A model generated the notes under the pieces. That model searched no databases. It was not told the DNA's origin and saw only the letters and a list, made by a program, of their open reading frames with translations. A DNA stretch of 64,000 nt from Acidobacteriota bacterium (GTDB lineage: Bacteria > Acidobacteriota > Thermoanaerobaculia > Thermoanaerobaculales > Sulfomarinibacteraceae). The stretch is taken from assembly GCA_024641545.1 (NCBI GenBank), contig JAHECW010000003.1, forward strand, positions 1,951 through 65,950, given 5' to 3'. Below, piece by piece: positions 1 through 64,000 of the stretch. The translations under genes and the position numbers were made by a program. Numbering within the stretch: position 1 is the first letter of the stretch; each line of letters begins with the position of its first letter.

Positions 1-206
1 GGGTCGTCGGCGCCGCGGCCGCCCTCGGCAGTCGATCGCAGGGTCGCGAGCACCGGCAGCGGGCAGGCCGAAACCGCGGCGCGAATGTCGATTTGGGGAA
101 AAAGGTCAAGGCGGAGCTCGATGACCGCGGCCCCCTCGGGGGGAGTGGCGAGAGCGGCGAAAGGGTCTTCGGATACCTCGGGAGTCAGTGAGACGATCCA
201 ATCCAT
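1..206 (-). CDS. aroD: 3-dehydroquinate dehydratase type I, N-terminal fragment (gene continues past window start)
   Basis: Own translation of the minus strand from ATG at 206-204: MDWIVSLTPEVSEDPFAALATPPEGAAVIELRLDLFPQIDIRAAVSACPLPVLATLRSTAEGGRGADD. ELRLDLF and PLPVLxTLRSxAEGG resemble the AroD type I N-terminus. Absent from the ORF track because no stop lies inside the window. Confidence 0.5.
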   Translation of the reverse strand, partial: MDWIVSLTPEVSEDPFAALATPPEGAAVIELRLDLFPQIDIRAAVSACPLPVLATLRSTAEGGRGADD

Positions 207-275
207 GAAGGCAGATTACCACCTGTCTGTATTCCCGTGTCAGGGCGGACGGTGCGGGTCCACGGCCTTCCCTTC

Positions 276-330
276 ATGTCACCCTGAGCACCGCCGCACC
301 GAGAGGCGGTGCCTTGTCATGGAATGACGG
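276..330 (-). repeat. 55-nt conserved upstream motif, copy 1 (copy 2 at 20122-20178)
   Basis: Minus-strand reading CCGTCATTCCATGACAAGGCACCGCCTCTCGGTGCGGCGGTGCTCAGGGTGACAT. It shares CATTCCA.G....GGC...G......G..GCGG.GGTGCTCAGG.TGACA with the second copy. Both lie 30-125 nt upstream of a minus-strand start codon. Confidence 0.5.
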
Positions 331-333
331 GGC

Positions 334-361
334 AAAAAAGATGGCTCCCGGGGGAGGAGCC
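334..361 (-). terminator. Rho-independent terminator (minus strand)
   Basis: Minus-strand reading GGCTCC-TCCCCCG-GGAGCC followed by ATCTTTTTTG. This is the only canonical hairpin plus U-tract I found in the window. It lies downstream of gcdH and its repeat tail. Confidence 0.6.
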
Positions 362-520
362 AGATGAAGGAGGAGCTCGATGAAGGGTCGATCGGGATAA
401 GTTGGCTTATCTCCTGACACCCTCAGCTCAGGTAGGTTGTACGCACGAAACCGGGATTCGGTTTCAATTTCTTTTCTCTCAATATAGGTTCCGAGATCGG
501 TTTTGGCATCCCTTTGGTGA

Positions 521-720
521 AGAAATGAGGAGGCGAGGAGGTCAGCGCTCGCTTCGCTCGCTGTGAGGAGGTCAGCGCTCGCTTCGCTCGCTGTGAGAAG
601 GTCAGCGCTCGCTACGCTCGCTGTGAGGAGGTGCACTGCATGAGTGCACGGGAGGCCTTCAAGTTCTGTAGCAGGCCCACCTTCTAACTTCCTCACCTTC
701 TAACTTCCTGACCACCCTCC
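521..720 (+). repeat. Composite repeat (E1 family) copy A: 3 tandem 30-nt units + palindromic core + 8-nt pyrimidine words
   Basis: Units GAGGAGGTCAGCGCTCGCTTCGCTCGCTGT at 535-564, 565-594 and 595-624. Palindrome GTGCACT-GCATG-AGTGCAC at 631-649. Words CCTTCTAA/CTTCCTCA at 681-720. The core 625-712 matches the reverse complement of 6500-6608 (about 60 of 63 nt in the best stretch). Confidence 0.85.
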
Positions 721-723
721 GGC

Positions 724-1905
724 TCAGCCGGCGGGAGGCTCGAAGGCCGGGATTCCCGTGAGGTAGTTGCCGAGAACCAGGGTGTGAATATCGTGCGTTC
801 CCTCATAGGTGTAGACGGTCTCGATGTTCATCAGGTGGCGCATGATGGGGTACTCGTTGACGATGCCGTTGGCGCCGTGGATCTCCCGCGCGGTCTTGGC
901 GCACTCACGCGCCACGGCGACATTGTTGCGTTTCGCCAACGACACCGCCTCGTGGCGAAGGCTGCCGGCGTCTTTCATCCGCCCGAGTTGGAGCGCGACC
1001 AGCTGTCCCTTGACGATCTCGGAGTACATCTCGGCGAGCTTGACCTGGGTGATCTGGTGGGCGGCGATGGGCCTGCCGCTGAATTGAATTCGGGTCGAGG
1101 CGTAGTCGAGGGCCGCGGAGAAGGTCGCCATGGCCGAACCGAGGGCGCCCCAGGCGATCCCGTAACGGGCCTGATTGAGGCACATGAGCGCGTTCTTGAG
1201 CCCGGTTGTTCCCGGGAGCAGGTTCTCGGCCGGGATCCGGCAGTCCGAGAACGCGAGCTGCGAGGTCACCGAGACCCGGAGCGAGTATTTGCCCTTGTGA
1301 TCGATGGTTTCGAAGCCCTCGGTGCCTCTCTCGACGAGAAAGCCGCGCACGCCGTCGTCGGTGCGCGCCCAAACAACCGCGACATCGGCGATGCTGCCGT
1401 TGGTGATCCACGCCTTCGCGCCGTTGAGAATCCAGGAGTCGCCGTCGCGGACGGCGCGGGTCCGCATCCCACCGGGGTTGGAGCCGAAGTCGGGCTCGGT
1501 GAGGCCGAAACAGCCGATGGCCGTCCCGGCGCCGAGGGCGGGGATCCAGCGCTGCTTCTGTTCCTCCGAGCCCCACTTCAGGATCGGGAACATGACCAGC
1601 GAGGTCTGGACCGAAACAAAGGAACGCAGCCCGGAGTCGCCGGCCTCGAGCTCCTGGTTGATGAGCCCGTAGGCGATGGAGTTGAGCCCCGGTAGATCGT
1701 ACTCGCCGTAGGGCGCACCGAGGAGGCCGAGCTCGGCCATCTCGGGGACGAGCTCGGTGGGGAAGCGGCAGTCCCAGGCCCAGTCTTCGATGCCCGGCAG
1801 CACGCGCTCCCGAACCCACCGGCGCACCGAGTCGCGCACCATGCGCTCGTCATCGGTCAGCAGCGTGTCGATCTGGTAGAGGTCGAAGTCGGAATAATCA
1901 CGCAT
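724..1905 (-). CDS. gcdH: glutaryl-CoA dehydrogenase (acyl-CoA dehydrogenase family)
   Basis: Collinear with GCDH/ACAD proteins: GCFGLTEPDFGSNPGGM, AWITNG, RNNVAVARECAKTAREIHGANGI, YEGTHDIHTLVLG. Start taken at MRDYSDF (1905) because 1907-1934 is one arm of an inverted repeat; the track start at 1932 is possible. Confidence 0.9.
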   Translation of the reverse strand: MRDYSDFDLYQIDTLLTDDERMVRDSVRRWVRERVLPGIEDWAWDCRFPTELVPEMAELGLLGAPYGEYDLPGLNSIAYGLINQELEAGDSGLRSFVSVQTSLVMFPILKWGSEEQKQRWIPALGAGTAIGCFGLTEPDFGSNPGGMRTRAVRDGDSWILNGAKAWITNGSIADVAVVWARTDDGVRGFLVERGTEGFETIDHKGKYSLRVSVTSQLAFSDCRIPAENLLPGTTGLKNALMCLNQARYGIAWGALGSAMATFSAALDYASTRIQFSGRPIAAHQITQVKLAEMYSEIVKGQLVALQLGRMKDAGSLRHEAVSLAKRNNVAVARECAKTAREIHGANGIVNEYPIMRHLMNIETVYTYEGTHDIHTLVLGNYLTGIPAFEPPAG

Positions 1906-1906
1906 G

Positions 1907-2006
1907 AGGTGCCACCCTTCGCATCGTTGCATTGTGCCTCATCGGTAACCACATTTGTCAAAGCGGTATTGCGTCACTCAATGCGACAATGCGAAGGGTG
2001 GCACCT
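1907..2006. promoter_or_regulatory. 28-bp inverted repeat in the gcdH/2033 divergent intergenic region (candidate operator or RNA hairpin)
   Basis: 1907-1934 AGGTGCCACCCTTCGCATCGTTGCATTG versus the reverse complement of 1979-2006 AGGTGCCACCCTTCGCATTGTCGCATTG (26/28 match), with a 44-nt spacer. The right arm contains tandem CAATGCGA x2. Confidence 0.45.
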
Positions 2007-2032
2007 TGGGGAAATCGCGGTACCATCGGTCC

Positions 2033-3166
2033 ATGAAGATCCCTTGGTCGACGATCGCCGGGTGGGTCCACGCAGTGCTGCTGGCGGCGCTGCCGTGGTG
2101 GGCCTGGTGGGATCCCCGGTGGGTCCCCTTGATGGTGGGCGGTGCGGTCCTGGTGCACCAGCGGGCGCGGCGCCATCAGGCAACCGAGCCGTGGTCCAGC
2201 GCGCTGGTTTTCGTCTCTGCCGCGGCCTTCGTTCTTCTGACCTCCGGCTGGCGCGGTCCAGTGGGGTTGTGGATTCTCCTCGGTCTCGCGGTCGCGGCCA
2301 CGGCCCGTTTCGTCTCGTTCAACGACGGCGGCCGGCCCGACGCCGCGGACATCGTCGCGGTGGTGGCCTGGGCGGTGCCCTTTGCCGCCGATCCCGGGCT
2401 GCTCGAGACCGCCGCCGGCGGCTGGTTGGCGCCCGCGGTGCTGCTGGCGGCGGCGCGCCGTCTCGGATCGGTGCTCGCGTCGGGCGGTGCCGCCGGGAGA
2501 TCCCCGATCGGTCCGCCGACGCGCGAGGTCCGCGGCACCCTGAGCCTGCGCGGGGTGGTCGCGACCGCGGCCGGTCTGCCGGAGACGGTGCCCCTGCACC
2601 TCGATCTCCGGGCCGGTGAGTCGCTGGCGGTGATCTGTCGGGACCGGGTCGCGGGGCAGGCGCTCGCGGATGTCCTCGCCGGCCGGTCGAGGCCGCACGG
2701 CGGGGAAGTTCTCATTGATGGCAGCCCCGTCGGCCCCGCCGACCGCCTGATCGCGGTGATCGGCCCGGGCGAGCCGCTGGTCGCGGGCGGTCTCGACGCC
2801 AATCTGGCCGCGCTTCGGGAAGAAGCCCCCGATCGGGCGGCCCTCGGTGCCGCCCGCGACGCGTGTGGTTTGGCCGATGTCGCGGCGGCGTTGAGCGGCC
2901 GGTCCATGACCGCCGACGGCGAGCCGCTGACGACCTATCAACGGCTCCTGGTGCTGGCCGCGAGGGTGCTTGTTTCGCACTACCGGCTGGTCGTGGTGGT
3001 CGATCCGGAACCGTGGGTCGATTCGCGACGGGGTGATCTCTGGCGCGCCGCACTGGTGCGGGCCTCGGTCGGCCGGACGTCGATCTGGATCACCGGCGAT
3101 CCCGATCTCGCCGACCGCGCCGATCACGTCCACGAGCTGGAGGGTGGGGTGCTCAGACCGTCGTAG
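2033..3166 (+). CDS. membrane protein with C-terminal degenerate ABC-ATPase-like domain
   Basis: The N-terminal ~150 aa are hydrophobic helices (MKIPWSTIAGWVHAVLLAALPWW...). The C-terminal ~220 aa follow ABC ATPase order, but Walker A reads AVICRDRVAGQ, the signature reads LTTYQ and Walker B reads VVVVDPEP. Confidence 0.65.
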   Translation: MKIPWSTIAGWVHAVLLAALPWWAWWDPRWVPLMVGGAVLVHQRARRHQATEPWSSALVFVSAAAFVLLTSGWRGPVGLWILLGLAVAATARFVSFNDGGRPDAADIVAVVAWAVPFAADPGLLETAAGGWLAPAVLLAAARRLGSVLASGGAAGRSPIGPPTREVRGTLSLRGVVATAAGLPETVPLHLDLRAGESLAVICRDRVAGQALADVLAGRSRPHGGEVLIDGSPVGPADRLIAVIGPGEPLVAGGLDANLAALREEAPDRAALGAARDACGLADVAAALSGRSMTADGEPLTTYQRLLVLAARVLVSHYRLVVVVDPEPWVDSRRGDLWRAALVRASVGRTSIWITGDPDLADRADHVHELEGGVLRPS

Positions 3167-3298
3167 GCGCCGCGTGACCAGTGTCGAACCGGAATCTGCG
3201 GGCGGGACGCCCGCATCACGGAAAAGCGGAGCAAACCTGAAGAACCCGGCTCTGCGGTAGGATGGTGGCGGACGCTCGGCGTTCCAGGGGAGGTTCGA

Positions 3299-3577
3299 AT
3301 GGGCACTTTCATGGGTGGATCGGCGCCCGCCATGGCGCGCCAGGTGTGCGACGGCTACACCCTCTTGTCGATGACCAGCCTCAAACGGCTCAGCGTCGAA
3401 CAGATGCAGCAGCTCGAGTTCGAGATGGACAAGAATCTCCGCCTCGCCCGCGGCACGCAGCCGGACCTCAACGATCAGCCGGCGCTCCAGGAACGGAATC
3501 GACGGATCTTCAGGATCGAGGGACAACTCCGGGTGCTGCGCCACACCGCGCAACAGAAGAAGATGGGCAGGCTGTAG
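3299..3577 (+). CDS. hypothetical small charged/helical protein (92 aa)
   Basis: GGGGAGG lies 8 nt upstream of the ATG and third positions are GC-rich. I recognised no family. Confidence 0.45.
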   Translation: MGTFMGGSAPAMARQVCDGYTLLSMTSLKRLSVEQMQQLEFEMDKNLRLARGTQPDLNDQPALQERNRRIFRIEGQLRVLRHTAQQKKMGRL

Positions 3578-3700
3578 CGAGCGAGCGCTCGCTTCGCTCG
3601 CTGTAAGGAAGTAAGGAAGTGAGGAGGTTCCCTACCCTTCACTCTTCATTCTTCATTTCCTAACCCGCTAACCCCTAACTTCCTCACCTCCTCACCTCCA
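3571..3700 (+). repeat. E1-family partial copy: one 30-nt-type unit + purine words + pyrimidine words
   Basis: AGCGAGCGAGCGCTCGCTTCGCTCGCTGT overlaps the TAG stop (3575-3577). It is followed by TAAGGAAG TAAGGAAG TGAGGAGG (3605-3628), then pyrimidine words ending CTTCCTCACCTCCTCACCTCC (3679-3699), which can pair with the purine words. Confidence 0.75.
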
Positions 3701-3746
3701 GCCGTCTTGACCGCCAACCTCGAGTTCCATACCCTCGGGGCCCGAA

Positions 3747-4676
3747 ATGAAACCTGCACAGATTCCCGCATGCGCCCAGGGCTGGGAAGCGCTGCGCGGC
3801 GACTCCCTGGGTTGGCTGCTCGACCCGGAGCGGCCGAATCTCCACTGGCGGGTTCTGGTCGAGCTCGTGGGCCGGCCGCCGGACAGCCCCGCGGCGCGTC
3901 GGGCCCGCAGCGGCGCCAACGCCGCCGAACCCGTGGCGAGCCTGCTCGCCGAGCTTCATCCCGATGGGCGGTGGGCGACGGCGACGCCGTTGTGGAAGCC
4001 CTGCGCGGGGCCGGGTTGGCGCCTGATCGCGGCGGTGCAGTGGGGCGCCGATCCCGAGGATCCCCGGTTGCACGCGGCGTCGAAGCGCCTGCTCGAGACC
4101 GCTCCGGGTGATGGCGGGCTGGTTCGCCCGCGCGCGGCCCACCCGGATCCCCGGCTGACCGGCCGGGCCCTCGAAACCATGGTGGCCCTGGGCTGGGAGA
4201 AGCACCCGCGGGTTCAGGAGTGGCTCGCGTGGTTCGAGGCGACCGAGGGTTGGGAGGACGACCCGGCCACGGCGGCGGCGGTGCTCGCGGCAGGTCGCGG
4301 CGGACTGCGGCCGGTGCTCGCACAAAAGGCGGTCGAAGGGCTCGGGCGGAGGCTCGCCGAATCTCGAGGCAACCACTTCACCGCTCTCGGCCACCCGAAT
4401 CTCCTGCGCACCGACGCCGCCGAGATCTTCGCCGGGTTGGCGGCCGCGGGGATCGGGTTTCGGAGCGGGTGGCGGCGGTCCCTCGTTCAACTGCAGCAGG
4501 GTCAGGATCGGACGGGGAGGTGGTCCCGCCGGTCGCCGGTTCCCCGTTCGCTCGCGGTGCCCGAACCAGATCGGCCCTCGAAGTGGATCACCCTCAAAGC
4601 CACCAAGGCCCTGCTCGCCTACGCCGTCGAAGCGGAGTTGCCGCGGTTGTTTCCGTATCCACCAAAGCGACCGTAG
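3747..4676 (+). CDS. hypothetical protein, prenyltransferase/terpene-cyclase-like alpha-alpha toroid repeats (tentative)
   Basis: 309 aa with recurrent aromatic/Gly motifs (HPDGRWA, LWKPCAGPGWRL, LGWEKHP, TEGWEDDP). The TAG stop (4674-4676) is part of a REP GTAG head. Confidence 0.6.
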   Translation: MKPAQIPACAQGWEALRGDSLGWLLDPERPNLHWRVLVELVGRPPDSPAARRARSGANAAEPVASLLAELHPDGRWATATPLWKPCAGPGWRLIAAVQWGADPEDPRLHAASKRLLETAPGDGGLVRPRAAHPDPRLTGRALETMVALGWEKHPRVQEWLAWFEATEGWEDDPATAAAVLAAGRGGLRPVLAQKAVEGLGRRLAESRGNHFTALGHPNLLRTDAAEIFAGLAAAGIGFRSGWRRSLVQLQQGQDRTGRWSRRSPVPRSLAVPEPDRPSKWITLKATKALLAYAVEAELPRLFPYPPKRP

Positions 4677-4703
4677 GTGGGGCCGGCCCCAGTTCCACCC
4701 TAC
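4673..4703 (+). repeat. REP (GTAG-headed GC palindrome), upstream of RAYT
   Basis: GTAGGTGGGGCCGGCCCCAGTTCCACCCTAC: palindrome GGGGCC/GGCCCC plus an inverted GTAGGGTGG head. Confidence 0.75.
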
Positions 4704-4726
4704 GATGTGCGTGATATTTTTGCCAT

Positions 4727-5278
4727 ATGCCCAGGTACCGCAGAGTGAAGCTCGAAGGTGGAGTTTTTTTCTTCACCGTGGTGACGTTTCGACGCCGGCC
4801 CCTTCTGACTACTGAACGCGGTTTGCGGTGCCTTCGAAAGGCCTGGCGTGAGACCGGTGGAACCCGACCATTCGAGACCGAAGCGGTGTGCATTCTCCCC
4901 GACCACCTCCACACGATCTGGTCTCTACCCGAGGGTGACTCGGACTATCCGGCGAGGTGGAGGAAGCTCAAGGGGATATTCACCCGCGAGTATCGCAGGG
5001 CTGGAGGGACGTGGGTCGCTCCCGGCTCATCGAGGGAACGAAAAGGCGAAGCCGCGGTGTGGCAGCGGCGGTATTGGGAGCATCGAATCCGCGACGTTCG
5101 AGATTTTCGCCGCCACGTCGACTACATCCACTTCAACCCGGTGAAACACGGTTACGTGACCAACCTTGTTGATTGGGAGTGGTCGAGTTTTCACGATCAT
5201 GTGAAGAAGGGGTGGATCGAACCCGATTGGGGAACAATTGAACCCGACCATGTCGGCGTTCTTGACACGGGTGAATAG
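4727..5278 (+). CDS. rayT: REP-associated tyrosine transposase (RAYT; IS200/IS605 TnpA-like Y1 transposase)
   Basis: 183 aa. HUH motif LPDHLHTIW and catalytic Tyr region RHVDYIHFNPVKHGY. Flanked by GTAG-headed REPs. Confidence 0.85.
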   Translation: MPRYRRVKLEGGVFFFTVVTFRRRPLLTTERGLRCLRKAWRETGGTRPFETEAVCILPDHLHTIWSLPEGDSDYPARWRKLKGIFTREYRRAGGTWVAPGSSRERKGEAAVWQRRYWEHRIRDVRDFRRHVDYIHFNPVKHGYVTNLVDWEWSSFHDHVKKGWIEPDWGTIEPDHVGVLDTGE

Positions 5279-5316
5279 GATGACCGGGCGACGCCGACCC
5301 CACGATCTACCGCCAC

Positions 5317-5545
5317 GTAGGGTGGGGCTGGCCCCACCTTCAGAGGCGTGCCTGCACGGGGTGTTTCCGCACGTCGGTCCGAAGCAGATATCGGGGCCGT
5401 GCGATCGGCGGGCAATGCCCTGAACCCGTCGAAAATGCTGAAGGTGGGGCCAGCCCCACCCTACGTCGAATCAGAGTCGTTCATGTACGGGGTGGTTCCG
5501 CACGTCGGTCCGAGACAGCTGAAGGTGGAGCCGGCCCCACCCTAC
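5317..5545. repeat. REP cluster (BIME-like): one forward and two inverted GTAGGGTGGGGC(T/C)GGC(C/T)CCACCTTCAG copies
   Basis: 5317-5343 forward. 5438-5464 is its exact reverse complement. 5519-5545 is inverted with 2 changes. A ~33-nt companion repeat ACGGGGTG(T/G)TTCCGCACGTCGGTCCGA..CAG occurs twice between them. Confidence 0.85.
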
Positions 5546-6471
5546 GTCGGATCGGGCGCGCCCTTCATCGTCGTGATCCTGAGGATGGACCCGACGAGCA
5601 CCAGCCCGCCGAGCCACTGCCAGGCGCCGAGTCTGGTGCCGTTGACGATGTAGTCGAGGAACACGGCGCTCAGGGGCAGGCAGAGCTCGCAGATGGTCGC
5701 CACGGTGGCCCTGACCCTGGTGAGACCCCAGTAGTAGAGGAAGATCGCGCCCGACCCGGTGGTCAGCGAGATGATGACGACCACGACCCAGCTCGCCCGG
5801 GTCACCGTGGCGAAAGGCAGCCCGACTCCGCCGGCGATCAGGTAGACCAGTGCGAGCACCGATGTCAGCCCGTAACGGGCGAAGGTGGCGGTCTTGAAAT
5901 CGACGCTGCCGAGCAGGAGCTTGCCGAAAACCGTCGCGGCGCCGAAACAGACCGCGGCCATCAGGGCGAAGAACGCGGCCGACAGAGTACGGTCGCCACC
6001 CTCGAGATCGGGCAGGGAGAAACCGAAGGTGAGGAGATAGCCGCCGGCGATCGCGGCGATCGCCCACACGACGAACCGCCCGGTCAGTCTTTCCTTGAGC
6101 AGCAGGGAGGCGAGAGAGATGGCGAAGACCGGCTGGAGCTTCTGCAGCAGGACGACGACGCTGAGCTGTTTGAAATCGACCAGAAAGAGCGCCTTGACGA
6201 TGAACATGGTGCCCATGAGCCCGCCCGCGAAGGCGACGGAGAAGAGCACCAGCCAGGTCGTGCGGTCAAAGTTGCGGAGTTTCTTCCAGCAACCGAAGAG
6301 CAGGGGCTGCATGAGGCCGAAGGGTAGGGCGTGGAGGAGAAAAACCACGAACGGCACGGCGATGCCGGACAGCCGGGGCGTGAGGACCACGCCGTCGAGG
6401 CCCCAGAGGGCGGCGGCCACGCAGATGGCGAGGGCGCCGACGGTGGTGGTGGATCGGTTCACGGCCACCAT
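5542..6471 (-). CDS. EamA/DMT family transporter
   Basis: 309 aa with about 10 TM helices in two homologous halves. The stop TAG is the GTAG head of the REP at 5519-5545. Confidence 0.8.
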   Translation of the reverse strand: MVAVNRSTTTVGALAICVAAALWGLDGVVLTPRLSGIAVPFVVFLLHALPFGLMQPLLFGCWKKLRNFDRTTWLVLFSVAFAGGLMGTMFIVKALFLVDFKQLSVVVLLQKLQPVFAISLASLLLKERLTGRFVVWAIAAIAGGYLLTFGFSLPDLEGGDRTLSAAFFALMAAVCFGAATVFGKLLLGSVDFKTATFARYGLTSVLALVYLIAGGVGLPFATVTRASWVVVVIISLTTGSGAIFLYYWGLTRVRATVATICELCLPLSAVFLDYIVNGTRLGAWQWLGGLVLVGSILRITTMKGAPDPT

Positions 6472-6496
6472 GATAGTTGAGAGTGAGAGTTTCCTT

Positions 6497-6718
6497 GGTA
6501 AGGAAGTGAGGAAGTGAGGAGGTTAGAAGGTTAGAAAGTGAGGAGGTTAGAAGGTGGGCCTGCTACAGAACTTGAACGCCTCCCGTGCACTCATGCGATG
6601 CACCTCCTCACAGCGCGCGAAGCGAGCGCTTACTTCCTGACCTCTTCACAGCGACCGGAGGGAGCGCTGACCTCCACACCTTCTCACCAGCGACCGAAGG
6701 GAGCGCTCACCTCCTACA
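6497..6718 (-). repeat. E1-family copy B (inverted relative to 521-720)
   Basis: Purine words TAAGGAAG TGAGGAAG TGAGGAGG TTAGAAGG TTAGAAAG (6499-6556). Core GGTGGGCCTGCTACAGAACTTGAACGCCTCCCGTGCACTCATGCGATGCACCTCCTC. Then three degenerate units CACAGCG..CG.AG.GAGCGCT.ACCTCC up to 6718. Confidence 0.85.
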
Positions 6719-7547
6719 GCTCCACCCCCATCGGTTTCTTCAGCGCGAAGGCGAAAACCATGGTCAGGACGAAGAAGACCACCATCCAGGCGAAGCTCCA
6801 CTCCCAACTCCAACCGAAGATCTCCATGGTCGCTTCGGGGTAGGCGATGGTGATGCGCCGGATCTGAGCGTCTCGGTCAAAGGGCGGCTCCGACGGCCAC
6901 TCGAGCTGATCCATGAATCCGGACGGCGGACGTTCGGGCGACAGACGCACGACCCGGTCGGTGACGCTCACGGTCTTGGTCGCCGTCGTGCCGCCGATGG
7001 TGAAGCCGAGCTCGTAGTCGCCGGGGGCGTCGGCGGCGAGCTCCCAGTTGAGCTCGCCGAGAGAGGGGACCCACACCGCCGGAGTCTCGAGGTGGAGGCC
7101 CTCGGGGACCTCGATGGCGAGATCAGGGCGCGGTCCGCCCGTGGTCGCCAGCTCGACCCGCAGCAGCGCGGTCTCGCCGGGCGCAAAGCCGCGAAAACCG
7201 TAGAACATGTGGAGCTGGACCATGAGCAGCACCAGCGGCGGCAGGATGAAGACCATGGGCACCAGCGCCAACCCCTGATAGCGCAGGACGTGGCCGGTGA
7301 TCTCCCACTGGGCCCTGGCGATGGCGCGGAGATCGTCGTTGAAGAGCCGGATCTCGAAGAGCGAGGCGGCGATCTTGTTCTTGACCGCGGTGATCTTGTC
7401 CTGATTCGAGGTCTTGCCGAAGACCCACAGGGCGAAGACCGACACCGGGATCGACCACACGATCACCCCGACCATGGCCGGCAACCCGCTCAGGGGCGCC
7501 TGCAGCCAGTCGATCACCGTGCCGAGCATCGCATTAAGACTCGTCAT
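6714..7547 (-). CDS. hypothetical membrane protein
   Basis: 277 aa with TM helices at the N-terminus, the middle and the extreme C-terminus, and a central soluble segment. It lies 17 nt downstream of the 7564-7758 ORF on the same strand. No family recognised. Confidence 0.65.
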   Translation of the reverse strand: MTSLNAMLGTVIDWLQAPLSGLPAMVGVIVWSIPVSVFALWVFGKTSNQDKITAVKNKIAASLFEIRLFNDDLRAIARAQWEITGHVLRYQGLALVPMVFILPPLVLLMVQLHMFYGFRGFAPGETALLRVELATTGGPRPDLAIEVPEGLHLETPAVWVPSLGELNWELAADAPGDYELGFTIGGTTATKTVSVTDRVVRLSPERPPSGFMDQLEWPSEPPFDRDAQIRRITIAYPEATMEIFGWSWEWSFAWMVVFFVLTMVFAFALKKPMGVEL

Positions 7548-7563
7548 GGTCTGGAATCAACCC

Positions 7564-7758
7564 CTACGACATGTAGCCGAGGCCCTGGAGGCGTTTCTTG
7601 ATTTCCTCCTCGTCCCCGGCCTCCTCGAGCAGCGCGAGCTCCTTCTCGAGGGCGTGAGTGATGAACTCCTCGGGCGAGGAGTAACCGGCGATCTCGGCGA
7701 ATTTGCGAATCCGTTCGACGAGGCTCGCGTCGAGCTTGACCTTGGTGCTTCCGAACAT
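7564..7758 (-). CDS. small ribbon-helix-helix-like protein (64 aa)
   Basis: AGGAGG lies 7 nt upstream of the ATG. KVKLDASLVERIRKFAEIAGYSSPEEFITHALEKE fits a strand-helix-helix pattern. The C-terminus is EEEIKKRLQGLGYMS. Confidence 0.6.
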   Translation of the reverse strand: MFGSTKVKLDASLVERIRKFAEIAGYSSPEEFITHALEKELALLEEAGDEEEIKKRLQGLGYMS

Positions 7759-7771
7759 GTGGTGCCTCCTG

Positions 7772-7862
7772 GGGTGCCACGTTCACAATTGTTGAATTGT
7801 GCGGAAACCCCGCACCCTACGATTGTGAGCCACACAATTCAACAATTGTGAACGTGGCACCC
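7772..7862. repeat. perfect 28-30-bp inverted repeat with 31-nt spacer, carrying GTAGGGTG heads
   Basis: 7774-7801 GTGCCACGTTCACAATTGTTGAATTGTG is the exact reverse complement of 7833-7860. The reverse strand carries GTAGGGTGC at 7812-7820 and 7858-7866. Confidence 0.9.
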
Positions 7863-7868
7863 TACCGT

Positions 7869-10001
7869 TCATTTCAGTGATGCCTTGTCGAGCAGCGGCC
7901 TGCCGTCCATGTGCGCCGCCGGCCGGATCCCGAAGAGGGTGAGCACGGTGGGCGCGAGATCGACGATGTGCGGGTCCGCGGACGACACCTCGTGGTTGCA
8001 CAGGAGGATCCCGGGGACCAGCCGCGGATCGACGATGTGATCGCCGCTCCACGCCTTGACGTTGTCCTCGAAAACCTCGCCCGCGACCACCCCCGAGGCG
8101 CAGTCCCACGAGATCCGGTAGCCGTGGTTGTACCCCATGAGCAGATCGGGGGCGTTGCCCTTGTACGGCCCGCGGTAGAGGGTGTCGGTGTCGAAGGCCT
8201 CGTTGATGGCGATGTCACCGGTCTCGGTGTCCACCAGGCCCTGCAGGTTGGCGGCGATCTGCCGTTTGACCGCCTTGGCCTCTTCGCCGGGATCAACGAT
8301 GCCCCGGGCCTCGCGGCCGCGGATGTTGAGGAACATCCCGACCAGCCCGACGGCGTAGGCCTTGGTCGTCGACCAGTCCACCGACTGGAGCCAGGGCTGG
8401 GTGGGGTCGGCGCCCGGCTTGAGGTTGAGATAGCCCTCTTTCAGCAGCCAGGCGTTGAGGTTGACGCCGCGGCGGAACGAGGTGCAGCCGTGGTCCGAGA
8501 GCACGAAAAGAACGTCGTCGTCGTTGATCTTGTCGAGCGTCCTGCCGACGATGCCGTCGTTGCGGATGTACTGCCGCTCGATGGCGTCGGCGTACTCGGG
8601 GTCGTCGACCCCCGCGGCCGCCGGGTGACCCTCATCGATGTAGCGCCAGTACATGTGGTTGACGCGGTCGGTGGCGTCGAAGACCGTGACCAGCGCGCCC
8701 GACCGCAGCCGGTCGAGGGCGATGTCGAGCATCTGCTCACGCTCGCCGTCGACATCCTGGGTCTGGGTCCAGAAGGTGCCGTCGTCGGTGATTTGCTCGT
8801 TCAGGGCCCATGTATCTTCCGCCAATCCGAGGGTGGCGAAGGGGCCGATCTTCTTCTCGAGATAGCTCGAGTAGTAGGAGGGGTGCGAGATCGGCATGGC
8901 GGGCTTGCCGGGTTCGATGTTGATCGGCGACATGTAGAGCGAGACGTGCTCGCCGGTCTCGGTGAGCATGATCCGGGTGAGACCGCTGACCTTCATCCCG
9001 GGGATGACCTTGAAGTCGAGCTTGACCCAGTCGCTGAGCTCGCCGGTCCTGAGCTCGAGCCTGGTGCCGCTGATGGCGGCCGTCGCCGTCCCCGACTCCG
9101 GGTCGACATCGATGGTGAGCGGCAGCTCCATGGGCGGGTTGCCCTCGAAAAAGGAGTTCTCGGGGCCCAGCAAGGTGGCCTCGAAGCTCGTTGCCGAGCC
9201 GTTCCGGCTGAGGCTGACGCGGATCCCGCCCTCCTGGAAGGCCTCGTCCTCCGGGCGGGTCGTGAAGAGCATGAAGCTGCCCTGGGTGCCGAGGAGGTCC
9301 GGGATGCACATGGCGCCGAGCTGGGCGCCGTAGAACTTGTCGGGCGGGAAGGTGATGGGCACCCGGATGATGGTGCTCCAGATGTTGTTCTCGCCGAGGA
9401 TGGTCCACCACGGTTTGGACATCCGCAGCAGCCGGATATCGGGTTTGGCGAGCGGGATCCTCAGCTTGCCGATCTTCAGGGTTTTCTCCACCGGGCCGAT
9501 GTGGGCCGAGCTCAGGCGGGGGAGATAGGTTCGCGGGTCGCGGTCGAGGAAGTCGAAGATGTTGTGCCGGCCGGGGTTGGTTCCGGTGCTGAAGGATGAC
9601 CACGCCACCGGCGTGATCGACGGGAAGGTGGTGCGGAGCCTGCGGTAGCAGCCGCGTTCGGCGAGCCTGGAGAAGTTGGGCAGTTTGCCTTCGGCCATCA
9701 TCCGCTCGGTGATCTGTGCGTCCTGGCCGTCGAAGCCGATGAAGATCGTCCGCTTGACCAACGGTTTGGATTTGCGGCGGTGGCGAATCATCCGCCACAC
9801 GGTCCGGAAGGGCCAGGCGAGGATCGACACGCCGGCCAGAATCATGGTCACGAAGATCACGGCGAAGGAACCGAGAACCGCAAACCCCGCGCCCGGGCCG
9901 ATGTAGGCGTCGGCGGTGGCCGGCGCTCCCAACACGAGAAACACCAAGGCGGTCCCGACCCAGACCCCGGACCATCGGTGGGCGTGTGTTGTCGTCGTCA
10001 T
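7869..10001 (-). CDS. alkaline-phosphatase-superfamily enzyme, nucleotide pyrophosphatase/phosphodiesterase (NPP) type, membrane anchored
   Basis: 710 aa. N-terminal TM hairpin (YIGPGAGFAVLGSFAVIFV). FIGFDGQD...TFPSITPVAWSSFSTGTNPGRHNIFDF and VLSDHGC match NPP-family metal and nucleophile motifs. Confidence 0.8.
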   Translation of the reverse strand: MTTTTHAHRWSGVWVGTALVFLVLGAPATADAYIGPGAGFAVLGSFAVIFVTMILAGVSILAWPFRTVWRMIRHRRKSKPLVKRTIFIGFDGQDAQITERMMAEGKLPNFSRLAERGCYRRLRTTFPSITPVAWSSFSTGTNPGRHNIFDFLDRDPRTYLPRLSSAHIGPVEKTLKIGKLRIPLAKPDIRLLRMSKPWWTILGENNIWSTIIRVPITFPPDKFYGAQLGAMCIPDLLGTQGSFMLFTTRPEDEAFQEGGIRVSLSRNGSATSFEATLLGPENSFFEGNPPMELPLTIDVDPESGTATAAISGTRLELRTGELSDWVKLDFKVIPGMKVSGLTRIMLTETGEHVSLYMSPINIEPGKPAMPISHPSYYSSYLEKKIGPFATLGLAEDTWALNEQITDDGTFWTQTQDVDGEREQMLDIALDRLRSGALVTVFDATDRVNHMYWRYIDEGHPAAAGVDDPEYADAIERQYIRNDGIVGRTLDKINDDDVLFVLSDHGCTSFRRGVNLNAWLLKEGYLNLKPGADPTQPWLQSVDWSTTKAYAVGLVGMFLNIRGREARGIVDPGEEAKAVKRQIAANLQGLVDTETGDIAINEAFDTDTLYRGPYKGNAPDLLMGYNHGYRISWDCASGVVAGEVFEDNVKAWSGDHIVDPRLVPGILLCNHEVSSADPHIVDLAPTVLTLFGIRPAAHMDGRPLLDKASLK

Positions 10002-10200
10002 TCGTTACGAAGTCCTTTTTTGAAAGGCGGTTGGTCGGGTTCCCCCATCTCTCGATGCAGACAACCCTTCGGTTTCGACCGGCATTTCCCAGGGGGTGTA
10101 GTATAGGCGTCGCCGTCGGGGCGCGCAAGGGCGGCGGAGATCATCGAAGCGGCCTATCATCCTTGATTACCGGTGCTTACGGTCGCGGGAGAAACTCAGC

Positions 10201-10812
10201 ATGGGATCGATTCTCGGCAGACTGCTGCGCCGGCTCAAGTACGGTAAACCCATCGTGTTGGTGTCGGGGCTGCCGCGCTCCGGCACCTCCATGGCGATGA
10301 AGATGCTCGCGGCCGGCGGGATGGAGACCATCGTCGACAACATCCGAACCGCCGACGAGGACAACCCCAAGGGCTACTTCGAGGACGAGCGGGTCAAGAA
10401 CCTGGCCGAAATGGACGACACGAGGTGGCTCCGCGCCGCCCGCGGCAAGGTCATCAAGGTGGTCTCGTCGTTGCTCCAGTATCTGCCCGACGACAACACC
10501 TACAAGGTGATCTTCATGCGCCGCAATCTGCGCGAGGTCTTGGCGTCCCAGGCAAAGATGCTCGAGCGCCGCGGCGAAGAGAACACGGCTGACGACGACG
10601 CCATGCTCCGCATGTACGAAGCTCACCTGGACAAAATGAAGTTCCAGTTGAGATTCCGTGACTGGTTCGATGTTCTCTATCTCGATTTCGCCGACGTCGT
10701 CGCCGACCCCGAAACGGCCGCGCGGCAGATCAACGAGTTCCTCGGCGGCACGATGGATGTCGAAAAGATGGCCGTCGAGGTCGATCCGAATCTCTATCGC
10801 AATCGGGCGTAG
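10201..10812 (+). CDS. PAPS-dependent sulfotransferase family protein
   Basis: 203 aa. 5'-PSB-like loop VSGLPRSGTS and 3'-PB-like FMRRNLREVLAS. Confidence 0.7.
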   Translation: MGSILGRLLRRLKYGKPIVLVSGLPRSGTSMAMKMLAAGGMETIVDNIRTADEDNPKGYFEDERVKNLAEMDDTRWLRAARGKVIKVVSSLLQYLPDDNTYKVIFMRRNLREVLASQAKMLERRGEENTADDDAMLRMYEAHLDKMKFQLRFRDWFDVLYLDFADVVADPETAARQINEFLGGTMDVEKMAVEVDPNLYRNRA

Positions 10813-10815
10813 GCC

Positions 10816-11049
10816 CCTCGTCCGCGTCCGCGTCCGAGTCCGCCTCCGATGAGATGAGTTTCGCCAGACTGTCGCATTGATTGGTCGGTGGCTCGGCAGG
10901 AGATTCAGCCTGTTCTTTCCGCCCGAAAATCACACTGCCCGTCGTCACAATGGCTGCTGGTGAGCCGTATCCGCTCAGTGCTCGGTGTGGGCATCGCGAG
11001 CCGGTATGCTCGATTTCGGGCACGGACGCGGACGCGGACGCGGACGAGG
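10816..11049. repeat. MITE-like element: 21-bp perfect terminal inverted repeats made of hexamer (GTCCGC)n flanking ~190 bp
   Basis: 10816-10836 CCTCGTCCGCGTCCGCGTCCG is the reverse complement of 11029-11049. The element sits between convergent stops at 10812 and 11066. Confidence 0.7.
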
Positions 11050-11065
11050 ACTCGGACCGGGGCGT

Positions 11066-11551
11066 TCACTCCCACTCACCGTCGGCGATCGGCAGCCGCC
11101 GGATCGGGACGTGCTCGAAGATCAGCCTGGTCTCGATGTGGGCGACCTCGGATCTCGTCGTGAAGGCATCCATCGCGAGATCGCGGAGGTGGTCGGCATC
11201 GCGCACGGCGACGTGGACCAGGAAATCGTCGGCGCCGGCGACGTGGTAGACGGTGCGGACCTCGGTGAGCCCGAGGACGTACTCGCGGAACGAGGTCACG
11301 ACCTTGCGCGAGTGGCGCTGGAGGCGGACCGCGATCATGGCCTGGAGCCCGAACCCGAGCATGGCGAGATCGATGTCGGCGTGAAAGTCGCGGATGGCGC
11401 CCGCCTCCACCAATCGCCGAACCCGTTCCAGGCATGTCGACGGCGCCAGCCCGACGTGTTCGGCGAGATCCTTGTTCGAAATCCTCGCGTTGGTGTTCAG
11501 AACCGCCAGGATGGCGATGTCGGACGAATCCAGATCGGCGGGGTAGCGCAT
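11066..11551 (-). CDS. lrp: Lrp/AsnC family transcriptional regulator
   Basis: 161 aa. HTH ISNKDLAEHVGLAPSTCLERVRRLVEAG plus a C-terminal RAM/AsnC_trans_reg-like domain. Confidence 0.9.
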   Translation of the reverse strand: MRYPADLDSSDIAILAVLNTNARISNKDLAEHVGLAPSTCLERVRRLVEAGAIRDFHADIDLAMLGFGLQAMIAVRLQRHSRKVVTSFREYVLGLTEVRTVYHVAGADDFLVHVAVRDADHLRDLAMDAFTTRSEVAHIETRLIFEHVPIRRLPIADGEWE

Positions 11552-11556
11552 ACGTC

Positions 11557-11700
11557 AATTATGAATTATGAATGATGAATTATGAATGCACCGCAGCGCG
11601 AATACTCAATTCTCAATTCTCAATTTTGAATTGCCATCGCGGGGCTTCCGATGCGACGGTGCGATCGTGCGATGCAATTCATAATTCACAATTCATAATT
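11557..11700. repeat. AT-rich 7-nt-word hairpin element
   Basis: Left arm (AATTATG)n at 11557-11588. Right arm (AATTCAT/AATTCAC)n at 11676-11700, complementary at about 22/25. Internal arrays AATTCTC x3 and GTGCGAT x3. Confidence 0.8.
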
Positions 11701-13123
11701 TCTTGAGTTCCGGCAGATACCAACAGACCACTTTGGGTTCGGTCATCTCCTGGAGCGAGAACTTGACCCCTTCCCGGCCCAGCCCCGATCCCTTGATCCC
11801 GCCGAAGGGCATGGAGTCGAGGCGGTAATCGGTGGAGTCGTTGATCAGGACGCTGCCGGCATCGAGGCCCTGGACCAGCCGGTAGCAGATCTCGATGTCG
11901 CGGGCGAACGCGGCGGCGTGGAGACCGTAGTCGGCCGAGTTGGCGCTCGCGATGGCGTCGTCGAGTTCGTCGAAGGGATAGAGGTTGACCGTCGGACCGA
12001 AGACCTCTTCATAGTGGATGGTGGCGTCGGCCGGAACATTCTCGAGCACGGTGGGCTCGACGAGGGCCCCGCTGCGGCGCCCGCCGGCGGCGATGGTGGC
12101 GCCCTTCTCGACGGCCTCGGCGATCCAACGTTCGACGCGCTCGGCCTCGGCCTCGGTGATCATGGGACCCATGTCGGTGGCTTCATCGAGCTTGTCGCCG
12201 ATCCGATAGGCCTTGGTCCGTTCGACAAAGAGATCGCGGAAGCGGTCGTAGACGTCGCGGTGGATGTAGATTCGCTGGACGCCGATGCAGTTCTGTCCGG
12301 CGGCCCAGAAGGCGCCGGAGACGCAGGTCTCGGCGGCCCACTCGACGTCGGCGTCCCGCCACACCACGACCGGCGAGTTGGAGCCGAGCTCCATGCCGAT
12401 CTTTTTCAGTCCGGCCCTGGTGGTGATGCGCTTGCCTGCCTCGAGCCCGCCGGTGAAGCTCACCATGCGGACCCGCTCGTCGGCGACCAGGGCGTCCCCG
12501 AGGACGGCGCCGTTGCCGGTGATGGTCTGAAGGACGTCCTTCGGCAGCCCGGCCTCGAGGAAGGCCTCGGTGAGCTTGAGCGCCGACAGGGGAGTGACGG
12601 TGGCGGGCTTGAGGATCACCGAGTTGCCGCCGGCGATGGCCGGGCCGAGCTTGTGGGCGACGAGGTTGAGGGGGTCGTTGAACGGGGTGATGGCGAGGAC
12701 GACGCCGATGGGAACGCGCTCGTAGTGACCGCGCCGGTGCTCGCCGCCGGGGAAGGAGTCGAAGGGGATGGTCTCGCCGTTGAGCCGCTTGGCCTCCTCG
12801 GCGGAGATGGTCAGGGTGTTGACCGTGCGGTTGGCCTCCTTGCGCGCCTCCCTGATGGTCTTGGAGCCTTCGCGCGCGATGGTGGTGGCGAACTCCTCGA
12901 CCCGGGCGGCGACGATGGCGGCGGTCTTGAGCAGGATCCGGGAGCGCTCGTAGGTCGTCATCCGCCGCGCCGTCGCGCGCGCCGCGAAGGCCGCGGCCAT
13001 GGCGGTTTCGACATCGTCGTGGGTGGCCGAAGGAACCGTGTCGATGAGCGAGTTGTCAAAGGGGTCGCGGACGTCGATGGTCTCGGCGCGATCGACCCAC
13101 TCGCCGGCGAGGAGCATGCGCAT
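11693..13123 (-). CDS. NAD(P)-dependent aldehyde dehydrogenase family protein
   Basis: 476 aa from MRMLLAGEW. Catalytic motifs MELGSNSP and GQNCIG, plus PFGGIKGSG. The start ATG overlaps the hom stop (ATGA at 13121-13125). Confidence 0.9.
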   Translation of the reverse strand: MRMLLAGEWVDRAETIDVRDPFDNSLIDTVPSATHDDVETAMAAAFAARATARRMTTYERSRILLKTAAIVAARVEEFATTIAREGSKTIREARKEANRTVNTLTISAEEAKRLNGETIPFDSFPGGEHRRGHYERVPIGVVLAITPFNDPLNLVAHKLGPAIAGGNSVILKPATVTPLSALKLTEAFLEAGLPKDVLQTITGNGAVLGDALVADERVRMVSFTGGLEAGKRITTRAGLKKIGMELGSNSPVVVWRDADVEWAAETCVSGAFWAAGQNCIGVQRIYIHRDVYDRFRDLFVERTKAYRIGDKLDEATDMGPMITEAEAERVERWIAEAVEKGATIAAGGRRSGALVEPTVLENVPADATIHYEEVFGPTVNLYPFDELDDAIASANSADYGLHAAAFARDIEICYRLVQGLDAGSVLINDSTDYRLDSMPFGGIKGSGLGREGVKFSLQEMTEPKVVCWYLPELKKL

Positions 13124-14139
13124 CAGGACCTCCCGAGGTGGATGAGATCGTTGAGCAGTGAGAATCCGGTCTCGCGGCGGCCGGCGCCGGGACCGACGAT
13201 GGTGACGTCGCCCAGCGTGTCGGTGGTGATGGTCATGGCGTTGGTGGCGCCGCCGACCCCCGCCAGGGGGTGGGTGGTGTCGACGAGCTGCGGACCGACC
13301 GAGGCGCGAACCGCGGCGCCGTCCCGCCAGACCCGGCCGATGAGCTTGTACTTCTTGCCGTCGGCGGCCGCGGCCTCGATCTGCGCCGGGGTGATTTCGG
13401 TGATCCCCCGGCACGGTGAGTCGGCGGGGCGCAGCGCTGCGCCGAAGACGGTGTTGGCGAGAATGGTGACCTTCGCAAGCGCGTCGAAGCCGAGAACATC
13501 GGCGTCGGGCACCGCCTCGGCATAACCGAGCTCCTGCGCCTCGGCGAGGGCGGCGGCGTAGTCCATCCCACCCTCCATCCGGGTGAGGATGAAGTTGGTG
13601 GTGCCGTTGAGGATGCCCTTCATTTCGGTGATCTCGGATCCGGCAAGGGTCTCGCGGACGAGGTTGAGCAGTGGGGTGCCGGCCATCACCGTGCCCTCGA
13701 AGAGGAAGCGGGCGTCGTTGGCGGCGGCAAGCTCGGTGAGCTCCTGCGATGCGAGCGCGGTCGGACCTTTGTTGGTCGTGGTCACCGACATCCCCTTGGC
13801 GAGAGCGGCGCGGATGTGGTCGGTGGCCGGCTGGCCGGTCTTGATGTCGGTGTAGGTGATCTCGCACATGACATCGGCATCGGCCTCGTCGATCATCCTC
13901 AGCGCATCCCAGTCGCAGCCGCCCGGCAGGGATGACAGCGGTTCGCCGGCGGCGGCCTTGGCGAGCGCGGCCTCGAGGTCGATACCGGCGGGGTTGTGAC
14001 AGCTGCCCTTGAGCATGTCCGAGATCCCGACGACGGTGCAGTCGAGGCCGTGGTTCCGTTTCAGGTCGACCTTCTTCTCGATGAGGAGCTCGGCGAGCCC
14101 CTGACCGACGGTCCCGAATCCGATGAGTAGCAGTTTCAT
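13123..14139 (-). CDS. hom: homoserine dehydrogenase
   Basis: 338 aa from MKLLLIGFGTVGQG (NAD fold). NGTTNFILTRM and DVLGFDALAKVTILAN are hom signature-like. Confidence 0.85.
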   Translation of the reverse strand: MKLLLIGFGTVGQGLAELLIEKKVDLKRNHGLDCTVVGISDMLKGSCHNPAGIDLEAALAKAAAGEPLSSLPGGCDWDALRMIDEADADVMCEITYTDIKTGQPATDHIRAALAKGMSVTTTNKGPTALASQELTELAAANDARFLFEGTVMAGTPLLNLVRETLAGSEITEMKGILNGTTNFILTRMEGGMDYAAALAEAQELGYAEAVPDADVLGFDALAKVTILANTVFGAALRPADSPCRGITEITPAQIEAAAADGKKYKLIGRVWRDGAAVRASVGPQLVDTTHPLAGVGGATNAMTITTDTLGDVTIVGPGAGRRETGFSLLNDLIHLGRS

Positions 14140-14170
14140 GTCGTTCTCCTTGAAGTCACTGATCTCGTCG

Positions 14171-14267
14171 CAACCACGAAGGCACAAAGGCACAAAGAAA
14201 TCACAAAGGAGTTGTGTTTGAAAACCCTTGGTGATCCCCTTCGTGTCTTGGTGTCTTTGTGGTTGTG
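14171..14267. repeat. 8-nt-word imperfect hairpin (CACNAAGN words)
   Basis: Left arm CAACCACGAAGGCACAAAGGCACAAAGAAATCACAAAGG. The reverse complement of the right arm reads CAACCACAAAGACACCAAGACACGAAGGGGATCACCAAGG. Mismatches recur every 4 nt. Confidence 0.8.
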
Positions 14268-14282
14268 GCGCATGGTCTCGCC

Positions 14283-15650
14283 TTAAATCTGTGCGAGGGC
14301 CTGGTCGAGATCGTCGATGGTGTCGGCGGGGTGCTCGGCGCCGACGCAGAGCCGGACCATGGTCGGTGGAATCCCGGCGAGCCTGCGCCCCTCCTCGCCC
14401 TGCTGTTGGTGGGTCGAGATCGCGGGGATCGTGGCGACGCTCTTGATCCGGCCGAGATCGGTGGCGCGGAAGGTCCGCTGCAGGCCGTCGAAGAAGACCC
14501 GGGCGTCGGCAGCTGAACCGCGGATGATGAATGACATGAGGTGGCCGTAGGCCGGGGTCTCGTCGTCGACCACTTTCATGTAACGCGAAGCCAGCTCGTG
14601 CAGCGGGTGGTGCTCGAGACCGAGGTAGTCGACCCGCTCGATCTTCGGGTGGTCGGCGAGATAGCGCGCGACGACCATGGTGTTCTGCGACATCTGCGCC
14701 ATCTTGAGCCGCAGAGTCCGCATCTCGTTGAGCAGATAGTGGGCGGAGATCGGGGTCATGCACGGGCCCGAGTCGCGGAACGGCCAGAGCTTGAGCCAGA
14801 GAGCGTAGTCGGCCCGTTGGTCGTCGTCGAGGTGGCGCGCGGTCAGCCCGTGGCGGGCGACGATGCCGCCGGCGATGGCGTTGCCGCCCGCCCCGGCGGT
14901 CTTGGACAGCGAGTGGACGACGATGTCGGCGCCGTGGGCGAGCGGCCGCATGAGAGCCGGCGTGGCCACGGTGGCGTCGACGATGAGCGGCAGTCCGTGG
15001 CTGTGGGCGAGCTCGGCCGCGGCCTCGAGATCGGTGCAGGCCTGTTGCGGGTTGGACGGCATTTCGGCGTAGAGGAAGCGGGTGTGCTCGTCGATGAGCG
15101 GCTCCCAGGCCTCGATCTTCCACGGTTCGGTGACCCAGCGGACCTCGGCGCCGCGCTCGGCCATCCGCAGGTTGAAGAGCTGGAAGGTGCCGCCGTAGAC
15201 CTGCGCGGTTGAAATGAAATTGATCGGCTCGTTACCGCGTCTGGCGACGAGCGGCTCGATCGCCTGCTTGATCGCCGACATTCCGGACGAGGTGCAGAGC
15301 CCGGTGGCGTCGGCGGCGCAGCCGTAGGACTCGAGCAGGGCCAGGGTTTCTTCGAGGTAGAACACCGTGGGGTTGTGGATCCGCGAGTAGCACCAGGTGG
15401 GAATCCGGTACGAAAGCGCGGCTTCCATCTCGTCCGAGTCGCGGTAGGCCTGGGAGGTCGACGGGAAGATCGGTTCGACGATCCCGCCCTGGCCGCCGGC
15501 GAAGGCCTCCTCGAGGCCGTACATCCCGTGCACCGCGATCGTGTCGAAGCGCAGCTTGCGGACCCTGGCGCGGAGCTCGGCCCGCTTGGCGGTGGCTGCC
15601 CGGGCGGCCTCGATGTAGCGATCAACACCGTTCATGGTTGCCGTGGTCAT
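14283..15650 (-). CDS. metY: O-acetylhomoserine/O-succinylhomoserine sulfhydrylase-like PLP enzyme (Cys/Met metabolism family)
   Basis: 455 aa from MTTATMNG with GGAGG upstream. PLP-lysine context HSLSKTAGAGGNAIAG. Collinear with the MetY/MetZ family. Confidence 0.8.
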   Translation of the reverse strand: MTTATMNGVDRYIEAARAATAKRAELRARVRKLRFDTIAVHGMYGLEEAFAGGQGGIVEPIFPSTSQAYRDSDEMEAALSYRIPTWCYSRIHNPTVFYLEETLALLESYGCAADATGLCTSSGMSAIKQAIEPLVARRGNEPINFISTAQVYGGTFQLFNLRMAERGAEVRWVTEPWKIEAWEPLIDEHTRFLYAEMPSNPQQACTDLEAAAELAHSHGLPLIVDATVATPALMRPLAHGADIVVHSLSKTAGAGGNAIAGGIVARHGLTARHLDDDQRADYALWLKLWPFRDSGPCMTPISAHYLLNEMRTLRLKMAQMSQNTMVVARYLADHPKIERVDYLGLEHHPLHELASRYMKVVDDETPAYGHLMSFIIRGSAADARVFFDGLQRTFRATDLGRIKSVATIPAISTHQQQGEEGRRLAGIPPTMVRLCVGAEHPADTIDDLDQALAQI

Positions 15651-15842
15651 GGTCGCCTCCTCAGGTGTTTCGTTTGAGCGATCGGACACAAGGTATCCCT
15701 CGAAGGAAGCGCGTGCAAACTGGTGAATCTGATTCGGAAACGACAACAGAATTGGTAATTTACGGAATTTTGTTCGAAGAAACTTCAAGAACCTGGATTT
15801 TATGAGAAACGTGTCGTGCCGGGACGGGGGAGCGGGTGGAAC

Positions 15843-15990
15843 CCTGCCCCTGCCCCTGCCCCTGCCGCTGCCGCTGATTGCTGTCGCTGCCGCTGCCGCT
15901 GCCCCTGCCGCTGTACCGTCTTGTCGGGAAAGGGAAAGGGAAAGGGAAAGGGAAAGGGAGAGGGAGAGGGAGAGGGGGGCGGGGAAAGAG
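15843..15990. repeat. hexamer-periodic arrays: (CCCTGC/CGCTGC)n then (GGGAAA)5(GGGAGA)3
   Basis: 15843-15914 is a pyrimidine-type array. 15926-15985 holds G3N3 tracts. It lies in the 419-bp metY/cysC divergent region. Confidence 0.85.
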
Positions 15991-16069
15991 GGTGACGACA
16001 TGCACGAATCGCCGCCAGCCGTTACAATGTCGCCCTGCCGGGAGAAACGAACGCACGGAGACACGGATT

Positions 16070-17797
16070 TTGGACCACCTCATCAAGCCTCACGGAGGCG
16101 CCCTCGTCAATCTGCTCGTCGAACCCGAACGCGCCGCGGAGATTCGCGGGCTCTCCCGCGAATGGCCGTCCGTCGATCTCGACCGGCGCCAGCTCTGCGA
16201 TCTCGAGCTGCTGCTCAACGGCGGGCTGTCGCCGCTCGAGGGATTCATGGGTGCAGCGGACTTCGCCGGTGTGTGTTCGCGGATGCGCCTCGCCGACGGT
16301 GTGTTCTGGCCGCTGCCCCTGACCCTCGATGTCGACGAGGCGACGGCCGCGCGCCTGACGGTCGGCGAACCCGCGGCGTTGCGGGATGGCGAGGGCGTGA
16401 TGATCGCGGCCCTGACGGTGGAGGAGATCTTCCGACCCGATCGCGAGGCCGAGGCCGCCGCGCTGTTCGGCGCCGATGATCGGAACCGGGACTCCGTCGC
16501 GCGCTTTTTCCACCGCACGCCGCCGGTCGCAATCGCCGGCCGTATCGAGGGCCTCCAACCCCCGGTGCACTACGACTTTCGCGAGCTTCGGCTGACCCCC
16601 CTCGAGCTGCGGCGGAAATTCGCCCGACTGGGGTGGCGAAAGGTCCTCGCCTATCAGACCCACCGGATCATGCACCGCGCCCAGCAGGTGGCGAGCCTGA
16701 CCGCCGCGCAGGAGGCGGGAGCGAGCCTGCTCATCCACCCCGTCGTCGGACTCAACCAACCCGGCGATGTCGATCACTACGCGCGGGTCCGCTGCTATCA
16801 GGAGATCGTGCCGCACTATCCGGCGTTTCTGGCCCGTCTCAACCTGCTGCCCCTGGCGGTGCGCGGCGGCGGGCCGAGCGAGGCGATGCTGCACGCGATC
16901 ATCCACAAGAACCACGGCTGCACCCATTTCATGGTCGAGCAGAACGGCGAGGGATCGGTGCTCGAGGTGCGCGGCGCCCCGGGCTACGGCGACGCCCGGG
17001 CGCGCGAGGCCGTCTCGGCCCACGCCGCCGAACTCGGCATCGAGATGGTGCCCGCCGAGGAGTTCGTCTACGCCGAAAACCGCAAGCGCCATATCAGAGC
17101 CGCCGGGGCCGAAACCGATGATCGCGTGCTGAAAATGACCGGGGAGGACGTCCGCAACCGGCTTGCGGACGGTCGAGAGATTCCCGATTGGTTCAGTTTA
17201 CCGGGGGTGGTCCGTGAGCTTCGGCGGCGCCTGCCCGGAAGAAACCTGCAGGGGTTCACGGTCTTCTGCACCGGGCTCTCGGGGTCGGGCAAGTCGACCA
17301 TCGCCAACGGGCTGCGGGTCAAGCTCCTCGAGCTCGGCGGCCGCGGAGTCACCCTCCTCGACGGCGATCTGGTGCGCAAGAACCTCTCGTCCGAGCTCGG
17401 CTTCTCCAAGGAGCACCGCGATCTCAACATCCGCCGTATCGGTTTTGTCGCCTCCGAGATCACCCGCGGCGGGGGAGTCGCCATCTGCGCCCCGATTGCG
17501 CCGTATGACTCGGTCCGCCACGAGGTCCGCGAGATGGTCCGGCCCTGCGGCGGATTCATCCTGGTCCACGTCTCGACCCCGCTCGAGGTCTGCGAGGCGC
17601 GCGACCGCAAGGGCATGTACGCCAAGGCCAGGGCGGGGATCATCAAGGAGTTCACCGGGATCTCGGATCCCTACGAGGTTCCCGTCGACGCCGATGTGCG
17701 GATCGACACCGCCCAGGTCACCCCGGACGAGGCGGTGCGGGAGGTCCTGCTGTATCTGGAGCGCGAGGGGTACATCTCCGCTGCGGAGGCGGAATAA
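16070..17797 (+). CDS. cysC: adenylylsulfate (APS) kinase with N-terminal ATP-sulfurylase-like domain (sulfurylase motifs degenerate)
   Basis: C-terminal APS kinase P-loop CTGLSGSGKSTIA. The N-terminal domain is collinear with ATP sulfurylase (LIHPVVGLNQPGDVDHYARVRCYQEI), but QTRNPxHRAH reads QTHRIMHRAQ and GRDHAG reads EQNGEG. There is no in-frame ATG, so the start is guessed at TTG 16070 (GGAG 10 nt upstream). The track ORF starts at 15878 inside the repeat. Confidence 0.8.
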   Translation: MDHLIKPHGGALVNLLVEPERAAEIRGLSREWPSVDLDRRQLCDLELLLNGGLSPLEGFMGAADFAGVCSRMRLADGVFWPLPLTLDVDEATAARLTVGEPAALRDGEGVMIAALTVEEIFRPDREAEAAALFGADDRNRDSVARFFHRTPPVAIAGRIEGLQPPVHYDFRELRLTPLELRRKFARLGWRKVLAYQTHRIMHRAQQVASLTAAQEAGASLLIHPVVGLNQPGDVDHYARVRCYQEIVPHYPAFLARLNLLPLAVRGGGPSEAMLHAIIHKNHGCTHFMVEQNGEGSVLEVRGAPGYGDARAREAVSAHAAELGIEMVPAEEFVYAENRKRHIRAAGAETDDRVLKMTGEDVRNRLADGREIPDWFSLPGVVRELRRRLPGRNLQGFTVFCTGLSGSGKSTIANGLRVKLLELGGRGVTLLDGDLVRKNLSSELGFSKEHRDLNIRRIGFVASEITRGGGVAICAPIAPYDSVRHEVREMVRPCGGFILVHVSTPLEVCEARDRKGMYAKARAGIIKEFTGISDPYEVPVDADVRIDTAQVTPDEAVREVLLYLEREGYISAAEAE

Positions 17798-17904
17798 GAA
17801 CAATTCGTCGGACGAATTGTGGTGACTCTCGCTTTGCTCGTGCCAGTTCGATCACGCCGCCGCTTGCTTGCGCTCGCGCCGATGCGGACTCGCCGGCGCT
17901 GCAA

Positions 17905-18075
17905 CAGGCTGAGGCCCATTTTGGGGCCAACGCCCCCGCCGGCCGGGAGTCGACCACCTCCGTTAGCACTTCGCTCACTGTGGGGCCGGCGCCCCCGCCG
18001 GCCGGAGTTCATCGGCCCCGACAGCACTTCATTCATTGTGGCGCCGGCGCCCCCGCCGGCGTGAGTACCACCGAC
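17905..18075 (+). repeat. three tandem ~58-nt units, each with a CATTGTGG-headed GC hairpin (REP2 family)
   Basis: 17917-17950 CATTTTGGGGCCAACGCCCCCGCCGGCCGGGAGT. 17976-18007 CACTGTGGGGCCGGCGCCCCCGCCGGCCGGAGT. 18034-18066 CATTGTGGCGCCGGCGCCCCCGCCGGCGTGAGT. Stem GGCCGGCG/CGCCGGCC with loop CCCC. Confidence 0.85.
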
Positions 18076-18088
18076 AACGAAACACCGC

Positions 18089-19645
18089 CTACTCCGGCGC
18101 GGCGCCATCCAGAGGTCTGAGCGCGTAGATCTGCACCATCGGGGCGAGGTCGAGCTCGAGGGCCGCGTTTCGCGTCAGGTAGGTCCGGAGCCTGTCGTCG
18201 CGCTGGTCCAGCACCTCGGGTGCGACCTTGCCCTGGTAGTGGATCAGGTCCGACTCGGTGAGACGCTTCCGAGGGACGTAGATGAAATAGACCTCGCCGG
18301 CGGGCTCACGGGCCTGGAATTCGCGAATGGGTTTGATCCCAAGCGCGGGTTGAATCCGGCCCATGTTCCCCTCCTGGCGCAGGCGGACGCGAACGAACCC
18401 GGTGTCGTTGGTGAGGAACCGGGCATCCGGGTGGGTGTCGACAAACTCAGCGACGGCCGTTTGCGCCTGGACGAACATCCCGCCACGCGGCACCCGGATT
18501 CGATCGGCGAGGACGACGGCGACCAGGAAGGCACAAAGACCAACGGCGGTGCGCAGCGCCGCGCGACCGCGCCGGCCGGTCTTCGCGCCGATGACCTCGG
18601 CGGGGTATTCCATCCCGGCGACGATGAGCAGGCAATAAAACGGAAGCAGATAGACGAAGAACCGGGGGTGCAGGGTGAAGACCGGCGCGAAACAGGACAG
18701 CCCGTAGAGGGAGACGGGTGCGAGGAACAGGAGACCGACATAGTTTCTCAAGGTGCGGTTGTTCTTCAGGCCGACGAACCCGATCACCGCCAGGACGAAA
18801 ACCGCCAGCGAGAAGCCGTCGAGGTCGGTGCGGTAGTTGGTGCCGCCCAGGAAGTTGATCAGAGCGAGGGGAAACCCGGACTGAAAGGCGTAGTCGAAGC
18901 TCTCGGTACGGCTGAGGCGCAGCTGCGGCAGATACAGCGCGACCAGGAACGCGGCGGCCGCCGCGGGCGCCAGAACCGCCGGCGCCATGCGCCGCGCGCG
19001 CGCCGCGAGACCCTCCACTGCGGTCTTCCCGGGCCATGCAGCGATGAGAAGTGCGAGCAGCACCTGGGCGATGAGCACGTTGACCGCGAAGAGATGGGCG
19101 GTGCCGGCGAGAAAGCCGGTGACGGCGCAGCCGAGCCATCGCCACCATGAAAACGAACCAATCAGCCGCAGAAACAGGACGCTCGAAATCAGGGTGAACA
19201 GGATCATCCCCGCGTACCCGCGTCCGGAGACTGAAAACAGCACGACGGCCGGGTGCAGGCTGAGCAGGAGTGCGGCGGCAAAGCCGCTGAGGCGGCCGAA
19301 CTCGCGCGAGGCGACGACGAAGACAAGCACGATGGCGAGCATGGTGAAGACCAGGTTCGGCAGCCGCATCAGCGCCGGGTTCTCGCCTGAAAAGACATAG
19401 ACCGCTTTCATGATCAGCGAGTTGAGGAGATGGCTGTTGCTGTCGAAGGGGCCGAAGATGATGGCGCTGAAATCCCGACCCAGGACCATGTTGCTGAACG
19501 TGATCATCTCGTCGCCGTGCAGCGGACGGGAGAGATATCGCATTCGAGTCGCCAGGGTGACGACGAGCAGGGTCACCGCGGCGACCGGATCCCGATGGGC
19601 ACGCAGCAACGCTGCCTGGCGTTCAAACAGGGTGGGTGGTCTCAC
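18089..19645 (-). CDS. polytopic membrane glycosyltransferase, GT39/ArnT/PMT-like (tentative)
   Basis: 518 aa with about 11 TM helices and a soluble C-terminal domain. The N-terminal loop LHGDEMITFSN resembles the DE motif of GT-C enzymes. GTG start. Confidence 0.6.
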   Translation of the reverse strand: MRPPTLFERQAALLRAHRDPVAAVTLLVVTLATRMRYLSRPLHGDEMITFSNMVLGRDFSAIIFGPFDSNSHLLNSLIMKAVYVFSGENPALMRLPNLVFTMLAIVLVFVVASREFGRLSGFAAALLLSLHPAVVLFSVSGRGYAGMILFTLISSVLFLRLIGSFSWWRWLGCAVTGFLAGTAHLFAVNVLIAQVLLALLIAAWPGKTAVEGLAARARRMAPAVLAPAAAAAFLVALYLPQLRLSRTESFDYAFQSGFPLALINFLGGTNYRTDLDGFSLAVFVLAVIGFVGLKNNRTLRNYVGLLFLAPVSLYGLSCFAPVFTLHPRFFVYLLPFYCLLIVAGMEYPAEVIGAKTGRRGRAALRTAVGLCAFLVAVVLADRIRVPRGGMFVQAQTAVAEFVDTHPDARFLTNDTGFVRVRLRQEGNMGRIQPALGIKPIREFQAREPAGEVYFIYVPRKRLTESDLIHYQGKVAPEVLDQRDDRLRTYLTRNAALELDLAPMVQIYALRPLDGAAPE

Positions 19646-19649
19646 GGTT

Positions 19650-19695
19650 CAGTGACAACCCCTGGTTTCGTGACTGGTGACTGGTGACCAGTCAC
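19650..19695. repeat. CAGTCACC-word array/palindrome
   Basis: GTGACTGGTGACTGGTGACCAGTCAC contains the perfect palindrome GTGACTGGT-G-ACCAGTCAC. The same word in the opposite orientation occurs at 31227-31254. Confidence 0.8.
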
Positions 19696-20090
19696 AATCC
19701 AACCTTCACCACACGATAGCCGGCGCCCTCCAACCCTGCGACCGCCGCGTCGAGCTGGCTTCCCTGAACGAGCACGTAGTCGGTGTCGTAGGTCGAAATG
19801 GCGAAGATGGAAATCCCGGCGTCGGCGAGCACCCCGGAGATGCCTGCGAGGATGCCCACCAGCGAAAAATCGAGGGGACCACGGACCTTGAGGGCCCGCC
19901 ACCCCGCAGTGTGGGTGATTTCGGTGGGCACCGGATCGGCGGCGCAGACCAGCGAGAGCTCCTCATCGGTGCTGGTGATGCTGGTCAGTTCGCCCGACCA
20001 CGCCCATTTCGGCACCGGCGCATCGACCGGGAGCCGGCAGACGGCGAGCTCGTCGGGCAGGACCTCAAGGGCGAGCTTGGGGCTGGTCAT
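19692..20090 (-). CDS. ACT domain-containing protein
   Basis: 132 aa from MTSPKLALEV. GPLDFSLVGILAGISGVLADAGISIFAISTYDTDYVLV is a typical ACT fold segment. Confidence 0.7.
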   Translation of the reverse strand: MTSPKLALEVLPDELAVCRLPVDAPVPKWAWSGELTSITSTDEELSLVCAADPVPTEITHTAGWRALKVRGPLDFSLVGILAGISGVLADAGISIFAISTYDTDYVLVQGSQLDAAVAGLEGAGYRVVKVGL

Positions 20091-20121
20091 CTCGGGCCGA
20101 GTGTATGGCGTTCCGCTCGGG

Positions 20122-20178
20122 CTGTCATCCTGAGCACCACCGCGCGGTCGGGCAACGCCTGCCCGTGGAATGGCCCGT
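20122..20178 (-). repeat. 55-nt conserved upstream motif, copy 2
   Basis: Minus-strand reading ACGGGCCATTCCACGGGCAGGCGTTGCCCGACCGCGCGGTGGTGCTCAGGATGACAG. It lies 32-88 nt upstream of the ACT gene start. Confidence 0.5.
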
Positions 20179-20261
20179 GTTTCTCCATTCTCAACACCGA
20201 TCTGCGCGCGAGACGCGCGCACCACAACCTGCCCGCGTTCGTTGTTCACCCTGACGTTGGC

Positions 20262-20290
20262 CATTGTGGTGCGGGCGTCCCGCCCGCAAG
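20262..20290 (+). repeat. REP2-family copy with a different but still complementary stem
   Basis: CATTGTGG-TGCGGGCG-TCC-CGCCCGCA-AG: same head, 8-bp stem of different sequence. Confidence 0.6.
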
Positions 20291-20361
20291 GGGCCGATGA
20301 GAGTCTGTCGTAGGGAGCGCCGCCACGACAACGCGATGGAAAACCACTAAACTACGCCGGC

Positions 20362-22038
20362 ATGAGCATTCGATCTCTGATTCTCGCGATCGCAGGCTGT
20401 ACCGGTCTCCTGGCGATCGCAGGCTGCGGCCCGGACCCGGTCGACGGGTTCATTGCCCGGGTCGACGATCTCGCCGAGCTCGATGACCTCGACGAGGAGA
20501 TCGAGTTCTCACAGCCCGAGGACTGGGTCGAGAGCTATCGGCCGGAGGCCGGTTCTCCGGGTTACAACCTGATTCTCTACCGCCGTCGTGTGCCCACGCT
20601 CATCGACATGCAGGGCCGGGTCGTGCACCTCTGGCCGAAGGTACGGGCGGTGGGTCGGGTTCGTCTCGACGAGAACGGCCGGCTGACGGTGATCGGCGTC
20701 GACAATATGATCAAGGAGTACGACTGGGACGGCAAGCTGACCTGGGCCTACGGCCTGCCGAGACCGGAGGACCTCCCGCACCACGATTTCGCCAGGCTCG
20801 CCAACGGCAACGTCCTGGTGCTGGCGCAGGAGGTCGAGACCCGCTCGGACTACCTGCAGGAGGTCGATCGGCGCGGCCGGGTCGTCTGGGAGTGGTGGCC
20901 GAGGGACTCTCTCGACGAGCACTTCCCCGATCGCGATCGGCGGTACCCCGATCCCACCCATGTCAACTCGGTCTTCGAGCTGCCCGAGAACCGGTGGTTC
21001 GACGACGGGGACGTCCGCTTCCGACCGGGCAACATCCTCGTCAGCGCGCGCAACCTCAACACCATCTTCATCGTCGAAAAGAGGAGCGGGGAGATCGTCT
21101 GGATGCACACCGACGGCCTCGACTTCCAGCACGAAGCGCAGATGGTGCCGAAGGGAGTGCTCGGCGCCGGCCTGGTGGTCTTTTTCAACAACGGTTATCA
21201 CGACCTCAACGCCTACCGGCGGAGCGAGATCAGGGTCATTCACCCCATCGACGGCCGACTGCTCTGGTCGTACTCGGCGCCGGACTTCTACTCCACCGTC
21301 GCCGGTGTCGAACAGGTTCTGCCCAACGGCAATGTCCTGATCACCTCGAGCGAGGGCGGCCGGGTCTTCGAGGTGACCCCGGAGAAGCAGATCGCGTGGC
21401 AGTGGATCCCTCCCTACCTGCCCATGCGGGTCATCCGTTACCCGGCGGTTTTCTGTCCGCAGCTGGCCGCGCTCGGTCCCCTGGACAGCCGGGCGGTGAA
21501 CCGTTCCGACCGGCACCCCTGGGTCGACATCGAGCTCGGACAGTACGCCTTCGGCGGCGATTACCGGGTGGCGACGCTCTATGGTCTCGTGCGTGAGGTT
21601 CTGCTCGATCCCAGCGGTTGCCGCGAGCTCCTCCTGCCCGTGGACCCCGTGCTCCAGGTCGCCTACGGTTTCGACGACACGGCGCTCGAGGGCGCGCCGG
21701 CCTCGGCGAGCTTTCGGGTCACGGTGCGCGACCTCGCGACCGGTGAGACCCGGGTCGTGATCGACGACACCCTCCACCCTTCCGGTGACGAGATCTTCCG
21801 CGACCGGTACGTGGCCGTTCCGGGTTTCGGTCTCAAGCGCGCCGAGCTCTGTATCGAGGCGTCGGCCGGGGGCGGGCGCGGGATCGGCGAGCTCCACCCG
21901 TCGGTCTTTCTGTCGAACCCTCGTTTCTACTCCCGGGTGCGGGCGCAGCTCAACCGAAAGTGGAAGGAGAGTCGGATCAGCCTCCAGGAGCAGGCGCTGC
22001 AGGAGCGCCAGCTCCGCGCCATCGGTTACGTGCAGTGA
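20362..22038 (+). CDS. arylsulfotransferase (ASST)-like beta-propeller lipoprotein
   Basis: 558 aa. Lipobox LLAIAGC. HHDFARLANGNVLVL...THVNSV...NILVSARNLNTIFIVEK...FQHEAQ resembles the ASST/Arylsulfotran_2 family. The C-terminus is QERQLRAIGYVQ. Confidence 0.7.
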   Translation: MSIRSLILAIAGCTGLLAIAGCGPDPVDGFIARVDDLAELDDLDEEIEFSQPEDWVESYRPEAGSPGYNLILYRRRVPTLIDMQGRVVHLWPKVRAVGRVRLDENGRLTVIGVDNMIKEYDWDGKLTWAYGLPRPEDLPHHDFARLANGNVLVLAQEVETRSDYLQEVDRRGRVVWEWWPRDSLDEHFPDRDRRYPDPTHVNSVFELPENRWFDDGDVRFRPGNILVSARNLNTIFIVEKRSGEIVWMHTDGLDFQHEAQMVPKGVLGAGLVVFFNNGYHDLNAYRRSEIRVIHPIDGRLLWSYSAPDFYSTVAGVEQVLPNGNVLITSSEGGRVFEVTPEKQIAWQWIPPYLPMRVIRYPAVFCPQLAALGPLDSRAVNRSDRHPWVDIELGQYAFGGDYRVATLYGLVREVLLDPSGCRELLLPVDPVLQVAYGFDDTALEGAPASASFRVTVRDLATGETRVVIDDTLHPSGDEIFRDRYVAVPGFGLKRAELCIEASAGGGRGIGELHPSVFLSNPRFYSRVRAQLNRKWKESRISLQEQALQERQLRAIGYVQ

Positions 22039-22039
22039 C

Positions 22040-22215
22040 GGAGGTGAGGGGGTGAGCTCTCCCTTCGGTCGCTGGTCAGAAGGTCAGCGCTCGCGATGCT
22101 CGCTGTGAGGGGTGAGGCCTTCCTCCAATCGGCAGTGAGGAGGCCCAGAGCATCAGGCCCCCGACTCTCTGACTTTCTCACTTTCTCACTCTCGTACGTC
22201 TCACGTCTCACCCCG
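22040..22215 (+). repeat. E1-family partial copy
   Basis: GGTGAGCTCTCCCTTCGGTCGCTGGTCAGAAGGTCAGCGCTCGCGATGCTCGCTGTGAGG matches the reverse complement of units in 6604-6718. It ends in words CTTTCTCA x2 and CGTCTCAC x2. Confidence 0.7.
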
Positions 22216-22216
22216 T

Positions 22217-22321
22217 CTACCTGATGTAGCCCAGGGATTCGAGGAGTGCGCGTTCCTCTTCGGTGATGCCCGCATCACTCGGTTTCGACCTTTTGAGGCA
22301 TGCCGTACAATGTCCGACCAT
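22217..22321 (-). CDS. candidate 34-aa CxxC peptide (or 3' gene remnant)
   Basis: MVGHCTACLKRSKPSDAGITEEERALLESLGYIR. Its ATG (22321-22319) interlocks with the ATG of the sulfatase-like gene (CATG). GC3 is only about 64%, so the coding signal is weak. Confidence 0.25.
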   Translation of the reverse strand: MVGHCTACLKRSKPSDAGITEEERALLESLGYIR

Positions 22322-24791
22322 GAGGGGTCGTCTCGCGCTTGCGTTCATTCTCGGCGCCGTCGGTGTCATCGCCGGCTGCGGCGGCGGTTCCCGGGGTTTC
22401 TCCGAGCACACCGGAGAGCCCGGAAAGGGGCGGGTCCTCGTCGATCTGATCGACCGGGCGCGCTCGGCCGAGGTGATGGAAGAGATCACAGCGGTGGATT
22501 TCTCATCGCCGGTGGCGGCCTCGGCCCTGATCTCGGGTTGGGATCGTCCCGAGGGTCTTCAGGCGACCGGGGAAGGCTTCGCCTGGACCGTCGCTGAGAC
22601 CGCGGTGCTCGAGTTCAACCTCTTCGACACCGACCTCGATCGACTGGAGCTGAGCGCCCGCACGCTTGATCGGAAAGAGGGTCCTCCCCAGATCGTCACC
22701 GTGACGCTGAACGGGCGAGACCTCGGCCGGATCACGCTCGACGCCCGGTTCTCCGACCATTCCCTGACGGTTCCCCGGCGCCTGCTGGCGGTGGGAACCA
22801 ACCGGCTCGAGCTCCGGTGTGCGTGGATCGGCCGTCCCGCCGACCTGCTGCCGGACTCCAGCGATCGGCGCAGCCTGGGAGCGGCGTTCCGGCGGGTCGC
22901 ATTCGCCACCGAGTCGACGAAGACCTCCGGCGGTGGAGAGGTTCCTCGACCAGTGGTCGAGGGCGACCGGCTTATTCTCGCGCCCGGCTCGGGACTCCGT
23001 TACCGTTTCACCGCGCCCGAGGACGGTTTCCTCGAGCTGAAGATCGTCGATCCGGGTCCGGGTGAGCCGGTGTCACGGGCGTTGGTCTGGGTTGCCGAAC
23101 CGGGCCGGCCGGCGGCGGACTCGTTCTTCCTCGAGCCCGCGGGTGAAACCGGCGATGCGACGAGATGGACCATCAACTGGCCGGCCGGCAAGCCCGTTGA
23201 ACTCGGCCTCGCGGCTGTCGGGGAGGGCGGTCCCGAGACCGGGTTCGCCGTCGTCCGAGGGAGCGTGCGGGGCGAATCGGGCGGCGACGAGGGCATGCCG
23301 AACGTGCTGCTCATCGTGGTCGACACGCTGCGCGCCGACTACCTCGGTGTCTACGGCGCCGATCTCCACACGCCGACTGTGGATGGGCTCGCGGCCCGGG
23401 GAGTACTTTTCAGGCATGCGCGCTCGCACATTCCCATTACCGGCCCCAGCCACGCCTCGCTCTTCACATCGTTGCTGCCCATGGAGACCGGGGTCCACAA
23501 CAACGCCCAGCATCTCGCCGGAAACCTGCCGACTCTCGCCGAGTCCATGCGACTTTCTGGTCGTCGCACCGCCGCGGTGATCAGCCTCGGCGTGCTCCAA
23601 CGCGACTTCGGCTTTGATCGCGGTTTTGATCACTATGGCGACGACTTTCCCCGCGACTGGATGAAAGACGCGGTCGAGGTCACCGACGAGGCGCTCGCGG
23701 TCGCCGCCGATCAGCTGACCGATCCATTCTTCCTCTGGGTCCACTACTCCGACCCGCACGAGCCGTACGCGCCGCTCGGGGCAGAGTACCCGACCTTCGA
23801 CCTGCGGCTCGCCGGAGAGTCGATCGGAACCATGGACGCCTGCGGGCGCGGCTTCTGGTTCGATGTCGTGGTTCCTCCCGGTGAGAGCACCTTCGAATTC
23901 GTGCCCGTCGACCGCGATCCCGACCGGATCTTCCGGGTCGACAGTCTGAGGTTCCATCACGAGATGATCGACTCCGAGCCCCTCGACGGTTGGGAGGTGA
24001 TCCGTCGCCGGATGGGGAGAACCATGCTCCAGTCGTCCTTCCCGGCGACAATCCGCGTCACCAACCGTTCCGGCGCTCCGGTCGAGACCAGGCTGCTGGT
24101 GTCGGTCAAGGAGTTCCTGAGCAAACCGGAGATCCGGCGGAACTACGGCAGAGAGGTCGAGATCGCCGACCGGGAGATCGGCCGGTTGCTGGCCGAGCTC
24201 GGGGAGCGGGGATTGCTGCGCAACACCCTGGTGGTCTACGTTGCGGATCACGGCGAGGCTCTCGGGAACCACAACCAGATCGGGCACGTCAGCCAGCTCT
24301 ACGACACCTTGCTCCACGTGCCGCTGATAATGGTCTGGCCCGGACGACTGCCGGCGGGGTTGGCGGTCGATGACCCGGTGGGTCTGGTCGATGTCTTTCC
24401 CACCTTGGCCGATCTGCTCGGAATCGAGGCGCCGGCGGCCCCGTCGGGCGTCAGCCTCGTCCCCCTCATGCGGGGCGAGCAGCTTCCTGCCCGACCGTTC
24501 ATCGCAGCGACCTACCGGCCGGAGGCCGGATCGGACATCCGGGCCATCCTCATCGACGGTTTCAAGTACATCCACTCGTGGCGGGACGACAAGCACCGGG
24601 AGGAACTCTACGATGTGGTCAAGGACCCGGGCGAGCTCGATAACCTCGCGAAAGAGAACCCCGAGATGCTTGAAGCACTCCGCGCAGAGCTCGCTCGGCG
24701 GCTCGCCGAGATCGCCGAGAGATCGCCCGTCGAGGCGGAACTCAGCGTGGAGGACCGCGACAACCTCGAGGCGCTGGGATACGTCCACTGA
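22320..24791 (+). CDS. sulfatase-like (alkaline phosphatase superfamily) lipoprotein with Thr/His variant active-site motif
   Basis: Start at MRGRLALAFILGAVGVIAGC (lipobox). LLIVVDTLRADYLGVYG...SHIPITGPSHASLFTS...VADHGEALGNH is sulfatase-fold collinear, but C/S-x-P-x-R reads T-G-P-S-H. A large N-terminal beta-rich domain is present. The C-terminus is EDRDNLEALGYVH. Confidence 0.8.
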   Translation: MRGRLALAFILGAVGVIAGCGGGSRGFSEHTGEPGKGRVLVDLIDRARSAEVMEEITAVDFSSPVAASALISGWDRPEGLQATGEGFAWTVAETAVLEFNLFDTDLDRLELSARTLDRKEGPPQIVTVTLNGRDLGRITLDARFSDHSLTVPRRLLAVGTNRLELRCAWIGRPADLLPDSSDRRSLGAAFRRVAFATESTKTSGGGEVPRPVVEGDRLILAPGSGLRYRFTAPEDGFLELKIVDPGPGEPVSRALVWVAEPGRPAADSFFLEPAGETGDATRWTINWPAGKPVELGLAAVGEGGPETGFAVVRGSVRGESGGDEGMPNVLLIVVDTLRADYLGVYGADLHTPTVDGLAARGVLFRHARSHIPITGPSHASLFTSLLPMETGVHNNAQHLAGNLPTLAESMRLSGRRTAAVISLGVLQRDFGFDRGFDHYGDDFPRDWMKDAVEVTDEALAVAADQLTDPFFLWVHYSDPHEPYAPLGAEYPTFDLRLAGESIGTMDACGRGFWFDVVVPPGESTFEFVPVDRDPDRIFRVDSLRFHHEMIDSEPLDGWEVIRRRMGRTMLQSSFPATIRVTNRSGAPVETRLLVSVKEFLSKPEIRRNYGREVEIADREIGRLLAELGERGLLRNTLVVYVADHGEALGNHNQIGHVSQLYDTLLHVPLIMVWPGRLPAGLAVDDPVGLVDVFPTLADLLGIEAPAAPSGVSLVPLMRGEQLPARPFIAATYRPEAGSDIRAILIDGFKYIHSWRDDKHREELYDVVKDPGELDNLAKENPEMLEALRAELARRLAEIAERSPVEAELSVEDRDNLEALGYVH

Positions 24792-24821
24792 TTTTGTCGA
24801 CGAGCGTGCTATTCTCCGCTC

Positions 24822-25307
24822 ATGGCGCGCGCCGAGAAGATCACCCTGAAGGTCAACGGTGAGCCGCACTCGCTGACCATCGACCCCGGTGAGCCTCTGC
24901 TGTGGGTCCTGCGCGACCAGCTCAAGCTGACCGGGACGAAATTCGGCTGCGGCGAAGGAGAGTGCGGCGCCTGTTCGGTGCTCATCAACGGTGAGGTCTT
25001 CCGATCGTGCATGGTGACGGTCGGTGAGCTGGCGGCGGATGACCAAATCGTCACCATCGAGGGTCTCGGCCGACCGGGGAATCTGAGCGAGCTGCAACGC
25101 GCGTTTGTCGACCACACCGCCTTCGGTTGCGGCTACTGCACCCCGGGGATGATCGTCACCGCCGAGGCCTTGCTGCGGTCGAACCCGCACCCGAGCCGGG
25201 ACGAGATCGTCAGCGCCATGGACGACAATCTCTGCCGCTGTGCGTCCTACCCAGCCATCGTCGAGGCCGTCGCGAGCGTCGCCGGCGGTGTGAAACGGGA
25301 GGACTGA
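24822..25307 (+). CDS. (2Fe-2S)-binding small subunit of a xanthine-dehydrogenase-family oxidoreductase
   Basis: 161 aa with CGEGECGACSV and CGYCTPG...CRC cluster motifs. Confidence 0.9.
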   Translation: MARAEKITLKVNGEPHSLTIDPGEPLLWVLRDQLKLTGTKFGCGEGECGACSVLINGEVFRSCMVTVGELAADDQIVTIEGLGRPGNLSELQRAFVDHTAFGCGYCTPGMIVTAEALLRSNPHPSRDEIVSAMDDNLCRCASYPAIVEAVASVAGGVKRED

Positions 25308-27434
25308 GTGCCCCTGAACCGGCGGACCTTCCTCGAACTGCTCGGCGGCAGCACCGCATACGCATTCACCTTCTCCTGTTCGGATGGCACGGGCACGGTT
25401 GACGAGGCCCCGGTGGAGGCCGATGCCGGAGTCATCGCCAATCACGCGGTGCGCTACTTCGTCGACTACACCGAGTGGCTCTTCATCCACGCCGACGGGT
25501 CGGTGACCGCCCACGCCGGCCGGGTCGACATGGGCCAGGGTCTCAAGACCGTGCTCAGCAACCTCATCAGCCAGGGCCTCCAGCTTCCGCCCGAGAAGGT
25601 CGAGCTGGTGCTCGGCGACACCTCGAGCTGCCCCGACGACGGCCCCACCGAGGGCAGCAACGCGACCCGGATCGTCGGTTGGGGCTACTGGCGGGCGTGC
25701 GAGCGCATCCGTGACCACCTGGTCGAGCGGGCCGCCGGGATCCTCGGCGTCTCGCCGAAGAAGCTGGTTTATCGGGACGGCGCGATCGTGGCGAAAAACG
25801 ACCCGACGGTGCGGCTGGCCATCGGTGAGCTCGCCGACGGCACGGTCCACCTCGACACCATCGAGCCCCGCGCCTGGTATTCGAGTTCGACGCCGTATGT
25901 CGATCGCGGGACGCCGAGCGTCAACGGCGAGGCGATCGTCACCGGAACCCTGGTCTACACCGGTGACTTCGATCCCGGTGACTGCTGCTACGGCGCCTTT
26001 GCCTCGTCGCAGTACCACATCCAACTGACCGAGATCGAGGCCGCGGACTTCGCCGCCGCCGCAGCGGTCCCGGGAGTCGTGAAAGTGGAGCGTACCGGGG
26101 CATCGGCGATGGCGGTGGGGGAGAGTTTCACTTCCGTCCAGCGCGCCCTGAAGGCGCTCGCGCCGCGGTGGCGGATTCCGGAAAGGGATCGGATCCTCGA
26201 TGTCGAGGGCGAGATTCGCCGGGGGGCCGAGCTCCGGAAGACCGTCGAAGAGGCCGGTGATCCCGAGCGCAAGCTCGGTTCGAGCCCGGTCAGGATCAGT
26301 GAAACCTACATCACCCAATACGCCTCCCAGGTGCCCATGGAAACCGAGACCGCCGTCGCCGAGGTCGAGGGCGACCGCGCGACGGTGTGGGCGAGCACCC
26401 AGGCGCCCTTCAAGGCGCGGGTGCGGGTGGCGAAGAGGCTCAAGATCCCCGAGGAGAACGTCCGCATCATCGCCATGCCGGTGGGCGGCGCCTTCGGCGT
26501 CAAGGTGGACACCCCGGCGCCCGACGAGGCGGCGTTGCTCGCCCGGAAGACCGGTCGACGGGTCAAACACGTCTACACCCGCGAGTATCAGTTCAACGGC
26601 CGGGCGCGTTACAAGGAGGCCGTGGTCGCCGACATCACCAGCGGCGTCACCGAGAACGGACGGCTGGTGGCGCGGACGATCGATCTCTACCAGGACGAGG
26701 GTTTCGGAAGCGCTGATACCTATGACATTCCCCACGTCCGGACCCGGCTCTTTTCGTCGCCGATGCCGGCGAGGCACGGCACCATGCGCGGCACCAGCTT
26801 TGTCCAGACCTGTTTTGCGGTCGAGAGCCACACCGATGTCCTCGCCGAGGCCCTCGGGATCGATCCGCTCGAGTTCCGGAAAAGGAACCTGGCGGTCGCC
26901 TCGTTCGGGCCGCTCCTCGATGCCGTCGCGGAGATGATCGGTTATCAACGCGCGCCGGACGGCGACCACGGCATCGGCGTCGCCATCTGCCACCACGGAG
27001 GGCGGCAGTTGGGCGCGGTCGCCGCCGAGGTTTCGGTGGACAGGACTTCCGGGGTGGTGCGGGTCGAGCGGCTCGCCGGCGCCTTCGACATCGGGCTCGT
27101 CATCAACCTCAACACCCTCACCGCCAACACCAAGGGCGCCATGCTCTGGGGGCTCGGTTTCGCGCTCTTCGAGGAGGTCCGCGTCGACGGCCACCAAAGT
27201 TTCACGCGGGGTTTGAGCGACTACCGGATTCCGCGGTTTTCCGACGTGCCTCCCATGGAAATCGCCTTTCTTTCCAACGAAACCAAAGACGGATGGCCGA
27301 GGGGTTGCGGCGAGCTGCCGGTGATCCCCACCGTGAGCGCCATCGCCAATGCGGTTGCACGGGCCATCGGGGTGAGGTTCCACACCCTGCCGTTGACGCC
27401 GGAGCGGGTGCTCGAGGGTCTGCGGGAGAGCTGA
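25308..27434 (+). CDS. molybdopterin-binding large subunit (IorB/aldehyde-oxidase-like), Tat signal
   Basis: 708 aa. GTG start abuts the previous stop (TGAGTG). Twin-arginine leader NRRTFLELLGG. Collinear with isoquinoline 1-oxidoreductase beta-type subunits. Confidence 0.85.
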   Translation: MPLNRRTFLELLGGSTAYAFTFSCSDGTGTVDEAPVEADAGVIANHAVRYFVDYTEWLFIHADGSVTAHAGRVDMGQGLKTVLSNLISQGLQLPPEKVELVLGDTSSCPDDGPTEGSNATRIVGWGYWRACERIRDHLVERAAGILGVSPKKLVYRDGAIVAKNDPTVRLAIGELADGTVHLDTIEPRAWYSSSTPYVDRGTPSVNGEAIVTGTLVYTGDFDPGDCCYGAFASSQYHIQLTEIEAADFAAAAAVPGVVKVERTGASAMAVGESFTSVQRALKALAPRWRIPERDRILDVEGEIRRGAELRKTVEEAGDPERKLGSSPVRISETYITQYASQVPMETETAVAEVEGDRATVWASTQAPFKARVRVAKRLKIPEENVRIIAMPVGGAFGVKVDTPAPDEAALLARKTGRRVKHVYTREYQFNGRARYKEAVVADITSGVTENGRLVARTIDLYQDEGFGSADTYDIPHVRTRLFSSPMPARHGTMRGTSFVQTCFAVESHTDVLAEALGIDPLEFRKRNLAVASFGPLLDAVAEMIGYQRAPDGDHGIGVAICHHGGRQLGAVAAEVSVDRTSGVVRVERLAGAFDIGLVINLNTLTANTKGAMLWGLGFALFEEVRVDGHQSFTRGLSDYRIPRFSDVPPMEIAFLSNETKDGWPRGCGELPVIPTVSAIANAVARAIGVRFHTLPLTPERVLEGLRES

Positions 27435-27505
27435 CCCGGCGGTGGCCTCCAGCCGGCATCCGGGCCGGAGTTGAGGATTCCCCGCTGGACGATTGGGATC
27501 GGCGA

Positions 27506-29215
27506 TCAGTGATGACTGATCGCAACCGTGAGCACGAACACCGCTCCGCCGCCCTCCGCGTCAGCAAGCTCGAGATCCCCGCCCTGGGCCCGGGCGAGCG
27601 AGCGCGCGAGAGCGAGCCCGAGACCGAGGCCGGCGGGGGCGTTGTCGTCGTCGGGCCGCTGGAAGGCCTTGAAGAGCGATCGTCGCTCGGAGTGGGGTAT
27701 GCCGGGCCCGTTGTCTCTGACGGCGATCGTGACGCTGTCGGGCGCCGCGCGAACCGTCACCTCCGCCCGCCGATCGGGCTGCGCCCTGGTGTACTTCTCG
27801 GCGTTGTCGAGAAGGTTGTCGAGGATCTGGCAGAGGGCGTCGAAATCGAAGTCGGCGGTCGGCAGATCATCCTCGATGTCGGTGGTGATGCTCAGCCCCG
27901 CGTCGCCGAGGCCCGACTGGATCCGGTCGATGCAGCGGGTCACGGCTGCGCCGATGTCGCCGGGTTGCGGGCTCGCGATCTGCGCCCCGCGCTCGAGCCG
28001 AGCGAGGTCGAGCATGTTCGAGACCACTCTCCCGAGGCGGCCGGACTCCGAGGCCACCCTCGCGGCGTAGACCTTGGACTGCTCGGGTCTGCCGAGGCCC
28101 TCGCTGAGCATCTCGCTGTAGAGCCGCAGGCTGGCCAGGGGGGTCTTGAGCTCGTGCGCCGCGGCGGCGGCGAAACGTCCCCGTTGGCGCGCGAGTCGAT
28201 CGGTCTGGAAGAAGACGACCATGACGGCGAGGGCGGAGAACAGGACCGCGATCGCGCCGAGCGCGAAGATCCGGCGGAACTCGATGATGCCCCGCCGTCC
28301 GTCGGCCCGCGCCCGTTCGACGAGCGGGGTCGCGTCGGCGCTGAGCCACCAACCGGTGTCCGAGACCGGGGAAGAGAGCCGATCGGAAGGCAGCATGGCC
28401 GACGGTGTGAAATGCACCTCGGTCCCGTTGTCGGACCCGAGCCACTGCTCGACGCCGGAAGGGGCGACCACAAAACCCTGAATCCTGATCCCCAGGGGGG
28501 TTTCGACCTCTCGCAGTGCGGCGAGGGTCGGGCCGCTGCCGAAGACCATGGTGTGCCACCTCAGCGGGCCGACCCGGATGACGACCTGACCGGGATTCCC
28601 ATCGAGAGGTTTTCGCGGTGTCTCGCCCCGCCCGGTGATCGCGGCATAGACCTGGTCGGCGTCTCGGATCTGCTCCCACTCCGAGAGGCGGAGAACGAAC
28701 AACTCGCCTTCGAAGTACCCGCCGTCGTATCCTCCGGGGTTGTTGAGGCCCATCTCCATCGCGCTCTGCAGCTCGGCGAGGAGCGAGCAGAATCGGGTGA
28801 AATTCTCGCTCGACGAGAGCTCCGGGAAGCGCTCGTTCACCATGGGGAGGGTCACAACCCCGTTCTCGTTGAGCTGGAAGTGGGCCCAGACAAGCGGGTC
28901 GGAGACCCCCTGGGCCAACGGCGACGGCGTGACGGCGAGACCCTCCGCGGCGCCTCCCGGGTCGTGGGTGATGCTCTGGTAGTGGAAGAACGGCCGTACG
29001 CTCTCGTCGGCGCGAAGGCGTTCGAGACGAGAGGCGAGCCGGGCGGAGTCGCGGTGAAGGGCGCTCTGAAGATCGTCGACAACGGTGGTTTCCAACAGCC
29101 GTGCGCGGCGGTTGGCCTCGCTGGCGCCGGTGAGGTACCAGGCGGTGGTCGGGAGGATCACCGCGATCGCGAGGGCCAGGGCGGCGAGGGTCGTACGTCG
29201 ACGGGACGAGGTCAT
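27506..29215 (-). CDS. sensor histidine kinase (HisKA + HATPase_c) with large periplasmic domain
   Basis: 569 aa. Two TM segments flank about 300 aa. H-box AAAAHELKTPLASL, N-box LDNLLDNAEKY, G-boxes DNGPGI and GLGLGLA. Confidence 0.9.
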   Translation of the reverse strand: MTSSRRRTTLAALALAIAVILPTTAWYLTGASEANRRARLLETTVVDDLQSALHRDSARLASRLERLRADESVRPFFHYQSITHDPGGAAEGLAVTPSPLAQGVSDPLVWAHFQLNENGVVTLPMVNERFPELSSSENFTRFCSLLAELQSAMEMGLNNPGGYDGGYFEGELFVLRLSEWEQIRDADQVYAAITGRGETPRKPLDGNPGQVVIRVGPLRWHTMVFGSGPTLAALREVETPLGIRIQGFVVAPSGVEQWLGSDNGTEVHFTPSAMLPSDRLSSPVSDTGWWLSADATPLVERARADGRRGIIEFRRIFALGAIAVLFSALAVMVVFFQTDRLARQRGRFAAAAAHELKTPLASLRLYSEMLSEGLGRPEQSKVYAARVASESGRLGRVVSNMLDLARLERGAQIASPQPGDIGAAVTRCIDRIQSGLGDAGLSITTDIEDDLPTADFDFDALCQILDNLLDNAEKYTRAQPDRRAEVTVRAAPDSVTIAVRDNGPGIPHSERRSLFKAFQRPDDDNAPAGLGLGLALARSLARAQGGDLELADAEGGGAVFVLTVAISHH

Positions 29216-29228
29216 GGAAAGTGAGTTC

Positions 29229-29909
29229 TCAGTCTTCGCCCCAGGCGTAGCCCGCGCCCGTGACGGTGACCACGATCCTGGGGGCGGTCGGGTCGCGTTC
29301 GATCTTCTGCCGGAGCTTGGCGACGGTCATGTCCACGGTTCGGGTCTGGAGATCGCCGCTGGTTCCCCAGACCCGCTCCAGGAGCTCGGATCTCGACACC
29401 GCTCGGTTCTGGTGGCGATGGAGCCAACGCAGAATCCCGACCTCGCGAGCGGTGAGGTGGGTCATGTCGCCGTTGCGGATGGCGTGGTGGCGGCCGAGAT
29501 CCATGGTGCAGCCGTCGAGCTCGAGAATTTCGCGCTCGGCCGGGGCCGAGGAAGCCCGGCGAGCGAAGACCTCGATTCTGGCGAGCAACTCACGGACGCC
29601 GAAGGGCTTGGTGACATAGTCGTCGGCGCCGGCGGCAAATCCGGCGACCTTCTCGTCCTCGGAGCCCCGCGCGGTCAGCATCAGGATCGGGAGGGAGGGG
29701 CGGGACTGACGGAGGCGCCGACAGACCTCGATTCCGTCCATCTGCGGCAGCATCAGGTCGAGCAGCACCAGATCAAAGGTCTCGGAGATGCCGGTCTCGA
29801 CGGCGGTTCGGCCGTCTCCCACCGCGGTCACATCGTGGTCCGCAGCGGACAGCAGGTCCACCAGGCCTTCGCGGAGTCGGTGCTCGTCTTCAACAACCAG
29901 GATTCTCAT
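29229..29909 (-). CDS. OmpR-family response regulator
   Basis: MRILVVEDE receiver (DLVLLDLMLP) plus a winged-helix C-terminus (TVDMTVAKLRQKIE). It lies 13 nt upstream of the kinase. Confidence 0.9.
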   Translation of the reverse strand: MRILVVEDEHRLREGLVDLLSAADHDVTAVGDGRTAVETGISETFDLVLLDLMLPQMDGIEVCRRLRQSRPSLPILMLTARGSEDEKVAGFAAGADDYVTKPFGVRELLARIEVFARRASSAPAEREILELDGCTMDLGRHHAIRNGDMTHLTAREVGILRWLHRHQNRAVSRSELLERVWGTSGDLQTRTVDMTVAKLRQKIERDPTAPRIVVTVTGAGYAWGED

Positions 29910-30108
29910 TGTCCTACCCGTACTCAGCATAGCCGAGCCGTGCCCAACTGGGTATCACGATGCGGTAAATCGTTGTCAGGTTGCGAGTTCGATCCGGGCT
30001 CGCGGTCCGCCGCCCGGCGATCCCGGCGGGTGTTCTCACATCGCCCCGGTCCGATGGCCCTGTCCCTCTGGGAATGGGCACGATCTTCGCTTATTGTACA
30101 AAGCGGAA

Positions 30109-31191
30109 ATGGTGAGTCTCGGGAAGAAGCTGGGTGCGGTTCTGGCGGCGGCGGTCGCCCTGGCGGGCTGCGCCACCTCGGCGGTGGACTATGTCGGCTT
30201 TGCCTATTACTTCGATGGCCCGGAGGCCGCCCTCGAACTCCTCGACGAAGGAGATGTCTTCCCCGAGGACCGGGCTCTCGCCGAGGTTGAAAGGGCCGTC
30301 GCACTCCTCGAAGTCGGTCGCTACGAAGAGAGTGTGGCGGCCCTCTCCCGGGCCGAACTCGTGCTCGCAAACCAAAGGACCGTCGACCCGAAAACGCCGC
30401 CGTGGCAGCCCGAGTATCACGAGCGGGTGATGATCGCGACGATGAAGATCGCCGATGCGCTGGCGATACAGGACCTGGCGAACGCGGCGATCTGGGCCGA
30501 CGACGCCGTGGCCGCCGCCGCCGAGGTCGACTGCGAGCCGTGCCGATTCAGCTTCACCCGGGTTCTCGCCGCCATGGCCTTTTCCGGCGCCGGTCGTTTC
30601 GACGACGGTCTCGAGGTGCTTTCGGAGGTGGATTTGGCCGGGCGCGGCGGGGAGCTGGTCGAGGCCCTTCGGGAACGACTGAGTCGAGGCGCTCCCGGAA
30701 CCCAGCCCGAGGGTCTGGCGCCGCCGCCGGTCGAGCCCGAACGAAGCCTGACGGTGATCCTGCTCCTCGGCCGCGGGCCCTACAAGGACTACGACCGGTT
30801 GCCGATCACACGGTCGGAGACCATCCGCTGGACCCGCTACCTGCCCCGGGATCCGCAGGCGGTGACCTGGGCGTCGGCGGAGCTCGAGGATCCTGCGATC
30901 TCCGTCGAGCTCACCGATGTCGAGGAGCTCGCCGTCGCGGGCCTCCGTCTGCGGGCGGACCGGGTCGTGATGGCGGGCGGCGCCGGGGCCGGACCGAACC
31001 CCGGTGATCTGCGCCACTGGTCGAGCCTTCCCGCGAGCCTCCAGATCATGACCTTCGAGGTCCCGATGTGGATCGACAGCATCGATCTGGTCTACTACTC
31101 GCCGGACGGGTTCGAGGTCGACCGGGAGAACCTCCAGCTGCCGGAAACCTGGACCGGCGGACCGCTCTACGTCACGCGAAGGATGCCGTGA
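30109..31191 (+). CDS. hypothetical lipoprotein
   Basis: Start at MVSLGKKLGAVLAAAVALAGC (lipobox), 360 aa, with a TPR-like N-terminal helix pair. No family recognised. Confidence 0.65.
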   Translation: MVSLGKKLGAVLAAAVALAGCATSAVDYVGFAYYFDGPEAALELLDEGDVFPEDRALAEVERAVALLEVGRYEESVAALSRAELVLANQRTVDPKTPPWQPEYHERVMIATMKIADALAIQDLANAAIWADDAVAAAAEVDCEPCRFSFTRVLAAMAFSGAGRFDDGLEVLSEVDLAGRGGELVEALRERLSRGAPGTQPEGLAPPPVEPERSLTVILLLGRGPYKDYDRLPITRSETIRWTRYLPRDPQAVTWASAELEDPAISVELTDVEELAVAGLRLRADRVVMAGGAGAGPNPGDLRHWSSLPASLQIMTFEVPMWIDSIDLVYYSPDGFEVDRENLQLPETWTGGPLYVTRRMP

Positions 31192-31226
31192 CCAACGACG
31201 CCGGGCGCCCCACGACTCGACGGCCG

Positions 31227-31254
31227 CCAGTCACCAGTCACCAGTCACCAATCA
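31227..31254. repeat. (CAGTCACC)3 word array
   Basis: CCAGTCACCAGTCACCAGTCACCAATCA lies between convergent stops at 31191 and 31252. Confidence 0.8.
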
Positions 31255-33441
31255 ATGCCCCAACCGCTCCTTGAGATCCTCCAACAGCTCCACCGCGGCC
31301 TCGGCGATGACGGTCCCGGGGCCGAAGATATGGCCGGCGCCGGCTTCTCGGAGGGCCTCGTAGTCCTGGGGTGGGATCACCCCGCCGACAACGATGATGA
31401 TGTCCGACCGGCCGAGCGCGTCGAGGGCCTTCTTGAGCTCGGGGATGAGGGTCAGGTGGCCCGCGGCGAGGGAGGAGACCCCGACCACGTGGACGTCGTT
31501 CTCGACGGCCTGGCGGGCGGCCTCCCCGGGGGTGGAGAACATCGGACCGACATCGACATCGAAGCCGAGATCGGCGAACGCCGTGGCGATGACTTTTTGA
31601 CCCCGGTCGTGGCCGTCCTGACCGACCTTGGCGACCAGAATCCGCGGCCGGCGTCCCTCGAGCTCGGCGAGCTCGTCGGTGAGTCGGCGGGCCTCGCTGA
31701 CGTTTGCCATGCCATCTCCCACTTCGTTCCTGTAGACGCCGCTGATCGAGCGGATCACCGCCCGGTGGCGTCCGTAGACCTTTTCCAAAGCGTAGCTCAT
31801 CTCGCCGACGGTGGCGTTGACGCGTGCGGCTTCGATGCTGAGGGCGAGGAGGTTGCCCTCGCCGGTCTCGGCGGCCGCGGTGAGGGCGTCGAGGGCGGCC
31901 TCGACGGCGGCGCCGTCGCGTTCGGCGCGCAGCGCTCCGAGGCGGGCGACCTGGGCCTTGAGAACCGCCGAGTTGTCGACCTTGAGGACATCGATCTCCT
32001 CCTCGTGGTCGAGGGGGAAGCGGTTGAGTCCGACGATGGACTGGCGGCCCGAATCGATCCTGGCCTGGGTGCGGGCGGCGGCCTCTTCGATCCGCATCTT
32101 GGGCAGACCCGAAGAGATCGCCTTGGCCATCCCGCCGAGCTCCTCGATCTCGGCGATGTGCGTCCAGGCGCGCTCGGCGAGCTCGTGGGTCAGGCGTTCG
32201 ACGTAGTACGAGCCGCCCCACGGATCGGCGACGCGGCAGATCCCGGTCTCCTCCTGGAGTTGGATCTGGGTGTTGCGGGCGATCCGCGCGGAGAAGTCGG
32301 TCGGCAGGGCGAGGGCCTCGTCGAGCGAGTTGGTGTGCAGCGACTGGGTGTGGCCCATGGTCGCGGCCAGGGCCTCGAGACAGGTCCGGGCGATGTTGTT
32401 GAACGGATCCTGCGCGGTGAGGCTCCAGCCCGATGTCTGCGAGTGGGTGCGCAGCATCATGGACTTCGGGTCCTCGGCGCCGAGGGTCTTCATGATCTTC
32501 GCCCACAGCAGCCGCGCCGCGCGGAGCTTGGCGATCTCCATGAAGACGTTCATCCCGATCGCCCAGAAGAACGAGATCCTCGGGGCGAAGGCGTCGATGT
32601 CGAGACCCGATGCCTTGCCGGTGCGGACGTACTCGATGCCGTCGGCGAGGGTGTAGCCGAGCTCGAGATCGAGGGTTGCCCCGGCCTCCTGCATGTGGTA
32701 GCCGGAGATCGAGATCGAGTTGAAGCGCGGCATCGCCTCCGAGGTGTAGCGGAAGATGTCGGCGACGATCCGCATCGAGGGCTCGGGGGGGTAGATATAG
32801 GTGTTGCGGACCATGAACTCCTTGAGGATGTCGTTCTGGATGGTCCCGGCGAGGTGTTCGGGCGCGACGCCCTGTTCCTCAGCGGCGATGACATAGAGCG
32901 CCATCACCGGCAGCACCGCGCCGTTCATGGTCATGGAGACGCTGACCTGGTCGAGGGGGATGCCGTCGAAGAGGATCCGCATGTCCTTGATCGAGTCGAT
33001 GGCGACCCCGGCCATCCCGACGTCGCCGCGCACGCGCTCGTTGTCCGAGTCGTAGCCGCGGTGGGTGGCGAGATCGAAGGCGATGGACAACCCCTTCTGC
33101 CCGGCAGCCAGATTGCGGCGGTAGAAGGCGTTGGAGTCCTCGGCGGTGGAGAACCCGGCGTACTGGCGGATGGTCCACGGACGGCTGGCGTACATGGTGG
33201 GGTAGGGGCCGCGGTGGAACGGCGCCAACCCGGGAAGATATCCGAGGTGGTCGAGACCCTCGAGATCCGCGGCGTCGTAGAGGGGTTTGACCGGGATGCC
33301 CTCGGGGGTCTGCCAGAGGAGCTCGTCGGGATCGCGGCCGGTGGCGACTCGGACCGCGTCCTCCCAGGCCGGCCGCGAACCCTGCGCGCGGCGATCGGTG
33401 AGGTCGATCTTGCTGAAGTCGGGGAAGCGCTTCTCAGACAT
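31252..33441 (-). CDS. mutB: methylmalonyl-CoA mutase large (alpha) subunit
   Basis: 729 aa from [48 protein letters not shown] and the B12-binding GQDGHDRG. The start overlaps the mutA stop by 8 nt. Confidence 0.95.
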
Positions 33442-35536
33442 GGAGCACCCCCTCCTCCTCGAGCAGATCGACCAGCATCCGGTACCAGTCGCAGCCGATG
33501 TGGATGAACCCCGTGACACCGGCTTCGCGCCAGCCTTCCTCGTGCTCGCCGGGTTTGCCGGCCACCAGGATGGTGCGCGCACCCCGTTCCTCCAGCGTCC
33601 GAGCGAGCTCGGGGACGAGATCGGGGTAGCGGGCGTCGGACGAGCAGATGACCGCCATCGCGGTGCCCGCGGCCGAAAACGCTTCGGCGGCCTCGGTGGC
33701 GGTACTGAACCCCCCATTCCCCACGGTTTCGATCCCTCCCGCCTCGAAGAAGTTGGTGGCGAAGGTGGATCGGGGCTTGTGGTCGGGGACGGGACCCATG
33801 TTGGCGAGGAAGATCCGTGGGCGGACACCCTTGTCTTCGAGCCACACATCGGAGGCGTCGCGGAGGCTCTCGAAGATTTCGCCGTCGCGGTGGGCGGCGA
33901 GGGGCCGCATCGATGTCGCTTGCCGGGTGGCGCGGAGGGCGGCGGTCAACTGGACCACGGTGGCGCCGGCCGCGGCGGCATCGATGGCGAGCTCGAAGAC
34001 CGAACCGTCGCCGGTGGGTGAGTTGGCGGCCGTGAAAAGCCGGGCGAGCTGGCTCGTCGGAGCCTCGCCGGCGGGCGCCGCCGGCTCCGGCAACGAGGGG
34101 GTTGGACGCTGGAGCGACGTTTCGGCGAGGTTCGGGAACGAGCTCACACCGGTCACGGGTTCGCGTCGGGTCGCGATCAGCCGCTTTCGGGCTGCGTGCG
34201 ATCGCTGGAGCTCGTCGGCGATGCCGCCGTCGTGCAGGGCGGCGATGATCCCACCCCCGGCCTCGATGGCCTGGAAGCGCTTCCACGCGGCGTGGGCGAG
34301 CTCGTCGGTGAGCTTTTCGAGGTGCCACGACCCGCCGCCCGGATCGACCACCCGGCCGATGTGGCTCTCCTCGCGCAGAATCGTCTGGCTGTTGGTCGCG
34401 ATGCGGCGGGCGAGATCCTCGGGTTGGCCGATGGCGGCGTCGAAGGGCAGGACGGTGAGCAGGTCGGCGCCCCCCACCGCCGCGGCAAAGGCGCCGACGG
34501 TGGTCCGCAGGCAGTTGACCCAGGGATCACGGGTCGTCAGCGTCCGCGGCGAGGCGACGGCGTGGATCGGCGCCGCCCGGTCCTCCTCGGCCACGCCGCA
34601 GGCGCCGGCGGCGCGTGCCCAGAGTCGTCGGCAGGCCCGGAGCTTGGCCGCCTCCATGAAGAGATCGCGACCCACGGCGTGGCGGAAACCGATCTGACGG
34701 CAGACCACGCCCGGCTCGAAACCGCGACCGGTCAGGAAGCGGAGATACTCGATCCCGGTCGCCAGGGCATAGGCGAGCTCCTGGACCGCGCTGGCGCCGG
34801 CCATGTGATAGGGCAGGGTGCTGATGGTGATGGTGCGCAGCTCCGGGGCCCGCTTCTCGGCCCAGCGTGCGATCTCGGCCAGAAGATCGAGACTGCCGTC
34901 GAGGCCCAGCGGGAGCGCGCCGTCGGCGGCGAGGGCGGCGAGGGGGTCGCAGTCGAGGCTGCCCAGGAGCTGTCGGGGTTCGATTTCGCCACCGCGGGCG
35001 GCGGCGACGATGATTGCGGCAACGGCGGCGGAACTGCCGCCGGCAGTGAGGTGAATCGGCGTGGTCGGGAGGTCGACGCGCTCGAGGAACGGATCCAGAT
35101 CGCGAACCGAGGTCAGCCGGATTCCATCCCCCGGGATGGGATCGGCGTGGTCGGCGGCGGTGCGGGTGGCGGGGTCGAAGACCAGCCAGAGGGAATTCGC
35201 ACCCCGGCCGAGCTCTTCCCTTGCCTGCCGGGCGGCAACCTCGGGGTTCGGGTGGCCGATCCGTTGGCAGACGTCCCAGCCACCGGCGCCGGGGCCGAGG
35301 GCGGTGCGACCGCGGACAAAGGGCTGCCGGCCGGGATAGCCCGGATCGCCATTCGTGTCGGCCGCGGTGGCCAGCGGCGCGATCTCGATGCCTTCGTGGG
35401 TCTCGACCGTCAGCCGCTCGAGCGGTCGACCCTTGAGACTGGCCTCGGCGATCCGGCGCCAGTCGCCCGGCGAGGGCCGGTCGAAGAGCTCTTCCAGGGT
35501 TGGGAGCTCGGTCAGGGTGGGGTCCGATGATGCCAT
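33434..35536 (-). CDS. mutA: methylmalonyl-CoA mutase small (beta) subunit
   Basis: 700 aa, collinear with MutA (no DxHxxG His ligand). RBS CCGGAGGAC precedes the ATG. Confidence 0.85.
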
Positions 35537-35841
35537 GGGTCCTCCGGTGGGCGCTGCCGTTGGGGATCATAACGTATGTCGGGACGAGGTCGGAGCGGGG
35601 AGGGCTTCCGCTTCGCCGCTCGAGTTGTCGCTCGTGACCATGCATCTGTCGCGTCTGTCCATGGTGAGGTCGACCGACCGACAGTATCCTTGGAAAGGTT
35701 CGGATGTTCAGGAAAGCCACTTGGGCCGGGCCCTGGAGTTCCGGAATTGAGCCGCACGGGCGGCGACCGCGTTTTCCACTTGGGGCCGAGTCCGCAACGC
35801 GTCGATCTCTTTATCGACGTCGAGGGGAAGGAGCTCTCAGT

Positions 35842-37485
35842 ATGAATCGAACGATCCCTGTCACATCACGCGTGGTGTTGATCATCGTCGCATTGGCAGT
35901 GCTGCCGGGAACGGCGAGGGGAGAAACAACGGACATCGACGGTGGCGCGCTCACGTTCGAAGACGCGGGACGATTCGACTCTCCGTTCAAGGCGGTGGAT
36001 CCTGCATCCCGGCTCCCGGAGCGCGTGGTCGATCCGTCGTCGGTGAGGCCGTATCTCGTGCCCGAACACATCCGATCCGTCAGGGGCGCCTCCCCCGGCT
36101 CGGGCTCGGAAATGCTCAAGCAGCTCGAGCCTGAGCTGCGGGACAATGCCCTGATCGATCTCGAGTTGTTCGGCGATCCCGATCAGGTCCATCTTCTGCA
36201 GGCCGCCAACGTGGAAGAGCTGTGGAATGCCGGAAGCCACCGGGAGGCCGTCGAAAGCCTCGACGAGCTCGAAGCTTCGGGTTCGATCTTCGCGGTGGGT
36301 CTCTCCTGGAAACGTCCGATCGTAGTCGACACCAAGATGGTGTATCCGGATGTCCGGATCGGCAGCCGGACCGATGGCGCCGACGCCGCGCTCGATTTCG
36401 ACGCCGAAACCGGCAACATCTTCGCGATGATCGTCTGGAACGTCGGTTGGTCGATGAACATCTCGACGGACGGCGGCGCGAGCTGGGCCGAAACGTACTA
36501 TTACAGCGGGTATCAAACGATCGCCGACATGACGGTGTCCGGCGATTTCGCGTGGGTCGGTTACAGCGCCGACGCCGACGCCTACCACTCGTCCCGGTTC
36601 CGTCGGTTCGACGTCGCAACCGGTCTTCACGACGACGTCTACAGCTTCCAAATCGTCGCCGACGAAGCCCCCAATACCATGGTCGAGATCGCGGTTGTGG
36701 GAAACGCGCCCGACCTGGACAACCGTATCTACATCGCCTACCTCCTGGACGAGGACAACAGCATCCACTTCTGGTGGGCATACATCGAAGGCCTGTCGTT
36801 CCACGAGATCTCGCCCGCGGTCACCGATGCGGCATCGAGCCTCGACCTGTGCTGGAATCCAGCCACCTCGAGCGGGTACCGGCGGTGGATTTCGTATCTT
36901 TCGACCGGCGGTTCCGTCCGAATCTGGCGCAGCTCCGGGGATGCATGGAACCCCGAGGTGTCATGGACCTACACCGGCACCACGGAGCGAACCGCGATTT
37001 CCGCCTACGCCGATAACGTGTACTGTGCGTTCGAGTGCGAAACCGATCCGGACAAGTACGGGGCCTGCTACCTGTCCAGCTCCGACGCCGGCGTCACCTC
37101 CTGGGTTCACGACGACGCCTACTGGCCGACAGGAACCGAGGTGAGCGGTTACTCCCCCGACATCACCGTGCGCTCGGGCGTCGGCAGGGCGCTCGTCTTC
37201 AGCTCCGAGACCGGCTTTCTCGACGATGTGTACTACACCACTCGCCGAGGTTGGACCGCGGGAACGTGGTCCGACCCGGTGTGGTACAACAACTATGATC
37301 ACGTCTCGGGCGAGGCGACCTACATCGAGTGGCTCGGAGCGAGCTGCGTCTCGACCTTCGGGATGCTCTACTTCGATGGAACGGGTGATCATTCGCCCTA
37401 CTTCGATCTCATGACCCCGCGGGGCTATTTCTGCGACGGCTTTGAAGGCGGGTCCACCGGCGGCTGGAGTTCGGTGCTGCCGTAG
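35842..37485 (+). CDS. secreted BNR/Asp-box beta-propeller-like protein
   Basis: Start at MNRTIPVTSRVVLIIVALAVLPGTARG (signal peptide) with GGAAGGAG upstream. Asp-box STDGGASW. C-terminal tail YFCDGFEGGSTGGWSSVLP. Confidence 0.75.
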   Translation: MNRTIPVTSRVVLIIVALAVLPGTARGETTDIDGGALTFEDAGRFDSPFKAVDPASRLPERVVDPSSVRPYLVPEHIRSVRGASPGSGSEMLKQLEPELRDNALIDLELFGDPDQVHLLQAANVEELWNAGSHREAVESLDELEASGSIFAVGLSWKRPIVVDTKMVYPDVRIGSRTDGADAALDFDAETGNIFAMIVWNVGWSMNISTDGGASWAETYYYSGYQTIADMTVSGDFAWVGYSADADAYHSSRFRRFDVATGLHDDVYSFQIVADEAPNTMVEIAVVGNAPDLDNRIYIAYLLDEDNSIHFWWAYIEGLSFHEISPAVTDAASSLDLCWNPATSSGYRRWISYLSTGGSVRIWRSSGDAWNPEVSWTYTGTTERTAISAYADNVYCAFECETDPDKYGACYLSSSDAGVTSWVHDDAYWPTGTEVSGYSPDITVRSGVGRALVFSSETGFLDDVYYTTRRGWTAGTWSDPVWYNNYDHVSGEATYIEWLGASCVSTFGMLYFDGTGDHSPYFDLMTPRGYFCDGFEGGSTGGWSSVLP

Positions 37486-37605
37486 GTGCCGAAGAGCGAT
37501 GCAGGCCGGCATCGCGATGACGAGCAGGGCCGTCGCAATTGAGAGTGGTTTGCGGCTGGACGGTCGCCGTCGGCGAACGGCCGACGCCTGAGATCGAGGA
37601 CGGTT

Positions 37606-37750
37606 TGTCGGGACAGGGAGGGGGAAGATCATCGGGCACGGAAGCGGAAACGGACGCGGCCGCTGCCGCTGTCCCAGTCGGTGTCCCAGTCGGTGTCCCA
37701 GTCGCTGTCCCTGCCGCGGACGCGGGCATGGGAGGGGGAGGGCAAGGGGG
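37606..37750. repeat. hexamer-periodic array with G-tract ends
   Basis: GGAAGC GGAAAC GGACGC GGCCGC TGCCGC (TGTCCC AGTCGG)x3 ... CTGCCGCGGACGCGGGCATGGGAGGGGGAGGGCAAGGGGGG. It shares the GCCGCGGACGCGG end with the arrays at 42706-42812 and 49966-50050. Confidence 0.8.
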
Positions 37751-37751
37751 G

Positions 37752-38363
37752 TTAGCGGTAATCCGGAAACCAACACGACACGATGGTGCCGCCGCCGGGT
37801 CGATGCTGCAGGCTGATGCGGCCGCCGTGGCCTTCGACGATCTCGCGGCACAGCGCGAGGCCGAGCCCGCTGCCCGTTTTCTTGGTCGAGTAGAAGGGCA
37901 GCAAGGCTCGCTTCATGGTTTCCTCGTCCATGCCCCAGCCGCGGTCGAGGACTTGAACGCAGATGGGATCGGCGTGGTCGGCGTCGGTGCGGGTGGCGGG
38001 GTCGAAGACCAGCCAGAGCGAATTCGCACCCCGGCCAAGCTCTTCCCTTGCCTGCCGGGCGGCAACCTCGGGGTTCGGGTGGCCGATCCGTTGGCAGACC
38101 TCCCAGCCACCGGCGCCGGGACCGAGGGCGGTGCGACCGCGGACAAAGGGCTGCCGGCCGGGATAGCCCGGATCGCCATTCGTGTCGGCCGCGGTGGCCA
38201 GCGGCGCGATCTCGATTCCCTCGTGGGTCTCGACCGTCAGCCGCTCGAGCGGGCGGCCCTTGAGGCTGGCCTCGGCAATTCGGCGCCAGTCGTCGAGCGA
38301 CGGCCGGTCAAAGAGCTCTTCAAGGGTGGGGAGCTCGGTCAAGGTGGGGTCCGAAGAAGCCAT
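37752..38363 (-). CDS. chimeric ORF: MutA N-terminal copy fused in frame to a histidine-kinase C-terminal (G2-box) copy
   Basis: 203 aa. Residues 1-~147 are near identical to MutA (33434-35536) residues 1-147. The last ~57 aa are near identical to the C-terminus of the HK at 41341-42816. No internal stop, and the RBS is duplicated. Confidence 0.5.
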   Translation of the reverse strand: MASSDPTLTELPTLEELFDRPSLDDWRRIAEASLKGRPLERLTVETHEGIEIAPLATAADTNGDPGYPGRQPFVRGRTALGPGAGGWEVCQRIGHPNPEVAARQAREELGRGANSLWLVFDPATRTDADHADPICVQVLDRGWGMDEETMKRALLPFYSTKKTGSGLGLALCREIVEGHGGRISLQHRPGGGTIVSCWFPDYR

Positions 38364-38463
38364 GGTTCCTCCGGGTGGGGAGTCCACCCGGGGCTTATGC
38401 TACCGCAATCCCTTCGGCGCCACCGGCCGAAGCGGTCAGCCGATGAAATCTGCGGGATCCCGT

Positions 38464-39213
38464 TCAGTCGTTTTCGAAGAGCCGGGAGGAGAAGAGGTGC
38501 ATGCGGGCCAGGCGAAAACTCAGGGCCGTGCCGAGGCAGCCGAAACCGTATTTCACCGAGCGGAAGAAGTTGATTGACGAAGCGTCCCGGGCGTACCGGG
38601 TCGGACAGCTGATCTCCGCGATGAAGGTTCTTTTATAGAGGATCTGAGCCAAGATCTGGTTGTCGAACACGAAGTCGTCCGATCCCCGGTTGATCGGGAG
38701 GGACTCGAGCAATTCCCGGGAGAACGCACGGTACCCGGTGTGGAACTCCGACAAGTTGGCGTTCATCAGAAGGTTTTCGAAGATGGTGAGGAAGCGGTTC
38801 GAGACATAGCGCCACGGCGGCATTCCTCCGAGCATGGCGCCGCCGCCGAGGATGCGCGAGCCGAGAACGCAATGGTAGAGCCCGTTGCCGATCAGCGCAA
38901 CCATGGCGGGGATCAACTTCGGGGTGTACTGATAGTCCGGGTGGACCATGATGACGATGTCCGCTCCCTGTTCCAGCGCCAGCCGATAGCAGGTCTTCTG
39001 GTTCGCACCGTAACCGAGGTTTTTCTCATGGGTCACGACCAAGGTGTTGTCGAGGTCGCGGGCGATGTCAACGGTTCGGTCTTCACTGGCGTCGTCGACG
39101 ACGATCACCAGATCGACCACTCCCTGTTCGAGAACCTCGCGATGGCAGGTCTCGAGGGTCCCGGCTGCGTTGTATGCGGGCATCACCACCACGACCCGCT
39201 GACCTTTGAACAT
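38464..39213 (-). CDS. glycosyltransferase family 2
   Basis: 249 aa. VVVVMPAYNAAGTL, VVDDASEDRT and NLGYGANQK are typical GT-A/GT2 motifs. Confidence 0.85.
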   Translation of the reverse strand: MFKGQRVVVVMPAYNAAGTLETCHREVLEQGVVDLVIVVDDASEDRTVDIARDLDNTLVVTHEKNLGYGANQKTCYRLALEQGADIVIMVHPDYQYTPKLIPAMVALIGNGLYHCVLGSRILGGGAMLGGMPPWRYVSNRFLTIFENLLMNANLSEFHTGYRAFSRELLESLPINRGSDDFVFDNQILAQILYKRTFIAEISCPTRYARDASSINFFRSVKYGFGCLGTALSFRLARMHLFSSRLFEND

Positions 39214-39226
39214 GATCTCCCCCGGT

Positions 39227-41236
39227 TTAGGGCCATTCCCCCTGATTCACCGCGCCGGTCGTGTCCGGCGATCGCAAGCGCTCCTGGAGCTGCAGGTTCC
39301 GTGGATTCCCGGGCTCGAGCTTGCGAGCCCGCCCGAGCGTCGCCTCCGCCTCGTCGCGCCTGCCCGAGTCCAACAGGGCGATCGTCAGTCCTCGCCACGA
39401 CGGGGCGTGGCCAGGATCGATCGTGGTTGCACGCCGAAAACTCTCGATCGCGAGATCGAAGTGACCGAGCCTGCTTTGTGCCAGCCCGCAGTTGAAGTTG
39501 ATGTTGAGATCGGACGACTCGGCGGCTTCGGTTGCGCACAGCACCTCGGCGGCGGCATCGGGTTCCTGCCTTCGCAAGAGCTCGACTCCGAGGTTGTTGC
39601 GGGCTGGAATGAAACCGGGATCGCCGGCGAGCACTTCGCGGTAGTTGCGGATCGCCTGCTCGACGTCGCCGAGATCCCGGTACGCGTTGCCGAGGTTGAA
39701 GACGATGAGGGGCAGGTCCGGTTGCAGCCGGCGGGCCAGGTTGTAGGCCTCGATGGCCTTCTGCGGCTGACCCATCGCCATCTGCGACTTGCCGAGCAGC
39801 ACCGCCGACGCGTGTTGGGTCGGGTTGATCTCCAACGACCTGGCCGCATGGCGGGCGGCCTCTTCCGGATGGCCGTTGTCGATCAGTATCTCGGCGTAGT
39901 TCGTGTGGGCGACCCAGTTGTTCTCTGTCGCTTCGAGCGCCTGACGGTACAAGGTCTCGCTGTTTTTCCAGGTCGCCGTTTGACGCCATGCCAGCGCTGC
40001 GTACAGGACGACGACAACCGCAACCGTTGTCGTGATCGCGAATCGCAGCTGCGGCCGGTGGGCCACGAGATCGACGAGCCCCCATGCCAGCATCAGCCAC
40101 AGACCGATCTGGGGAAGATAGGAGTATCTGTCAGCCATGGCCTGGGAACCCACCTGCACGAGCCCGATCACCGGCAGCAGGGTGCCCATGAACCAGAACC
40201 AGCCGACGGCCAGGTACGGACGAGGTCGAACCTGCCGGAGCACGGCCGCCGTCACTGTGACCAGCAGTGCGCCGGCCGCCGCTGCCTGCCACCACGGGGT
40301 GCCGTTCACCGGGTGCGGGTAGAAGACCGCGAGATTGGTGGGAAACAGGGACTTGAGGATATACCCGACCCAGGCGACCGGAGCGTTGCTGAGGCGGGCC
40401 GAGAACGGCAGCTCCGACAGACCACCGAGAGCGCCGCGTTGGGCGATCATCGTGACCGCGCTCGAGGCGAGCGCCATCATCAGCAACGGCAGCTTTTCCA
40501 GGGCGAGGGGAAGACCACGACCCTCCGACGCATCGCCGAGCTGAAACCTCTGCAGAGGCCAGAAGTCGAGGAGAAGCAGAACAAAGGGGAGGGTGACCAG
40601 CATCGGTTTGGCCATCAGGCCGAGGGCGAAGAGGGCCGCCACCACCACATATCGTCCGGCTCCGGGACTCTTGACGTACCGGTTCCAGGCCAGGAGTACG
40701 GCCATGGAGAGCATCACCGACAGCACGTCTTTTCGTTCTGAAACCCAGGCGACGGACTCGGCCCGCATGGGATGGATCGCAAACAGCACCGCCACCAGCG
40801 CGCTCGGCCAAACCGACCCGGTCATGCGGCAGAGGGCGACGAAGAGGAGGACGACGCCGAGCGCGTGCAACGCCATGTTGGTGAGGTGGTGCTTGCCGGC
40901 GTCCAGACCGAAGAGCTGGCAGTCCACCATGTGGGAAATCCAGGTCAGGGGATGCCAGTTGTCGGCGTGGAACGAGGTGAAGGCCCAACGAAGCCCTTCC
41001 ACGCTCAGACCCCGTTGGACGATCGGGTTCTCGGTGACGTAGATCGGATCGTCAAACGTGACGAAACTGAAGTCGGCGGTCTGGGCGAAGACGATCACCA
41101 CTGCGAGCACCAGTCCGGCCGCCGTCATCGCGATCGTTCGTGGCAAGGTCGAAGCGTGGCCTCGAGACTGTGCTGGCTGAGCCGGCGGTCGATCCGGAGC
41201 TTTTCGGTTCTTTCGGAGTCGCCGATTCTTGCCCAT
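39227..41236 (-). CDS. TMTC-like membrane O-mannosyltransferase-type protein with C-terminal TPR repeats
   Basis: 669 aa. The N-terminal polytopic domain (FVTFDDPIYVTENP...HADNWHPLTW...) resembles PMT_2/DUF1736. The C-terminal ~280 aa are TPR repeats. Confidence 0.75.
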   Translation of the reverse strand: MGKNRRLRKNRKAPDRPPAQPAQSRGHASTLPRTIAMTAAGLVLAVVIVFAQTADFSFVTFDDPIYVTENPIVQRGLSVEGLRWAFTSFHADNWHPLTWISHMVDCQLFGLDAGKHHLTNMALHALGVVLLFVALCRMTGSVWPSALVAVLFAIHPMRAESVAWVSERKDVLSVMLSMAVLLAWNRYVKSPGAGRYVVVAALFALGLMAKPMLVTLPFVLLLLDFWPLQRFQLGDASEGRGLPLALEKLPLLMMALASSAVTMIAQRGALGGLSELPFSARLSNAPVAWVGYILKSLFPTNLAVFYPHPVNGTPWWQAAAAGALLVTVTAAVLRQVRPRPYLAVGWFWFMGTLLPVIGLVQVGSQAMADRYSYLPQIGLWLMLAWGLVDLVAHRPQLRFAITTTVAVVVVLYAALAWRQTATWKNSETLYRQALEATENNWVAHTNYAEILIDNGHPEEAARHAARSLEINPTQHASAVLLGKSQMAMGQPQKAIEAYNLARRLQPDLPLIVFNLGNAYRDLGDVEQAIRNYREVLAGDPGFIPARNNLGVELLRRQEPDAAAEVLCATEAAESSDLNINFNCGLAQSRLGHFDLAIESFRRATTIDPGHAPSWRGLTIALLDSGRRDEAEATLGRARKLEPGNPRNLQLQERLRSPDTTGAVNQGEWP

Positions 41237-41340
41237 GGCAGGATTCTACCTGGTCCCACTCATGCGAAACGAAGGGAAGCGGCAGGCTTTGGATGCTCCG
41301 ATCCGGCGTTGCTTTCAGGCGCTCCGCGACACGTCCCCCG

Positions 41341-42816
41341 TCACCCTCCCGGGGTGTGCGGCGGAAACCAGCACGAAACCACCGACCCGCCGCCGGATCG
41401 CTGTTGCAGGCTGATCCGGCCGCCGTGGCCCTCGACGATCTCGCGGCAGAGGGCGAGACCGAGACCGCTGCCGGTCTTTTTTGTCGAGTAGAAGGGCAGC
41501 AGGGCGCGCTTCATGGTTTCCTCGTTCATCCCTCGACCGCGGTCGAGGACCTGGACGCAGGCGCCGCCCTCGGCGGTCGCGAAGACCCTGAGGCTGATCT
41601 CGGGTTCGGCATCCGAGGCCTCGACCGCATTCACAAGCAGGTTGATCAGGAGCTGGCGAAACTGCGCGCGATCGAGCCAGACGGGCCGCGAGGGGAGCGG
41701 CCCGTCGATGGTGAGGGTCGGAAACTCGTCGAGGTGGTCGAGCAGCCCGGACCACGTCGCCTCCTCGCGGCGCGGCGCCGGCAGCCGCGCGAATCGTGCG
41801 TAGCCGTCGATGAACTCTCTGAGGTGTCCGAGCCTGTCGCGGATCGTGGCGAAGACCTCTTCGGCTCGATCGGCGTGTTCCGGGCGCCGGCTGATGAGCT
41901 CGGCGGAGTGGACCAGCGACGATACCGGCGCGAGTGAGTTGTTGAGTTCGTGCGAGATGACCCGGATGACCTTCTTCCAGATCGCCGCCTCCCTGCGGCC
42001 GAGCTCGGCGGTCATCCGGTAGAGCAGGACCAGGACGTGCTTTCGGCGGTTGAGAACGAACCCTCGTCGTGAAAGGTGGTAGGTTTCGATGCTGTCGCCG
42101 TCTCGAACCGAGAACACACCGTCACCGTCGCCGGCGAGGATCTCGCGCATCTGGGGCGGGCAGCTCTGTCGGATGTCGGCGGCAAACAGACGACCTTCGA
42201 GCCGGCCGCCGCCGGTCAGCAGCCGCCGCGCCTCGAGATTGGAAAAGACGACCCGGTCGCGGGGGTTGACCAGGACGACGGCGACCGGCGACTGGTCGAG
42301 GGCGCTGGAGAGCAGGAGCTCCCTGGAACGGACCGCCAGGCGTTCGTCGCGCAGGGTCTCGCCGACCCGGTTGTAGAGCCGGGCGAGATCGCCGAGCTCA
42401 TCCTTGCGGTCCGAGGCGAGCCGGACGCTGAAATCGTGGTCGTTGAAACTGGCGATGCCGAAGTGCAGGCCGCTGAGCGTCCGGTCGAGGGGGCGGAGGA
42501 TGCGGCTGACGAGCCAGGCGCCGACCGGGATGCCGATGAGCATGGCGAAGATCAGGCCGAGCCACGGATCGCCGGTGAGCCGCATCATCCCGGCTACGAG
42601 AACCCCTTGGATGACGAGCACGAAAACTATCGCCGCCGTGAGCCGGCCGGCGAGGGAGGGGCGGAAGGGAAGAGTCGTGGAGCCTTGGGGGCGTGAGGCC
42701 GACACCGCGGCTGATGTTGTCCCGGTCGCTGCTCCTGCCGCTGCCGCTGTTCCTGCCGCTGTTCCTGCCGCTGACTCTGCCGCTGACTCGGACGCGGACT
42801 CGGAGGGATCGGTCAT
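41341..42816 (-). CDS. sensor histidine kinase (HAMP-PAS-HisKA-HATPase_c), NtrB-like partner of the sigma-54 regulator
   Basis: H-box VISHELNNSLAPV, N-box LLVNAVEAS, G2 GSGLGLALCREIVEGHGG. ATG 42816 overlaps the regulator stop (ATGA). An alternative GTG at 42705 would skip the hexamer array. Confidence 0.85.
   Translation of the reverse strand: MTDPSESASESAAESAAGTAAGTAAAAGAATGTTSAAVSASRPQGSTTLPFRPSLAGRLTAAIVFVLVIQGVLVAGMMRLTGDPWLGLIFAMLIGIPVGAWLVSRILRPLDRTLSGLHFGIASFNDHDFSVRLASDRKDELGDLARLYNRVGETLRDERLAVRSRELLLSSALDQSPVAVVLVNPRDRVVFSNLEARRLLTGGGRLEGRLFAADIRQSCPPQMREILAGDGDGVFSVRDGDSIETYHLSRRGFVLNRRKHVLVLLYRMTAELGRREAAIWKKVIRVISHELNNSLAPVSSLVHSAELISRRPEHADRAEEVFATIRDRLGHLREFIDGYARFARLPAPRREEATWSGLLDHLDEFPTLTIDGPLPSRPVWLDRAQFRQLLINLLVNAVEASDAEPEISLRVFATAEGGACVQVLDRGRGMNEETMKRALLPFYSTKKTGSGLGLALCREIVEGHGGRISLQQRSGGGSVVSCWFPPHTPGG
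42706..42812. repeat. hexamer-periodic array lying between or inside the NtrC-HK gene pair
   Basis: GCTGAT GTTGTC CCGGTC GCTGCT CCTGCC GCTGCC GCTGTT CCTGCC GCTGTT CCTGCC GCTGAC TCTGCC GCTGAC TCGGAC GCGGAC TCGGAG. Confidence 0.85.
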
Positions 42817-44213
42817 GGCAGGGGAGAACGGCTTCTCGGGCGCCGTTCGAGCTCGATGCCGAACCGCGCCATCTTCCGATAGAGAGCCTGGCGCGTGATC
42901 TCGAGCTCGTCGGCCGCGCGCGCGACGATGCCGCGGTTCCGGTTGAGCACCGCCAAGAGCCGTTCGCGCTCGGCGAACTCGTCGTCCCCGAGCGGTCCGG
43001 CGCTCCGGTCATCGGCGTTGCTGATCCCGAGGTCCTCGGGGGTGATGGTCGTTCCGGACGCGACCACGGTCGCCCGCTGGATTCGATTCTCGAGCTCGCG
43101 GACGTTGCCCGGCCAATCGTGAACCGTGAGCGCCCCGACGGTCTCGTCGGCGAGTTCGAAGATCGCGCCGGGCGCGTGGTGGTCGAGAAAGTGGCGCGCG
43201 AGCGGGAGAACATCTTCGGCCCGCTCGGCCAGGGGCGGCAGCCGGAGCTCGACCACGTTGAGGCGATAGTAGAGATCCTCCCGGAACCGACCGTCGACCA
43301 CGGCGGCGACGAGATCGGCGTTGGTCGCGCTGATCACGCGGACATCGGCCGAACGCGCCTCGCTGCTGCCGAGCCGGCGGAACTCGCCGCTCTGCAGGAC
43401 CCGCAGGAGCTTGACCTGGCCGGCGAGGGAGAGCCCGTCGATCTCGTCGAGAAAGAGGGTGCCGCCGTGGGCGGTCTCGAAGTGACCGATCCGGCGGCTG
43501 GTGATCCCGGTGTAGGCGCCCGGTTCGGCGCCGAAGAGCTCACTCTCCATGAGGTCGTCGGGGATCGCACCGACATTGACGCGGACGAAGGGTCGGTTTC
43601 GGCGGGACGAGTTCGTCTGGACGATCTCCGCGAGCTTCTCCTTGCCCGAACCGCTCGGTCCGGTGATCAGGACCGGCGCCGACGAGTCGGCGACGCCGAT
43701 GGCGAGCGAGACCACCCGATGCATCGCCGCACTGCGGTAGACGACGCCGCAGAGCTCGTGCTCGGCGGCGAGCTCCGCCCGAGTCCGATCGAGCGCGGCG
43801 TGCAGGCGGCGGCTCTCCTGCCGCGCCGCGCGGAGCTCGACAAGATTGCGGACCGAGGTCACCAACTGATCGTCCTGCCACGGCTTCTCGAGGTAATCGG
43901 CGGCGCCGGCCTTGACCAGCTCGACCGCCGACTCGAGGGACGCCCAAGCGGTAATGACGACGATGGGAAGCTCGGGGTCGATCTCGCGCAGGCGGTGAAA
44001 AAGCTCGACGCCTTCATCCCCGCTGGTGACGTGGGGCGAGAAGTTCATGTCCATGACCACGGCGCCGAGGATTTCGCCGGCGACGATCCGGCAGGCCGCG
44101 CCCGGCGAGGCCGCCCCCAGGTTTGGGATGTCGTGGAGATCGAAGAGGACCCCCAGCGCGGTCAGCACCGCCGGCTGGTCGTCAACCACGAGAACCCGGA
44201 GGGAATCGGTCAC
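42813..44213 (-). CDS. sigma-54-dependent response regulator (NtrC family)
   Basis: 466 aa. Receiver domain (VVMDMNF). AAA+ domain with Walker A GPSGSGKE, GAFTGA variant GAEPGAYTGI and RVISATN. C-terminal Fis-type HTH (ELEITRQALYRKM). Confidence 0.9.
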   Translation of the reverse strand: MTDSLRVLVVDDQPAVLTALGVLFDLHDIPNLGAASPGAACRIVAGEILGAVVMDMNFSPHVTSGDEGVELFHRLREIDPELPIVVITAWASLESAVELVKAGAADYLEKPWQDDQLVTSVRNLVELRAARQESRRLHAALDRTRAELAAEHELCGVVYRSAAMHRVVSLAIGVADSSAPVLITGPSGSGKEKLAEIVQTNSSRRNRPFVRVNVGAIPDDLMESELFGAEPGAYTGITSRRIGHFETAHGGTLFLDEIDGLSLAGQVKLLRVLQSGEFRRLGSSEARSADVRVISATNADLVAAVVDGRFREDLYYRLNVVELRLPPLAERAEDVLPLARHFLDHHAPGAIFELADETVGALTVHDWPGNVRELENRIQRATVVASGTTITPEDLGISNADDRSAGPLGDDEFAERERLLAVLNRNRGIVARAADELEITRQALYRKMARFGIELERRPRSRSPLP

Positions 44214-44258
44214 GGTGGCCCCATTCTACGCGGCCCGGCGGCGCGCCGGTGCGTCACC

Positions 44259-45467
44259 TCACACCGTCCTCGTCGTGACCACCGGCGGCACCAGGGTGGC
44301 CTGGAAGGCGGGGGCGAGGGCCGACGCCACCCCGATGACCCACAGCAGGGCAATCCCTTCGGCCAGCAGGGTCCATTCGAGGGCCGGTGCCCCAGCGACG
44401 AGCGTGAGGGCGTAGTTGAGGACATAGGTCAGGACGACTCCGAGGGTGAGCCCGATCCCGGTGATCACCCAGATTTCGATGACGAAATACCGCATAACCT
44501 CGCCGCGGGTTGCACCGAGGGCGCGGCGGGTGCCGATCTCGCGGACCCGCTGGGTGACCGAGAACGAGGTCAGACCGATAATCCCGAGGGCGGTCACCCC
44601 GATGAGCAGCACGGTCAGTGCGGTCAGGATCTTCACCAGGACCAGCTCGCCGTCGAAATAGTCTCGTTTGTAATCCGAGAGCAGCCGAACGGTGACGACC
44701 CGGTCCGTGTTGACCGCCCGTACTGCGGGTTCCAGCTCGTTGAAGACGTGGTCCATGTCGCCGGGATGGGTTCTGACGACATAGCGGAGTTCACGCGGGT
44801 CGTCGGTCGGGCCCGGCCGGAGCATCACCGACTCGGCGATGGACGAACGCGGCCAGGCGTTGTGCATCTTGGCGATGATCCCGACGACGGTGCCGAAGAC
44901 CCGATCGGTGTCGACATCGTGCAGGGTCCTGCCGAGGGCGTCGCCGTCGGGGTAGAGCTTGTCGGCCAACGCCTGGGTGATGATGAGATTCTCGGGCTCG
45001 TCGGATTCGGGGTGGAGATCCGACTCGATGTGATCGCGGCCGGCGACGAGCTCCACGCCGAAGGCGTCGAGTGCTCCGAGGCCGGTGGTGAAATACGGCG
45101 CCGCTTGACCGTCGCCTTCGCTGTCGGCTGGTCGCAGCCGAGTGATCGCGCCACCCCCGGCGAGGGGAAGGTAATCCACGGCGGCGGCGGCTCGCACCCC
45201 GGGGAGCGCCTGCAGCCGGCGGAGGTCCTCCTCGCGGACGGTGTCGAGGAATGCCTGGTCCGCAAAATCGTCGGCGAAGGGCTGGGTCGTGACGACCACG
45301 AGATTGGGCTCGTCGATCCCCGAGGACCGGGTCAGCAGGTCGCGCCGGTCGAGGATGATGGCGACGCAGTTGGCGACGACGGCGAGGGTCAGCGCCACCT
45401 CGACGGTGATGAGCCAGAACCGGGTCGGGTTGTGCATCAGGGCGCGGATGATGGGGCCGAGTTCCAT
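44259..45467 (-). CDS. ABC transporter permease, FtsX/MacB type
   Basis: 402 aa. TM1, a large periplasmic domain and three C-terminal TM helices (FtsX). RALGATRGEV motif. Confidence 0.85.
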   Translation of the reverse strand: MELGPIIRALMHNPTRFWLITVEVALTLAVVANCVAIILDRRDLLTRSSGIDEPNLVVVTTQPFADDFADQAFLDTVREEDLRRLQALPGVRAAAAVDYLPLAGGGAITRLRPADSEGDGQAAPYFTTGLGALDAFGVELVAGRDHIESDLHPESDEPENLIITQALADKLYPDGDALGRTLHDVDTDRVFGTVVGIIAKMHNAWPRSSIAESVMLRPGPTDDPRELRYVVRTHPGDMDHVFNELEPAVRAVNTDRVVTVRLLSDYKRDYFDGELVLVKILTALTVLLIGVTALGIIGLTSFSVTQRVREIGTRRALGATRGEVMRYFVIEIWVITGIGLTLGVVLTYVLNYALTLVAGAPALEWTLLAEGIALLWVIGVASALAPAFQATLVPPVVTTRTV

Positions 45468-45479
45468 GCTTGAGACCTT

Positions 45480-46793
45480 TCACTGCAGCTTGAGGTGGAC
45501 GGCCGGTGCGACCCGACAGATCCGCCACGCGGGATAGACGCCGGCAACCAGGCCGGCAACCAGCGCCAATCCGATGCCGGCCCCGACCATGGTGAGATCG
45601 AGGCCGAACTGACCGCTGTTGTCGAGCAGCCGGTTGATCAGGCGGAGGGCGACGACGGAGAGACCGAGCCCGAAGACGCCGCCGAGGACCCCGACGAACT
45701 CGCACTCGACCAGGTGCTGGGCGAAGACCGACGCGCGGCTCGCGCCGAGGGCGCGCCGGACGCCGACCTCCGGGGCGCGGGCGAGGAACTTGCCGAGCAG
45801 GATCCCGATGAGGTTGACCGAACACACGAGCAGGAAGAGCAGCGAGATGACCAGCATCCCCGTCGCCTCCTCGGGCACCACCCGCCGTGTTTCCAGGAAG
45901 TGCATCACATCGAGGAGCCGGTTGTTGAGCGGTCGGGCGAAGCGGCCGAGCCTCTTCTGCTCCATGACATAGGCGGCGAGAAAGTCGCTGTAGGCCCGCC
46001 GCTGCTCGGCGGTGTCGAGTTGCACCCACATCTGGATCCAGACCGCCTCGGAGGTCAGGAACTCGGAGAAGCCGGTGCCGGCGCTGCCGTCCCAGATGAG
46101 CAGATTGCCCTCGGTGTAGACCTCGAAGAGGCGGAAGAACTCAAAGGGCAGGTAGATGCCCTCCGGGACCTGGTCGGCGCCGGTGTGGGGATCGTAGAAC
46201 CGCGGCGAAGGGCGCCACCGGGCGAGAACACCGACAACGGTGAAGAGCCGGTCCTCGATGCGGATGGTCCTGCCGACGGAATCGCCGCCGCCGAAGAGCT
46301 TCCGGTTGGTGGCGGCGTCAATGACCACCACGGGTTCGGGTCCCTGGTCGGCGTCCCGCCCCCATCCGCCGCCGAACTCGAACGGGACCTCGAAGAGAGG
46401 GAAGAAGTCGGAGAAACACATCCGTGCCCTTTCCCGATACGGCCGCTGCCCCTCCCCGTCGGGATGGACGGTGAGCGCGGCGACGAACATCCCGCTCTGG
46501 TGGGTGGGAATGTCGGATCTCATGATCCCCTGCATGTCGCGGTAGGTGATCTGTTCGGGTGGGATCTCGGGTCGCGACTGGGAGTACGGCCGGTCGGGCC
46601 CCCAGCTGTCCATTTCGACGTAGTACAGACGGTCGCTCTTGGCCGGGATCGGGTCGCCGGAGTAGACGTGGTGGACGGTCACGAAGGCCGTCGACACCGC
46701 AACCCCGAGGGCGATGGCGGCGACCAGCAGAGTCGACAGAACGGGGTTTCGCTTGAGGCTGAGCCACGCGATGCGGATTTGGTAGGCAAGCAT
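45480..46793 (-). CDS. ABC transporter permease, FtsX/MacB type (second paralog)
   Basis: 437 aa with the same architecture. RRALGASRASV motif. Confidence 0.85.
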   Translation of the reverse strand: MLAYQIRIAWLSLKRNPVLSTLLVAAIALGVAVSTAFVTVHHVYSGDPIPAKSDRLYYVEMDSWGPDRPYSQSRPEIPPEQITYRDMQGIMRSDIPTHQSGMFVAALTVHPDGEGQRPYRERARMCFSDFFPLFEVPFEFGGGWGRDADQGPEPVVVIDAATNRKLFGGGDSVGRTIRIEDRLFTVVGVLARWRPSPRFYDPHTGADQVPEGIYLPFEFFRLFEVYTEGNLLIWDGSAGTGFSEFLTSEAVWIQMWVQLDTAEQRRAYSDFLAAYVMEQKRLGRFARPLNNRLLDVMHFLETRRVVPEEATGMLVISLLFLLVCSVNLIGILLGKFLARAPEVGVRRALGASRASVFAQHLVECEFVGVLGGVFGLGLSVVALRLINRLLDNSGQFGLDLTMVGAGIGLALVAGLVAGVYPAWRICRVAPAVHLKLQ

Positions 46794-46805
46794 CCGGGTT
46801 GCTCC

Positions 46806-47534
46806 TCAGATCCGCGACGATACGGCGCGCTCGGCCGCGACCGCCAACGGCGCCGGTCGGTCGTCGGCCTCGAAATCGATGAGCCGGCCGTCAAGCAGGT
46901 GCAGGCAGCGCCGGGCGCGGGCGGCGAGATCGGGTTCGTGGGTCACCATCACGACGGTGGTTTCCATCTCGTTGATGGTCTCGAGCAGATCCAGGATCTC
47001 GTTGGCCATGGCGGTGTCGAGGTTGCCGGTGGGTTCGTCCGCGAGGATGAGGTTCGGGGCGCCGACGAGGGCTCGGGCCACCGCCACCCGCTGCTGTTGA
47101 CCGCCCGAGAGTTGGGCCGGGTGGTGTTTCGAACGCGCGCTGAGGCCGACGATGTCGAGCGCGTGGTCGATGGCCTTGCGGCGGTCCGCCGCCTTCATTC
47201 CGCGGTAGCGGAGCGGGACATCAACGTTGTCGAAGACGTTGAGGTCGGGGATGAGATTGAACGACTGAAAGATGAACCCGATCTTGCGGTTGCGGATCCT
47301 CGACATCTGACGATCGCTGAGCTTGCTGACATCCTCGCCGTCAAAGAGGTAGCGGCCCTGTTCGAAGGTGTCGAGGAGACCGGCGATGTTGAGCAGCGTC
47401 GTCTTGCCCGAACCCGACGGACCCATCACCGACACGAACTCCCCGGAGTCGATCTTGAGGGTGAAATCGGTCAGCGCGTGGGTTTCGACGTGCTGGGTTC
47501 GATAGATCTTGCGGATACCGTCCATCTCGATCAT
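46806..47534 (-). CDS. ABC transporter ATP-binding protein (MacB/LolD type)
   Basis: Start at MIEMDGIRKIY with AAGGAG upstream. Walker A GPSGSGKTT, signature LSGGQQQR, Walker B LILADEPTGNLD. Confidence 0.9.
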   Translation of the reverse strand: MIEMDGIRKIYRTQHVETHALTDFTLKIDSGEFVSVMGPSGSGKTTLLNIAGLLDTFEQGRYLFDGEDVSKLSDRQMSRIRNRKIGFIFQSFNLIPDLNVFDNVDVPLRYRGMKAADRRKAIDHALDIVGLSARSKHHPAQLSGGQQQRVAVARALVGAPNLILADEPTGNLDTAMANEILDLLETINEMETTVVMVTHEPDLAARARRCLHLLDGRLIDFEADDRPAPLAVAAERAVSSRI

Positions 47535-47557
47535 GAGCTTCTCCTTGCTTTTCCGGA

Positions 47558-48829
47558 CTAACGCACCAGCACGCGCTGCGCGCCTTCGAACCGGGTGGTG
47601 TCGGAAATGACGATCTCGTCTTCGGCTGCGAGGCCGGATCGAATCTCGACCTCGGAGATGCTGGTCGCGCCGATCTCGATCGGCCGCATCACCGCCATGC
47701 CGTCGGCGACGATGTAGGCCTGGCGGCCGCTGCCCGCCTCGAGCCACGGCCCGCGAGCGACCTTGAGCACGTCGCGACGGGTTTCGAGCACGATTCGGAC
47801 GCTGACGCGCTGGTTCTGCTTGAGACCTCCCGGGATGGCGCCCGTGAAGGCAACCCGCCCCTTGACCCGGTTCCCCTCGACCTCGGGCGAGATGCCGACC
47901 ACCGCACCGTCGAAGCTCTCGGCGCCGATGGTGATGACCGCGGAGGTCCCGGGGGTGACCTCGTCGGCGAGATTCTCGGCGACGGCGGTTTCGACCTCGA
48001 GGGCCGAGAGATCGACCACGGTGACGAGGGCTTCGTTGCGCGCCACCGCCTGGCTGTCTTCGACGTGGATCCGTGAAACCAGCCCGGCGACCGGCGCCCG
48101 GACGACGAGCGAGTCGACTCGGCGTTCGAGGTCGCTGGCCAGGAGGCGCTGGCGTTCGAGGCGCTGGCCCGCGTCTTCGAGTTCGAAGGCGTGCATCTCG
48201 CGCTCGAGGCTCTCGCGGCGTTGGGCCTTGCCGAGTTCGAGGGTGCGGATGGTGACCTCGTCGCGCGCGGTCTCGAGATCGATCTCGTTGACCAGACCGA
48301 TGTCGAAGAGGCGTTGGGATCGATCGAGGTTGCGTCGCGAGGCGGCCAGGCGGACCTCGGCAAGCTCGATATCCTGTTCGTTCTCGAGTTGTCGTTGGCG
48401 GCTGGAGATCTCGAGCCGATCGTGTTCCGAGGCTGCGGCGGCGAGGGACGCCCGCTCCTGCATCAGGCTGTTCTCGAGCTCGGGGCTCGAGACCCTGCCG
48501 AGAACCTGGCCCTCCTCGACGACCTCGCCCGCTTCCACATCGATGACGACGATTCCCTGGGCCGGACTGAAGGCCGTCGGGTTGGACCCGGCGACCACGC
48601 GCCCGTCCACCGCCACCTCGCGGACGAGATCGCCGCAGGCGACCGAGCCGAGGCGAATCTGGGCCCGCGGGACCGAGGTCTCCGATTGCGCCCAGCGTTT
48701 GATGGATGGTGCGAGCACGAGACCGCAGGTGACGAGGACGGCTGCGACAGAGCCGAGCACCAGCAGGTGTCGTTTTCGCCTCGGGCGGTCGTCGATCGCC
48801 CGGTCCATGGAGGAGACGTCGCGGATCAT
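47558..48829 (-). CDS. periplasmic adaptor (HlyD/MFP family)
   Basis: Start at MIRDVSSMD. One TM segment, a coiled-coil hairpin (EHDRLEISSRQRQLENEQDIELAEVRLAASRRNLDRSQRLF) and beta-barrel domains. Confidence 0.85.
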   Translation of the reverse strand: MIRDVSSMDRAIDDRPRRKRHLLVLGSVAAVLVTCGLVLAPSIKRWAQSETSVPRAQIRLGSVACGDLVREVAVDGRVVAGSNPTAFSPAQGIVVIDVEAGEVVEEGQVLGRVSSPELENSLMQERASLAAAASEHDRLEISSRQRQLENEQDIELAEVRLAASRRNLDRSQRLFDIGLVNEIDLETARDEVTIRTLELGKAQRRESLEREMHAFELEDAGQRLERQRLLASDLERRVDSLVVRAPVAGLVSRIHVEDSQAVARNEALVTVVDLSALEVETAVAENLADEVTPGTSAVITIGAESFDGAVVGISPEVEGNRVKGRVAFTGAIPGGLKQNQRVSVRIVLETRRDVLKVARGPWLEAGSGRQAYIVADGMAVMRPIEIGATSISEVEIRSGLAAEDEIVISDTTRFEGAQRVLVR

Positions 48830-48860
48830 GGGTGCTTCTTGTCCATCGGTCAACCGATCA

Positions 48861-48875
48861 GCAAGCCCCGTGCCA
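48861..48875 (-). promoter_or_regulatory. sigma-54 (-24/-12) promoter
   Basis: The minus strand reads TGGCAC-GGGGC-TTGC, an exact match to TGGCAC-N5-TTGC, 32 nt upstream of the adaptor ATG. Confidence 0.7.
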
Positions 48876-48951
48876 GTCGCGGGCACACAACTTAAGTTAT
48901 TCAATCGCAGTTGTTTCGCTCCTGTGCAACCGGTCGGAAAGCGGGGCACAG

Positions 48952-48987
48952 CCGGACAGGTGTCCGGTTCGAGCGGACAGACGTCCG
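48952..48987. promoter_or_regulatory. two GGACA-type palindromes, candidate enhancer-binding (UAS) sites
   Basis: CCGGACA-GG-TGTCCGG (48952-48967) and CGGAC-AGAC-GTCCG (48974-48987) lie 80-125 bp upstream of the -24/-12 element. Confidence 0.4.
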
Positions 48988-49093
48988 GGGTCGACCCGGC
49001 GTTGAACGGGGCCCGAGCCCGGCGACGACAAGGGATCAACCGCGCCGGCCTGCCGTCGATTGGTAACGGAGCGGGGGGAGCATAGTCTTATGG

Positions 49094-49590
49094 TTGGACT
49101 CCGAACTCGCTCGGGCGCCGGAGACGGGGGAGATGATGACGACAGGGCGGCTCGGTACGCTTGCGTTGGTGATTTTCACGGCGCTGACCGTCGCAACGTC
49201 CGGATGTGATCAGCGGTCACGTCGGATCGAGCGATTCGAGAACGGACTTCACCTGCAGCCGCGGATGGATGTCGCTCACCTCTTCAACTTCGATTCGGCC
49301 GGACTCCGAGTCGAGGATCGGATGCGCGAGCGGGTCTTCGAGCCGCTCGGGAGGACCTCCTGCGCCTACGAGTTCCCGTTCTCGCAGGAGACTCTCGCGC
49401 GAGTCGCTTTTCCCCCGACGGGGAAGGGAAGCCGCACATGAACGACCTCCACCCCTCGGCCCTCACGAACGGATTCGTCGTCATGGCCAACGGGGCCTCG
49501 GGTTTCGACCTCATCTTCGAGATCATCGCGGGGCTGACGGATCTCTACGGCTGGCCGGCGGTCGAGCTTGCACCTGACGACGACAGCTGA
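49094..49590 (+). pseudogene. decayed beta-lactamase-family serine hydrolase remnant (two short ORFs)
   Basis: ORF1 has a lipobox (LTVATSGC) and RVFEPLGRTSCAYEFP (compare the family motif PLGM..T.F). A 50-aa ORF2 (49438-49590, ATGA overlap) carries NGFVVMANGASG, like the C-terminal ..VVVLTN.. block. The SxxK region is absent. Confidence 0.35.
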
Positions 49591-49913
49591 TTCAAAGTGG
49601 TGTGAGTGCCGTGTCCGGAACCCGGCCTTCCGGGCCGCCTCCGGCGACCCGGCGTCGCACGATCAGCGTGGTCGTTCAAGGTTGATTGGGGGTTGTCGAC
49701 CACGCTGATCGGGCGCCGGCGGCCTCATGGCGACCGGGAGAGATGCACTGGGACGCTTTCGCCGTGGGTTGCCCGGCGTCGGCATTGTGCGGGGCATGAG
49801 GAGCTGCCGGAAGCTTGTTCCTGCACAATGCCGCGCCCGGCACGCCCCGGTGAACGTTTGGCTTTGGCTTCCCGGGACCGCGGTCGCTGCCGTCGCACCA
49901 GGAATCAGGGAGC

Positions 49914-49943
49914 CATTGTGGGGCCGGCGCCCCCGCCGGCCGG
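49914..49943 (+). repeat. REP2-family copy
   Basis: CATTGTGGGGCCGGCGCCCCCGCCGGCCGG is identical in its core to 17976-18005. Confidence 0.8.
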
Positions 49944-49965
49944 TCCGGCCTTCAGGTGGCCTTTG

Positions 49966-50050
49966 GCGCTGCCGCTGCCCCGGCCGCTGTCCCTGCCGCT
50001 GCCCCGGCCGCTGCCGCTGTCGCTGCCGCGGACGCGGACTCGGGCTCAGG
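49966..50050. repeat. hexamer-periodic array
   Basis: GCTGCC GCTGCC CCGGCC GCTGTC CCTGCC GCTGCC CCGGCC GCTGCC GCTGTC GCTGCC GCGGAC GCGGAC TCGGGC. Confidence 0.85.
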
Positions 50051-50089
50051 ATCGTTGCGGGCGTATAATCCCCCGGGTCTGGAGGCCCG

Positions 50090-52351
50090 ATGCGTTCCCT
50101 GCTCGTTCTTCTCGTGCTGTCTACCCTCATGTTCACAGTTGTCGCCGACGCCGCCGAGCGGCCGATCCTGGTTCGGGTCGAGGTCGGCGACCGCGCCGAG
50201 GCCCGCGAGGTCGGGGAGATCCTCAGCCTCGATGAGACGACGCGCGGCAATGTTCTCTACGGGTGGGGCACGGTCAAGGACATCGAGGCGGTGGAGAGGC
50301 TCGGCTATCTCGTCGAGGTCGTGCCGCTGGAACCGAAGGACCCCGACGCGCTCACGATGTGCTCCGAGCCGTTCGCGCCGCCGTTCCCGTGGAACTGCTA
50401 CCCGACGTGGTCGCAGTTCGAGACCATGATGAACTACTACGCGACGACCTACCCGTCGATCGCGCGGCTGGTCAACCTCGGGATGTCGGGTCAGGGGGAC
50501 CACGAGCTCTGGGCGCTCAAGATCACCGACAACCCCGACATCGAGGAGAACGAGCCCGAGGTCCTCTACACCGGGACCATGCACGGCGACGAGCTGGTCT
50601 GCTACGGGACCACCGTCCACCTCATCGACCACATCCTGGCGAGCTACGGCAGCGATCCTCAGATCAACAGGCTGGTGGACGAGACCGTTCTCTGGTTCAA
50701 CCCGCTGTCCAACCCCGACGGCACCTTCGACGGCGGAGACACCAATGTCAGCGGGGCGAGTCGAGGGTTGCCGGCCTCGGGTTATGCCGACCCCAACCGG
50801 AGCTTCCCGGATCCGAGCGTGCCCGAGGATCCCATGTCTCCGGGCTGGCCGGCCGAGGTGCAGGACATGATGGATCTGGCGGCGGCCGAGCACTTCACGA
50901 TCGCCGCCAACTGCCACGCCGGCGCGGAGGTCTTCAACTACCCGTGGGATGTCTGGAGCGTGCGGCACGTCGATGATGACTGGTGGATCGCGGCGGGTAC
51001 CGGCTACGCATCCAGCGCCCAGGCGGCGAGCCCGAGCGGCTACTTCACCATGTGTCCCGGCGCTTGCCCATTCCCGGGGGTCACCAACGGCTACGACTGG
51101 TACACCACCTCCGGCAACCGCCAGGATTTCATGAACTGGTACCACGGCTGCCGTGAGGTCACCCTCGAGCTGGCGGATGCCAAGTCACTGGATGTCAATC
51201 AGCTCGACGCCCACTTCGGCTACAACCGGCAGTCGCTGCTCGACTACTTCGAACTGTCGTTGACCGGGATCCGCGGGGTGGTCACCGACGCCGTTTCGGG
51301 CGCGCCGGTGGCGGCCGAGATCCGGGTTGTCGGTCACGACCTCGAGGCGCAGCGCAGCTGGGTGAGCACCGATCCCGAGATCGGCGACTACCACCGCCTC
51401 ATCGATCCCGGTACCCACGATCTCGAGATCAGCGCTCCGGGCTACGAGTCCGCGACCGTCAGCGGCGTCGTGGTGACGGCCGGATCCGACGCGACTATCC
51501 AAGATGTCGTGCTGACGCCGCTGCCGCGCTACACGGTGACTGGAATCGTCACCGATGCGGCGACCGCGGCGGCCGTGCCCGGCGCCACCGTGACGTTGGT
51601 CGGGACCTCGCTCACGCCGGCGACCACCGGTCCGACCGGCAGCTACACCATCACCGATGTTTGGGAGGGGACCTACGTCTTCCGCGTCGAGGCGCCGGGT
51701 TATGGCGTCGTCGAGACCGATCTCGCCGTCGGCCCCGGGAGCACCGTTCACGACTTCAGCTTGACGGTGGTCGTCACCTTCTTCACCGCGGATTTCGAAA
51801 GCGACGACGGTGGTCTGATTCCGTCCCAGGGGTGGGCCTGGGGTATCGACGCCACCGCCGGCTCGCACTCCCCGACCAGGGTGTGGGGCACCGTCCTCAA
51901 CGGCAACTACAGCAGCAGCGTTCAGTGGACCGTGACGACACCCTCGATGGCCCTCCCCGCCGGCGACGGCGCCGAGCTCCGCTTCTGGCAGTGGTACGCC
52001 ATCGAAAGCGGCTACGACGGCGGCAACATCAAGGTCGCCGTCGACGGCGGCGCCTTCAACCTGGTGACGCCGACGCCCGGTTACAACGACCCGACCATCA
52101 CCGCCTTCGGCGATACCCCCGGTTTCACCGGCAGCGCCGGCTGGCACGAGGTCGTCGTCGACCTGACGCCTTTTGCCGGACACTCGGTCGAGATCCGCTG
52201 GACCCTCGGCAGCGACGGCAGCATCACCGAACGCGGCTGGTACCTCGATGACATGACGGTCACCGTCTGGGGCGGCGAGGTCGTGCCGCCGTTCTTCGCC
52301 GACGGCTTCGAGTCCGGCGACACGACGGCGTGGTGGTCGGCAGAGCCTTAG
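50090..52351 (+). CDS. secreted M14 zinc carboxypeptidase with CarboxypepD_reg-like and jelly-roll C-terminal domains
   Basis: Signal peptide MRSLLVLLVLSTLMFTVVADA. Zinc site YTGTMHGDELV. Two GVVTDA..G.P domains. A final ~170-aa domain starts FFTADFESDDGG. C-terminal tail FFADGFESGDTTAWWSAEP. Confidence 0.85.
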   Translation: MRSLLVLLVLSTLMFTVVADAAERPILVRVEVGDRAEAREVGEILSLDETTRGNVLYGWGTVKDIEAVERLGYLVEVVPLEPKDPDALTMCSEPFAPPFPWNCYPTWSQFETMMNYYATTYPSIARLVNLGMSGQGDHELWALKITDNPDIEENEPEVLYTGTMHGDELVCYGTTVHLIDHILASYGSDPQINRLVDETVLWFNPLSNPDGTFDGGDTNVSGASRGLPASGYADPNRSFPDPSVPEDPMSPGWPAEVQDMMDLAAAEHFTIAANCHAGAEVFNYPWDVWSVRHVDDDWWIAAGTGYASSAQAASPSGYFTMCPGACPFPGVTNGYDWYTTSGNRQDFMNWYHGCREVTLELADAKSLDVNQLDAHFGYNRQSLLDYFELSLTGIRGVVTDAVSGAPVAAEIRVVGHDLEAQRSWVSTDPEIGDYHRLIDPGTHDLEISAPGYESATVSGVVVTAGSDATIQDVVLTPLPRYTVTGIVTDAATAAAVPGATVTLVGTSLTPATTGPTGSYTITDVWEGTYVFRVEAPGYGVVETDLAVGPGSTVHDFSLTVVVTFFTADFESDDGGLIPSQGWAWGIDATAGSHSPTRVWGTVLNGNYSSSVQWTVTTPSMALPAGDGAELRFWQWYAIESGYDGGNIKVAVDGGAFNLVTPTPGYNDPTITAFGDTPGFTGSAGWHEVVVDLTPFAGHSVEIRWTLGSDGSITERGWYLDDMTVTVWGGEVVPPFFADGFESGDTTAWWSAEP

Positions 52352-52357
52352 TTGCAA

Positions 52358-52437
52358 CGCAAAGACGCAGAGTCCGCAATCAGGATTGCAACGAGCGGAC
52401 GGCTGACCGTTCCTTTCGAGGCCCCTGCGTCTTTGCG
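52358..52437. repeat. 13-bp perfect inverted repeat hairpin between convergent genes
   Basis: CGCAAAGACGCAG (52358-52370) and CTGCGTCTTTGCG (52425-52437), with inner GTCCGC/GCGGAC and TTGCAACG x2. Confidence 0.8.
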
Positions 52438-52444
52438 GTGAATC

Positions 52445-54412
<1,968 letters not shown>

Positions 54413-54528
54413 GGCTTACTCCTGGTCGATGTCGTCAACGGGAATGCGCTCCGTTGGGCAAAACTCATGCATCGTTGAATCACCATATCAGTGACCGGTA
54501 CTCTTGACTCGCCGCAGCGTGGCATCCG

Positions 54529-55131
54529 TCACAGCAGCTGCCTCAGGTGGGTGGCGTCGAGCCGCGCGCGCAGGGCCAGGAAGAGCTCGGCGGTGGCCAG
54601 TGCGTCGGCGAGGGCGTGGTGGGATCGGTGCCGCGGCAGGCCGAGGTGTTCGCGCGCGGCGTCCAGGCCGCGCGGCAATGACGGCGGGTAGGGTTGAAGC
54701 CGCTCCATGCGTTGTTCGAGCCGGTACAGGAGCTGCACCGTGTCGACCACCGACGGCCCCGGCCAGCGGTATCGATTGCGGCGCGCGGCGGCCTTGAGAA
54801 AGCGGAGATCGACCGGGGCGTGGTGGACGAGGAGGACACGGCCCTCGAGTCGCTGGAAGACCTGCCGCACGACCTCGTGCTCGTCCGGTGCGAGCGCGGT
54901 GTCGCCCGGCAGGATCTGATGGACGCCGAGGGCGCCCGCTTCCGACGCCTCCCCGGCGCCCCTCACCAGGGTGTACAACCGCTCGCCCCAGCGAATGACG
55001 CCGTCTCGCACCGGCACCATGCCCACCGAAAGAATGTGGTCGCGACGCGGATCGAGACCCGTGGTTTCGAGATCCAGCGCCCAGTAGGTCGCATCGAACC
55101 ACGGCTGCCGGCGACCGGCCCACCATTTCAT
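54529..55131 (-). CDS. DnaQ-like 3'-5' exonuclease (DEDDh)
   Basis: Start at MKWWAGRR, with ATGA overlap to the upstream gene. Exo I WALDLETTGL and Exo III HHALADALATAE. Confidence 0.8.
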   Translation of the reverse strand: MKWWAGRRQPWFDATYWALDLETTGLDPRRDHILSVGMVPVRDGVIRWGERLYTLVRGAGEASEAGALGVHQILPGDTALAPDEHEVVRQVFQRLEGRVLLVHHAPVDLRFLKAAARRNRYRWPGPSVVDTVQLLYRLEQRMERLQPYPPSLPRGLDAAREHLGLPRHRSHHALADALATAELFLALRARLDATHLRQLL

Positions 55132-56999
55132 CCGAGCCGATCCGTGCCGAAGCGTTGGGTCAGAGATTCCTGGATCTCGCGGATCAGGGCGAAGCTGTCC
55201 TTGAGGTGGCGGCGCTCGAGGGACACCAGTTCGGCCAGGGGAATCCGGTTGTCGATCGGTCGGCCCCCGGCGTGGGCGCGGAGCTGGTGTTCGAGGCGGA
55301 GGCGGTGAATATAGCGAAAGGCCTCGGACAGACCATCGGCGCCGTCGGTGCTGAGGATCCCCGCCTCGCGCGCCGCCTGCAGCCGGTCGAGGGTGGCGCG
55401 GGAGCGACAGCCGGCTTCGAGGCCGACCACCCTGGCCAGGGAGACGATCGGCAGGATCCCGCCCTTCTTGACATCGATGCCTCCGTTTTCGTCTTTGAGC
55501 GTTCGAAACAGCCCGAGGGGCGGGCGGAACCGAAGACCGGCTGCGGCGAGGTGGGCGAGGAAGATCCGATTGCCGGCTGCGTCGTCGAGGACCCCGTCGA
55601 GGGCGTCCAGCGCCAGAGTTCCCCAGACTCGGCGGAAGTCGAAGAAGTTCGCGGCGCCGAGCAGTGCCTCGGGCTCGGGCTCGGCCACCCAGGAGGCGAA
55701 GAGAGACTCCCACTCGGTGAGCGGTTTGCACCAGTTGACCGCCATGAAGCCGCCGGCGCAGCGGGGGAACGAGGCGTGGACAAGGCCGCGCACCACGTAG
55801 TTGGCGAGTTGGGGAAAATATCGCCGGGCCGCCTTCCCGTTCTCGAGATAGACCAGGGCGTTGTCCTGATCGGTGAGCAGGGTCTGTTCGCGCCGACCTT
55901 CCGAACCGTGAACCATGAGCGCGTACCGGCAGGGCGGCGGCCCCAGCTCTTCCTCGGCCGCGCGCGCCACGCGAGCGATCACCGCGTCGTTGAGGGTCGA
56001 CACCACGTGCCCGATCTGGGCCGCATCGAGCCCGCTCACGACCATGTTCTCGACGAGACCGGCGAGGCGGTTGCCGTAGTCGGTCAGGACCTCCAACGAA
56101 GGTGCACGTTCGATGGACTTGAGCAGGTGGAACGGGCTCGTGAGGTGCTCGCGCAGCAGATCCGTGTCGGTTGCCACGCCGACGACTTCGCCGTCCTCAA
56201 GCAGCGGTACGTGGTGAACCCGGTGCTCGAGCATGAACACCAACATGGCGTAGAGCGAGGCCTCGGCATCCAGGGTGTGGATCGGCCGGGTCCAGGCTCG
56301 GGACACCGGCGTGTCCGCCGGCAGCCCGCGAGCCAGTACACGGTTGCGCAGATCGCGGTCGGTGAGAATCGCGAGCGGCGAGGTGTCGACGAGCACCGAA
56401 CTCACGCCGGCGCTGCTCATCACCCGCGCCGCCTCGGCGACGGTTGCGTCGGCGGCGACCATCACCGGCGGCCGGTCGCAGAGTTCGCGTGCCGGAGAGG
56501 CGAGATCGGCGGACATCAGTGCCGGCTCCGCCCGGAGAGCCCGGCGCAGCCGCTGTTGGAGACCGTCGAGGAAGAAGGCGGCGAAGGCCGGCTCGTCCAT
56601 GAGCTGGTCGAAGGTGACCTTCGGGATTCGGTAGAGCAGGCACTCTTCCTCGGCGACCACATCCACCGTCGGGCCGCTGCCCGAGATCAGCGAAGGAAAA
56701 CCGAAGCACTCGCCCTCCTCGAGAAGCTCGAGGCGGCGCTGTTCCGCCTCGAGTCGAACCACTCCTCTCCGCACGACGTAGAGCCAGGTGTTGATCGGAT
56801 CGGATCGGCTCAGAACGGGAGAGTTGCGGTTGGCGTAGCTGATTTCGAGAGTGCGACCGACCGCCTCCAGCGATGTCTGAGGCAGGCGGTCGAATGGCGG
56901 GTGTGCGCGCAGGAACTCGACCGGGTCGAGCGGGACCCCGTCGTTGAAAGAGGCCCCCGCGCTCGCGCGCGGGGGCGTCGATGGACGATCGTCATGCAT
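55128..56999 (-). CDS. cNMP-binding + tandem CBS + DUF294 putative nucleotidyltransferase protein
   Basis: 623 aa. A cyclic-nucleotide-binding-like N-terminus (GECFGFPSL), two CBS modules, the NTase motif GSEGRREQTLLTDQDNALV and a DUF294_C-like tail. Confidence 0.8.
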   Translation of the reverse strand: MHDDRPSTPPRASAGASFNDGVPLDPVEFLRAHPPFDRLPQTSLEAVGRTLEISYANRNSPVLSRSDPINTWLYVVRRGVVRLEAEQRRLELLEEGECFGFPSLISGSGPTVDVVAEEECLLYRIPKVTFDQLMDEPAFAAFFLDGLQQRLRRALRAEPALMSADLASPARELCDRPPVMVAADATVAEAARVMSSAGVSSVLVDTSPLAILTDRDLRNRVLARGLPADTPVSRAWTRPIHTLDAEASLYAMLVFMLEHRVHHVPLLEDGEVVGVATDTDLLREHLTSPFHLLKSIERAPSLEVLTDYGNRLAGLVENMVVSGLDAAQIGHVVSTLNDAVIARVARAAEEELGPPPCRYALMVHGSEGRREQTLLTDQDNALVYLENGKAARRYFPQLANYVVRGLVHASFPRCAGGFMAVNWCKPLTEWESLFASWVAEPEPEALLGAANFFDFRRVWGTLALDALDGVLDDAAGNRIFLAHLAAAGLRFRPPLGLFRTLKDENGGIDVKKGGILPIVSLARVVGLEAGCRSRATLDRLQAAREAGILSTDGADGLSEAFRYIHRLRLEHQLRAHAGGRPIDNRIPLAELVSLERRHLKDSFALIREIQESLTQRFGTDRLG

Positions 57000-58665
57000 G
57001 GGTGGCTTGGCCGGATCCCTTCGGAACGCGGAGGTTGAGCACCATGTCCTGGATTTCCTTCGGCGGCGGCGCCGTCATTCTCGATACGACAAAGGTGGTG
57101 ACGAGGTTGAAGATCATCCCCACGGTACCAATTCCCTGCGCCGAGATGTTGAAGAAGAACGGCGGCATCCCGAAGAACCGGTTGCCGATGATGTAGAAGC
57201 CGGTGAAACCGAGCCCGACCACCATTCCGGCGATGGCCCCCTCCTTGTTGGTGCGGGCGTCGAAGATCCCGAGCAGGATGACCGGGAAGAACGAGGCGGC
57301 CGCGAAACCGAACGCGAAGGCGACGACCTCGGCGACAAACCCCGGCGGGTTGATTCCGAAATAGCCGGCGACGATGATGGCGCCGAAGATCACACCGCGG
57401 CCGACCGCCAGCCGTTTTGCCTCGCTGGCCTCGGGGTTGATGAGGCGGGCGTAGAAATCGTGGGCCACCGAGCTCGAGATCACCAGGAGCAGCCCGGCGG
57501 CGGTGGACAGCGCCGCCGCCAGTCCGCCGGCGGCGACCAGCGCGATCACCCACGGCGCCATCTTGGCGACCTCGGGCGTCGACAGGACGATGATGTCGCG
57601 GTCGATCTTGATCTCCGAGGTGGTCTTGTCGGGCGTCATCTCGATGATGCCGTTGCCGTTCTTGTCCTCGAAGCCGAGGAGTCCGGTTTTCTCCCAACTC
57701 GCCGCCCAGTCGAGCTGCTGGATCTGGGCCACCGACTTGCCGTGGATGCTGTTGATCAGGTTGTAGCGGGCAAAGGCGGCGAGGGCCGGGGCGGTGGTGT
57801 AGAGCAGCGCGATGAAGAACAGCGCCCAGCCGGCCGAGTACCGCGCCGCGCGCACGTTGCGCACGGTGTAGAAGCGGACGATGATGTGCGGCAGCCCGGC
57901 GGTGCCCGCCATGAGCGCGAGGGTGATGCAGAAGACGTCGATGGCCGACTTCGAGGCGAACGGCTGGGTGTACTCGGTGAACCCGAGGTCGACCTGGATC
58001 TGGTTGAGCCGCGGCACGATGTCCGAGAACGTGAAGCTGAGCTGCGGAATCGGGTTGCCGGTCATGGTCCAGGCCAACGCGATCGCCGGAATCATAAAGG
58101 CGGAGATAAGGACGAAGTACTGCGCGACCTGGGTCCAGGTGATCCCCTTCATTCCGCCGAGAACGGCGAAGAACGCGACGATGGTCATGCCGATGATGAC
58201 GCCCCAGGTGATCGGGACATTGAGGAACCGCGAAAAGACGACGCCGACGCCGCGCATCTGGCCGGCGACATAGGTCAGCGACACAAAGACCGCGGCGACG
58301 GCGGCGATGACCCTCGCCACCGACGAGTAGTAGCGATCGCCGACGAAGTCGGGAACCGTGTACTTGCCGAACTTCCGCAGGTACGGGGCGAGGAGCAGGG
58401 CGAGCAGCACGTAGCCGCCGGTCCAGCCCATGAGGTAGACGGTGCCGTCGTAACCCATGAACGAGATCAGGCCCGCCATGGAGATGAACGACGCGGCCGA
58501 CATCCAGTCGGCGCCGGTGGCGGCGCCGTTGGCGATGGCCGGGACGCCGCGACCGGCGACATAGAAGCCGCCGGTGTCTTTGACGCGGTTGTAGTAGCCG
58601 ATGTAGAGATAGACGGCGAAGGTGATGCCGACGAAGCCATAAGTCCATACTTCGACGCTCATCAT
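56992..58665 (-). CDS. actP: cation/acetate symporter (SSS family)
   Basis: 557 aa with about 13-14 TM helices, collinear with ActP-type sodium:solute symporters. Overlaps both neighbours by 4-8 nt. Confidence 0.85.
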   Translation of the reverse strand: MMSVEVWTYGFVGITFAVYLYIGYYNRVKDTGGFYVAGRGVPAIANGAATGADWMSAASFISMAGLISFMGYDGTVYLMGWTGGYVLLALLLAPYLRKFGKYTVPDFVGDRYYSSVARVIAAVAAVFVSLTYVAGQMRGVGVVFSRFLNVPITWGVIIGMTIVAFFAVLGGMKGITWTQVAQYFVLISAFMIPAIALAWTMTGNPIPQLSFTFSDIVPRLNQIQVDLGFTEYTQPFASKSAIDVFCITLALMAGTAGLPHIIVRFYTVRNVRAARYSAGWALFFIALLYTTAPALAAFARYNLINSIHGKSVAQIQQLDWAASWEKTGLLGFEDKNGNGIIEMTPDKTTSEIKIDRDIIVLSTPEVAKMAPWVIALVAAGGLAAALSTAAGLLLVISSSVAHDFYARLINPEASEAKRLAVGRGVIFGAIIVAGYFGINPPGFVAEVVAFAFGFAAASFFPVILLGIFDARTNKEGAIAGMVVGLGFTGFYIIGNRFFGMPPFFFNISAQGIGTVGMIFNLVTTFVVSRMTAPPPKEIQDMVLNLRVPKGSGQATHA

Positions 58666-58907
58666 TCATCCTCCCCCACACCGTACTTGCGATCGAGCAC
58701 ATCCATGACCTTGGCGTAGACGAAAATCAGGATCACGAAGACGAACATCGAGCCCTGCTGGGCCCACCAGAAGCTCATCGGCAGCGATCCGATCTTGATG
58801 CCGTAGAGCGCCTTGGCGCCGAAGATGGCGAACCCGTACGAGACGGTCGCCCAGATTGTCAAGAGAACCGCGATGAGGATCTTGTTCTTTCTCCAGTACT
58901 CGTTCAT
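58662..58907 (-). CDS. DUF4212-type small membrane subunit of solute:sodium symporter
   Basis: 81 aa with two TM helices (SFWWAQQGSMFVFVILIFVYA). ATGA-type overlap with actP. Confidence 0.75.
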   Translation of the reverse strand: MNEYWRKNKILIAVLLTIWATVSYGFAIFGAKALYGIKIGSLPMSFWWAQQGSMFVFVILIFVYAKVMDVLDRKYGVGEDE

Positions 58908-58959
58908 TGATCATCCCTCCTGAGATGGCTTGGGTTCAGCTGCCCGAGTTCCATCGAGC

Positions 58960-60054
58960 TCAAAACATGAACACCTGAACTTGAAGAATGCCCCGAAAAC
59001 GATTCGGGGCGCCGTCGGTCTCGAGCTCGCCGAGGCCGAGCTTGATGTTCAGTCGCTGACCCATCGGGTAGTAGGCCAGACCGGCCTGCCAACTGGTCTG
59101 TTTCGGCGCCGATTCGGCCGCCGGGTCGCGGACGAGATACTGCAGGAAGGGCGCCAGTTTGATCTTGCCGAAGTAGTAGGCGACCTCGAAGAGCCAGGCG
59201 TCGGTCTCCGGCAGCGAGGTCAGGAAGTCGCCGCCGTCGTAGTGCACCCAGTCCGCCTGCAGGGTGAGCCCGTCGGAGCTGAAGAGCGGGTAGTCGAAGA
59301 AGACATCGAAGGCGTAGGTGCTGTAGTCGTCCTGGGTGTCGTAGCTGGCGCCGACCGAGAGCAGCTTCTTCTTGCCGAGCGAGCTTCCGACGTAGAACAG
59401 CCCCTTCTGCGGTTCGAGGAAATTCCACATGACACGACCGGTGTAGCGGAGGTCGTTGCTGCCGTCTTCGCCGCGATTGCCCTGGAAAACGCCGGCCCGG
59501 TACTCGAGGTGGTCGCCGGCGAGATAGCCGCGCGCCAGGATTCCGTAGTCGCGGCCGACGTTGGCGGTGGTCGGCGCCGACGACAGGAAGGAGTACGCAC
59601 CGTAGTCCACCGGCAGCAGCGAGGCCGCCGACTGGGTGCAGTTGTAACAGGTCGGAATCAGGATGAGACCGGCGTCGAGGGTGATCGCCTCGGCGAACTT
59701 GTAACTCAGGACGAAATCCTGGATGTAGACGTCCGAGCGTTGCTTGGTTCCGTCGGGGTTGCCCTTGCCCAGGTTCGGGCTGTCGGTCTCCATGAAGAAG
59801 GTGAACTTGTCGGTGATCTTGCCGCCGGCGAGCAGGCGCAACCGCCGGAAGTACAGGTCCTTTGCCGGGTCGTTCCCTTCGACCGAGTCGAAGGTTTCGG
59901 CCCGCCCCTGGACCAGGAAGCCGAACTTGATCGAGGATGCCCCGTCCTTGGACTCGATGACCCACTGGGCGTCGGCCGGTTCGGCCGCCGCCAAGACCAG
60001 GGCGACCGCAACCAGACACATCATCAGGGCTCGCCGTTGACTCTTTCCCCCCAT
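58960..60054 (-). CDS. outer-membrane porin (phosphate-selective porin O/P-like)
   Basis: Start at MGGKSQRRALMMCLVAVALVLAAAEPADA with AAGGAGGG upstream. Alternating beta-strand pattern and C-terminal ...LQVQVFMF. Confidence 0.7.
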   Translation of the reverse strand: MGGKSQRRALMMCLVAVALVLAAAEPADAQWVIESKDGASSIKFGFLVQGRAETFDSVEGNDPAKDLYFRRLRLLAGGKITDKFTFFMETDSPNLGKGNPDGTKQRSDVYIQDFVLSYKFAEAITLDAGLILIPTCYNCTQSAASLLPVDYGAYSFLSSAPTTANVGRDYGILARGYLAGDHLEYRAGVFQGNRGEDGSNDLRYTGRVMWNFLEPQKGLFYVGSSLGKKKLLSVGASYDTQDDYSTYAFDVFFDYPLFSSDGLTLQADWVHYDGGDFLTSLPETDAWLFEVAYYFGKIKLAPFLQYLVRDPAAESAPKQTSWQAGLAYYPMGQRLNIKLGLGELETDGAPNRFRGILQVQVFMF

Positions 60055-60274
60055 ACCGTCCCTCCTTTGGGCAGCCGGCCGTTTGATCCGGCCGCGAAGA
60101 TGTTGGGAGCAAGGTGCTCCGTCGATACATGCTGTTCGCGCGTCTGAGTTGCAACTCTTCATCGACGCTAACCATAGTTGCTAAATTGAGCAAGTCGCGA
60201 TGCGGCAATTCAAGACCAGGAATCATTTTCTGTTAGGATCGGGGTGACGAAGATCACCTATCGGAGGGCGCAAG

Positions 60275-62221
60275 ATGTCTGACCAGAACCGTCCGGACGT
60301 GGACCTGACCACCAGCCAACGCGCCGCCATCGAGGCGCTGATGCAGCGAGAGGAACCGATCCGGCCGCCGCTTTGGATGCGGCGCGGTGCGGCCATCGAC
60401 TACGCAACGGAATGCGCCCACGCCGACGAGGATCCGGCGGGGTTCTGGGCGGAGAAGGCGGCGGCCGTCGAGTGGTTCTCCCGCTGGGATCGGGTACTCG
60501 ATTTCGACCCGCCCCACCACCGCTGGTTTTCAGGCGGCACCCTCAACGCCACCGTCAGCTGCATCGACCGCCATGTCCACTCGGACCGCCGCAACAAGGC
60601 GGCCATCATCTGGATAGGTGAGACCGGTGAGGAGCGCACCTACACTTACAACCGCCTCTACCGCGAGGTGAACCGCTTCGCCAACGCCCTCAAGGCGCTC
60701 GGGGTCGAGACCGGCGACCGGGTCGTGCTCTACATGCCGCTGGTGCCCGAAGGCATCGTGGCGATGCTCGCGTGCGCCCGCATCGGCGCCATCCACTCGG
60801 TCGTCTACGCGGGCATGGGGAGTCAGTCGCTCAAGGCCCGCATCGAGGATGCCGGCGCCAAGGTGGTCATCTGCTCGGACTTCACTTTTCGCCGCGGCAA
60901 GGCGGTTCCCCTCAAGCCCACCGTCGATGAAGCGGTGCGCGATCTCTATGCCGTCGAGCACGTCATCGTCCACCGCCGCGGCTCACGGCCGGGCGACGAC
61001 CGGGTCGAGTTCGAGTCCGAGCGTGAGTACGATTTCTACGACATCCAGGAGCCGCGGGCGGTGCACTGCGAACCGGTTCCGGTGGACGCCGAACACCCGC
61101 TCTTCATCCTCTACACTTCGGGCACCACGGGACGGCCGAAGGGGGTGGTCCACGCCACCGGCGGATATCTGGTGGGCACCACCTACCTGAGCCGCGCCTT
61201 TTACCAGATCCAGGATCGCGACATCTACTGGTCGACCTCGGACATCGGCTGGATCGTCGGCCACTCGTTCATCGTCTACGGCCCGCTCTCGGTGGGCGCC
61301 ACCGTGCTCTGCCGCGAAGGGGTCCCGGACTACCCGTCGCCGGACGTGACCTGGGAACTGTGCGAGCGCTTCGGCGTCAACGTCATGTTCACCGCGCCGA
61401 CCGCGGTGCGGATGTGGATGAGCCACGGCGGCGACGTGCCGTCGAAGTTCGATCTGTCCAGGCTGCGGCTGGTGGCGTGCGCCGGGGAGCCCCTCAACCC
61501 CGAGGCGCACCGCTGGGCGCAGCGGTACCTCGTGTCGCAGGCCGACGGCTACGTCGTCGACAACTGGTGGCAGACCGAGATCGCGGGGCCGGTGCTCGGC
61601 ACGCTGCCCAACTTCGAGGCGCGGCCCGGCAAGGTCGGCCGACCGATGCCCGGGGTCGATGCCGCGGTGGTGGACCCCTCCGGACAACCGGTGGAGGCCG
61701 GCCAGGGCGGTTTGCTGGTCATCCGCAAGCCCCTGCCGTACATGCTGCGCACGGTGTGGAACGACCCCGACCGGTACGCCGAGTACTGGTCGTCCATCGA
61801 CGGTTGCTACGCCGCCGGCGACGTCGCCTTCAACGATCGGGACGGCTACATCGGCGTGCTCGGGAGGGCCGACGACGTCATCAACGTGGCCGGCCACCGG
61901 ATCGGCACCGCCGATGTCGAGAGCTCGCTGCTGCGGCATCCCGCGGTGGCCGAGAGCGCCGTCGTCGGCCTGCCGGACGAGCTCAAGGGCGAACGGATCG
62001 TGGTCTTTTTGGTGGTCAAGCCCGGGATCGAGGTCGGCACGGGTCTCAGGGGAAGCCTGAGGGACCACGTCCGCGAGGACCTCGGACCCATCGCGACGCC
62101 GTCCGAGATCATCCTCCGTGATTCGCTGCCCAAGACCCGGTCGGGCAAGATCATGCGGCGGCTGCTCAAGGCCGAGGCCATGGGGGAGGATCCGGGCGAC
62201 ACCTCGACCCTGGCGGACTGA
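60275..62221 (+). CDS. acetyl-CoA synthetase-family acyl-CoA ligase (second paralog)
   Basis: 648 aa: [29 protein letters not shown]. Substrate (acetate or propionate) undetermined. Confidence 0.85.
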
Positions 62222-62234
62222 ACGAGTCGAGCCG

Positions 62235-63377
62235 TCACTCTTTCGGCAGGTCCTGCTCCACGGTGGTGAGCAACCCGAGGGCCAGCTCGTAGACCTCGTC
62301 CTCGTCGTCGGGCGCCGGACGGGTCTGCCAGCTCACCCGGTAGACCGGCGCCGGGGCAAGCCGGTTGCGGATCTCGGTTTCGAGGTTCGATCGGTCAGGG
62401 GCCCTGGTCCAGCGACGTGGGAGATCGGCGAACGCGACCGGGTCGGGCTCGGGTTGGGCGGCGTCCGGGCCGGGCCTCACCATGGCGGTCACGAGATCCG
62501 GTTCCAGCCACCTGCCGACCATGGTTTCCAGCGAGCGCCAGAGGCTGACCGGGGGGCGCTCGATGAATCCCTCTTCCTCGGTGAATCCCTCGATCTCCAG
62601 AATCGGCCCGTCGGGGGCGACGGTCAGACGACCCTGGAAGGTGTCGAAGACCAGGCGCGAGAGCTCGTTGAGCGAGTAGGCCTGGCCTTTCTCGATGAGG
62701 AGGATGTCCGCGACCCGCTCCATGGAGTCGATCACCGCGGCCACCAGCTCTTCCTCGCCTTTGCTGAGGGGGGCGAGAGATTTTTCATCCTCGTCGAAGA
62801 TATATCCGAAGCACACAACGGCGCGGTCGGGCGCCCGGTCGAGATAGGCATAGAGTGCGGTGGCGGCCTCGAGGTAGGCGGCGACGTGCCCGGACCACGC
62901 GCCGATCTCGGTGTCGACCAGCTCGCGCTGCTGCCGGGTCGCCCGGCCTCCGCCCGTCGGGTAGAGCTCAAGCTCGCGGACCCTCCCGGTCTCCTCGTAG
63001 AAAGCGCCGAACCCTTCATCGTTGAGCAGTCGCTCGACCGGGCGGAAGGAGTCGACGAGGGCGCTGTGGATCCCACGGCGAACGTCGCCGTCGTGGCGCA
63101 CGATTGTGCTGCGATCGGCGATGGCGCCGAGATCGGAGAAGCTCCGGCTCCAGCGGTCGAGACCGGAAGCGAGATCGACTCGGGCTTCGTCTGTTCGCTC
63201 CTCGACGGCGCTGTTTTCGCCGGCCGCGGCCGGCGGCGCGATGTCGCGGACGGCGGTGACGACGATGACCGGACCCGGTGAGAAGACCAGGTGCAGGTGG
63301 TCGCGCACCGGCTCCTCATAGCAGGCGACGAGAGGCAGGCAGAAACCGAGAGCGAGAGCGGTGCGGACAGGTTTCAT
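62235..63377 (-). CDS. hypothetical lipoprotein
   Basis: Start at MKPVRTALALGFCLPLVAC (lipobox), 380 aa. No family recognised. Confidence 0.6.
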   Translation of the reverse strand: MKPVRTALALGFCLPLVACYEEPVRDHLHLVFSPGPVIVVTAVRDIAPPAAAGENSAVEERTDEARVDLASGLDRWSRSFSDLGAIADRSTIVRHDGDVRRGIHSALVDSFRPVERLLNDEGFGAFYEETGRVRELELYPTGGGRATRQQRELVDTEIGAWSGHVAAYLEAATALYAYLDRAPDRAVVCFGYIFDEDEKSLAPLSKGEEELVAAVIDSMERVADILLIEKGQAYSLNELSRLVFDTFQGRLTVAPDGPILEIEGFTEEEGFIERPPVSLWRSLETMVGRWLEPDLVTAMVRPGPDAAQPEPDPVAFADLPRRWTRAPDRSNLETEIRNRLAPAPVYRVSWQTRPAPDDEDEVYELALGLLTTVEQDLPKE

Positions 63378-63402
63378 CGTGCGCCCAGTGTAGATCAGCC
63401 GC

Positions 63403-64000
63403 TCAGGGAACCACCCGATTCCAGGCCGAGGTGTCGCCCGACTCGAAGCCGTCCGAGAAAAGCGCGAGTTCCAACGCCCACAGCTCGCGGCCGTTGACGA
63501 GGTCCATCGCTGAGAAGAAGACCCGGCGACCGGAGAGCAGCGGCGCCCAGGGATCGGACGAGTTCGGTCCGGGGACGAGATCGAAGACCAGGGTGCCTTG
63601 GGCAGACCCGTCGGTGACCACCAGCTCGCTGCCGAACCCGTCGATCCGGGCCGGGAAATAGAGCCGGCCGTCGTCGACCACGGCCTCGGAGTCAAAGGCC
63701 GGGAACCGGCTCCCCCCCGGGCCCTGGACGAGCTCGAAGGCCATGGCGGTGCCGGCTGATGTGCCGTCGGTGAGCCAGAGCTCCCAGCCGTGGACGCCGT
63801 CGGTGTGCCAGAAGGCCAGACGGCTGTCGAAGGAGGTGAGGCCGGTCGGCATAAAGGACTCGCTGCCCGGATAGACATCGGCGGTCATGGTCGTTCCCAC
63901 AGCGGTTCCGTCCGAGCTCCAGACCTCGGCGCCGTGCACGCCGTCGTTGGCGGTGAAGAAGACCCGGTCGCCGCGGCGGGTCAGCTGGAACGGCATCGAC
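63403..64000 (-). CDS. ELWxxDGT-repeat secreted protein, C-terminal part (5' end outside window)
   Basis: Repeats AEVWSSDGTAVGT, WELWLTDGTSAGT and SELVVTDGSAQGT. C-terminal tail LFSDGFESGDTSAWNRVVP. Confidence 0.7.
   Translation of the reverse strand, partial: SMPFQLTRRGDRVFFTANDGVHGAEVWSSDGTAVGTTMTADVYPGSESFMPTGLTSFDSRLAFWHTDGVHGWELWLTDGTSAGTAMAFELVQGPGGSRFPAFDSEAVVDDGRLYFPARIDGFGSELVVTDGSAQGTLVFDLVPGPNSSDPWAPLLSGRRVFFSAMDLVNGRELWALELALFSDGFESGDTSAWNRVVP

Follow-up and report, generated by a model that had tools for sequence, protein, structure and literature searches.

In Thermoanaerobaculia-type Acidobacteria, one short tail closes hundreds of different exported proteins; its consensus is [LIV]-F-x-D-G-F-E-S-G-D-T-S-A-W-S-x-x-V-P-COOH. 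On balance, we favour the view that Sec-exported proteins of these bacteria use the tail as a modular C-terminal tag for sorting or attachment, specific to the lineage and recognised in trans. The circumstantial case for a sorting or secretion tag, from which we infer the function, is strong. Which proteins a bacterium displays on its surface or secretes is defined by C-terminal sorting signals, and to our knowledge every known signal of this kind has led to dedicated machinery (sortase, exosortase, rhombosortase, T9SS). The Thermoanaerobaculia-type lineage is poorly studied and mostly uncultured, and occurs in sediment and soil. If the tail is an address tag, it annotates the exoproteome at once (peptidases, glycosidase-like propellers, lectins) and offers, through an HMM and phylogenetic profiling, a handle on new envelope-sorting or surface-display machinery. 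Among the papers listed, a literature search yielded none on the tail.

Three tails in one DNA window

Within the 64-kb window (the whole stretch of DNA that was analysed), three open reading frames end in F.DGFE[SG]G[DS]T..W....P-stop with identical spacing. An M14 peptidase (plus strand, whole ORF 50090-52351, body 50090..52291) ends in FFADGFESGDTTAWWSAEP plus stop (52292..52351), and a propeller protein (plus strand, whole ORF 35842-37485, body 35842..37425) in YFCDGFEGGSTGGWSSVLP plus stop (37426..37485). The third tail, LFSDGFESGDTSAWNRVVP plus stop (63403..63462), belongs to an ELWxxDGT-repeat protein on the minus strand (whole ORF 63403-63999, body 63463..63999; TIGR04534, 4 repeats). 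That is, the C-terminal tail that a preliminary description had assigned to three window proteins is present on all three as described. Its signal peptides likewise stand, as the N-termini of both the peptidase and the propeller protein are signal-peptide-like; the N-terminus of the ELWxxDGT protein lies outside the window.

Pfam, NCBIfam and AlphaFold2 resolved the peptidase into a signal peptide, an M14 carboxypeptidase, two CarboxypepD_reg domains and an InhA-like MAM (choice-of-anchor-J-like) jelly-roll. Its orthologues come from Thermoanaerobaculales and retain the tail. The propeller protein, characterised by sequence and AlphaFold2, consists of a signal peptide and a beta-propeller of sialidase/lectin-like fold. 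A Pfam search of its body gave no match, and the C-terminal core motif is kept in 23 of its 23 homologues.

A six-frame scan of the window located DGFE.G....W at just three sites, all of them tails and each with an Asp-to-stop distance of 16 residues, and detected no coding sequence after the tail stops. For the DNA pattern of DGFExG-x4-W-x4-P-stop the chance expectation is 2e-6 per window, compared with the three observed. Since the DNA of the three tails differs at synonymous sites and their stop codons differ as well (TAG/TAG/TGA), the tail is conserved as protein and not as a DNA repeat. This pattern of divergence shows that selection on the tail acts at the peptide level.

Spread of the tail and its carriers

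Searching 1.84 billion (1.84e9) proteins with a profile of the tail (hmmsearch, E<=1e-3) produced 3,148 matches. Among the best 152 proteins of these matches, 80 of the 225 motif instances lay exactly 18 residues from the protein end. Many matches are short fragments from contig ends, which speaks for an artefact, namely assembly or gene-calling truncation, or else for a chance motif. However, these fragments lack their N-termini, not their C-termini, and true stops at the fixed distance are also found inside long contigs, some of more than 1 Mb. The metagenome DNA was scanned with the pattern F.DGFE[ST]GD.[ST]AW, which leaves the sequence after the Trp free. Of 122 instances, 117 were resolvable, and in 76 of these the stop lay exactly five codons past the Trp, with Pro as last residue in 67 of the 76. 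A further 21 of the 117 ended within 0-11 residues and just 20 ran on for more than 20 residues. The C-terminal enrichment that the preliminary description had proposed to check was thus seen in an unbiased scan. A domain cut short by gene-calling or assembly error, the outcome by which the description was to be overturned, is ruled out by the fixed stops, the C-terminal scan and the chance expectation, and the window holds nothing coding behind its tails. We give practically no credence to artefact or chance.

Among the matches listed, a scan of genomes recovered at least 133 tails in at least 119 loci, several per MAG, with the stop at the fixed distance in at least 130 genes from ~60 MAGs. 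Nearly all tail-bearing MAGs among these matches are Thermoanaerobaculia or Holophagae, and the tail looks lineage-specific to Thermoanaerobaculia-type Acidobacteria. The terminal Pro of all 131 tails listed was part of that search pattern. Conservation outside the pattern included Phe at -17 (122 of 131), Ser at -4 (106 of 131) and Val at -1 (68 of 131), and over unrelated carriers 14 of the 18 tail positions were conserved in the ~60 MAGs. The tail is acidic, with a mean net charge of approximately -2.9.

The segment behind the Trp is usually xxxxP in orthologues; otherwise it comprises 0-2 residues, xxxGGP, or a longer stretch such as a 17-residue extension. This variation in length makes recognition of an exact C-terminal carboxylate a poor fit. 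The earlier term 'fixed-length tail' is therefore right within the window and for the majority of tails elsewhere, though not for all. A division into lineage-specific 'long' and 'short' flavours was dropped: the three contigs examined contained the queried gene alone, and variant ends also occur in the flanks of long-form loci, so the flavours are not strictly lineage-exclusive. In addition, some proteins (P0014, P0015, P0021, P0026, P0028 and P0038) contain free-standing tandem copies of 2-4 units with a spacing of ~21 residues, which resemble a binding repeat more than a signal of the sortase type.

The carriers are mutually unrelated exoproteins, and the tail is modular. They include FG-GAP and BNR propellers, beta-helix, MAM/'choice-of-anchor' and ELWxxDGT proteins, lectins, a nuclease and a cytochrome c7, next to peptidases of the S8, M14, M28, M4, C1 and reprolysin families. 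An N-terminal hydrophobic region was found in 75 of 88 full-length carriers (versus 179 of 406 neighbouring genes), while a hydrophobic 15-mer within the last 45 residues was found in only 3 of the 88. With no NCBIfam match to the tail either, this confirms that it lacks a hydrophobic helix and differs from PEP-CTERM and LPXTG, as previously proposed. NCBIfam matches of the carriers comprise choice-of-anchor J/Q/B, rhombotarget A and parts of peptidases that depend on rhombosortase, myxosortase or T9SS, in line with the use of sorting signals by these families elsewhere. Homologues of the M14 peptidase with 35-45% identity (Bacteroidota, Cloacimonetes, Zixibacteria) carry a T9SS C-terminal domain (CTD, PF18962) or a dockerin (PF00404) at the tail position. 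That is, there is a 'choice of anchor' swap at this position.

Origin, predicted structure and function

Judged by sequence, the tail is clearly a homologue of the FADGFESGDLSAW string found at the start of a jelly-roll domain of ~170-190 aa, a domain repeated in many large proteins. The window peptidase contains such a string, FFTADFESDDGG (aa 564-575; 51779..51814, plus strand), which makes up the opening strand and loop of its MAM jelly-roll according to sequence and AlphaFold2 (mean pLDDT of the model 82). It starts a beta-rich PF20773 domain that spans residues 562-727 in the model, with the opening strand at 562-567, in line with the claim that a tail-related string within the peptidase opens a full jelly-roll. 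The N-terminal strand of such domains (InhA-like MAM PF20773, choice-of-anchor J or an uncharacterised CBM_4_9-like domain) has F-A-D-G-F-E-S-G-D-x-S-A-W in common with the tail. In contrast to the domain, the tail lacks the other ~160 residues and stops five residues past the Trp; no complete jelly-roll beta-sandwich of ~160-190 residues follows its FxDGFE strand, and the first-strand motif alone is common. Thr occupies position 10 in 90% of tails, against Leu/Phe/Met/Val in 67% of internal copies, and 99% of tails have Pro at position 18, where internal copies mostly have Gly/Thr. By these residues, the tail is a flavour distinct from the domain-embedded version. The earlier suggestion of an orphan jelly-roll first strand is consequently upheld as to homology, but not as a product of truncation, against which the fixed stop distance, the conserved terminal Pro and Thr10 all speak.

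The tail could be what remains after loss of a C-terminal domain (jelly-roll or CBM), a mere vestige, or a cap acting in cis (for stability or as a block to carboxypeptidases), with no partner in trans. Its clear homology to the opening strand of a jelly-roll domain, which often sits at the C-terminus or occurs in repeats, agrees with this. So does the terminal Pro, which resists most carboxypeptidases, in an organism with a secreted M14 carboxypeptidase, and no partner gene was found around the tail loci. Yet a vestige should decay, whereas 14 of the 18 positions are conserved and the synonymous divergence shows selection on the peptide; the tail also sits on folds free of jelly-rolls (FG-GAP, BNR, ELWxxDGT, beta-helix). 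Protection from proteases needs the last residues alone, not a conserved 18-mer. In AlphaFold2 models of two carriers, both built with alignments, the tail packed against neither. The peptidase tail (residues 731-753) had pLDDT values of 55/51/38, formed no strand and remained undocked on the domain, and that of the propeller protein (residues 528-547) had values of 33/29. The tail is accordingly predicted to be disordered and unpacked on two unrelated folds, although a low pLDDT is no proof of disorder. We rejected docking in cis onto the own carrier on the basis of these two models, and a vestige or cap is very unlikely.

Genes around the tails were clustered for 119 loci and then for 228 tail loci (~1,200 genes). 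The co-occurring secretion or processing gene for which the preliminary description had proposed to look was not borne out, since no dedicated neighbour recurred in the 228 neighbourhoods. The recurrent neighbours, namely Reg_prop histidine kinases (16 loci), sulfatase-like proteins (8 loci), ADOP permeases and TPR-kinases, are abundant acidobacterial paralogues only. The ADOP/HlyD genes adjoining the window peptidase were rejected as specific machinery, as ADOP permeases are among these paralogue families. PrsT/PrsK/PrsR, regulators of PEP-CTERM systems, were considered at 39227-44225 and dismissed because their scores fell under the NCBIfam cut-offs.

The earlier proposal of a short sorting or secretion tag thus draws on the C-terminal enrichment, the heterogeneous carriers with signal peptides, the replacement by T9SS CTD or dockerin and the predicted disorder; against it counts that the neighbourhoods of the tail loci yielded no gene for processing or secretion. 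According to the sorting-tag reading, the carrier would cross the inner membrane via its N-terminal signal peptide and then fold, while the 18-residue tail would remain flexible behind a short Gly/Pro/Ala-rich linker. A partner would recognise the tail in trans, most plausibly by augmentation of a beta-strand or hairpin, because the tail would derive from the strand-loop-strand that opens a jelly-roll. Recognition might then deliver the carrier to one of three destinations (outer membrane, cell surface, medium), a role that would parallel that of the T9SS CTD or dockerin in homologues from other phyla. In addition, Pro at the end may shield the tag from the organism's own secreted carboxypeptidases. 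More tentatively, the tail may mark substrates of a novel Thermoanaerobaculia-type sorting or surface-display system that works by strand complementation, for example with a jelly-roll-type receptor in which the first strand is missing.

Comparison with known sorting and docking systems

Pfam and NCBIfam searches of the tail and its carriers returned no model that covers the tail, and PDB sequence searches with the tail profile and one domain-bearing protein returned nothing meaningful. PEP-CTERM/exosortase, GlyGly-CTERM/rhombosortase, MYXO-CTERM and LPXTG/sortase signals are, like the tail, short C-terminal tags on many unrelated exoproteins per lineage, and they share carrier families with it (NCBIfam 'choice-of-anchor' J, Q, B; M36 peptidase regions). 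These signals combine a signature motif, a transmembrane helix and a basic cluster. The tail has no VPEP-type motif, helix or basic cluster and is acidic; no carrier searched had an NCBIfam PEP-CTERM match, and neither the window nor the 228 clustered tail loci contained an exosortase gene. It likewise has none of the motifs with C-terminal helix of LPXTG, GlyGly-CTERM and MYXO-CTERM, and matches to rhombosortase- or myxosortase-dependent M36 models were confined to the MAM region, outside the tail. The beta-signal of outer-membrane beta-barrels is a terminal aromatic residue, usually Phe, that closes an amphipathic last strand, whereas the tail ends in Pro and its carriers have soluble-type folds. 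Type I secretion signals are uncleaved and C-terminal, work without an N-terminal signal peptide and are often accompanied by RTX repeats; the 75 of 88 carriers with a signal-peptide-like N-terminus do not fit, and no RTX families were found among carrier domains. As far as we know, all well-characterised sorting tags of diderms are membrane-anchored or much larger folded domains, which counts against the reading as a sorting tag.

Type I dockerins (PF00404) resemble the tail as acidic C-terminal appendages with duplicated units on secreted enzymes. Dockerins are duplicated EF-hand-like Ca2+-binding modules of ~60-70 residues, with segments of ~22 residues, and their partner is cohesin. The tail could be no more than a non-covalent peptide for docking or retention, comparable to a dockerin or a lectin ligand, and have no role in transport. 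Enzymes would leave the cell by a general route and then be tethered to a receptor on the surface, to exopolysaccharide or to a matrix bridged by Ca2+, with tandem copies raising avidity. The positional match with dockerins in Zixibacteria and Cloacimonetes homologues, the free-standing tandem copies and the tolerated length variation behind the Trp are consistent with this, as is a tail that is Asp/Glu-rich like the Ca2+-binding strands of jelly-roll domains. Against it, no cohesin-like or other receptor was found around the tail loci, PF00404 was absent from all tail-bearing proteins searched, with neither a dockerin pattern nor a cohesin found, and 18 residues are far below any known docking module. 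Moreover, a simple binding repeat needs neither the extreme C-terminus nor a terminal Pro. Docking overlaps with the sorting-tag reading, the sole difference being what the partner does. We consider it rather unlikely that docking is all the tail does; in that case it would be among the smallest natural protein tethers known.

The T9SS CTD (Por_Secre_tail, PF18962 / TIGR04183) of Bacteroidota is, like the tail, C-terminal, modular, helix-free and found on heterogeneous Sec-exported exoproteins, especially peptidases. The CTD folds into a beta-sandwich of 70-100 residues and its machinery is known, whereas the tail has 18 residues, is predicted to be flexible and does not resemble the CTD in sequence; PF18962 was found in distant homologues only, and neither PF18962 nor TIGR04183 in the tail. 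If capture by strand complementation is true, its principle would be unlike that of sortase, exosortase and rhombosortase signals and of the T9SS domain.

Tails in the window and beyond

Translation bore out the three C-terminal strings quoted in the preliminary description: FFADGFESGDTTAWWSAEP on the M14 peptidase (50090-52351, + strand), YFCDGFEGGSTGGWSSVLP on the BNR-like propeller protein (35842-37485, +) and LFSDGFESGDTSAWNRVVP on the ELWxxDGT-repeat protein (- strand, 3' end at 63403). Both complete carriers, the peptidase and the propeller protein, begin with signal-peptide-like N-termini, as had been stated. In a six-frame scan of the window, DGFE.G....W was found at the three tail sites only, each with 16 residues from the Asp to the stop, so that the reported equal spacing held. 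As a DNA pattern, DGFExG-x4-W-x4-P-stop is expected 2e-6 times at the base composition of the window. Since stop codons and synonymous positions are not the same among the three stretches, it is the peptide that is conserved and not a DNA repeat.

A HMMER search of 1.84 billion representative proteins with a tail profile (E<=1e-3) matched 3,148 of them. The best 152 of these 3,148 contain 225 motif instances, 80 of which lie at a distance of exactly 18 residues from the Phe to the last residue of the protein; 79 of the 80 end in Pro. Because the terminal Pro was part of this profile, we also employed an unbiased scan of metagenome contigs for the core F-x-D-G-F-E-[ST]-G-D-x-[ST]-A-W, leaving the sequence downstream of the Trp free. 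At least 122 instances were found. Among the 122 listed, 76 stop exactly five codons past the Trp (67 with terminal Pro), which confirmed the C-terminal enrichment that the preliminary description had proposed to look for. A further 21 stop 0-11 residues past the Trp (the xxxGGP variant included), 20 continue for more than 20 residues and 5 reach the contig end first. An artefact is excluded.

Searching one genome per GTDB species for DGFExG-x4-W-x4-P-stop yielded at least 133 tails in at least 119 stretches. Almost every listed record is a metagenome-assembled genome (MAG) that bears one of the labels Thermoanaerobaculia, Thermoanaerobaculales, Candidatus Multivoradales, Candidatus Sulfomarinibacteraceae, Holophagae and Acidobacteriota; tails per MAG number up to at least six. 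The taxonomic restriction and the per-genome counts, drawn here and in the metagenome scan from listings in no known order, are lower bounds and do not amount to proof. Positions left free by the pattern were also conserved among the 131 listed tails, namely Leu/Ile/Val at -18 (117), Phe at -17 (122), Ser at -11 (102), Thr at -8 (92), Ser at -4 (106) and Val at -1 (68), in a numbering from the C-terminal side.

Carriers and their exchanged C-termini

Comparison of 90 carriers with Pfam and NCBIfam revealed heterogeneous domains: FG-GAP (13), InhA-like MAM (8), S8 (5), BNR (5) and beta-helix (4), besides C1, M14, M28, M4 and reprolysin peptidases, lectins, cytochrome c7 and an ExeM/NucH nuclease. 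By a crude signal-peptide test, a hydrophobic region is present at the N-terminus of 75 of the 88 full-length carriers, compared with 179 of 406 genes in their neighbourhood. A hydrophobic stretch close to the C-terminus occurs in only 3 of these 88 carriers, in line with the earlier remark that the tail, unlike PEP-CTERM, has no hydrophobic helix. The tail has a mean net charge of -2.9 and is preceded by a Gly/Pro/Ala-rich linker.

NCBIfam models matched by the carrier families are choice-of-anchor J, Q and B and rhombotarget A, together with regions of peptidases that depend on rhombosortase, myxosortase or T9SS. These families use C-terminal sorting signals in other systems. At the C-terminus of M14 peptidase orthologues of the same domain architecture, some of them named Thermoanaerobaculales or Acidobacteria, the core F.DGFESGDT..W is mostly kept. 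In M14 homologues of 35-45% identity, which come from Bacteroidota, Cloacimonetes and Zixibacteria, its place is taken by either a T9SS C-terminal domain (PF18962) or a dockerin (PF00404). The propeller protein is 100% identical to one NCBI protein, a Sulfomarinibacteraceae MAG is among its homologues, and the core is kept in 23 of 23 of them.

Past the Trp, orthologues differ. The ending xxxxP is commonest; others have one or two residues (WN, WD, WGN) or xxVGGS, and in a subset of M14 orthologues (database proteins P0159, P0163, P0164, P0169, P0170, P0172 and P0173) a conserved basic 17-residue extension, VVGGAxLEYRxGPSKRLxAD, replaces xxVP-COOH. This extension could be another flavour of the tag or an unprocessed form. 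The invariant element is therefore a core near the end and not an exact length: the fixed length described earlier applies to the three window tails and to most tails elsewhere, but is lost in some orthologues.

Origin and predicted structure of the tail

Where the motif is not terminal, it makes up the opening strand of a so far uncharacterised jelly-roll domain of ~170-190 residues. Giant proteins from other organisms contain this domain in repeated copies (P0004, P0005, P0007, P0008 and others), and it resembles CBM_4_9, Polysacc_lyase and NTTRR-F1 only weakly. As previously noted, a related string, FFTADFESDDGG (residues 564-575), opens a jelly-roll domain in the window M14 peptidase, the MAM domain (562-727). 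Judged by sequence, the tail is homologous to the domain start, but represents a separate flavour from domain-embedded copies. Thr occupies position 10 in 72 of 80 tails, whereas 73 of the 109 internal copies have Leu/Phe/Met/Tyr/Val there; position 18, Pro in all but one of the 80 tails, is mostly Gly/Thr internally. Of the suggested orphan first strand, the kinship with a domain start thus stands.

Free-standing tandem units with no domain after them were found in P0014, P0015, P0021, P0026, P0028 and P0038. The mycosin-like S8 peptidases P0014 and P0021 each have two such copies in their N-terminal regions and P0015 has four units of ~21 residues in tandem; the unit can therefore occur off the C-terminus and without the jelly-roll domain. 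Tandem copies, together with the tolerated variability of tail ends, favour a binding (docking) role, the main rival to an address tag; we nevertheless regard this docking role as rather unlikely.

The AlphaFold2 model of the M14 peptidase (53-sequence alignment) was confident (mean pLDDT 82, about 90 in the MAM domain), with no strand and pLDDT 55/51/38 in the tail. For the propeller protein (23 sequences), a confident beta-propeller core with sialidase/lectin-like PDB neighbours was obtained, and the tail scored 33/29, although low pLDDT does not equal proof of disorder. These models predict a flexible appendage on two unrelated folds that is not part of the carrier.

Surroundings, partner search and role

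Direct repeats of 300 nt, 97% identical, lie on both sides of the propeller gene (35135-35434 and 37962-38261), and a second pair occupies 37764-37962 and 41362-41560. The ORF at 37752-38387 (-) is chimeric: over the first ~130 residues it repeats the N-terminus of the small subunit of methylmalonyl-CoA mutase (33434-35536), and at its end it repeats the C-terminus of a histidine kinase encoded at 41341-43008 (85% identical). Repeats and chimera suggest that a local rearrangement or insertion may have occurred around this gene. GC-rich, CCGCTGCCGCTGTCCC-like tandem repeats of 12-nt period (37649-37737, 42703-42815, 49943-50055) include one array just 3' of the propeller gene and another just 5' of the M14 peptidase gene. 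On the related metagenome contig L120 (1064-7967, compared with window 31252-37485), an M14 orthologue has the pair of methylmalonyl-CoA mutase genes as its direct neighbours; the propeller protein takes this place in the window, where the M14 peptidase is 15 kb off. Two acetyl-CoA synthetase-like genes within 8 kb (52445-54412, -; 60248-62221, +) enclose genes for a DUF294/CBS/cNMP nucleotidyltransferase, a sodium:solute symporter and a porin O/P, an arrangement suggestive of a locus for the uptake and activation of acetate.

Clustering of neighbouring genes, called in two rounds (~680 genes from 119 genome loci plus the window, then ~1,200 genes from 228 loci), revealed no recurrent dedicated neighbour beside the tail loci. 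The commonest non-carrier families were Reg_prop histidine kinases (16 loci), sulfatase-like proteins (8 loci), ADOP permeases and TPR-kinases, all of them abundant acidobacterial paralogues and hence rejected. A partner, if any, has its gene elsewhere. For dispersed substrates with sorting signals, the machinery is usually encoded elsewhere.

Immediately upstream of the M14 peptidase gene are two ADOP-type (MacB/FtsX-like) permease genes, matching TIGR03434, and an HlyD-type adaptor (44259-49087, -). The presence of ADOP permeases shows the window itself to be acidobacterial. Permeases of this type are near tails in 5 of 228 loci, yet given their abundance in Acidobacteria we claim no link. 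The cluster at 38464-44225 (-) of a GT2 glycosyltransferase, a TPR protein, a histidine kinase and a sigma-54 response regulator resembles the PEP-CTERM regulators PrsT, PrsK and PrsR, an assignment rejected with all matches under NCBIfam cut-offs.

We lean towards a modular address tag recognised in trans, since many unrelated Sec-exported proteins of one lineage bear the tail, since it sits at the extreme C-terminus behind its linker, is under protein-level selection and is predicted to be flexible, and since homologues have established sorting or docking modules in its place. A vestigial or cis-protective role seems improbable beside this address tag. Because the tail descends from a jelly-roll first strand, strand or hairpin augmentation would be the most plausible mode of recognition. 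No Pfam or NCBIfam (June 2026) model, PDB sequence or searchable paper covers the tail, and we rate it as a variant among C-terminal sorting or anchoring tags; that it marks new machinery is a serious possibility, though less likely than not. While it fails every testable defining feature of the T9SS C-terminal domain, the dockerin and the PEP-CTERM signal (size, fold, membrane helix, model matches), the tail is like them in its location and in the type of protein that carries it.
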